A stretch of DNA of 36,491 nt from Myxococcales bacterium (GTDB taxonomy: Bacteria; Myxococcota_A; UBA9042): assembly GCA_002726535.1 (NCBI GenBank), contig PBTG01000078.1, positions 1 through 36,491 on the forward strand. Reading direction: 5' to 3'. Positions 1-36,491 of this stretch are shown piece after piece. The position numbers and the translations under genes were made by a program. The notes beneath the pieces were generated by a model. It saw only the letters and a list, made by a program, of their open reading frames with translations, did not search any database and had not been told where the DNA came from. The stretch's first letter is position 1; each line of letters begins with the position of its first letter.

Positions 1-606
1 AACCAAAACGATGCCACCGACCAAAAGCGCGGTAAAAGCCAAGGTCAGCCACTCGAGGTGCTTGTCGATGAATCGACGCATGGGCGGCCCAAAGAAGTAG
101 AGCAGCCCGGCGACCAAGAAAAATCGTGCGCCGCGACCTACGACTGAGGCGCTGAGCAATGTGGTGATATCGACTAGGTCGCTGTAAACGCCTGCGCTGA
201 TGGTGAACACCTTAAAAGGGATTGGTGTGAACGCGGCCGTGAAGATCGCCAAAAAAGCGTTGTCTGCGTAGCGCGTGCCGACCTCCAAGAAGTGGTGACA
301 CTTAAAAAGCGCGGGGATAAAGAAACCCTCAGCGACCTGCCAAAACGTACTGCCAATCACATAGCCGACTGCTGCACCCGCCACGGATGCCACCGTGCAA
401 GCCGCTGCGAACTTCCAAGCTTTTTTTCGGTTTCCAAGCACCAAAGCCATCAGCAGAGGGTCAGGCGGAATTGGAAAACACGATGAATCGCCAAAGCTCA
501 CAAGCAACATGGCCAGCAGGCCATATGGGGTCTCTGCCCATCCAAGCACCCATTGGTACAGGCGACGGATCGGGTTGCCCTTTGTTTTGGTGGCGGCGTC
601 GGTCAT
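1..606 (-). CDS. YqaA/DedA (VTT-domain) family membrane protein, 3' end runs off the window
   Basis: Not in the ORF track because there is no stop in the window. Hand translation from ATG at 606 (GGAG upstream): MTDAATKTKGNPIRRLYQWVLGWAETPYGLLAMLLVSFGDSSCFPIPPDPLLMALVLG...AAFTPIPFKVFTISAG...GRGARFFLVA. The SSxFPIPPDxLL, TPIPFK and GRxxRF motifs are typical of YqaA. Confidence 0.88.
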   Translation of the reverse strand, partial: MTDAATKTKGNPIRRLYQWVLGWAETPYGLLAMLLVSFGDSSCFPIPPDPLLMALVLGNRKKAWKFAAACTVASVAGAAVGYVIGSTFWQVAEGFFIPALFKCHHFLEVGTRYADNAFLAIFTAAFTPIPFKVFTISAGVYSDLVDITTLLSASVVGRGARFFLVAGLLYFFGPPMRRFIDKHLEWLTLAFTALLVGGIVLV

Positions 607-666
607 GGACTGCTCCAGATAGAGTCTAAGCGCAGGGTTCTGCCAGTAAGAGCGGCACTGTGCAAG

Positions 667-1659
667 TCATCCTTGTTTGAGCCAGCGAGCAGCTTGCCGC
701 GCGTAATAGGTCAAGATCGCATCCGCACCTGCGCGTCGAATCGCCAGCAACGACTCCAAGGCGACGGAGCGCTCATCGAGCCAACCCTTGGCGCTCGCAG
801 CCTTTAACATGGCGTACTCACCGCTGACTTGGTACGCAGCAACCGGCAGCTGCGTGGCTTGCCGTACCTGAGCGATGACATCTAGGTAAGGCCCGGCCGG
901 CTTGACCATAACCATATCAGCGCCCTCAAGCTCATCGAGCTCAAGCTCGCGGAGAGCCTCTCGACTGTTGGCCGGGTCCATTTGATAGGTCTTTTTGTCG
1001 CCGGATTTCGGCGCCGAGTCCAATGCGTCTCGAAAGGGACCATAAAATGCGGAGGCGTACTTGGCCGTGTAGCTCAAAATAGACACGTCCGTGAAGCCAT
1101 GAGCATCCAAGGCCGAACGAATTGCGCCCACCCGACCGTCCATCATGTCAGAGGGCGCGATGATATCGGCGCCAGCCTCAGCCTGGCTAAGCGCCTGTTT
1201 GCATAAAATCGCTACGGTCTCGTCATTGAGAATGCGGCCGTCTGGCGCCACCAATCCATCATGTCCTGCCGATGAGTAGGGATCGAGCGCGACATCGGTG
1301 ATCGTCATGAGTTCGGGAAATTCGACCTTCAATCGTCGCAGAGCCCGCTGAACCAAACCCTGCGGATTGTAGGCTTCTTCAGCGCCGAGAGTCTTGAGCG
1401 ACTCTGGCGTCGCTGGAAAGAGCACGATAGCACCGACGCCGTCTTCGAGCGCCCCCTGCGCCTCACGCATCAAGCCATCCATATCCAATCGCGCACATCC
1501 CGGCATCGAAGCGATGGGAATGTCTCCGGTGCCGTCGTGGATAAAAAGTGGATAGATGAAATGCTGTGAGGTGAGCCACGACTCTTGAGCAAAGCCCCGA
1601 ATGACGGGGTTTCGACGGTTGCGCCGTGGGCGATGAGGTAGATCGAGTTGGTCGGTCAC
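667..1659 (-). CDS. hemB: porphobilinogen synthase (delta-aminolevulinic acid dehydratase)
   Basis: RPRRNR N-terminus, APSDMMDGRV, YTAKYASAFYGPFRDA, KKTYQMDP, MVMVKPA, AAYQVSGEYAM. The GTG start overlaps the upstream stop (GTGA, 1656-1659) and has AGGAG at 1666-1670. Confidence 0.97.
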   Translation of the reverse strand: MTDQLDLPHRPRRNRRNPVIRGFAQESWLTSQHFIYPLFIHDGTGDIPIASMPGCARLDMDGLMREAQGALEDGVGAIVLFPATPESLKTLGAEEAYNPQGLVQRALRRLKVEFPELMTITDVALDPYSSAGHDGLVAPDGRILNDETVAILCKQALSQAEAGADIIAPSDMMDGRVGAIRSALDAHGFTDVSILSYTAKYASAFYGPFRDALDSAPKSGDKKTYQMDPANSREALRELELDELEGADMVMVKPAGPYLDVIAQVRQATQLPVAAYQVSGEYAMLKAASAKGWLDERSVALESLLAIRRAGADAILTYYARQAARWLKQG

Positions 1660-3017
1660 AATGAACTCCTAACGTAATGACAGCGGCGCCCAATGAGCAG
1701 CAAAGACGCAAACAAAACAAGCCACATTGTGTCTGCCGGATTGCCGATCGGTTGAGCTTGGCAGCCATCTCTTTTCGCGACAACGACTCCACCGCCTTGG
1801 CCTGCATCGAAGGTCGCATAGGCGCCATCGCTAGCACTGACATCAGCAGAGCCCTGACCATCGCTGACATCCATATCCTGAGATGGCGGCGACAAACAGG
1901 TCGGGTCGCTGGCGAGACTATGGGTCTGACGTGTCTGCTCCCACTGCGGGACACAGAGCGTAGCGCACGTCGATACCTTGGCCACCGAACCAAAACAAAG
2001 TGCAGCAGACCAAGACTTGCCCTTGTCAGTCGAACTCATCAATGCCGCGCCGTTGATGAACTCATCTGAACAGCCATACACCTCAGCGCCGAATCGACGT
2101 AGGCAGCCCACTCTGGGAGCATCTGGCACGAGTGAGAACTGCTGTCCTCCATCTGTGCTCCGCCAAATGCCAGCGGACATACTGCCGACCAACAAGGTCC
2201 CAGAGGCTTCATCTGCGAGCCACACCGCCTCGGCGATATCCTGACCTGGTTTGGGGGCAAACGCGGCCTGCCACGAGGCCCCTGCGTCCACACTCATCCA
2301 AAGCTGATCCAACCCCATCGCAGCACGGACACGGAGCACCAACCACGTCGCTTGCTTGGGGTGACGGGCTAAGGCGGTAAATTTCGCATCAGGGATCCCG
2401 GTCTTCGGGAGCGCGTTGACCGTCCATGAATCGCCGCCATCACTGGACAGTAGACTGATGGGCTTGTCTGCCTCGCCCGTGACCCACAAATCTTGTAGAC
2501 CAGGACCAGCACGGAGCGAGCTCAGCGCCTGATTGGCTGGACTCTTCAACTCTACCCAGCCCGCTGCTTCGCGGCGAAGCAGCGCTGCGGGCTCTTCGGT
2601 CCGCACCCAGAGTGCAGCATCGGTCGAGACCAACTCAACCACTTTACCAACCTCTGCAGGCAGGGTCTCCTTCGTCCATGTGCAGCCCTCATCACTAGAC
2701 CGAGTCAATAGACCGTCATCGAGAATAAAGAGTCCTTGGGCATGAGCGATGACCACCCTATCTAACGCTTGTCCATTGGAGCCAAATGAATCGGGACAAA
2801 TCCACTCAGCGCTCAACTGACTGTTGGGTTGGCGAATCAGACCAAAAGACATGGTCACATAGCGGTTGCCTTTGGGACCCACTGAGACGCTATGAGCGGA
2901 GGTCACTAGGCTGTGAGCCGATACTTCGGCGCTGTGATGGACGGACAAAACCACCACCAAGAGTCCAACGATACGAAGCACTTGCATCAAACCTGATTTG
3001 GGCTCTCTGAACATCAT
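1656..3017 (-). CDS. secreted BNR/Asp-box beta-propeller protein with MYXO-CTERM-like C-terminal anchor
   Basis: N-terminal signal peptide; five Asp-box motifs (SSDEGCTW, SSDGGDSW, SVDAGASW, STDGGQQF, STDKGKSW); Cys cluster; acidic linker; C-terminal DGC motif, spacer, hydrophobic helix MWLVLFASLLLIG and RR. Confidence 0.75.
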   Translation of the reverse strand: MMFREPKSGLMQVLRIVGLLVVVLSVHHSAEVSAHSLVTSAHSVSVGPKGNRYVTMSFGLIRQPNSQLSAEWICPDSFGSNGQALDRVVIAHAQGLFILDDGLLTRSSDEGCTWTKETLPAEVGKVVELVSTDAALWVRTEEPAALLRREAAGWVELKSPANQALSSLRAGPGLQDLWVTGEADKPISLLSSDGGDSWTVNALPKTGIPDAKFTALARHPKQATWLVLRVRAAMGLDQLWMSVDAGASWQAAFAPKPGQDIAEAVWLADEASGTLLVGSMSAGIWRSTDGGQQFSLVPDAPRVGCLRRFGAEVYGCSDEFINGAALMSSTDKGKSWSAALCFGSVAKVSTCATLCVPQWEQTRQTHSLASDPTCLSPPSQDMDVSDGQGSADVSASDGAYATFDAGQGGGVVVAKRDGCQAQPIGNPADTMWLVLFASLLLIGRRCHYVRSSL

Positions 3018-3064
3018 AGGACAGGACGCTACGAGCTAGCGACTCATTGAGCAAGCGTAAGCGC

Positions 3065-3991
3065 TCATGCTCCGGGTTCAGTCATACATTTGGGAGCCTC
3101 TGCCAACGTGGGTCTGCCCGCCCAGAGACCGCGCCCCAACCCCGCTTGGATACCCACACGAACATAGGTAGGCAAAGCAAAACAAGCCCTAAGTACGTCG
3201 CGATTGAGGTATCGAAGACAGGGCTCTACACCCGCTACCCGATCGATATCGACCCTCACCGAAGGCAAGCTAGGGCCTTGTGTGGCCGCACAATACGACC
3301 ATGTCCCGCTTGGATAGGCGGCGACCTGTCCCAGATAGAGGTCAACCGACGCGAACACCTGGCTCAACTTGCTGTGCACTGCCCGAACGCGATCGATATA
3401 AAAGGTCGGTGAGTCACTCTGAGCGACGAGCACCCCCTGAGCACCGAGTAGTTGAGCACAGTCGCGATAAAATGCCTCGCTGAAAAGCTCAACAGCGGCA
3501 TCAACCGGGTCGGTAGAGTCGATCAAAACCACATCAAAGACAGCTCCTTGAGCTGCGCTCCGCCGAACATAATCAACGCCGTCCCCGACAATCACTTGAG
3601 CCCTTGGATCGTCAAAGGCGCGCGCTAGGTCTGGAAAATAGGTCTTTGCGCACCGGATCACCTGCGGATCAATGTCCACCAATACCGCTTCTTCCACCTC
3701 TGGGTGTCGCAACACCTCCGTTAAGGTGCCGCCGTCACCACCACCGATGATCAGCACCCGACGAGGATTGGGGTGACTCAGCAGGGGCACGTGAGCGATC
3801 ATCTCATGGTAAGCCGACTCATCTCGATCTGTGACGTTCGTCACACCCCCCAAGCACAACACTGTGCCCCAGTCTTTCGCCTCAAAAACGTCGATCTGCT
3901 GAAATTCACTGCGAAAGCTCTCATGCATATGCACCACCTCGTAGACCAAAGTGGTGTTGGGCGTCCATGGATCGCGGTACTGGGAACTCAT
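3065..3991 (-). CDS. speE: polyamine aminopropyltransferase (spermidine synthase family)
   Basis: SEFQQI, RDESAYHEMIAHVPL, PRRVLIIGGGDGGTL, VDID, GDG, FDVVLIDSTDP and YPSGTW motifs. Confidence 0.88.
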   Translation of the reverse strand: MSSQYRDPWTPNTTLVYEVVHMHESFRSEFQQIDVFEAKDWGTVLCLGGVTNVTDRDESAYHEMIAHVPLLSHPNPRRVLIIGGGDGGTLTEVLRHPEVEEAVLVDIDPQVIRCAKTYFPDLARAFDDPRAQVIVGDGVDYVRRSAAQGAVFDVVLIDSTDPVDAAVELFSEAFYRDCAQLLGAQGVLVAQSDSPTFYIDRVRAVHSKLSQVFASVDLYLGQVAAYPSGTWSYCAATQGPSLPSVRVDIDRVAGVEPCLRYLNRDVLRACFALPTYVRVGIQAGLGRGLWAGRPTLAEAPKCMTEPGA

Positions 3992-4052
3992 CGTGATGCC
4001 TCTTTCGATATTGTCGTCGGAGCCTAAAGTAATTGTGCTCTAGTTTGGCTCC

Positions 4053-4094
4053 AAAAACACAAGAGCCAGAGACATAGGTCTCTGGCCCTTGTGT
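4053..4094 (-). terminator. rho-independent terminator of the giant lipoprotein gene
   Basis: Minus strand reads ACACAAGGGCCAGAGAC-ctat-GTCTCTGGCTCTTGTGT-TTTT: a 17-bp stem with one G-U pair and a U-tract, 18 nt after the stop at 4113. Confidence 0.88.
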
Positions 4095-4112
4095 GGTCCA
4101 CGTTGTGCGCCC

Positions 4113-7100
4113 TTATTGACAAGTCTGGCACGTCGACCCAGAGCAAGCATTCGCTTTGGCTCCGGTCGCTGAGCAGCAGTCACCGTAATTCTTGCACAGG
4201 TTGTCACACCAACAACTAAAGGTTGTGTTCTGACCACCACAAGAGCCGTCACAAGGGTGGGGCTTCTTACAGTCCTTTTCGCAGTTGGCCAGAGTCTCAG
4301 TCGGATCACAGGTGCCGTTACCGCACACAGGCTTGCAATCTTTGATGCACGTAGAAGGCGTCTCAAGGCCTTCACATTTGCCATCACCACACACCGTCGG
4401 GATCGGCTGCAGGACCTTGACCAAGGTGCTCTGCGTCGCGATTGTCTTGTTATCGCCGTTGCCGCCGTAGGTCCCGTACCCTGTGCACCAGACGTCGCCT
4501 TTGTTGGTCAGAACGCAACCTCCTCTGTAGCGAGTCGTGACCTGAATCACGTTGGTTCCATTGGTGATCTTGACCGGTGCGAGACTCGTAGTCGTGGTGC
4601 CGTTTCCGAGTCCACCGCTTTGGTTGTATCCCAGCGCGTAAGCTTGGCTGTCAGACTTGAGGAAGTACGTGAGGTAATAGCCCAAATCGTATTGCCAGAG
4701 ACCAGAACCGAGAGGTTTCATCTGTACGGCTTTGATCTCTTTACCGTACGTCCCGCCGGCCGAAAGCTTGCCCAGACCGAGTGCTCCGTGAGGATTGTAG
4801 CCTTTCGCCCAGGCATTGCCCTTGTCATCGAGAGCGCCCAAAGCGTACGAACCGGCTGTAATCATCGAAACAGGAGGGAAATCAGTGATTTTCACTGCAT
4901 TGATGACATCAGCCGTGTTCGAGCTCAAAAGATTGTTGTAGTAGTTGTAGCCCCAACACATCACTGAGCCAGATTTGGTCCGACCACAAGAGAAACTCTT
5001 ACCTAAGCTAACTTGAACGATGTTCGAAACGTTCTTGGTCTGCGTCGGCACCTTGAGGTCCACACTAGACGCAACACCATTGCCTACTTGGCCATCGGTG
5101 TTGCGGCCCCAGCACCAGACTGTACCGTCGGTTTTAACCGCGCAGGTATGGTAGTCGCCGCAATCGACAGAATCGACCCCTTTTAAGACCAATGCTGGTT
5201 GTAAGGCAGTGGCAGTTGCATTGTTGCCAACCTGTCCATCGGAGTTGTAGCCCCAACAGTAAAGAGCCCCATCCTCTGCAACGGCACAAGAGTGATAGTA
5301 CCCGCCGCTGACTTGCTTGATTCCAGCCAGCCCAGCGACCTGGACAGGGACCTTCTCTGAGGTCGACGTCGAGCCTTTACCGGTCTGGCCATAGTTATTT
5401 CGGCCCCAACAGAACACTTTCTTACCTGTAGTGACCGCGCAGGTGTGATAGCCGTAGTTGTGTGAATCCACCTGCTTGGCCCATCCGCTGGTCAAGGGGC
5501 CGCAAGCCCCAGCCTTACACACCGAACTCAGACCGCATGCGGCGCCGTCATTGCCGGCGATCTGCTTGCACTCACCGAGCGCAAGATCACACGTGTCCTT
5601 CGTGCAAGGCTTGCCGTCATCACACTCTGTATCTTGCTTGCAGGTCCATTTGCAGTTGGCAATCGGAGTCGAGGAGCAGCCGCCAGTCTTGCTGTCACAT
5701 AGATCGACTGTGCACGGGTTCTTGTCATCGCAGCTGACTTTTCCGAGTTGTTTACACTGGCCCGCTTCGCAGACTGGATCGAAGGTACATCCATTGCCAT
5801 CATCGCAATCTTTGGGTTTCGCAACACAAACGCCAGCCTGGGAGCATGCGTCTCCCGTGGTGCACGGATCTCCGTCATCGCAGAGCTTGCCGACGGTCGG
5901 AATGATGTTGCATTGGGCGGTGACGATGTCACACGTGTTCGCGTAACAGCCCTGGCCCATGTTGCACTCGGCGTTGGACGAACATGCGCCATCAGCCACA
6001 CGGGTCCAAACCTGAGCGTTCGCAGTTTTGCCATTTCCAAGTGCGCCATAGAGGTTATAGCCAACGCACCACACAGAGCCCGTTTTGTGCAGAGCGCATG
6101 TGGAGCGATATCCAGCACTAACCTGGATGCTGTCCTTCGGAGCCACCAAAGGAGCTGGCGTGGTTTGGTCGATAGCAGAGCTGGCACTTTTCGTGCCGTT
6201 GCCGAGTTGACCGTAGTAATTGTCACCCCAGGTGCTGATTGTCGCACTGGTACTCAAGGTTACTGCGTGATCTAAACCACCGCTGAACATCGCGACATCT
6301 TTAACTTTCGCCACGTACACATCGGCAGCTGAATCTGTCGGTGTCTTCGAACCGATACCCAACTGTCCGTTATTGTTCTGGCCAATACAGTGCAGTTCCC
6401 CTTTGAGGGACACCACACAGGTATTCTGGTTGCCCACGCCAAGCGAGACCGCTTTGGGGAACTTGGTCACTTTGGTCACGGCGATGTCTGCGGTGGAAGC
6501 AGTCGTCATCGCATTTGAATATAGATTGTAGCCCCAGCAGTAGGTCTCACCCAACTTGCTCAAAGCACAGTAGTGACCGTTACCGCCATCGATGGCGACC
6601 ACATCTGCCACGTTCGCGTCGACCGGCAAGGATGACGAACTCGAGGTCAATGACTTCGAACCCAACTCTTTGTCAGAGTTGCGCCCCCAACACTTGACCC
6701 CGCCTTGGAGATTGACTGCGCACGTGCTGTAGTTCGTCATCGCGAGGGTGACCGCTCCGCTTAGTCCTTTGACCTCTACAGGTGAGGTCGAGTCGGTCGT
6801 CGAGCCATTTCCAAGCTGGCCATACAAGTTGTCACCCCAACACATCACCTTGCCGCCGGTGACGATTGCACAACTGTGCAAGTAGCCGACAGCCACGGCG
6901 GTCGCGTTTGTGACCTTTTGCACAGCAACAGGCACGGAGCTGCTGGTCTTTAGACCATTGCCCAACTGACCGTTGTTGTTGTAGCCCCAGCAACTCACCG
7001 TTCCCTTTGGTCGGAGTACACACGCGTGACGTGCGTTGGGATGCTGAGCGATCTGCGTCGCGAAGCCTGTAATCTGCAGCGACTTGCAAGCGCCGGCGGT

Positions 7101-10100
7101 GCACACCTTGCTTAGCCCGCAGATCGCGCCTTCATTGCCGGGAGTCCACTGGCACAGCCCGTTGACACATTTGTCAGCGGTGCACACTTGGTTGTCGCTA
7201 CATCCAGCATCATCGGTACATTTGACCACACAGGGCGCGACCTTGCTGTGCGTGCAGTTGCCGTTCTTGGTGTCGCAAGCGTCTGTGGTGCAAGGATTGC
7301 CATCGTCACAGTTGGCGTTCTTTACGACGAAGCATTTTCCGCCTTCACAAGCCTCTTCGATGGTGCATGGGTTGCCGTCATCGCAGACTTTCGCTGTCTC
7401 TTGGCAGATGCCGTCTTTGTCACATTTTCCGTTCGACGTGCACTTGTCGCCATCATCGCAGAACACGTTCGTGTTAACGGTCATTGAGCAGAGCCCTGTG
7501 GAAAGACTGCACTGCTGCTTTGTACAAGTATTGTCGTCTTTACAGAACGCGTCGGTTTGACAAGCGCCGTCAGCGACGTGCGTCAGTCGGGTCTTTTGGC
7601 CCGTTGTGCTTGTGGAGCCCCCACCCAGGGATCCGTAAAGGTTGGAACCTGTACACCACACCGAACCATCTGCTCTAAGCACGCAAGTGCGGTAGTACGA
7701 AGCGCTGACTTGCACGATATTGCTCACCCAATCCATGGGGCTTGGGATGCTTTTGGAGACTTTGGTGCCGTCGCCCAACTGTCCATATTGGTTTCGGCCA
7801 ACCGAGTAGGCCACTCCATCGTTCGAGAGCCAAACGCCATGGCTGAGACCGCCGCTGTATCCGATTACAGAAGGCAAGCCCTTCGGGTTGACGTATCCGG
7901 GTGTTGGAGAGCTTGTATTGACCCCAAGCTGATTGTACCCGTTGTTGCCGATGCACTCAGCGACGCCCTTGAAGGTGATGCCGCAGATGGTGCGGTTGCC
8001 GACGAAAGCCGAGGACCACTTCGAAGTTCGGCTGTCACGAACTGGACTCGAAAAGCTAAATGTTTCCGGAGCTTTGGCGATCAAATTGTCGTTACGTCCC
8101 CAACACCACTTGCTGCCATCGGAGCGAATGGCACACGACAGGTTGAGGGCCGTGAAAATGCTCACCACATTCGACATCCCTTCGATCTTGGCAATCGTAC
8201 CGCTATCGCTACCTCCGGACTGTCCATCGCTGTTATTGCCCCAACAGACCACCGTCTTGTCTTTGCGCAACGCACAGGTGTGGTTGTATCCAGCACTGAC
8301 TGCGATCGCGTCGGTGATCCCTTTGGCGGCGGTCACAGGCACTTTTGAACTGGTCGTCGTGCCCTCGCCCAGTTGGTAAGAGCTGTTGTAACCCCAGCAA
8401 TAGATTTTGCCTTGCTGATCGACCGCGCACGCGTGTTGATAGCCCGCCGAGATGTCGATGATGTTTTTCAAATCTTTAACCGCGACTGGCTTGCCGCTGG
8501 TAAGATTGGTCCCATCGCCGAGCTGCCCATAGTTATTGCGGCCCCAGCAAGCCACGCTCTTGTTCTTGAGCAGGGCACAGTGGAAGTTACCGTTGCTGTA
8601 GGCGCTGAGTTTGACTGCCCAACCATCAACCGGGTTAACGGGTGCGCACCCTCCTTTAAGGCAGGTAGATCCGACACCACAGACGGTCCCATCTTTGGCT
8701 GGTGCAATGTTACAGGATCCAGTTTTCACATCGCAGGTGTTCGCAGTGCAAAGGTCTGTGTCTGCGCAATCGGAGTCACTCTTGCAGGTAATCTTGCAAC
8801 CTTGAATCACATTATGAGTACAGAGTCCTGATTTGGTGTCGCAGAGATCAGCGGTGCAAGCGTTGCCGTCGTCACAATTGGTTTTGTCACCAGCGAAGCA
8901 GATGCCGTCTTTGCATTTGTCCCCTAGCGAACATGCGTTGCCGTCGCTGCAGAGATCTGTGTTGGTCGCAAACTTACAAAACCCATTTACGGGGTCACAC
9001 GAATCATTGGTGCAAGCGTTGCCGTCGTCGCATTTCGTGACGCCCGCACATTGAGCTTTTTCATCACAAACATCACTGCTTGTACAGGCGTCTTCGTCGT
9101 CGCAGGCCTTGCCTTTGGCCGGAGCTCCAACGCACTTCGCAGAGAGATCGCACTTATCTGGCCCAGTGCAAACCTGTCCATCGTCGCAACTTTTGCCCCC
9201 AGAGACGCTGCCTTGGCACTTGGCGTCTTTGTCACAGGCGTCTTTCATGGTGCATTCGTTGCCGTCGTCACAGGTGGCTCCAAGCAATGGAGTACCAACG
9301 CAGGCGCCCTTATCGTCGCAAGAATCTTTGGTGCATTCGTTGCCGTCGTCACAGGCCTTACCAACCCAAGGAGTGCCAGCACACTTGCCATCCTTGTCGC
9401 AAAAGGAGTTGCTACACGGGTTGCCATCATCACAGGGCGCACCAAGATTTGGTGAGTTGGTGCATTTGCCGGTCTGCACATCGCAGACACCTTTGGTGCA
9501 CGCATCGCCATCATCACAGCCCGCAAAGGAACAGTGCACATCGCTGACCGACAACGCATCGATGAAGGGACCGATACCGTCATTTTGAACGCAATCTGTG
9601 GTCTTGAAGGTAAAGCGAATCTGAATCGTTTTGCCGATGAAGGCCTTGAGATCGTAGCTCATCGGTTTCCAGGTCGCGCTCCCATTTAAGGTAGCCAACT
9701 GGGTCGCCTGCTTGGACACGACGTCGACGACCTCAACGACCAGATCGTCATAGGTGTTGGACTCCCAATCACCCGCGTAGTTGAAGGTAAGCGCGGGTGA
9801 TAGCGCCCCAACGATGGCGATCTCAGGTGACGTGGCTGTGCCCTCTACCTTGGCGCCGCCAGGCTGGCAGTTAAAATCAGTGCCATTGTTAAAGTTCAGA
9901 CTGCAGTCGAACACTTCGGATTGAGGTTTGGCCGGTGTTTTATCAACCGCCCAGACAGGACCGAGTGCGCCCTTGGACAAGGTCCACGCCTGCGAGGCTT
10001 CGCTGCCGCATTTGAAACCGACCTGGTATGGAAATTTCACCTTGTTCTGATTGCAAGGGCTGACTGCCTTAGGCAGACCACAACCAACCTTCGGGTCACA

Positions 10101-11825
10101 AAGCTCGGGCTCGGTCGTACAAATGTTGTCATCATCGCATCCGACCTCGACTGCATCGCAGCCTGTGCCCGCTACGCAGACATCCAGCGTACAGGGGTTG
10201 CCGTCATCGCAGGTCTTGTCTTTGCCCTTGCAGGAGCCCTTATCGCAGGCGTCGTTTAGGGTGCAATCGTTGCCATCGTCACACTTTTCACCGTCTTTGA
10301 CTGCAGTGTTCGAGCACGTGCCCGTCTTCTTGTCGCAAGAGTCAGTAGTGCATGCATTGTTGTCATCACAGTTTTTCGGATTGCTTAGGCTGCATTGACC
10401 ATCTTTGCAGGTGTCGTCGCTAGTGCAGGCGTCGCCATCGGTACAAGGCAACGCATTTTTGAGAAACTGACAGCCTTTGGATTTCTCACAAAATTCAGTA
10501 GTGCAAATGTTGCCATCGTCACAGTTTTTGGCCGTCGAGATGCATTTGGTGTCTTTGCATGTGTCTATGGTGCACGCGTCGCCATCGGTGCAAGTGACCG
10601 TATTGGGTAGATTGGCGCAGCCTTTGGCGGGATCACAGCTGTCGTCTGTACAGATGTTGTTGTCATCGCAGCCAACCTTGCTACCAACACAAGACCCGCC
10701 GGAGCACATCTCGTTTTCCGTACAAGCGTCCGCATCATCGCAGGTCACCTTGTTGGCCAAGTTCACACAGCCCTTGGCTTTGTCACAGCTATCGTCAGTG
10801 CATACGTTGTTGTCGTCGCACTGCACCGCAGGGCCAACACACGCACCGGACTCACATTTGTCATCTTTGGTGCACGCATCGCCGTCATCACAATTGGCGC
10901 TGTCATCATTGGTTACCGTACAGCCAGCTGGACCGCCGCAGGCATCTTGAGTACATGGGTTGCCGTCATCGCAGAGCGAGCCATTGTCAGCGGTGCCGTC
11001 GCAATCTTGGTCTACACCGTCGCAGGTCTCAGCCTGGGGAGTTGCCGGCTCGCATGCGCTCAACCCTTTGTCTTCGCAGCTTCGGGTTGCTTCGCAGCCA
11101 GGAAGCCCATCAGCGTAACAACTGGTCGTCAGCGCTTTGAGCTTAGCCCAGCCGTTGCAGGTACACTCAGCGTCTTGGTTTGGCAGGCAACGCTTGGCCT
11201 CTTTGCCAGCGACGTCCTTGCTGTCAACGCAGGCGTACCCTTCAGCACAATCCCCATCAACCGCGCATGCCGTCGAGCAAAAACTTCCGGTAGCGCCGCG
11301 ATCAACACAAGCACCATCGGTAGCGCCAGGCACGTCGCAGTGCGCGTTGGTCAGGCAGGGTGAACAGGTCGCTACAAATGGGTCGACGCAGAATTTCGCG
11401 CTCGCCAAGTCGGTGCAAACCCCGTTTTCACAGGTGTCTTTGTCATCACAAGGGACCGCACAACTCGATTTGCCATCCGCGCCGAGCACACAAGGTCCAG
11501 ATGAGCATTCACTATCTTCTTTACATTCACAGCCAGGCGCTCCAGGGCAGGTAGGAGCAGCGTCAGGGCTCGAGGCGTCCTGCTCGGTGCTGCTGTCTGA
11601 GGCGGTGGTGTCGAAGTTAGAGCTATCAGCCGATGTGGTGTCCTGGCCGGTCGAGGTGTCATCGACAACCGATGTGTCCTCTGATCCAGAGGTTTCCCCT
11701 TGCGACACGGTATCGCTCGATTGCTCATCATCAACGGGAGCCTCTCCACAACCTGCAAATAATAGCGTTGAAGTGGTGAAAGAGACGACCAGTAGCGATG
11801 AAAAATAACGAGACATTGCCCTCAT
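4113..11825 (-). CDS. giant (2570 aa) Cys-rich repeat lipoprotein with three RCC1-like beta-propellers, a beta-sandwich domain and a C-terminal somatomedin-B-like domain; putative adhesin
   Basis: Start moved from 11927 to ATG 11825 (AGGAGG 5 nt upstream). Lipobox LFAG-C26, S/T/D-rich linker, ETCDGVDQDCDG motif, about 32 CDDGNxCT-type repeats, RCC1 repeats (CWGxNxYGQLG, xSAGYxHxC), two CGxGxC-x3-ET-x3-C-x2-DC units and an SMB-type cysteine pattern. Uninterrupted 7.7-kb ORF. Confidence 0.88.
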   Translation of the reverse strand: MRAMSRYFSSLLVVSFTTSTLLFAGCGEAPVDDEQSSDTVSQGETSGSEDTSVVDDTSTGQDTTSADSSNFDTTASDSSTEQDASSPDAAPTCPGAPGCECKEDSECSSGPCVLGADGKSSCAVPCDDKDTCENGVCTDLASAKFCVDPFVATCSPCLTNAHCDVPGATDGACVDRGATGSFCSTACAVDGDCAEGYACVDSKDVAGKEAKRCLPNQDAECTCNGWAKLKALTTSCYADGLPGCEATRSCEDKGLSACEPATPQAETCDGVDQDCDGTADNGSLCDDGNPCTQDACGGPAGCTVTNDDSANCDDGDACTKDDKCESGACVGPAVQCDDNNVCTDDSCDKAKGCVNLANKVTCDDADACTENEMCSGGSCVGSKVGCDDNNICTDDSCDPAKGCANLPNTVTCTDGDACTIDTCKDTKCISTAKNCDDGNICTTEFCEKSKGCQFLKNALPCTDGDACTSDDTCKDGQCSLSNPKNCDDNNACTTDSCDKKTGTCSNTAVKDGEKCDDGNDCTLNDACDKGSCKGKDKTCDDGNPCTLDVCVAGTGCDAVEVGCDDDNICTTEPELCDPKVGCGLPKAVSPCNQNKVKFPYQVGFKCGSEASQAWTLSKGALGPVWAVDKTPAKPQSEVFDCSLNFNNGTDFNCQPGGAKVEGTATSPEIAIVGALSPALTFNYAGDWESNTYDDLVVEVVDVVSKQATQLATLNGSATWKPMSYDLKAFIGKTIQIRFTFKTTDCVQNDGIGPFIDALSVSDVHCSFAGCDDGDACTKGVCDVQTGKCTNSPNLGAPCDDGNPCSNSFCDKDGKCAGTPWVGKACDDGNECTKDSCDDKGACVGTPLLGATCDDGNECTMKDACDKDAKCQGSVSGGKSCDDGQVCTGPDKCDLSAKCVGAPAKGKACDDEDACTSSDVCDEKAQCAGVTKCDDGNACTNDSCDPVNGFCKFATNTDLCSDGNACSLGDKCKDGICFAGDKTNCDDGNACTADLCDTKSGLCTHNVIQGCKITCKSDSDCADTDLCTANTCDVKTGSCNIAPAKDGTVCGVGSTCLKGGCAPVNPVDGWAVKLSAYSNGNFHCALLKNKSVACWGRNNYGQLGDGTNLTSGKPVAVKDLKNIIDISAGYQHACAVDQQGKIYCWGYNSSYQLGEGTTTSSKVPVTAAKGITDAIAVSAGYNHTCALRKDKTVVCWGNNSDGQSGGSDSGTIAKIEGMSNVVSIFTALNLSCAIRSDGSKWCWGRNDNLIAKAPETFSFSSPVRDSRTSKWSSAFVGNRTICGITFKGVAECIGNNGYNQLGVNTSSPTPGYVNPKGLPSVIGYSGGLSHGVWLSNDGVAYSVGRNQYGQLGDGTKVSKSIPSPMDWVSNIVQVSASYYRTCVLRADGSVWCTGSNLYGSLGGGSTSTTGQKTRLTHVADGACQTDAFCKDDNTCTKQQCSLSTGLCSMTVNTNVFCDDGDKCTSNGKCDKDGICQETAKVCDDGNPCTIEEACEGGKCFVVKNANCDDGNPCTTDACDTKNGNCTHSKVAPCVVKCTDDAGCSDNQVCTADKCVNGLCQWTPGNEGAICGLSKVCTAGACKSLQITGFATQIAQHPNARHACVLRPKGTVSCWGYNNNGQLGNGLKTSSSVPVAVQKVTNATAVAVGYLHSCAIVTGGKVMCWGDNLYGQLGNGSTTDSTSPVEVKGLSGAVTLAMTNYSTCAVNLQGGVKCWGRNSDKELGSKSLTSSSSSLPVDANVADVVAIDGGNGHYCALSKLGETYCWGYNLYSNAMTTASTADIAVTKVTKFPKAVSLGVGNQNTCVVSLKGELHCIGQNNNGQLGIGSKTPTDSAADVYVAKVKDVAMFSGGLDHAVTLSTSATISTWGDNYYGQLGNGTKSASSAIDQTTPAPLVAPKDSIQVSAGYRSTCALHKTGSVWCVGYNLYGALGNGKTANAQVWTRVADGACSSNAECNMGQGCYANTCDIVTAQCNIIPTVGKLCDDGDPCTTGDACSQAGVCVAKPKDCDDGNGCTFDPVCEAGQCKQLGKVSCDDKNPCTVDLCDSKTGGCSSTPIANCKWTCKQDTECDDGKPCTKDTCDLALGECKQIAGNDGAACGLSSVCKAGACGPLTSGWAKQVDSHNYGYHTCAVTTGKKVFCWGRNNYGQTGKGSTSTSEKVPVQVAGLAGIKQVSGGYYHSCAVAEDGALYCWGYNSDGQVGNNATATALQPALVLKGVDSVDCGDYHTCAVKTDGTVWCWGRNTDGQVGNGVASSVDLKVPTQTKNVSNIVQVSLGKSFSCGRTKSGSVMCWGYNYYNNLLSSNTADVINAVKITDFPPVSMITAGSYALGALDDKGNAWAKGYNPHGALGLGKLSAGGTYGKEIKAVQMKPLGSGLWQYDLGYYLTYFLKSDSQAYALGYNQSGGLGNGTTTTSLAPVKITNGTNVIQVTTRYRGGCVLTNKGDVWCTGYGTYGGNGDNKTIATQSTLVKVLQPIPTVCGDGKCEGLETPSTCIKDCKPVCGNGTCDPTETLANCEKDCKKPHPCDGSCGGQNTTFSCWCDNLCKNYGDCCSATGAKANACSGSTCQTCQ
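4410..8627 (-). repeat. three tandem [Cys-rich spacer + RCC1-like propeller] super-repeats within the giant gene
   Basis: Propellers at about 8627-7570, 7068-5990 and 5487-4410. Each is preceded by CG-x4-C-x2-G-x-C and starts G(W/F)A; the first two end VADGAC. Each spacer between propellers has five Cys repeats. Confidence 0.85.
8640..10972 (-). repeat. Cys-rich CDDGNxCTxDxC repeat arrays (12 + 10 units) flanking a Cys-poor beta-sandwich domain at about 9540-10030
   Basis: Units counted in the translation. An identical 27-bp segment (tggtgcattcgttgccgtcgtcacagg) occurs at 9248-9274 and 9329-9355, 81 nt apart. Confidence 0.85.
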
Positions 11826-11967
11826 AGCATCCTCCTGCCAGCGGATTTTAGGCCCTTCAACGGACAAAAACCGCGACGTTACAGGTATCAGTGCAATATT
11901 CTGAGGCTTTTTGCAACTCGAGCACACAGTTTTTCAATAACAAATAAAAAATAAAAACACAATAATA

Positions 11968-13125
11968 TTAAATATTTAGTGGGTTTTTACTCTCACCTTT
12001 TGGGCTTTTAAAAGCGACCTGGACCCAAAACGCGGCGACGACGGCGACGCCTGCAGCCAACAAAAAGAGGCCGCGGAGCGCACCGGTCCCCTCTAAGGTC
12101 GTTGCACTCAAGAGCATCACCAAAGGGCCAAGCCCGGCCGCAGAGGCCATCAAAGCAGACTGGGCAGAATTTCGAGCCTGCTCTGGCACGTTATCGCTGA
12201 GCCAAGCGATAGCTCCCATCCAAAAGGCGCCAAAGGTCACGCCATGGGTGAACTGCACGGCCGTAATCAGCAGAGGGTCCTCAACAGCACCTGTTATCAA
12301 AAAGCGTGGAATGCAAACCCAAATGGCCAAGCGCATCATGCCCACTGCTCCAATACGCCGGAGCAACCAGCCAGACAGACCCATCACCGTCACCTCAACG
12401 GTCAACCCGCCGATGAAAGCCGCTGTAGCATACGATGTGGGAGCGCCAAGCTCGGCCATGTACAGCGAAAACAAGAAATCGTAGGCAGCGTGCATCGTGC
12501 CCAGAAGGCCGCCCAAACCGATTACTGCGGCGACTTTTTTGTCCTTAAATACAGATCGTAATTCACTAAACCCAGCCAATCGAGCCTGGAACTTGGCTTG
12601 AGGCAACGACCACGTCCACAGGGCGCACAAACTCAGCAATAAGGCGTTAATCAATAGCGGCGTGTCGACGACCTGGTCGATCTGAGTGCCAACGCCAAAC
12701 ACCATTGCCGCAAAACAAACCGAGCCCCACATCCTGACGCGACCATACTCAGCGGCTCCTTGGTCAAGGGCCGCGACGGTCAGAGCGTCAACCAAAGGGA
12801 TCATCGGCGCCCGACTGAGCGCGAGCAGCGCAAAACTCACCACCACAATGACCCAATTGTCCGTCATCGCAGCAACAATCGATGACAAGGCCGCCAAGCA
12901 TGCCGCGCCTCTCAGCCAGCGTTCAGGTCTTTCGCTCCGGTCGGTCAGATAGCCCCAAAGCAACCCTGCACTCAAAAAACCGAGCGGGAATAGGGTCAAG
13001 ATCGCCGCTGTCTCGGAGGCGGATGCTCCACGCTGCGCTAGAGTGCGGGCCAAAAAAGGATGCAAGGCGCCGAGGCTGCCAATGGCCATCGTGTACCAAA
13101 GAGCGAGCCGAAAACTCGGTGACAT
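11968..13125 (-). CDS. MFS transporter (HcaT/YwbF/MFS_1_like type)
   Basis: 385 aa with about 12 hydrophobic segments; WGYLTDRS and YGRVRMWGS motifs; starts 11 nt downstream of the preceding lipoprotein stop. Confidence 0.85.
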   Translation of the reverse strand: MSPSFRLALWYTMAIGSLGALHPFLARTLAQRGASASETAAILTLFPLGFLSAGLLWGYLTDRSERPERWLRGAACLAALSSIVAAMTDNWVIVVVSFALLALSRAPMIPLVDALTVAALDQGAAEYGRVRMWGSVCFAAMVFGVGTQIDQVVDTPLLINALLLSLCALWTWSLPQAKFQARLAGFSELRSVFKDKKVAAVIGLGGLLGTMHAAYDFLFSLYMAELGAPTSYATAAFIGGLTVEVTVMGLSGWLLRRIGAVGMMRLAIWVCIPRFLITGAVEDPLLITAVQFTHGVTFGAFWMGAIAWLSDNVPEQARNSAQSALMASAAGLGPLVMLLSATTLEGTGALRGLFLLAAGVAVVAAFWVQVAFKSPKGESKNPLNI

Positions 13126-13136
13126 ACGTGAGAAAT

Positions 13137-14525
13137 TCAGAGTTGAGCCTCAGTGCTTACGCCAGCACCCCACCAGGGTGCTTTCGAACCACTAAAACCT
13201 TGCAGGCTTTTGCCTTTTCCTGATTTTTCGTCGATCTCCCAAACGTTCGTGTTGCTACTAAAGCCATAAAACACGCCGCCCCACCAAGCCAGACCCCACA
13301 AGTTGTTGGCACCGATGACTCCAAGATCACTGATGACCTTGCCGGTCTTTGGGTTGACTTTGACGAGCACATCTTCAGAGACGCCCGACTTTTTCACCGT
13401 CGCGTAGGTGCCGACGCCCAAGACGCTAAAGGCGTCACCACTGGAGCTGTAACCGCTGCCATAGCTACCGAGCTTAATGACTTTGTTATTGATCAGATCG
13501 ATGTGCCACCACCCACCATTGTTGGCGATCCCGATCAAAGCATCTTGGCTGGGATAGACCGTCCCTTTGTGTACAAAAGTCAGTCCATTGAACTGAGTAG
13601 GTAACTTCATCACCCAGCTGCATGAAGCGGTTTGTGTCTTGCATTTGAAGAGATCAGTGAAAGTCACCGCATACATGATGTTGCTGCGATCCAAGGCAAT
13701 GTCAGTCACCAACCCCTTAGACTTGTTGAAAGTGAAGGTCCCAACCAATGAGAAGCTCTTGGTCTTGAGGTCCAGTTTGTACAGCGCGCTGCTGGTATGT
13801 GCGAACAACGTCCCGACACTGACGCATACGCCCGCCTCGCAGGTCTTTGTTTGCCCGCAGGGCGTTTGATCAACAGCCTGACTGGAGACGCAGCCTTTGA
13901 CGGGATCGCAAGAATCATCGGTACACAAGTTGCCATCATCACAATTGGGGGCTGTTCCTTTGCAGAAACCATCGCTGCATACGTCATTTTCGGTGCACAT
14001 CGAATCATCATCACAGGATCCCGTCTTTGCGACGAAGGAACACCCTTTACTCGGATCGCAAGAAGCGATGACGCAGGGATTGGCCGAGGAACAATCCAAA
14101 GGGGTTGAGCCGACGCATTTCGAAGCGCTGCACTGATCCTCCGTGGTGCAAGCATCGCCATCATCACAGCTGAGTGATTCTGCGACGGGTTGATGCTGAC
14201 ATTGGCCCGCTGCGCAGGTGTCCGTCGTGCATGGGTTGTCGTCGTCACATTGGCAGTTGCCTACATCTGCGCCAGTTGAGTCTGCTGCGTCTGAGGTGAC
14301 AGAGTCTTCGGATACACCGCCGTCAGAGACAGCTGCATCACTGCTCTCGCTTGCGTCGGCGACATCGACAGCGCCACTGTCGACGTTAACAATCGCGATA
14401 CCATCGTCTTGCTGAGTATCTAGAGACGATTCAGTGCCACAGGCGAAAACAAGCATACACAGCAACAAGGACGACGAAGTCTTAAGATATCTGTTGATCC
14501 GTGAAAGAGCGTATGCAAAGCGCAT
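13137..14525 (-). CDS. Cys-rich repeat lipoprotein with C-terminal beta-propeller-like domain (462 aa)
   Basis: Start moved to ATG 14525 (AAGGA 5 nt upstream; avoids overlap with the divergent gene). Lipobox VFA-C29, acidic linker, five CDDGNxCT-type repeats, CGQTKTCEAGVC, then a beta-rich domain (LFAHTSSALYKLD, TDIALD, FNGLTF, SSGD, LWGLAW, WWGAG). Confidence 0.8.
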   Translation of the reverse strand: MRFAYALSRINRYLKTSSSLLLCMLVFACGTESSLDTQQDDGIAIVNVDSGAVDVADASESSDAAVSDGGVSEDSVTSDAADSTGADVGNCQCDDDNPCTTDTCAAGQCQHQPVAESLSCDDGDACTTEDQCSASKCVGSTPLDCSSANPCVIASCDPSKGCSFVAKTGSCDDDSMCTENDVCSDGFCKGTAPNCDDGNLCTDDSCDPVKGCVSSQAVDQTPCGQTKTCEAGVCVSVGTLFAHTSSALYKLDLKTKSFSLVGTFTFNKSKGLVTDIALDRSNIMYAVTFTDLFKCKTQTASCSWVMKLPTQFNGLTFVHKGTVYPSQDALIGIANNGGWWHIDLINNKVIKLGSYGSGYSSSGDAFSVLGVGTYATVKKSGVSEDVLVKVNPKTGKVISDLGVIGANNLWGLAWWGGVFYGFSSNTNVWEIDEKSGKGKSLQGFSGSKAPWWGAGVSTEAQL

Positions 14526-14594
14526 TGTATTCCTTTCCAACGTTGCGTTCCCGCAAAGGTTAGCCCATGGTTCAGTCACTGGATAGGAGAAGCT

Positions 14595-15539
14595 ATGAGC
14601 GGACACTTTTTTGATCAGACGACCATCCCCGTCATCGCCGCACCCATGTTTTTGGTCTCACAACCCAAACTGGTCGTCGCCTCGTGTAGAGCTGGGATTA
14701 TCGGCACTTTTCCTGCACTCAACCACAGAACCACCGAGGGCTTTGATCAGTGGCTGACGGATATTGAGTCAGCCCTAGAGCAGAGCCGTAGAGACGATCC
14801 AGACGCGATCATCTCGCCTTACGGCGTCAATTTGATCGTCCACCGGACCAATCCCCGGGTGAAGGCGGATCTGGAGGTGATCGTCAAACACAAAACACCT
14901 CTGGTGATCACTTCGCTTGGTGCTGTGAAAGAGGTCGTCGACGCAGTGCACAGCTACGGCGGTAAAGTATTCCACGACGTGACCAACGTTCGGCATGCAA
15001 AAAAAGCGATCGGCGCTGGAGTCGACGGATTGATTCTGGTGACCGCTGGAGCAGGTGGTCACGCAGGCACCCTGTCGCCCTTCGCACTCCTGCCAGAAAT
15101 TCGAAAGATTTTCGACGGCACCATCTGTTTAGCAGGTTGCATCTCCGACGGAGCAGCAGTCGCATCGGCCAGAGCCCTTGGCGCTGACTTTGCCTACATG
15201 GGAACTCGCTTCATCGCCGTTGAAGAAGCCAACGCGCCTGACAACTACAAGCAGATGATTTTGGAGACTTCAGCCAAAGATATCATTTACACAGCAGCCA
15301 TCTCAGGCATACCAGCCAGCTTCCTTGCGCCAAGTTTGGTCGCCGCTGGCATCCGCCTAGAGGATCTCCCTGCACACAAAGAGATCAACCTAGGTGAAGA
15401 GCTCGACACCGAATCCAAGGCCTGGAAGGACATTTGGTCGGCAGGACAGGGCGTCGGCACCATCGACGATGTGCCGACGGTGGCGGAGTTGGTCTCCCGA
15501 TTCAAAGCACAATACCTACAAGCCAAGGCCCGGGTGTGA
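14595..15539 (+). CDS. nitronate monooxygenase / FabK-like FMN-dependent oxidoreductase
   Basis: PVIAAPMFLVS, GAGGHAG, GADFAYMGTRFIA, WKDIWSAGQG motifs; AGGAG RBS. Confidence 0.92.
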   Translation: MSGHFFDQTTIPVIAAPMFLVSQPKLVVASCRAGIIGTFPALNHRTTEGFDQWLTDIESALEQSRRDDPDAIISPYGVNLIVHRTNPRVKADLEVIVKHKTPLVITSLGAVKEVVDAVHSYGGKVFHDVTNVRHAKKAIGAGVDGLILVTAGAGGHAGTLSPFALLPEIRKIFDGTICLAGCISDGAAVASARALGADFAYMGTRFIAVEEANAPDNYKQMILETSAKDIIYTAAISGIPASFLAPSLVAAGIRLEDLPAHKEINLGEELDTESKAWKDIWSAGQGVGTIDDVPTVAELVSRFKAQYLQAKARV

Positions 15540-17215
15540 TCAAAGCGCAGGGCTTGCAGATACACAGGATGTCTACCCTGGCTCTATTTGGCAGCAGACT
15601 CACCGTGATGGCGGCGCTCAGTGCGATTGCCAGCGTCGTTGTCGCCAGCCCACCTCGACATGACCGACTGCCAACTGGGCCTCTACGACTCAGCCCGTCA
15701 CGACCAGCAGATCGACTTCCTTCACATGTAGAGACCGCCTCTGGCCGACTCAAGCGCCCGGCAGATCGAGGTGTCTTTCAGATTTCAACGCCCACACACA
15801 ATCAACAGCGTTTCGACGACCGAACCGAGCGAGAGGGACGTCTAGAATATGGTGTCGTCTTCGAACCCACCATTGCCCCTTTCAAGAGAAGCTATTGTTT
15901 TGAACGTGTCGATGCCAATGGACAGCTACGCCGGGCGCTCAATGCGGTACCAATCGAAGCTCGAGGGGGTCCAGATCGACTCCATCATGAGTTATTTTGG
16001 GGAGCCATCCGGGTGCAATTGGAGCCAAATCAAAGGGTCACGCTGCCCTCGGTATCGCCCTCGTCGAGACTGATCGCGTGGGTCAGTGAACCCAAAGTCA
16101 AGCTACAGATGTTTCGAGACGCCAACGGCATCTGGTCGGTATCGTCACCTCAAGAGCACAAAGCGGTCAGCCTTCGGTATCTGATGGATGCGCCTTCTCG
16201 ATATTTCGGGAGCCCTTTGGGCTCAGGAGTGACTCATTTAGACCCTTGGAAACCGAAGCTGGCCCAATCCTTTCAAACCAAAGTCGAGGCCTTGTGGCCT
16301 ACCCTGGGGCTGTCGACGCAGCTCGATCGCAAAGAGCGTATCGAGGCGCTGACACGTTGGTTTCGATCCTTTGAACCCGGAGGGACATCGAGCGGTCGAG
16401 ATCTCCTACAAGTGATCGCGCAACGTCAGGGAGTCTGCCGACACAGAACACATGGCTTTGTTGTGGTCGCCCACAGCCTCGGCATCTCAGCCCGTTACGT
16501 AGGTAATGAAGCCCATGCTTTTGTAGAAGTGTGGGTACGTTTCGCCGACGCACGCGAAGGTTGGCTGAGGATCGATTTAGGCGGTGGCGCCGAGCAACTC
16601 CACCTTCGCGCGACAGGACGGCGAAATCTGCATCGCCCACTGCAGTCTGATGCGTTGCCTAAGCCGATTGCATTTCGAAGTCACATCGGCCGAGTTGCTG
16701 GTGCATTGTCCATGGCTGGTGCAAGCAAAGTGACGATTGATCATCCTGTTCAAATGAATACAACCCCAAAAGGCCACCTCGTCGGTACGCCGACCCAACC
16801 TCGCATTTTGTCGTGGATCGAACATCGGGCACGGAGGCTTGCCGGACAAAAGATCCGTGAGTTGAGTGACCCACGTTCGGTCAGTACCTTAACGATTCAA
16901 GGGCCTGAAAAGGCTTGGAGAAGAGGGGGGTTGAAGGTCCGTGGACAACTCAATGGCCCGGCTCAATCACTGCCAAAGCAACGAATTGAGCTGTGGCTAA
17001 TTTCTCCCGTCGAGCCCACCAAGGCGATCCATGTAGGATCGATGAAAACGGGCGCACAAGGTCATTTTCAAGGTCAAGTGAGACTGGATAGGCGCGTCGG
17101 TCTTGGCCCATGGGATCTCGTTGCATATTTCGCAGGTTCTCCTCAGCTTGCAGCCTGTTATTCTCAAAGCCCAAAGCACTCAAAATCCAGCGGTGATGAG
17201 GCGGCTCGTAAGTGA
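15536..17215 (+). CDS. secreted transglutaminase-like (Cys-His-Asp triad) domain protein with C-terminal Ig-like domain
   Basis: GVCRHR (Cys), NEAHAFVEVW (His), WLRIDLGG (Asp); hydrophobic N-terminal segment. Start placed at the GTG overlapping the upstream stop (GTGA 15536-15539); ATG 15569 is an alternative. Confidence 0.75.
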   Translation: MIKAQGLQIHRMSTLALFGSRLTVMAALSAIASVVVASPPRHDRLPTGPLRLSPSRPADRLPSHVETASGRLKRPADRGVFQISTPTHNQQRFDDRTEREGRLEYGVVFEPTIAPFKRSYCFERVDANGQLRRALNAVPIEARGGPDRLHHELFWGAIRVQLEPNQRVTLPSVSPSSRLIAWVSEPKVKLQMFRDANGIWSVSSPQEHKAVSLRYLMDAPSRYFGSPLGSGVTHLDPWKPKLAQSFQTKVEALWPTLGLSTQLDRKERIEALTRWFRSFEPGGTSSGRDLLQVIAQRQGVCRHRTHGFVVVAHSLGISARYVGNEAHAFVEVWVRFADAREGWLRIDLGGGAEQLHLRATGRRNLHRPLQSDALPKPIAFRSHIGRVAGALSMAGASKVTIDHPVQMNTTPKGHLVGTPTQPRILSWIEHRARRLAGQKIRELSDPRSVSTLTIQGPEKAWRRGGLKVRGQLNGPAQSLPKQRIELWLISPVEPTKAIHVGSMKTGAQGHFQGQVRLDRRVGLGPWDLVAYFAGSPQLAACYSQSPKHSKSSGDEAARK

Positions 17216-17231
17216 TAACAGGAGCACAACG

Positions 17232-18443
17232 ATGACATCTCCTCATGACCAGGTAGAGCCGACGCCCCTGACTTGGGTGGAGATCTCCGAACGAGCGTTG
17301 ATGGCCAACGCTCGTCTGCTACAAAAGGTCGCCGCAGGCTCAAAGCGCTCGCCGATTACCTGCGTCATGGTCAAAGGTAACGGCTATGGCCATGGGCTGA
17401 TTGAAGCCAGCCGCTGCTTCGTGAAAGCCGGTATCGATTGGCTCGGAGTCGCTGATATTCGTGAAGCGCAGAGTTTACGCAGCGCCGGCGTCCAAGCGCC
17501 TTTGTACGCTGTGTGCCATGTCGCCCCAAATCAAGTACATGCGGCTGTGAAACTGGGTCTCAAACTTACCGTCTATGACGCCCAAACTGTTCAAGCAGCC
17601 TCCCGAGCAGTTCACGACCTCGGGCGTCCCTGTCATCTTCATCTGAAGCTCGAGACCGGTACCAACCGGCAAGGTCTTCGGCACGACCAAGCGCTTCAAT
17701 TGGCTCAAGAGATCCTCGACACCCCAGGGCTCGTCTTAGAGGGTCTCAGCACACATTTTGCTGACATCGAAGACACAACCGATCACGGGTTCGCCAAACA
17801 ACAATTGGCGCGCTTTCAAGCTGGGCTCAATGCCCTGCGAGACTTGATGAGCAGCAAAGGCGAAGATCCAAACCAACTGATGGCTCACGCATCGAACAGC
17901 GCCGCCGTGATGTTGTGGCCTGAGGTCTCGCTAGACATGGTCCGTTTTGGCATCGCTGCCTATGGGATGTGGCCAAGCAAAGAGACCTTCTTGAGCGCGC
18001 AACAGCTCGGCAGGCGCCCCCTAGATCTGCAGCCTGCGATGACATGGAAGACAGTCGTCGCTCAGGTCCGCGAGGTCCCAAGCGGTGAATGGGTCGGCTA
18101 CGGCCGAACCTTTCAAGCGCTGCGGGACAGTAAGATCGCCATCTTACCGATTGGCTATTACGACGGATACGATCGACGCTTTTCCAGTCGCTCTCAGGTC
18201 CTCATCGGTGGTCACAAAGCTCCCATAGCCGGTCGAGTTGCGATGAACATGGTGGCCGTCGATGTCACCGACAACCCCACTGTCACCCAAGGTGATGAGG
18301 TTGTGTTACTGGGCTCTCAACAGGCGCCAGATGGCAGCGTCTCCGCGCTCCACGCCGAACAATTGGCCCGTTGGATCGGCACCATTAACTACGAAGTCGT
18401 CACCCGCATCAACGATCGCATCGATCGTGTTTTGAAGGATTAA
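17232..18443 (+). CDS. alr: alanine racemase
   Basis: WVEIS, VMVKGNGYGHG (PLP lysine), HLKLETGTNRQG, STHFA, HASNSAA, VGYGRTF (catalytic Tyr), IGYYDGY, GTINYEV. ATG 17232 with AGGAG at 17220-17224. Confidence 0.95.
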   Translation: MTSPHDQVEPTPLTWVEISERALMANARLLQKVAAGSKRSPITCVMVKGNGYGHGLIEASRCFVKAGIDWLGVADIREAQSLRSAGVQAPLYAVCHVAPNQVHAAVKLGLKLTVYDAQTVQAASRAVHDLGRPCHLHLKLETGTNRQGLRHDQALQLAQEILDTPGLVLEGLSTHFADIEDTTDHGFAKQQLARFQAGLNALRDLMSSKGEDPNQLMAHASNSAAVMLWPEVSLDMVRFGIAAYGMWPSKETFLSAQQLGRRPLDLQPAMTWKTVVAQVREVPSGEWVGYGRTFQALRDSKIAILPIGYYDGYDRRFSSRSQVLIGGHKAPIAGRVAMNMVAVDVTDNPTVTQGDEVVLLGSQQAPDGSVSALHAEQLARWIGTINYEVVTRINDRIDRVLKD

Positions 18444-18530
18444 ATCGACGACCAACGTGTTATGACCATGCGGATGCTGTCGCGCTCGAGTGAACATCGT
18501 CTTTATCGGTGAGACTGAGGAGAACACCTG

Positions 18531-19391
18531 TTGCCCCACAAAAGACCCACCTTCGGTATGGGAGCCTTTGTCCTGGCGCGTTTTGAACTCGCTAGACAAC
18601 TCCGCGTGCCCTATTCGTGGCTGTCTTTGGTCATGGTGGGGTTGATCTCAGCTCTGATTGGAAAATGGCTCGGAAAACAATCTCAAACTGCCCACGACTG
18701 GGTGGTTTCAGCAGACAGTGCCAAAATCGCGGACCTTGAATTCTGGGGCAGCGCCTCTGTGACAGTCGAAGCGATGATGGAGTTGTTGAGAGTGCATCCA
18801 CCCCTGTTGTTAGGGCTCTTCGCCGGTTCTTTGATGATGGTCCCTGGCCTAGCTTTGACCTTTGGATACGACCAAATCGCCTCAGATATCCAAACGCGGC
18901 ACGCTCGGTTCTTATTGGTCCGACTTAGCCGAGTGGAAATGTATTTGGGCAAAACACTCGCGGCGTTCGGGCTCTTGGTCATCGCAGTTACCGTAGCGCT
19001 TGGACTCGCCGGCGGAGTCTACCTGGCCACGGCAACGACCGACACCGGCAGCGATGCGCTGCTCTATTTGCTGCGAATCTGGGCCACCACTGTGGTCGCG
19101 ACAATTCCTTACGTGACCTTTTTGGGACTGCTCAACGCGCTCTGTGGTCGCGGTTGGTTGAGCTTAATGCTGTGCTTTGTGTTGTGGTCTGGGTTGTGGA
19201 TCCTTGGCGGTATTTCTAGCGCGATGGATTGGCCCCTCGACATCAGCTCGTGGCTCTTTCCGAGCTATGCTCGCCACTTGTTGGCCAGCGATGACTGGAG
19301 TGACCAACTCAACACATGGGTCCATGGCATTACCTTTAGCATTGTGAGCCTGAGTGCTGGCCTGTGGTGGTTTCGGAGGCGCGACTTATGA
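18531..19391 (+). CDS. ABC-2 type transporter permease
   Basis: About six TM segments; GYDQIASDIQTRHARFLLVRLSRVEMYLGK cytoplasmic loop; FRRRDL C-terminus; TTG start with GAGGAG 8 nt upstream; stop overlaps the ATPase start. Confidence 0.85.
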   Translation: MPHKRPTFGMGAFVLARFELARQLRVPYSWLSLVMVGLISALIGKWLGKQSQTAHDWVVSADSAKIADLEFWGSASVTVEAMMELLRVHPPLLLGLFAGSLMMVPGLALTFGYDQIASDIQTRHARFLLVRLSRVEMYLGKTLAAFGLLVIAVTVALGLAGGVYLATATTDTGSDALLYLLRIWATTVVATIPYVTFLGLLNALCGRGWLSLMLCFVLWSGLWILGGISSAMDWPLDISSWLFPSYARHLLASDDWSDQLNTWVHGITFSIVSLSAGLWWFRRRDL

Positions 19392-20326
19392 GCTTCGCGT
19401 TGTCCTTGAACGCCGTATCAAAGAGCTTCGGTGCCCTCCATGTGCTCCGTGGAGTGGATTTGCGTGTGCCGACGGGCACTGTCTTTGGTCTTGTGGGACC
19501 CAATGGTGCCGGAAAAACCACGCTCTTTTCCATCATCAGTGGATACCTACGAGCCGATCAGGGCAGCATCGAGATGTTCGGTCAGGTCATCGAAAAGGGA
19601 CGTCCACCTTCGTGGGGACGCTTTGGAATTTTACCCCAAGACGCCGCATTGTTGCCGCGATCGACAATCGCTGAGCAGTTGACGTTATACGCGATGTTAC
19701 AAGGGCTCACGGAAGACCAAGCGAAACAAGATTGCGACCGTGTACTAAGCGCCGTTCAGCTGGCTGAAGTGGCTCCTCGGAAGCCAACGACCTTGTCTCA
19801 CGGCATGCACAAACGCGTCGGTATCGCGCAAGCCTTTCTCGGCTCACCGGAGTTGGTGATTTTGGACGAGCCCACTGCGGGTCTCGATCCCAACGCCGCG
19901 CGATCGATTCGAAATTGGATCCGTGTACTGAGCGAGTCATGCACAGTGATCGTCTCGAGCCACAACCTCTCAGAGATCGAAGACCTCTGTGATGAAGTAG
20001 CGATTTTGCACCAAGGGACGATCGTTCAGCAGCACACGGTAAGCGGCGTCGTCGCCGGCGCCGCATCTTTGCTGATCCGACCTGAGCGCGAACCGACTGC
20101 CAAAGGACTGGCTGCGATCGACGCGATGCCCTTTGTCATCGGTGTCCAATGGTCATCAGAAGGCGGTCGAATCGCGGTTGAATTTAACCGCGATATGGCG
20201 GCTCCTTCCGTCGCCGCTCGAGAGTTGATCTCGTTGATGATCGAACTCGATCTGCCCTTTGTAGAGCTACAAATTGGAAAGAGCCTCGAAGAGCGCTTTA
20301 TTGAGCAAACCAATACACCCGGCTGA
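19388..20326 (+). CDS. ABC transporter ATP-binding protein
   Basis: Walker A GPNGAGKTT, signature LSHGM, Walker B/D-loop VILDEPTAGLDP, H-loop SSH; ATGA overlap at 19388-19391. Confidence 0.93.
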   Translation: MSFALSLNAVSKSFGALHVLRGVDLRVPTGTVFGLVGPNGAGKTTLFSIISGYLRADQGSIEMFGQVIEKGRPPSWGRFGILPQDAALLPRSTIAEQLTLYAMLQGLTEDQAKQDCDRVLSAVQLAEVAPRKPTTLSHGMHKRVGIAQAFLGSPELVILDEPTAGLDPNAARSIRNWIRVLSESCTVIVSSHNLSEIEDLCDEVAILHQGTIVQQHTVSGVVAGAASLLIRPEREPTAKGLAAIDAMPFVIGVQWSSEGGRIAVEFNRDMAAPSVAARELISLMIELDLPFVELQIGKSLEERFIEQTNTPG

Positions 20327-20386
20327 GCGCACCTAGAGTCCCTCAAACCTGTACTCTGATGCAGCCAAATGACTAGGGACAGAGGA

Positions 20387-22987
20387 TCAACTGGCCAACT
20401 CTAAGGCCAATTCGTCACCTTCTGCCACCGCGACGATCTGACTGCCACTGGGGAAGTCACCATTGAGAATCGCCTGAGCCAATGGATTCTCTAATCGTTG
20501 TTGAATCGCCCTTTTCAGCGGTCGTGCCCCATAGATGGGATCGTATCCTTGCCGCGCTAGCACTCGTTTGGCCTGATCATCGAGATGCAAGGAGAGCTTT
20601 TTCGCTCTCAGCCGCTGAGTCAGACTCTCGAGCTGTAGATCCACGATCAGCAGCATATCTTGCTCTCGCAGGGCTTGAAAGACGACAACTTCATCGATGC
20701 GGTTGATAAATTCCGGTCGAAAATGTCCACGCAGAGCGCTTTGAACCCGCTCCTCGATCTCAGCAGCACTGGCTTTGCCTCCTTGAAGCGCCTCGGTAAT
20801 CACGTGCGCGCCGACGTTGCTCGTCATCAGGACAATGGTGTTCCGAAAATCAACTTCTCTACCTTGGGCATCCGTTAAGCGACCCTCATCGAGGACTTGA
20901 AGCAAGACATTGAGCACGTCTGGATGGGCCTTCTCTAGTTCATCGAAGAGCACCACAGAATACGGTCTACGGCGTACGGCCTCAGTGAGTTGGCCTCCCT
21001 CTTCATGGCCAACGTATCCAGGAGGAGCCCCAATGAGGCGAGCAACCGAGTGCTTTTCCATGTACTCACTCATATCAATGCGAACCATGGCGCGCTCGTC
21101 ATCGAAGATGAACTCGGTGAGCGCCTTGACCAACTCGGTCTTACCGACACCGGTCGGCCCCAAGAATATAAAGGACCCCATCGGTCGATCGGGATCTTGT
21201 AATCCCGATCGCGAGCGACGAATGGCGTTCGCCACAGCACTAACGGCCGGCTGTTGATGAATCACTCGAGCGTTGAGGTGTTCCTCGATTCGCAAGAGCT
21301 TTTGCATTTCCGCCTCTAGCATCTTGGTCACAGGAATTCCCGTCCAAGCGGCGACAACCTCGGCGATCTCTTGTTCGCCGACCTCTTCTTGCAACATCCT
21401 CAGCTCTGACTGGTGATCGGCCAGTTGCCCCTGGAGCAGTACAATCTGGCCCTCGTGCTCTGGAATTACGCCGTAGAGCAACCGAGCAGACTCTTCATGA
21501 TCATGATTTCGCTGTGCGACCTCCAACAATCCGTTGGCCTCATCGATATGCTCTTTACGCTCTCGGATCTCATCAATGAGCTGTTTTTCCCGCTGCCAAT
21601 GAGCTTTGGCGCCAGCGGCCTCTTCTTGTAACTCGGCCACTTCGGATTCCAGAGCTTGCAGACGCTCCAAAGAGGTCTGATCGGTCTCCATTGCCAAGGC
21701 AGCGCGCTCAATCTCGAGTTGTTGAATACGGCGTTCTAGTTGATCGATCTCAGTGGGTAGGCTGTCGATCTCAATGCGCAAGCGACTCGCGGCTTCATCG
21801 ATCAAATCGATCGCTTTGTCTGGCAAAAACCGATCTGAAATGTAGCGATCGCTCAAATTTGCTGCGCTGATCAGTGCAGCGTCTTGAATGCGAACGCCAT
21901 GATGAACCTCATATTTATCCTTAAGACCTCGCAAGATACTGATCGTGTCGACGATCGATGGCTCTGTAACCAAAACCGGTTGGAAACGTCGTTCGAGCGC
22001 CGGATCTTTTTCGATGTACTGACGATATTCATCCAGTGTTGTCGCGCCCACACAACGCAACTCACCGCGTGCGAGAGCTGGCTTTAGCATGTTCGATGCA
22101 TCCATGGCGCCGTCGCCTTTGCCAGCGCCGACCAAGGTGTGCAACTCGTCGATAAACAAAATCAACTCGCCTTGGCTGTTGTTGAGTTCTTTGAGCACTG
22201 ACTTGAGGCGCTCTTCAAACTCGCCTCTGTATTTGGCGCCAGCAACCATCGAGGCGAGGTCCAATGCCAAAACTCGCTTATTTTTTAGTGTTGAGGGCAC
22301 ATCTCCACTGACGATCCGCTGCGCCAGCCCCTCTGCCATCGCCGTTTTACCCACTCCAGGCTCGCCGATGAGTACAGGATTGTTCTTGCGACGTCGTGAC
22401 AAGACCTGCATGACGCGGCGAATCTCATCATCTCTACCGATGACCGGGTCAAGTTGACCCTTGCGAGCGACAGCGGTTAAGTCGCGAGCGTAGCGCTCTA
22501 AAGATTGATAGGTCGACTCCGGCTCTTGGCTGGTGATTCGCTCGCTACCGCGTAACGTCTTCAACGTCGCCAAAAGCGGCTGTTTCCGTACGCCGGCCTC
22601 GTCCAAAATCCGTCCAGCGTCTGCACGACCTTCATCAGCGAGGGCAAGCAGCAGATGCTCGGTAGAGGTGTAGTCGTCGTTGAACAGTCCTCGATGCCGA
22701 TCGGCTTGGGCCAGAAATTCGCGAAAGCGAGCACTGGGTAGCAAATTGGACACCCCATGAACTTGCGGCAAACGTACCAATGAGCGCTCAACTGCCTCAC
22801 GTAAAGGCTCCAATGAGACTTCTAGCTTAGCGAGCAATGGACGCACGACGCCATCGACTTCGTCACTAAGTAAAGCCCCAAAGACATGCTCTGGTTCTAA
22901 GTGCTGATGATTGCGTTGCCTAGCTTGCTGCGCCGCGACAGACAGCGCTTGCTGAGCGTTGGTGGTGTATCCATCCATTTGCATCAT
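20387..22987 (-). CDS. clpB: ATP-dependent disaggregase ClpB
   Basis: 866 aa; Clp N-domain, NBD1 GEPGVGKT and LFIDELH, long coiled-coil M-domain, NBD2 [40 protein letters not shown]; no IGF ClpP-binding loop seen. Confidence 0.97.
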
Positions 22988-22999
22988 TGTCTCCCACTG

Positions 23000-23050
23000 A
23001 ACTCACGAAGCGCCGTGAGTCGCGAGACTTCGCCTCAACGAAGTGCTCGC
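23000..23050 (-). promoter_or_regulatory. two abutting hairpins between the RRM gene and the clpB ribosome-binding site
   Basis: Minus strand GCGAG-c-ACTTCGT-tgag-GCGAAGT-CTCGC followed directly by GACTCACGG-cgct-TCGTGAGTT; no U-tract; ends about 4 nt before GGGAGA. Confidence 0.5.
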
Positions 23051-23105
23051 ATGTGTGAGATACGCAAGGATGGATTGGGACTCTGTCAAGCAGACGAGCC
23101 CTCAT

Positions 23106-23708
23106 CTACCAGCCGTCATTGTCTTCGAATTGCCGCCGGTCACCGCCGCCACGACCGCCACGACCGCCGCGACCGTCCCGACCACCACGACCGCCACGAC
23201 CGCCACGGCCACCACGGTCAGCATAGTCGTCATGACGCTGATCTCGCTCTTTGCCTCGCCGGCGTTCGCGACGACGACGATCGTCTCGTTCAAACATCGA
23301 AGGCTCTGGGGGGGGCTGTCCATAACTGGAAGGACCACGTCCAGGGCCTCCGCGGCCTCCTTGAGATTCGCCACGGCCGGAAAAGTTCGGCCGAGAGCGT
23401 CCAGCACCCCCACGAAAATCATCTGAGCCGCTATGGCGTGGCCGTTGCTCACGACCTCCAGCTCTTTCCCGAGCGAGATCGACCTTCAAACGGCGCCCAT
23501 CGACTTCTTTGCCATCCATGGCTGATTGCGCGGATGCGGCCTCTTCGATCGTCTCGAAAGTCACGAAGCCAAAACCTCTCGACCGTCCTGTTTCGCGATC
23601 GGTCATTACTTTTGCGTCCGTTACGACACCAAACTCACTGAAGGCTTGTCGCAGTCCGTCATCGGAAGTCGACCAACTGATTCCTCCAACAAAAAGTCTC
23701 TTACTCAT
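23106..23708 (-). CDS. RRM-domain RNA-binding protein with long RGG and mixed-charge low-complexity tail
   Basis: RNP2 LFVGGI, DRETGRSRGFGFVTF (RNP1), DGRRLKVDLA, then about 118 aa rich in G/R/D/E. Confidence 0.93.
   Translation of the reverse strand: MSKRLFVGGISWSTSDDGLRQAFSEFGVVTDAKVMTDRETGRSRGFGFVTFETIEEAASAQSAMDGKEVDGRRLKVDLARERAGGREQRPRHSGSDDFRGGAGRSRPNFSGRGESQGGRGGPGRGPSSYGQPPPEPSMFERDDRRRRERRRGKERDQRHDDYADRGGRGGRGGRGGRDGRGGRGGRGGGDRRQFEDNDGW
23142..23217 (-). repeat. 9-bp coding tandem repeat (RGG box)
   Basis: About eight imperfect accgccacg units on the + strand, encoding RGGRGGRGGRGGRDGRGGRGGRGGG on the - strand. Confidence 0.9.
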
Positions 23709-23901
23709 CTCCTACCCAGACGGGGCCTCGCTAATGGACCTCTCCAAAGGGGTGACAACGCATCACCCAAGTTTCGGCTTTCATCGGCTGGAGTTGATTC
23801 GTCGCGTGCGTCGCGCGGCGCCCTCCACCTCTACTTGATTGTCTCGCAATTTACTCAGATGTCTATGGTCGATTGTACCGAAACCAACATAAAATACGCA
23901 C

Positions 23902-23940
23902 AAAAAAGACGAGGGCCCCTGCCGAAGCAGAGGCCCTCGC
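23902..23940 (-). terminator. rho-independent terminator of pilA
   Basis: Minus strand GCGAGGGCCTCTGC-TTCG-GCAGGGGCCCTCGT-cTTTTTT: a 14-bp stem, cUUCGg tetraloop and U6 tract, 30 nt after the pilA stop. Confidence 0.93.
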
Positions 23941-23970
23941 GTACTTTACGAACCGTAGGTTCGAGACCGA

Positions 23971-24540
23971 TTACTCAGTCTCGTTCTCACGGTAGATGGC
24001 CGGTGAGCCAACAGCGTTGCACTCGGCGTTAGTAGCGGCCGGGTCGCCACCACCAACAAGCTGGAAGGTCGAGAAGACGCTGTCACAGTCGAGGTCAGCG
24101 TTGGCCTCGGCAGTGTACATAGCGGCTTTTTTCGTACCAGCAGATGCGTAGCTGTACTGGAAGTAGTGCTGATCAGTGATCGAGAACTTCAGGGCCGACC
24201 AGGTGCTGTTGTTCCACGAGCTGAGCGACGGATCGCAACGGTCATCGCCGTCCGTGTCAGCGTTGCAGCAACCGGTACCTGTTGGAGTACTGTTAGCTGC
24301 TGCCGGGAACTGGCAGGGAACGCGGGACATGGTGCCTTTAGCAGTACGCGGCGTCGTGTAGTACGTCGTCGAGCCCTTTTTGATCATGTCCAACATTTCG
24401 TTGGCCTCAGCCGTTTTGGCTGCACGCATGTACTTGGTGAACTGTGGAACTGCGACCACCGCGAGAATAGCGATGATGGCAACAACAATCATGAGCTCGA
24501 TAAGGGTAAATCCTTTCGACTCGCGAAGATTCTTAAACAT
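23971..24540 (-). CDS. pilA: type IVa major pilin (189 aa prepilin, 179 aa mature)
   Basis: Class III signal MFKNLRESKG/FTLIELMIVVAIIAILAVVAVPQF; ATG 24540 with AGGAGG; lies directly downstream of pilS-pilR with its own sigma54 promoter and terminator. Confidence 0.92.
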   Translation of the reverse strand: MFKNLRESKGFTLIELMIVVAIIAILAVVAVPQFTKYMRAAKTAEANEMLDMIKKGSTTYYTTPRTAKGTMSRVPCQFPAAANSTPTGTGCCNADTDGDDRCDPSLSSWNNSTWSALKFSITDQHYFQYSYASAGTKKAAMYTAEANADLDCDSVFSTFQLVGGGDPAATNAECNAVGSPAIYRENETE

Positions 24541-24631
24541 GGTTTTTCCTCCTAACACGCCAAGTTGGTTATCGGCGAATCCTTAACTAAGTTTGGACGC
24601 CGATTGGTGACGTGCCTCGGGTCAGCAATAG

Positions 24632-24648
24632 TGCACAGGCGATGCCAA
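24632..24648 (-). promoter_or_regulatory. sigma54 (-24/-12) promoter of pilA
   Basis: Minus strand TTGGCATCGCCTGTGCA gives GG-N10-GC and matches the TGGCAC-N5-TTGCW consensus closely; the neighbouring PilR has a GAFTGA motif; predicted start near 24621. Confidence 0.85.
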
Positions 24649-24650
24649 CC

Positions 24651-24702
24651 TTGATTTAATTTTTATAACTTTATGAAAATAATGATGATTAATATTTTCA
24701 TC
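24651..24702. promoter_or_regulatory. AT-rich tract between the sigma54 promoter and candidate enhancer (IHF/bending region)
   Basis: ttgatttaatttttataactttatgaaaataatgatgattaatattttca is strongly AT-rich against the window background, at the position where DNA looping is needed in sigma54 promoters. Confidence 0.55.
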
Positions 24703-24725
24703 TTCTGTGCCGATCTTTCAACAAG

Positions 24726-24791
24726 TGACCATTTACGTCGATCTTGTCAATCTTGGGTGACAAAGATCGTCACTTGCGACGGAAAATGTCA
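24726..24791. promoter_or_regulatory. candidate PilR upstream activating sequences (three GAC-N7-GTC palindromes)
   Basis: GAC-catttac-GTC 24727-24739, GAC-aaagatc-GTC 24759-24771 (within gtGAC...GTCac) and GAC-ggaaaat-GTC 24778-24790, about 105-170 nt upstream of the predicted start. Confidence 0.6.
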
Positions 24792-24826
24792 GCGACAAGG
24801 GCGCAGTCGATCGAATCGACCCCAGA

Positions 24827-26269
24827 TTACTCATTCAACTTACTCAATTTATAACGGAACTGGCGAAAACTTAGGCCGACACGAGCGGCTGCGTCGGTTT
24901 TGTTTTGCGAGGTGTGATCGAGAGCGCTTTGCAACACTGCGCGCTCCACATCCGACAATAAGGTTTCAAGCTCAACGTTGTGACCGGCTTGGGAAAGCCA
25001 GTGATCAATCCCTTGAGCAAATTGTTCGGTGAGAGACTCTGGCGACAACTCACTCGTAGCGAGGCCAGTGCTCTCAACTGTCACGGGCTGAAAAACCCCC
25101 GAGGACCCTGGGTCAGGTAAATAAGTCGCCGTGACGATAGACTCAGTCTCAAGCGCGACCGCCCTTTCGATGATGTTCTCTAGCTCACGGACGTTGCCGG
25201 CATAGCTCAATTGCTTGAGAACGCGCACAGCCTGATCATCAAATCCTTGCAGCTGTCTGCCCATACGTCGATTCATGCGTTCGAGAAAGTGCTCGGCTAA
25301 TGGGGCGATGTCTTCTTTGCGGTCTCGAAGAGCTGGCAGACGAATCTCGATGACGTTTAAGCGGTAATACAAATCCGCGCGGAAAGTCCCGGACTGGATG
25401 GCTTTACGCAAATCTTTGTGAGTCGCGGCGACGACGCGCACATCGATCTCAACCTCATCGGTGCTCCCGACAGGGGTGATCACCCTTTCCTGAAGGACAC
25501 GCAGCAGTTTGACCTGGAGGTTGAGCGACAGTTCGCCGATCTCATCGAGAAACAACGTACCGCCATGAGCCGCCTCAAAGAGACCTTTCTTGTCTTTCGA
25601 AGCGCCTGTGAAGGCGCCTTTGACGTGACCGAATAGCTCACTTTCCATCAGTTGGTCTGGAATCGCTCCGCAGTTGATGGCCACGAAGGGTTTGGGCGCT
25701 CGTTCACTTTGATGATGCAGCATCCGAGCCACAACCTCTTTACCAGTTCCACTCTCTCCGAGTAGCAAGACGTTGGAGGGCGTAGGGGCGACCCGAGCGA
25801 TCATCCCCTCAACCTCAGCCATCGCGCTGCTGCAATAGGTCAACGAGACGGTCTGTTTACCGCTTGATTTGAGCGCTTCTCGCAGTTGAGCATTCTCACG
25901 AACGAGCGAGCCCTTTTCCATGCACTTGTCGATGACCACCCTGACAGCGTCGAGCTGGAAAGGCTTGATCACGTAATCATAGGCGCCGCGCCGCATGGCC
26001 TCTAAGGCTGTTTCAGTTGAGGAATACGCGGTCATGACAATGACTTGGGTCTCAATCCCTCGCTCTTTGATCTCGCTGAGTAAGTCCAATCCATCCATCC
26101 GTGGCATACGAATGTCAGTCAACACCACTTCAAACGAAGTCTTTTCGAGGACCTCAAGGGCTCGCAGACCGTTGCTGGCGACTTCAACGTCGTGGCCTTC
26201 CTTACGGAGAAATATGGTCAGAAATTGTCGTAGAGACAAATCGTCATCCACAATCAAAAGCTTTGCCAT
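24827..26269 (-). CDS. pilR: sigma54-dependent NtrC-family response regulator PilR
   Basis: Receiver (IVDDD, TDIRMP), AAA+ GESGTGKE, ESELFGHVKGAFTGA, FLDEIGE, FRADLYYRL, GNVRELEN and C-terminal HTH; lies between pilS and pilA. Confidence 0.9.
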   Translation of the reverse strand: MAKLLIVDDDLSLRQFLTIFLRKEGHDVEVASNGLRALEVLEKTSFEVVLTDIRMPRMDGLDLLSEIKERGIETQVIVMTAYSSTETALEAMRRGAYDYVIKPFQLDAVRVVIDKCMEKGSLVRENAQLREALKSSGKQTVSLTYCSSAMAEVEGMIARVAPTPSNVLLLGESGTGKEVVARMLHHQSERAPKPFVAINCGAIPDQLMESELFGHVKGAFTGASKDKKGLFEAAHGGTLFLDEIGELSLNLQVKLLRVLQERVITPVGSTDEVEIDVRVVAATHKDLRKAIQSGTFRADLYYRLNVIEIRLPALRDRKEDIAPLAEHFLERMNRRMGRQLQGFDDQAVRVLKQLSYAGNVRELENIIERAVALETESIVTATYLPDPGSSGVFQPVTVESTGLATSELSPESLTEQFAQGIDHWLSQAGHNVELETLLSDVERAVLQSALDHTSQNKTDAAARVGLSFRQFRYKLSKLNE

Positions 26270-26341
26270 TTGACCTATCTCCTGTGCCTATCTCCTCAAC
26301 CATATGTTGCCCAGTAGGCAGGGCACAAGCTCCGTACCAGA

Positions 26342-28090
26342 CTAAGATGCTGAACGATGTGCAGAACCTTCTTTACGTCGATTGCGAGGGATTTTCACAG
26401 TAAATACCGCCCCTCCCAGGGCCGCTTCACCCACATCAACAGTCCCTTTGTGAGCCTGAACGACACGAGCGACCGTGGCCAACCCGAGTCCCGTCCCTTT
26501 GACGCGTGTTGTGTAAAAGGGCTCGAAAAGATGTTCGCGCTCTTGTGGATCGATGCCTCGGCCGCTATCGGCGACCACAATGCAAAGCTCATCTGGCTCT
26601 GCGGTGACGTGAACTTCAACGATGCGACGGTCCACCTCAAGCACGGCATCGGTCGCGTTGCGTAGTAGGTTCCAAACCAAAGCGGAGAGCGCTTTGCGAT
26701 CGCCGCGAATCCCACCATCTTCACAGTTAATACGAATCCGTAGATCAACGTTTGCGTCGGTCACGAGTGGATCTTTTTCCATCGCAGCCAAGGTGTCCTG
26801 AATCAACTCAAGCATGTCAAAGGACTCCATCGTCACGCTTCCAGGCTTGGCATAATCGAGGAACTCACCAATCCAGGCTGAGAGATTCTCTGTCTCTCGG
26901 ATGGCGATGTCCATGAGGCGGCGGTCTTCATCATCGGCGTTATCGTCGACATTGAGCATCTGAATGGAGCCGCTGATAGAGGCCAGTGGATTGCGAATCT
27001 CATGAGCGATCGCCATGGCCATTGCACCGACGGTAGCGAGCCGTTCACGGTTGAGGTGCTCACGCTCACGCTGCCGAATTTTGGTCACATCACGAATCAA
27101 CAAGAGCGACTCCCCCGTCGGGCGGCCATCAGCATCTCGCAAAATTTCTCCACGCATGGCGATGATCTGCTCATCGCCCGCGATATCATCGCGCGACAAC
27201 TCTTCGGTCTGACTGCTGCGTGGAATCTCGACGGTCTGAACCGGCATGATCGGATCCCAGTCAAGCTCTGGCAATAAGGTTTTGAGAGATTGATCGACCA
27301 CCTGCTGAGTCTCCAATCCCAAAATTCTCAAAAAAGCCGGGTTCGCTGTTCGAACTTGTCCATCCCGAGCGATGGTCGCGAGACCATCAGGTAAAGACGA
27401 CCAGACGTCCTCGTACCGGACTCGCAAGGCAGCCAGTTCTCGGCGTTCAGTGACAGCTCGCTGTCGAGCCCGATTGAGTTCGATCACGAGCTGAGAACTC
27501 AATAGAGCTGTACCCAAGAGCGCTGCCATCAGCACCGCGGCCTGGACGACGATCTCAAAGCCCGTCTTGGGTAACTCGCGGATACCCAACTCTCGCAGCC
27601 AAGCAACGGTCCATGGCTCTAGATCGAAGGTTAAAATTCCAGCATCTAGCAGGCTAATAACCACCACAAATGCAGAGCACAGCCCCGCTGCAATCAGCGC
27701 TCCTGGCCGCTCCAAAAGAGCGGCTCCACCGAGGACCGCTAAGGGCAAGCCAAACAAAAAGACGCTCTCAGTCGCGTGAGAGATTGTCACCAAAGACACA
27801 GCGAAGAGCACATCCAAGCCAACAGAGGCCCATGCGAGCGCATAGTGAATCTTTTGGGGCAGCAAATAGGTGGCTAGAAGCACAATAAATGTGAAGCAAA
27901 AGAAGGCCGTAATGAGCTTATACAGAACGACTTCCGGAACTTGAGTGATGGGCAGAGGGCCTAAACCCAAATCCATCGCAATGCCAAAAGCCAACAGAGC
28001 CGACAGAGCGATGACCCGGGCGAAGGTCTCCCACTTGATCCGCTCAGCGAAGCGATTTCGGCTCTCGATGCCTGGCGTGTACTCGCTCAG
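26342..28090 (-). CDS. pilS: membrane sensor histidine kinase PilS (start uncertain: CTG 28090 proposed, ORF track TTG 27994)
   Basis: Multi-TM N-terminus, PAS domain, H-box AHEIRNPL, NLLRNA, DSGRGI, FEPFYTT, GTGLGL. The frame stays open upstream of 27994 and encodes RIKWETFARVIALSALL, the start of the first TM helix. Confidence 0.85.
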   Translation of the reverse strand: MSEYTPGIESRNRFAERIKWETFARVIALSALLAFGIAMDLGLGPLPITQVPEVVLYKLITAFFCFTFIVLLATYLLPQKIHYALAWASVGLDVLFAVSLVTISHATESVFLFGLPLAVLGGAALLERPGALIAAGLCSAFVVVISLLDAGILTFDLEPWTVAWLRELGIRELPKTGFEIVVQAAVLMAALLGTALLSSQLVIELNRARQRAVTERRELAALRVRYEDVWSSLPDGLATIARDGQVRTANPAFLRILGLETQQVVDQSLKTLLPELDWDPIMPVQTVEIPRSSQTEELSRDDIAGDEQIIAMRGEILRDADGRPTGESLLLIRDVTKIRQREREHLNRERLATVGAMAMAIAHEIRNPLASISGSIQMLNVDDNADDEDRRLMDIAIRETENLSAWIGEFLDYAKPGSVTMESFDMLELIQDTLAAMEKDPLVTDANVDLRIRINCEDGGIRGDRKALSALVWNLLRNATDAVLEVDRRIVEVHVTAEPDELCIVVADSGRGIDPQEREHLFEPFYTTRVKGTGLGLATVARVVQAHKGTVDVGEAALGGAVFTVKIPRNRRKEGSAHRSAS

Positions 28091-29292
28091 TGATCTGCCA
28101 TGGTGAAGATGGGCATATACATACCCAACATGATGGTACCGATGATCCCACCGAGAACCACCATGATGAGCGGCTCCATCACAGCACTCATACCGTCTAC
28201 AGCATCATCGACCTCGTCGTCGTAAAAGTCGGCGATCTTCGCCAACATGACGTCCATCGCACCGGTTGCCTCTCCCACCGCGATCATTTGAACAACCATT
28301 CGCGGAAATACCTGTGTTTCCATCAAAGGTCCTGTGACGTTCTTACCTTCTTGGATTCGTCCGCGCGTGTATTCGATCGCACGTTCGATCACTTGGTTGC
28401 CGGCGGTCTTACTGACGACTTGCAAGGCATCGAGAATGGGCACACCAGCACTAATCAAGGTCCCCAAGGTTCGGGTAAAGCGAGCCACAGCTCCTTTTCG
28501 GAGTACCGGGCCGACCACAGGCGAGCGATAGAGTGCCAAATCACGGTAATAGGTCATATTCGGGACCTTCATCAGCAACTTCCAGCCAATAATCGTCCCA
28601 ATCAGAGCAGCGAACATGTGAGGCATATACGACACAAAGTTGTCCGAAATGGCCACCAACATCTCGGTGATCGCAGGTAACGAACTTTTTCCCATCGATT
28701 TAAATGTACCAGCAAAGGTTGGCACCACCTTCCAAAGCAGGCCGGCGGTAATCGAAAGCGCTGCAATCAGAACCGTCACCGGATACTTCATCGCACCTTT
28801 GATCTTCGCTCGCGTCGCAGCAGCCTTTTCGATGTACTCCGCCAAGCGATTCATAATCGTGTCGATAATGCCGCCCAGTTCACCAGCTCTAATCAAGTTG
28901 ACGTAGAGTTCCTCGAACACTTTGGGGTGCCTGGCCAGTGCATCTGAAAAAGATGAGCCGCCCTCTACGCTAGCTTTAACCGCCAAAAGGGTCTTTTTCA
29001 GTTGTGGATTCGGCTCTTGATTCCCGAGCAAATCTAAAGCCTTAATTAGCGGTAGACCAGCATCGATCATGGTCGCCATCTGACGCGTGAACACGACCAT
29101 CGACTTAAGCGGCACCTTGTCGGTGATGCCCGGAATGACAATCTCGAAATCATTTCGTTGTTTTTTGAGTTGAAAGGGCTTGATGCCGATCGAACTCAGC
29201 TTGGTCTTGGCTTCTTCTTTGGACTCAGCCTCGATTTCACCCTGACGAAACTCGCCTTCGGTACTGTTTCCTTCATATTCCCAAATCGCCAT
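28087..29292 (-). CDS. pilC: type IV pilus inner-membrane platform protein PilC (T2SS F family)
   Basis: FTRQMATMIDAGLPL, VEGGSSFSDAL, AGELGG, AMKYP, ARFTRTLGTLISAGVPILDAL, MIAVGEATG, MEPLIMVVLG, MYMPIF. Confidence 0.95.
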   Translation of the reverse strand: MAIWEYEGNSTEGEFRQGEIEAESKEEAKTKLSSIGIKPFQLKKQRNDFEIVIPGITDKVPLKSMVVFTRQMATMIDAGLPLIKALDLLGNQEPNPQLKKTLLAVKASVEGGSSFSDALARHPKVFEELYVNLIRAGELGGIIDTIMNRLAEYIEKAAATRAKIKGAMKYPVTVLIAALSITAGLLWKVVPTFAGTFKSMGKSSLPAITEMLVAISDNFVSYMPHMFAALIGTIIGWKLLMKVPNMTYYRDLALYRSPVVGPVLRKGAVARFTRTLGTLISAGVPILDALQVVSKTAGNQVIERAIEYTRGRIQEGKNVTGPLMETQVFPRMVVQMIAVGEATGAMDVMLAKIADFYDDEVDDAVDGMSAVMEPLIMVVLGGIIGTIMLGMYMPIFTMADH

Positions 29293-29333
29293 CTCGCCCC
29301 CTCAGACCGCCCTCAGCAAATTCGTTGCTCTAG

Positions 29334-29362
29334 ATCATACCGAGGCTTGGGGCTGACGTCAC
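29334..29362 (-). promoter_or_regulatory. candidate sigma70-type promoter of pilC
   Basis: Minus strand GTGACG-N17-TATGAT (-35 at 29357-29362, -10 at 29334-29339); palindrome TGACGTCA (29354-29361) overlaps the -35. Confidence 0.55.
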
Positions 29363-29369
29363 GGGTTCA

Positions 29370-30884
29370 TCATTTCTCCGGGCTACGAGATCCGCGCCGA
29401 GAGGGTTTGCGACGACTGCCGTGACGTTCGACAACTCGCTGGGCTTCGCGTCTCACCTCTTCACGTCTCTTTACGGCGTAGTAGCGTTTTTTCGCCATCT
29501 GAGTGGCTGTCTTGTGATCAACGAGCGGCAGAGGATACTGGTGTTCAAGCTTGATGCCCGCCAATTTCAGTTCCAGTGCAGAGGCTTGCCATGGTGCTGC
29601 GATGAGTGCCGTTGGTAACTCCGCGAGTTCGGGTACCCACTGTCGGATAAATGAGCCTGTTGCGTCATGATCTCGAGCTTGCTTTACCGGCGAGTAAATT
29701 CGAGTCGCATTGATTCCAGTTGTGCCTGCCTGCATCTGGCATTGGCTGTAGTGAATGCCGGGCTCATAGTCCAAAAACAGCGGTGCCAGCCACAACGCGA
29801 CCGGACGCCAGTGGAGCCATAGGTCCCAACAAGCAAAAGAGATCAACATCGCGCGCATTCGGAAGTTCAACCATCCTGTCGCAGTCAGACTTCGCACGCA
29901 TGCATCGACCATCGGATAGCCCGTTCGGCCTTCGATGAGCGCCTCAAAGGCAACAGGATCGTGGTCCCCTTCGCGTAGCCCATCATAACCACGGTGGATG
30001 TTGTGGTGTTCTATTTCAGGCTCAGACTCAAATTTTTGAATAAAATGGCAGTGCCATCGCAACCGAGACTGAAAGCTGCTCAAGGACGCTACCCAGCGCG
30101 GATCGGACAAGGCCCCAGCGGCTCGCTGCGCCTTGACCTGGCGTTGGCGTTCGGAGGTGAGTTGATGGACTTGTCGAACACTGAGATTGCCCCAAGCGAG
30201 ATAAGGACTGATGCGGGAGCACCCCTTGGAGCCAGTCAATGGACTCGACATGTCCTTTCGATAATTGGCTCCCCGCTGATGGAGAAAGCTCTCAAGCGTC
30301 TGTAACGCGCTATCTTCTCCTCCTTGTTGGGAGGATCCCAGCCTTTGTTTTGATAGGCCAAGGGTTGAAGCAGTCGGTGGGTGTTCGGGAGGTAGCGGAG
30401 AGTCAAGACCAACGGGAGCTTGGACGATTTTACGCTTCATCCGTTTTTGCCAGATACCACTCCAACCATCTCTGGATGCCAGTCTGCGAACGACCCCGTT
30501 ATTCGGCTCTTCATGCCATTGCACACCTTTTTCTCGACACCAACGAGCCACGGTTCGATCACGCTCAAAGGTCCATTGGACACCGGTTTCCTCATGACTC
30601 CACAAGTCTGTAAATCGCAGTGAGTCATAGAGCGAATCTAAGACCTCAAGAGCGGTGCCTACCCGAACGATTAAGGCTCCGCCCCGTTGCTCCAGTGAAC
30701 TGGCTAATGAAAGCAGAGACTGACGAGCGAAATCGAAATGAGCTCGGTCAAAATCAGGTGACAACAGCCACTGTGGCTCGATGATGAAAAGACCAACAAC
30801 GGGGCCACGCGCTGCAGCGCTACGTAAGGGTGTGTGGTCTCGCACACGCAAATCTTTCTTGAACCACACGACCTGTACGGTCAT
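29370..30884 (-). CDS. cryptochrome/DNA photolyase family flavoprotein
   Basis: [85 protein letters not shown]; basic C-terminal tail. Confidence 0.92.
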
Positions 30885-31069
30885 GCCTCCCTCCTTGCGG
30901 AGTTCTGCGTTGGTTTGCTACGCCCACGACGTCGGCAGCGCTCGGAGCACCACTTGACCTCATTCCAGCAACGCGACCACTTTTTTCGCCAAGAGAAGGG
31001 ACGGCCACAGGCAGGGCAGTTCTTGTGGGGACGGTGGTGCGGTCGGCGGCTCACCTCCACCTGATGCAA
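30881..31069 (-). CDS. DUF2256-type small Cys/Trp protein
   Basis: [32 protein letters not shown]; stop overlaps the photolyase start (ATGA). Exact start uncertain (TTG 31069, or GTG 31060/31054). Confidence 0.82.
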
Positions 31070-31097
31070 AAAAACTGCCTGAGATGCTCACAACGGC

Positions 31098-33497
31098 TTA
31101 GGGCTGTGCGGTCCAAACCTGCGCGCTACGCGCTGCGATCTCAAAGGGCAACTTGCCTTGATTAACAACCATCTTTTTCCCAGAGAACCACTCGACTAAA
31201 GCGGTTCCGTCAGCGACTGCGGGTACCGACAAGGTCCCTTTTTTCAGCTGAGCGTCGCCACGGTGGATCAGGACAATCACCAAGTCTTTATCGAGACTAC
31301 GGGACCAAGCGAGAAAGTCGGCCTCTTTCCAAAGCGGCGGACTCCAGGCCCCCGCTCGCAGCGCCGGGTGTTTCGCGCGCAATTGGCCGAGTTGCTTCAT
31401 CCACTCGAGCGTCTGCGACTCGAACGTTGACAAGGCTCCGTCGAATCGCATCATCCGACGATTGTCGGGGTCGCCGGCCCCTGGCAGACCAAACTCATCA
31501 CCGTAGTAAATCAAAGGGATGCCCGGCGTTGTGTACAGGTAAGCGAAGGCGAGCTTGAGTTGTTCATAAGCCTGTACAGAACTCGGTTGTTTGGGCGGTT
31601 TCTTCCAGCCTGCAGCTTGGTTGCTGATGATGTCCCAAATCCCACAGTCGAGACTACCTGAGGCGTGACTGATAAAGCGCGCCATGTCGTGATTGCCGAT
31701 AAAGGTCGACATCCAAGCGCCTTGATCATCATAAATTGCGCGAACCCCACGAATCACCGCGTCCATGGTGTCTAAACCGATTTGCTTCTTGGCGAATCCT
31801 TTGAGCAACTGCATGTTTGCCGGAAAGTCGAACTGAGCGTGAATTTTATCCTCGCCGACGAAGGCCTGGATGCTCTGGGCGTCGCCGGTAAAAGTCTCTC
31901 CAACAATGTAAAAATCTACGCCAGTAAGCTCCATCTCTTTGTTGGCGCGCACCCTGAGTGCTTTGACGAAAGCCATCTCAATATGTTTGACAGCGTCGAG
32001 TCGAAACCCGTCTGCGCCGACCTGCTTCGCCCACCAAAAAGCAGAACTCAAGGAGGCCTCAATGACCTGAGGATTGTCGTAATCAAGATCTGCCAGGTAG
32101 GAGGTAAACCAACAGGTCACAGGCTTGTTGTCCCAACCGACGTCTTGGCAGACCTCGGCGGGCATGTGAAACCAGCCTTTTTTACTATGTTCAATGAACC
32201 ATGGGCTCGCACTGTGTACATGATTGGCGGTGTAATCGAGTAGCACGCGAATGCCCTTGCTGTGAGCGGCGTTGACCAGATTCTTGAGCTCTTGCAGGGT
32301 GCCAAACCGCGGCTCAGTTTGGGTCGTATCCACAGGCCAATAGCCGTGGTAGCCGGTGTATTTCATCGGCGAGTATTTGGTCGTCTGTGTCCCGAGATTG
32401 CAGCCGGTGCTGTCAGGGAATAAGCCTTCTTCAGCTCCTTTGGGTTGCTCAACTGGCCAAGACAACCACAACGCCCCGACTCCCAGCGAAGTGAAATAGC
32501 CGCTATTGATTTTATCCGTGATGCCCTTGAAGTCGCCACCAGCGAAGTTCGTCGCTGGATCGACGCCAGCCACCGGATCATCGTTTTTTTGATCCCCGTT
32601 GACGAAGCGGTCGGTCATGACAAAATAAATCGTTGAGTCCCGCCAATCGGTGCTGACGCCCACATAGACCTTCAGCAACCATAGGTCTTGTCCCTGAACT
32701 CCATCGTAATGAATCCGGATATCGTGAATCCCATCGGCCAGATTGTCGATCGAGATCTTCAGCAAGCCATCTTTCCAAGATAGAGCCATTGAGGGCTTGT
32801 GATCGACGGTCATCGAGACCTCTTTGGGAGCAACCTTCCAAGCTGGGGTAGTGAAAGTCGCGACCAACGAGCTGCCTTGAATCGTGTAGCTCTGTAGCGT
32901 CAATGCCCGAGGACAAGGTTCAATGCTCAACACCGAGTTGTAACCGCCAAAGCCGTCATCGATCTTTTCGGGATTATTGGGGTCTTCGATCCAGTTGCCA
33001 TCGACGATGAACTTATACTGCCAGCTGCCTGGGGTGAGTTGCTGGGTGACCTGCCAGACTCCATCGCCATCGTCGTCGCTCAGGACAGCCGCTGTCGCTG
33101 AGTCAGAGGCCCAGCCGTTAAAGCTCCCTGAGAGCAAAACCTGTTTCGGTGACGATGTCGGTTGGTAACTAAAGACTATTTGACCGCATGGCACCACGTC
33201 GCTTTGCCCCGATCCATCCATCTCGCCGGCATCATGAGTGCAACCATCCGCTGCAAGACCCTCGCTATCCTTAGCGTCCTCAACAGTCGCATCGTCTGTT
33301 GAGGCGTTCGAGTCGTCCTGGCTCGTATCGATCATCAGGGTGTCCGTCGAGGCAATGTCTGCCATCGAAGTGTCGACAAGCACATCGGTCACGGCCTCAA
33401 CGTCGCTGTCTGGCTCCGCAGCCGTTACCTGCTGATCAGGGCTCGAGCAAGTCAAGAACATCAAAACAATGAGATATGGGGCAACTGAATGGTTCAT
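31098..33497 (-). CDS. GH13 alpha-amylase family lipoprotein with N-terminal CBM48-like glycogen-binding module (799 aa)
   Basis: Start moved to ATG 33497 (GGAGG upstream, putative lipobox FLT-C). Acidic linker; LSGSFNGW...YKFIVDGNWIEDPNNP (CBM48); IYFVMTDRFVNG, YHGYWP, NH, GFRLDAVKH, GE, FIGNHD, GIPLIYYGDE. Confidence 0.9.
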   Translation of the reverse strand: MNHSVAPYLIVLMFLTCSSPDQQVTAAEPDSDVEAVTDVLVDTSMADIASTDTLMIDTSQDDSNASTDDATVEDAKDSEGLAADGCTHDAGEMDGSGQSDVVPCGQIVFSYQPTSSPKQVLLSGSFNGWASDSATAAVLSDDDGDGVWQVTQQLTPGSWQYKFIVDGNWIEDPNNPEKIDDGFGGYNSVLSIEPCPRALTLQSYTIQGSSLVATFTTPAWKVAPKEVSMTVDHKPSMALSWKDGLLKISIDNLADGIHDIRIHYDGVQGQDLWLLKVYVGVSTDWRDSTIYFVMTDRFVNGDQKNDDPVAGVDPATNFAGGDFKGITDKINSGYFTSLGVGALWLSWPVEQPKGAEEGLFPDSTGCNLGTQTTKYSPMKYTGYHGYWPVDTTQTEPRFGTLQELKNLVNAAHSKGIRVLLDYTANHVHSASPWFIEHSKKGWFHMPAEVCQDVGWDNKPVTCWFTSYLADLDYDNPQVIEASLSSAFWWAKQVGADGFRLDAVKHIEMAFVKALRVRANKEMELTGVDFYIVGETFTGDAQSIQAFVGEDKIHAQFDFPANMQLLKGFAKKQIGLDTMDAVIRGVRAIYDDQGAWMSTFIGNHDMARFISHASGSLDCGIWDIISNQAAGWKKPPKQPSSVQAYEQLKLAFAYLYTTPGIPLIYYGDEFGLPGAGDPDNRRMMRFDGALSTFESQTLEWMKQLGQLRAKHPALRAGAWSPPLWKEADFLAWSRSLDKDLVIVLIHRGDAQLKKGTLSVPAVADGTALVEWFSGKKMVVNQGKLPFEIAARSAQVWTAQP

Positions 33498-33622
33498 AGC
33501 GAGCAAAACCTCCGAGTCGCGGTGCGTTAGCATAATCTTGTGGAATCTCGCAACCAAAGTTCTCCTAATCGACCTGCTCTGCACACGATCTAAGGGCCTT
33601 GGCGAATCTCCGACCATGCTCC

Positions 33623-35194
33623 ATGCTCAAGCTCGTGAATTTCTTTGAGCGCGCAGCCTCGATCAGCCTAATCACCACCGTCGCTTTGGCCTGTTTTGAG
33701 TCTACGGCGGCGTTGTTCGATCTCTTTGGCCAGCGTTGGACACCCATTGAAGTGGCGATGATTGTCGCTTGTGCGACTGCGCTACCTTTGTGTTGGCGCC
33801 ATCGCCGAGCACATTGGCGAGATCTTCGAGACGTTGGTTTGTTCTGTATCTGTGTGCTGATCAGCACCGTGATAAATGACCTTGGCTGGTCAGCCTCATT
33901 GCGGCTGATACTCTACGGGGGGCTGTGTATCGCGAGTGCGGTCGTTCACAGAGTTCTGCCCTCACTGCGAAACTCACTGCTTAGCGCGGCGGCCTGCGCG
34001 GCCACATGCAGCGCCCTAATCGGTCTGTGTGAACTGTCATGGCCCCAATGGCAAAGCCTTGAGTCTGTGCTGTCGATGTTCCGTGACAAAGCCACCATGG
34101 TCGACGGAGCGCGAAGGCTGACAGGGACATTTGCACACGCCAATTTGGCTGGTTTGAGTTTCGCGATGGTCCTGCCTGTGGTGGTAACCAGAGAGCGAAA
34201 ATTCTGGGTGATGATCACGTTGGTGGTGAGCACTGCGTTGATGGCAACCGGTAGCCGTGGAGCTTGGTTCGCTGCAGCAATTGGACTGACAATCTGTCAC
34301 CGCAGTCGATGGTCACCCACGATTGACCGGCTCAACTGGGCGGCGATTGCTGCCGCGGTCGTAATCGCTTTGTCGCTATGGCCGATGACTCGCCAACGGC
34401 TCGGTTGGCACATCTCCAAACCCCAATATGCCGCTGAACTTCATGGATCCAAAGTTGGAGACGGGCTGGTGGTTCGACTCACCAATAGTGGATGGCTGAA
34501 GTGGAGACATGCCGGGACGGATCCGGTGGTGGTCGAACTCATCGCGCTCGACGCAAAGGGCAATAATTCATCTACGAACCAAGTCACTTTGCTCCGGTCT
34601 GTGCCCAGCGACGAGACTTTACAGATGGTCGTCTCAGCCACCGATCTGCCCGCAGGCGCTCGCTATGTATCCATGCAGATGATGCAACGTGGTCTGCGCA
34701 ATTTCGGGCCGCGCGTCGTAGTGTCAACGAGCGAGTCCGGCACGGCACCGGCGGCGGCTCCGAAAGCTGCACCCACTCAAAGTACTCCCAAAGCAGCCAG
34801 TCGCGCTCGGTTGTGGCCGCTTGCCCTGCAACTGTGGTGGGAAAACCCGCTGTGGGGATTGGGCGCGGACCAATTCCGCAAACATTGGTCCCAACGAGCG
34901 CCTGATCTACACCCTGATGACCGCATGCACGCCAATCAATTGATCTTAGAGATGGCGGTAGACCTCGGGTTGATGGGCGTATTGGCTCTGATGTGGCTGA
35001 TCTATGGCGGCTTCAAAGGCGGACGAGATGGCGTCGTCTTGTCGATTCTGTGTGTCTGGCTGGCATTCGGTCTGTTGGACTGCCCTGTGTATTTTCACCA
35101 AGGTAGTGTCGCGCTTTGGATTTGGCTCGGGCTGCTTCGCGGCCGTTGTCCGCGAAAACAGACTCGTACCCAGGTCAATGTGACTGGGACATAA
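33623..35194 (+). CDS. O-antigen ligase (Wzy_C) family membrane protein with an inserted soluble domain
   Basis: Many TM segments; RLTGTFAHANLAG, TGSRGAW, RARLW...NPLWGLGADQF, HANQLILEMAVDLGLMG. Start at ATG 33623 avoids overlap with the divergent gene. Confidence 0.8.
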   Translation: MLKLVNFFERAASISLITTVALACFESTAALFDLFGQRWTPIEVAMIVACATALPLCWRHRRAHWRDLRDVGLFCICVLISTVINDLGWSASLRLILYGGLCIASAVVHRVLPSLRNSLLSAAACAATCSALIGLCELSWPQWQSLESVLSMFRDKATMVDGARRLTGTFAHANLAGLSFAMVLPVVVTRERKFWVMITLVVSTALMATGSRGAWFAAAIGLTICHRSRWSPTIDRLNWAAIAAAVVIALSLWPMTRQRLGWHISKPQYAAELHGSKVGDGLVVRLTNSGWLKWRHAGTDPVVVELIALDAKGNNSSTNQVTLLRSVPSDETLQMVVSATDLPAGARYVSMQMMQRGLRNFGPRVVVSTSESGTAPAAAPKAAPTQSTPKAASRARLWPLALQLWWENPLWGLGADQFRKHWSQRAPDLHPDDRMHANQLILEMAVDLGLMGVLALMWLIYGGFKGGRDGVVLSILCVWLAFGLLDCPVYFHQGSVALWIWLGLLRGRCPRKQTRTQVNVTGT

Positions 35195-35279
35195 CAGGTC
35201 GCCTGCACAGCCTTCGCTCAGTGCCAACCGGCTCGTTACAGAGGCTGCGATCCGAACAAGTTCAACAACCCGGTCAAGT

Positions 35280-36050
35280 TCACTGCTCGACTTTGTCGCC
35301 AGTCGACACACCGATTTCGGGGATTGGAAACTCCTCTTCGACGCCTAAGGCCGGCACACTTTGCACTTCAACCGCCGGAGCGATCCCCATCTTTGCCTTC
35401 AAAGCGGCTAGAGCATCATTGGTGCCGCTGTCGCTTTCCAGCGCCGCGAACTTGCCCTCGAGGTCTTCGCCGGTCATTTCAGCTGCCAAATCTGTTGCAG
35501 CCTCGGCTTCGGCCTCAATCTGCTCGACTTTTTCAGTCATCTCTCCAAAAGCGTCGAATGCGCTGTTGTCATTGAGCCCACCCATGGTCTGCTGGATGGA
35601 TTTTTGCGCTTCAGCTCGTTTGGCTCGAGCGATCAAGAGATCTTTTTTCCGTTTGGCCTCACCAATTTTCTGATTGAGCTTGTGCAAACTCTGACGTAGC
35701 TGTTCAGTCGCCTGCTTCTGGATTGTCCATTGCTTCTGCCACTGCGTTGCAAGTCCATCTTGCTCGGTCTTTCTTTCAAGTGCTTCGCGAGCCAAATCCT
35801 CTTTGCTGCTTTGCAAGGCCAGCATGGCTTTCTTTTCCCAATCTGCTGACGACTTTTGGGCCTGTATCATCTTCGCGTACAGGCGCTTTTCGTCGGCTAT
35901 CGCTACAGCCACCTGTTTTTTCGCGGTGATGAATTGCTCTCGCATGTCAATCAACAGTTGATTGAGAATCTTTTCCGGATCTTCCGCAGCCGAAACCATC
36001 GAGTTGATATTGGAGCGCAGCAAGCGTCCGATTCGCTGAAAAATACTCAT
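35280..36050 (-). CDS. pspA: PspA/IM30 (Vipp1, bacterial ESCRT-III) family protein, 256 aa
   Basis: MSIFQRIGRLLRSNINSMVSAAEDPEKILNQ amphipathic N-terminus, WEKKAMLAL, EDLAREAL, LLIARAKRAEA, LAALKAKM; ATG 36050 with AAGGA upstream. Confidence 0.92.
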   Translation of the reverse strand: MSIFQRIGRLLRSNINSMVSAAEDPEKILNQLLIDMREQFITAKKQVAVAIADEKRLYAKMIQAQKSSADWEKKAMLALQSSKEDLAREALERKTEQDGLATQWQKQWTIQKQATEQLRQSLHKLNQKIGEAKRKKDLLIARAKRAEAQKSIQQTMGGLNDNSAFDAFGEMTEKVEQIEAEAEAATDLAAEMTGEDLEGKFAALESDSGTNDALAALKAKMGIAPAVEVQSVPALGVEEEFPIPEIGVSTGDKVEQ

Positions 36051-36127
36051 TGAATATCCTTTGTCATGATTCGCTCCTTCGATAGAGCGCACAGGGTCAT
36101 TGTTGGGTATGTTCCGTTTGGGTGCAC

Positions 36128-36490
36128 TTAACTCAACAGTTCAGAGAGCACATCGTGATGCTCAACGATGGCCAAAGTCAGGGAGTCGACTGCTGCCAAG
36201 AACTCATTTTCATCGAGGTTCTCCGATTGCAGAACTTCCACAACGACGACAGCTGAGTCTTCGAGCGCATACGCGCCTTGGACCATATCCGAGCCGTTGA
36301 GTTGGAGCATTTTGCGAAAGAGCGCCGCCTCGTTGCTCGCCTCAAGATCGGGGAGGTCAAAGAGTTTGCAGCGAAATACGACCAGCGGATCGGTGTGTTG
36401 CACGACAATCTGAGCTCCGCCCCATGAGGAGTCATGGAGCACCCAGGTGCCTGGGGCAACCTCGCTCATGGGAATTTCACTACGGACGAT
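36128..36490 (-). CDS. YbjN / CesT-like (type III secretion chaperone fold) protein, probably 5'-truncated by the window edge
   Basis: Small acidic protein with LFRKMLQLN...VQGAYALED...LQSENLDENEF...LTLA. The frame is open to the window end (IVRSEIP precedes M at 36469). Confidence 0.68.
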   Translation of the reverse strand: MVRSEIPMSEVAPGTWVLHDSSWGGAQIVVQHTDPLVVFRCKLFDLPDLEASNEAALFRKMLQLNGSDMVQGAYALEDSAVVVVEVLQSENLDENEFLAAVDSLTLAIVEHHDVLSELLS

Positions 36491-36491
36491 A

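Follow-up and report, generated by a model that had tools for sequence, protein, structure and literature searches.

The window, by which we mean the whole 36,491-nucleotide stretch of DNA that was analysed, holds an intact single gene on the minus strand (4113-11825) that codes for a giant protein of 2,570 residues. The open frame spans 4113..11927 and the start is the ATG at 11825, which is preceded by the Shine-Dalgarno sequence listed in Table 1. An MFS_1_like transporter gene lies directly upstream, an adjacency that is kept in three relatives. A scan of the gene ends returned three promoter-like sites (3.9 expected) and four terminator-like sites (10 expected), neither of which was useful. 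The host is an uncultured marine bacterium labelled Myxococcota, and its genome is 67.5% complete. Identical pieces of the gene occur in seawater and marine metagenome contigs from other studies; these contigs are short and are chimeric at the repeats.

The order of domains shown in Table 1 is that given by a first-pass annotation of this DNA, and it is confirmed by Pfam scans and by segment-wise analysis. The annotation had recognised no characterised protein with the full architecture. This still holds: where a relative comes with a name from its source, that name is 'hypothetical protein', and a literature search found no paper on the giant protein. All of its domain types are known except the N-terminal head.

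Table 1. Features of the giant gene and its immediate upstream region (positions are those of the window).
Feature	Residues	Position	Strand	Remarks
MFS_1_like transporter gene		11968..13125	-	Directly upstream of the giant gene, same strand
Shine-Dalgarno AGGAGG		11831..11836	-	Read from sequence; 5 nt before the ATG at 11825
Lipoprotein signal peptide	1-26	11748..11825	-	Lipobox LFAG, then Cys26
Acidic Ser/Thr/Asp-rich tether	27-92	11550..11747	-	17 D/E, 0 K/R
N-terminal Cys-rich head	93-284	10974..11549	-	27 invariant Cys; alignment of 28 sequences
Stalk 1	285-585	10071..10973	-	12 Dicty_CTDC repeats (Pfam PF00526)
MAM-fold beta-sandwich	586-768	9522..10070	-	Model pLDDT 86.9
Stalk 2	769-1065	8631..9521	-	9 Dicty_CTDC repeats and Cys-rich cap
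RCC1 propeller 1	1066-1421	7563..8630	-	Seven blades
Unit B stalk part	1422-1585	7071..7562	-	4 strong and 1 weak repeat, then cap
RCC1 propeller 2	1586-1947	5985..7070	-	
Unit C stalk part	1948-2112	5490..5984	-	
RCC1 propeller 3	2113-2478	4392..5489	-	
Cys-rich tail	2479-2570	4116..4391	-	Two CGxGxC...C..DC modules, then somatomedin-B-like module

The signal peptide consists of a basic N-region, a hydrophobic core and a lipobox ending in Cys (MRAMSRYFSSLLVVSFTTSTLLFAG then C). The lipobox that had been called is present as L-F-A-G-C at residues 22-26, a call that follows the general lipobox rule, and the acidic linker described after it is also present, with the composition given in Table 1. 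The combination of a lipobox with an acidic, K/R-free linker was found in 17/17 family members examined (16 by pattern and one by eye), none of which has Lys at +2. With its lipobox and a pattern that is conserved in relatives, the signal carries the features of a lipoprotein, as the first-pass annotation had claimed. The host genome has matches above cut-off to Lgt (PF01790) and LspA (PF01252), comprising two Lgt open frames and two LspA matches, together with one VKOR-DsbA fusion frame and nine DsbA-like domains. The giant protein contains 232 Cys, four per repeat, which fits an oxidising extracytoplasmic location. To our knowledge, surface exposure of lipoproteins in the host lineage is not predictable from sequence.

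The tether leads into the Cys-rich domain, which is where it had been placed, with 27 Cys, and which has a MopE-like CDGxDxDCDG motif at its end. This head is covered by neither a Pfam nor an NCBIfam model, the sole Pfam match within it being the MopE motif at residues 264-280 (22.9 bits, cut-off 27). The predicted structure is confident (pLDDT 90.2). A Foldseek search of the PDB gave no matches at E <= 0.001 (best E 0.92), a search of viral folds (BFVD) likewise gave none at E <= 0.001, and of 48,161 chains compared by VIA-align 16 reached Z >= 2 but not one reached Z >= 5. The top match (Z 3.0, rmsd 2.8) covers 37 residues, and the matches are to knottin-, colipase- or Dickkopf-sized pieces only. 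The confident model, the lack of a Pfam or NCBIfam model and the lack of a whole-domain structural match together clearly mark the head out as a candidate new domain family, though the missing whole-domain match to this predicted structure would not in itself prove a new fold. A locus search using a six-row alignment of the head identified six loci.

Most of the non-propeller length of the protein is made up of tandem units of about 24 residues with four Cys each, 48 Cys being contributed by the 12 units of stalk 1. The first-pass annotation had described these as CDDGNxCT repeats; they belong to a Pfam family that it did not name, Dicty_CTDC (PF00526), which matches the giant protein with 192.3 bits (cut-off 27) and an E value of 7.8e-58. 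Taken together with the E value of 4e-100 for the Pfam RCC1 match, this rules out chance. With an HMM trained on the repeats of this protein, 29 strong units are identified. The count of 12 for stalk 1 is borne out by 12 strong repeats in residues 285-583. Of the ten repeats assigned to stalk 2, nine are strong (residues 770-1004) and the tenth is a degenerate cap. The five repeats assigned to each of the two linkers between propellers hold for the first, if its weak repeat is counted with its four strong ones, but not for the second, which has four strong repeats. By the length argument the stalk would exceed what a periplasm can accommodate, an estimate that depends on a presumed rise per repeat. 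A search of the PDB sequences with the stalk gave no match at E <= 1. A preprint on eukaryotic 'CysRReps' places most of their bacterial matches in Myxococcota, as far as the accessible part of its text goes (bioRxiv 10.64898/2026.06.07.730663), and a link to the repeat described here is possible.

A beta-sandwich had been proposed between the first two stalks, and the predicted structure of residues 586-768 contains one; what had not been recognised is that it has the MAM fold. The Pfam family InhA-like_MAM (PF20773) reaches 22.8 bits when the entire protein is scanned and 26.9 bits when the domain is scanned alone, its cut-off being 26.9. Comparison of the model with solved structures matched it to the MAM domain of meprin in Foldseek (E 3.7e-7) and to meprin beta in VIA-align (Z 17.2, rmsd 2.7, 153 residues). 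The nine best VIA-align rows are all MAM domains and lie 1-5 Z units above the CBM and reelin rows, carbohydrate-binding modules coming after the MAM domains with Z values of 12-13.

At the other end of the chain, the Cys-rich tail that had been noted is present, with 18 Cys over its length, and includes at about residues 2524-2570 a somatomedin-B-like module that had been missed. The tail scores 21.1 bits against somatomedin B (PF01033, an eight-Cys knot), which is below the cut-off of 23.1, and matches the SMB domain of vitronectin with an E value of 0.081; the equivalent tail of the orthologue P0038 scores 38.4 bits against the same Pfam family. The C-terminus of the giant protein is a Cys knot that lacks a hydrophobic segment, and no NCBIfam model for a C-terminal sorting signal (MYXO-CTERM, PEP-CTERM, T9SS CTD) matches there.

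The three propellers are matched by the Pfam families WD40_RLD (PF25390; 585.1 bits, cut-off 150, E 8e-176), PF00415 (328.7 bits, cut-off 21.7) and PF13540 (398.4 bits, cut-off 22). In alignments each shows seven (C)WG-x-N-x2-GQLG junction motifs and blades of about 50 residues, with blades 4-5 degenerate in all three, and each contains 14-23 Tyr and 24-25 Asn. Judging from the matches to solved propellers, the fold is probably closed. The entry motif that had been described, CG-x4-C-x2-G-x-C...G[W/F]A, occurs before all three propellers. The exit motif VADGAC follows propellers 1 and 2 as stated, but propeller 3 ends VLQPIPTVCGDGKC instead.

Searched by sequence against solved structures, propeller 2 is nearest to UVR8 (E 4.9e-43), followed by HERC2 (5.2e-33), RCC1 (1.9e-17) and BLIP-II (6.7e-12). 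BLIP-II, the beta-lactamase inhibitory protein II, acts by binding a protein and is the only secreted propeller of RCC1 type from a bacterium with a solved structure; its match lends something to the idea of a periplasmic or secreted inhibitor or regulator, each propeller of which would block an enzyme of the cell itself or of its competitors, such as a beta-lactamase, penicillin-binding protein or hydrolase. We regard this as improbable, because UVR8 and HERC2, both eukaryotic, match much more closely, about 1,000 stalk residues and a MAM domain would have no obvious purpose, and no target gene adjoins the giant gene.

The proposed triplication of an approximately 520-residue unit agrees with our comparison. 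The unit is about 525 residues long, each propeller being preceded by a stalk piece of about 164 residues, which for unit A is the last part of stalk 2. The stalk parts are 38-42% identical to each other and the propellers 34-39%. In a tree the propellers cluster by position across orthologues, with support of 99/99 for the second and 100/99 for the third, and the three position labels require seven changes compared with a mean of 15.9 when shuffled (0/200 shuffles were as low). This grouping indicates that the three units are old and that each has been kept. Recent gene conversion among the units was not seen, the only DNA repeats being short and at the level of motifs (60-81% identity). The mean within-position column identity among orthologues is 0.40-0.42, with ten position-specific conserved columns compared with 67 shared scaffold columns, and no conserved binding site on the propellers is visible in the orthologue alignment. 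With propeller surfaces so poorly conserved, three fixed specificities become less plausible.

The architecture is recurrent in related MAGs, a point absent from the first-pass annotation. Dicty_CTDC and RCC1 are combined in 18 of the 120 long relatives listed, and the closest of these share the whole order of parts. Seven orthologues (P0004, P0015, P0016, P0022, P0028, P0034 and P0038) run from lipobox, acidic linker and Cys head through Dicty_CTDC, MAM-like domain and Dicty_CTDC to three RCC1 propellers, and are 39-53% identical to the giant protein over residues 1010-1950, the nearest full-length orthologues being about 50% identical. The somatomedin-B-like tail is present in P0016 and P0038; most of the seven lack it. 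All are uncharacterised, being without a name or called 'hypothetical protein'.

The head occurs in 37/37 genomes of the taxonomic family. In each of the 36 besides that of the host it begins 15-65 open frames, and it was found by profile in 57/57 other genomes sampled from the same class. Within the host genome, the head is followed in paralogues by FG-GAP, NHL, MopE or CARDB parts. The first-pass annotation had also missed that each genome has dozens of paralogues in which this head is joined to other payloads. The gene thus belongs to a head-stalk-payload family of lipoproteins in uncultured marine MAGs labelled Myxococcota. To judge from sequence, this family is class-wide and its payload is exchangeable (RCC1, FG-GAP, NHL and others).

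A common head with variable C-terminal parts in many paralogues is also what would be expected of a polymorphic toxin or contact-dependent effector family, in which a conserved N-terminal part delivers variable C-terminal payloads, and similar modules for N-terminal display are described for the teneurin-like toxins of Myxococcota in the part of the preprint available (bioRxiv 10.1101/2025.11.11.687626). The payloads seen, however, are binding folds (RCC1, FG-GAP, NHL, MAM) and no toxin or enzyme family was found among them. In the giant protein itself neither Pfam nor NCBIfam detects a catalytic or toxin family, Pfam detects no YD shell and the NCBIfam scan gives no families at E <= 0.01. Nor is there a small immunity-like gene 3' of the giant gene, the next gene downstream being a spermidine synthase. 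We consider a toxin role very improbable.

The repeats raise a different alternative. Dicty_CTDC is named after matrix and spore-coat proteins of Dictyostelium, in which the repeats cross-link or stack, and the giant protein could in the same way have a structural role in an extracellular matrix, sheath or coat, with the propellers serving as matrix-matrix contacts instead of binding foreign ligands. The share of the non-propeller length taken up by the repeat would suit such a role, as would its massive expansion in the host genome (586 candidates at a first look, 150 of them scored), and weak conservation of the propeller surfaces fits a non-specific function. Even so, a lipid anchor and a single-chain plan of head, stalk and payload with exchangeable propellers look more like display, and dozens of different paralogues per genome would be unexpected for a bulk structural protein. 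A structural role is, in our judgement, unlikely.

The interpretation that we favour, by a modest degree, is that the giant protein is exported, lipid-anchored and stiffened by disulfides, and that it is displayed at the surface or on vesicles as a multivalent binder of external ligands. Sec export would be followed by acylation of Cys26, leaving the protein seated in the outer membrane or in outer-membrane vesicles. After a tether of about 65 acidic residues and the 27-cysteine head, arrays of two-disulfide Dicty_CTDC repeats would hold four globular binding modules off the membrane, namely one MAM-fold sandwich of lectin or adhesion type and three seven-bladed RCC1 propellers, and the somatomedin-B-like knot would close the chain. 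Possible targets of such multivalent binding include glycans or proteins carried by particles, prey or adjacent cells. The first-pass annotation had likewise suggested a multivalent surface adhesin or a filament that recognises prey or particles; surface exposure, adhesion and prey recognition are presumptive, and the final location, the stiffness, any binding of Ca2+ and the binding function are what we infer from the parts. The gene itself is built mostly from parts of known types.

Large, modular proteins of the envelope govern adhesion, feeding and recognition in bacteria, and uncultured marine Myxococcota are suspected predators. A bolder proposal, which we offer tentatively and with more doubt than conviction, is that the head and Dicty_CTDC stalk form an undescribed class-wide display scaffold. 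This might present 15-65 exchangeable and fast-evolving beta-propeller or lectin-like modules per genome in uncultured marine Myxococcota, as an innate receptor repertoire for prey, particles or kin, and the head might have a new fold through which every member is docked to a single shared partner in the envelope. Apart from this proposal, the gene exemplifies a reusable building plan of lipid anchor, acidic tether, conserved 27-cysteine head, two-disulfide repeat stalk and exchangeable propellers, which fills many open frames per genome across a whole bacterial class. Among bacterial extracellular RCC1 propellers we know of a ligand for BLIP-II only, and propellers that are conserved in position and variable in surface offer a tractable system for asking what such domains bind.

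Known MAM domains include those of meprin alpha/beta, LAST-MAM, neuropilin-1 and InhA2. The MAM-fold sandwich resembles the meprins and LAST-MAM (Z 17.2-14.6) and neuropilin-1 (Z 12.4) in fold, with 12-18% sequence identity to known MAM domains; in the giant protein the domain sits between repeat stalks and not beside a protease. BLIP-II of Streptomyces (PDB entries 1jtd and 3qhy) is secreted and, like the propellers described here, a bacterial seven-bladed propeller of RCC1 type, but it consists of one small domain, of 273-287 residues in solved chains, that has no lipid anchor, stalk or MAM domain and is much more distant from propeller 2 than are the eukaryotic RCC1-like domains. Those domains, in UVR8, the HERC2 RLD, RPGR and RCC1, are closest in sequence among solved structures and have the same seven-blade repeat with its GQLG motif; these proteins are intracellular (UV-B receptor, ubiquitin ligase, Ran exchange factor), and none occurs in an extracytoplasmic, disulfide-rich context.

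Among very large bacterial proteins, the giant all-RCC1 proteins of Oscillospiraceae are described, in the portion of the preprint at hand (bioRxiv 10.1101/2023.11.21.568195), as having many RCC1 propellers and as predicted to be extracellular and uncharacterised; they differ in being RCC1 throughout and from gut Clostridia, with no anchor, Cys-rich stalk, MAM domain or head mentioned in that portion. Nearer to the host, the RCC1-repeat protein MXAN_0889 is listed in the available extract among the vesicle-specific proteins of Myxococcus xanthus identified by mass spectrometry (PMC4158809), a likeness that consists in a myxobacterial RCC1-repeat beta-propeller and is known here by description. 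The teneurin-like proteins of bacteria, as the accessible text presents them (bioRxiv 10.1101/2025.11.11.687626), combine a YD shell with a toxin at the C-terminus, neither of which the giant protein has. In the same text Dicty_CTDC is listed among their N-terminal modules and those of Myxococcota are predicted lipoproteins. They share with the giant protein a signal-peptidase-II signal and Dicty_CTDC display modules, and have an NHL propeller in the body; one paralogue in the host genome itself joins the head and Dicty_CTDC repeats to NHL/TEN_NHL.

The window is contig C77, in its entirety, of a 2.72 Mb assembly (202 contigs, 67.5% complete), and the giant open frame on its minus strand is a real gene and not a chance one. 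An AGGAGG sequence precedes the in-frame ATG, at which a signal of the signal-peptidase-II type opens (MRAMSRYFSSLLVVSFTTSTLLFAG followed by C). The product has 2,570 residues, is abundant in Gly, Asp and Thr, and contains 232 cysteines, a content which needs an oxidising compartment. A Pfam scan found the RCC1-like domain (585 bits), RCC1_2 (398), RCC1 (329), Dicty_CTDC (192) and a weak match to InhA-like MAM, and an NCBIfam scan named no family. The layout in the table bears out, as a whole, what a first-pass annotation had described. Its repeat counts of 12, 10, 5 and 5 were nearly right: the 12 stands, but the others become nine strong repeats plus a cap, four strong plus one weak, and four strong. 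The shared entry motif that it reported (CG-x4-C-x2-G-x-C...G[W/F]A) does stand ahead of all three propellers, whereas the exit motif VADGAC follows propellers 1 and 2 and is absent after propeller 3.

Features of the giant gene and its product, and other loci discussed (residue numbers refer to the giant protein; C numbers are contigs of the same genome)
Feature	Position	Remarks
Longest open frame	window 4113..11927 (-)	
Start codon ATG	window 11825	
AGGAGG	window 11836-11831	5 nt upstream of the ATG
Signal and lipobox	residues 1-26	
Tether	residues 27-92	17 Asp/Glu, 0 Lys/Arg
Cys-rich head	residues 93-284	27 Cys
MopE-like motif	residues 264-280	under Pfam cut-off
Dicty_CTDC repeats	residues 285-583	12 repeats, 4 Cys per repeat
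Beta-sandwich (MAM-fold by model)	residues 586-768	
Dicty_CTDC repeats, then Cys-rich cap	residues 770-1004 (repeats)	9 strong
Pre-propeller stalk pieces	residues 902-1065, 1422-1585, 1948-2112	
RCC1 propellers 1, 2, 3	residues 1066-1421, 1586-1947, 2113-2478	
Inter-propeller linkers		164-165 residues; cap ends each
Tail	residues 2479-2570	18 Cys
MFS_1_like gene	window 11968-13125 (-)	
Smaller lipoprotein gene	window 13137-14606 (-)	likely start 14525
RRM_1 gene	window 23106-23708 (-)	200 residues
Type IV pilus and two-component cluster	window 23971-29292	
Tandem DsbA-like frames	C96 14405-16276; C109 9686-11512	three Thioredoxin_4 domains each
VKOR and DsbA-like frame	C8 12463-13809	848 residues
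Head paralogue	C3 2223-4541 (-)	Dicty_CTDC stalk, seven FG-GAP repeats
Head paralogue	C57 1835-5191 (-)	Dicty_CTDC stalk, NHL / teneurin-NHL repeats
Head paralogues	C191, C3, C131, C65	Dicty_CTDC only
Head paralogues	C20, C129	MopE motifs
Head paralogue	C70	CARDB
Head lipoprotein of ~690 residues	L028 1138-3213 (+)	example locus

Several of the domains are of known type. Compared by sequence with solved structures, propeller 2 matches 35 distinct sequences at E <= 0.001, with UVR8 best (4.9e-43), followed by HERC2 (5.2e-33), RPGR, RCC1 (1.9e-17) and bacterial BLIP-II (6.7e-12); that the giant protein is itself an inhibitor in the manner of BLIP-II is, in our view, improbable. The alignments contain seven blade junctions per propeller, with blades 4-5 the least regular. 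The model of the sandwich, built on a 30-row alignment (pLDDT 86.9, pTM 0.85), matches 169 solved chains at E <= 0.001 in Foldseek, with promeprin beta at the top (E 3.7e-7, TM 0.68). The best nine rows in VIA-align are MAM domains (top row Z 17.2, rmsd 2.7, 153 residues), below which come reelin repeats and carbohydrate-binding modules (Z 12-14). On this model the sandwich is a MAM-fold domain, with a sequence score right at the Pfam cut-off. The tail appears somatomedin-B-like (E 0.081 against the vitronectin somatomedin-B knot), although the window copy scores 21.1 bits, below the family cut-off of 23.1, compared with 38.4 bits for the equivalent tail of the orthologue P0038. The Dicty_CTDC stalk has no relatives among solved sequences at E <= 1.

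The head, in which an alignment of 28 homologues contains 27 invariant cysteines, gave only the MopE-like motif in Pfam. Its model is confident (pLDDT 90.2, pTM 0.81), but Foldseek returned nothing at E <= 0.001 among viral models or solved chains (best E for the latter 0.92), and of the 48,161 chains compared in VIA-align 16 reached Z >= 2 but none Z >= 5. Because the best of these rows are only knottin-, colipase- or Dickkopf-like pieces of 30-56 residues (Z 3.0, rmsd 2.8, 37 residues), the modelled head seems to be built from small disulfide modules in a fixed arrangement. It has no whole-domain match, which does not of itself prove a new fold.

The three propellers share 34-39% pairwise identity and the stalk pieces that precede them 38-42%, and a unit of ~525 residues was thus triplicated, in agreement with the ~520 residues first proposed. 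In a tree of 33 propellers from 11 three-propeller relatives, window propellers 2 and 3 cluster with the second (support 99/99) and third (100/99) propellers, respectively, of the relatives P0004 and P0015, and eight of the 11 third propellers form one group (92/84). Position labels change seven times on this tree, compared with a shuffled mean of 15.9 (0/200 shuffles as low). Propeller 1 has no resolved placement; its best identity is 46%, with the first propeller of P0004. Judging from the tree, the triplication is old. At the DNA level no recent duplication or conversion among the units was seen within the giant gene, the only repeats being short and motif-type (60-81% identical). Across eight orthologues, 67 columns are conserved in all propellers and form the scaffold. 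Ten columns (2, 2 and 6) are conserved at one position alone, compared with a shuffled mean of 0.44 and a maximum of 3 in 200 shuffles, a test which is inflated by the relatedness of the sequences. Mean column identity within a position is 0.40-0.42. The propeller surfaces thus appear to evolve fast, which fits diversifying recognition or weak constraint alike, and the low identity and few position-specific columns count against a simple picture of three ligands.

A search restricted to proteins of 1,413-4,498 residues gave 5,369 matches at E <= 0.001 among 7,998 candidates scored, which indicates that giants with multiple RCC1 domains are common in bacteria. Dicty_CTDC is also present in 18 of the 120 relatives listed, among which every source-named protein is called hypothetical. 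Over residues 1010-1950 the closest are P0004 (53%) and P0015 (43%), followed by P0016, P0022, P0028, P0034 and P0038 (39-41%); all seven share the whole order of parts with the giant protein. Four propellers are found in P0008, P0019 and P0032.

The head by itself occurs in 37/37 genomes of the taxonomic family (E <= 1e-10), with 15-65 places per genome in the 36 others and ten in this incomplete one, in open frames of about 450 to 5,300 residues. The head profile matched 123 of 301 sampled genomes of the phylum, including all 57 others of the class (E 9e-35 to 1.7e-68); the matches in 65 of 243 genomes outside the class are weaker and possibly partial. The MAM-like domain is present in 41/41 relatives' genomes; each genome of the family has it at 8-53 places, and those of other families of the class at 1-20. 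Six of the ten head-coding frames of this genome have a lipobox by pattern, and since these heads carry varied payloads (see table), the giant protein is one member of a large paralogous family of head, stalk and exchangeable payload. The sole other RCC1 frames in the assembly (C73 and C70) share ~25% identity with its propellers. We note that the top-scoring head copies lie in a conserved lipoprotein of ~690 residues with MopE motifs, a few Dicty_CTDC repeats and a short hydrophobic C-terminal end (...FGFLAWLMQLIGK), present in many family genomes as frames of ~675-710 residues. This lipoprotein may form the core of the head family. We regard the head domain, together with the plan of the family, as what most deserves further study.

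Upstream of the giant gene, on the same strand and separated from it by 142 nt, is the MFS_1_like transporter gene; a sequence scan gave no terminator-like site between the two. By NCBIfam the transporter is only a distant relative of 3-phenylpropionate transporters, below cut-offs. The adjacency is kept in three of five relatives' contigs (G001, G002 and G009), one from another genus; in the remaining two the upstream DNA is missing or the gene was not found (G008). The next gene upstream encodes a similarly built but smaller lipoprotein, which shares 66% identity with the corresponding protein of the same-genus genome G002. Its lipobox (LVFAC) and acidic linker are followed by about five Dicty_CTDC repeats, the same CG-x4-C-x2-G-x-C junction and a C-terminal domain of ~215 residues with no Pfam or NCBIfam match. 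Elsewhere in the window, a gene next to the pilus and two-component cluster encodes a protein with an RNA recognition motif of eukaryotic type (RRM_1, 83.7 bits). The genome contains two LspA matches, two Lgt open frames, a VKOR-DsbA fusion frame and nine DsbA-like domains. Its disulfide-forming apparatus looks enlarged, as would suit a bacterium that exports many disulfide-bonded proteins.

Six ClpB relatives with an organism label have at least 64% identity, and all six are labelled as Myxococcales, Myxococcota or Deltaproteobacteria MAGs; those labelled as other phyla start at about 60-61%. Every record that bears an orthologue is a MAG whose label is vague or plainly mistaken. Part of the giant gene was found in six sequencing runs from four studies, none of them RNA. 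Among seawater/marine metagenome contigs, X2 has 3,831 bases identical to it, and relatives of ~86% identity also occur. Zero differences were found over 312 bases of X3 and in the five listed pieces of X5 (90-213 bases). Chimeric joints at Dicty_CTDC repeats were seen in public contigs (15 listed and 24 more), and short-read assemblies probably often split genes of this family or turn them into chimeras.

The folds of the giant protein are of binding type only, and its units are old and individually retained. That it is a polymorphic toxin is very hard to credit, as Pfam and NCBIfam give no toxin domain and no immunity gene lies beside it. As a binding protein, it would be sorted to the outer membrane after lipidation; Lys at +2, the rule for inner-membrane retention in Myxococcus, occurs in none of the 17 family members examined. 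Once there, it would be displayed by cells or vesicles, with the two-disulfide repeats acting as a rigid stalk. At the 2-3 nm per repeat of EGF-like repeats, the 29 repeats and four globular domains would be longer than any periplasm. Such a protein might serve as a matrix or coat component, which we consider unlikely; we prefer multivalent binding of external ligands by the MAM domain and the three propellers. This conserved architecture is uncharacterised and its function inferred; we did not find it described in the literature on Dicty_CTDC, RCC1 lipoproteins or Cys-rich repeats of marine Myxococcota. Published work gives indirect support to the proposed exposure and binding: an RCC1-repeat protein of Myxococcus xanthus is vesicle-specific (PMC4158809), giant proteins of gut Clostridia that consist of RCC1 domains throughout are predicted to lie outside the cell (bioRxiv 10.1101/2023.11.21.568195), and the teneurin-like proteins of bacteria, predicted to be lipoproteins in Myxococcota, include Dicty_CTDC among their N-terminal display modules (bioRxiv 10.1101/2025.11.11.687626).
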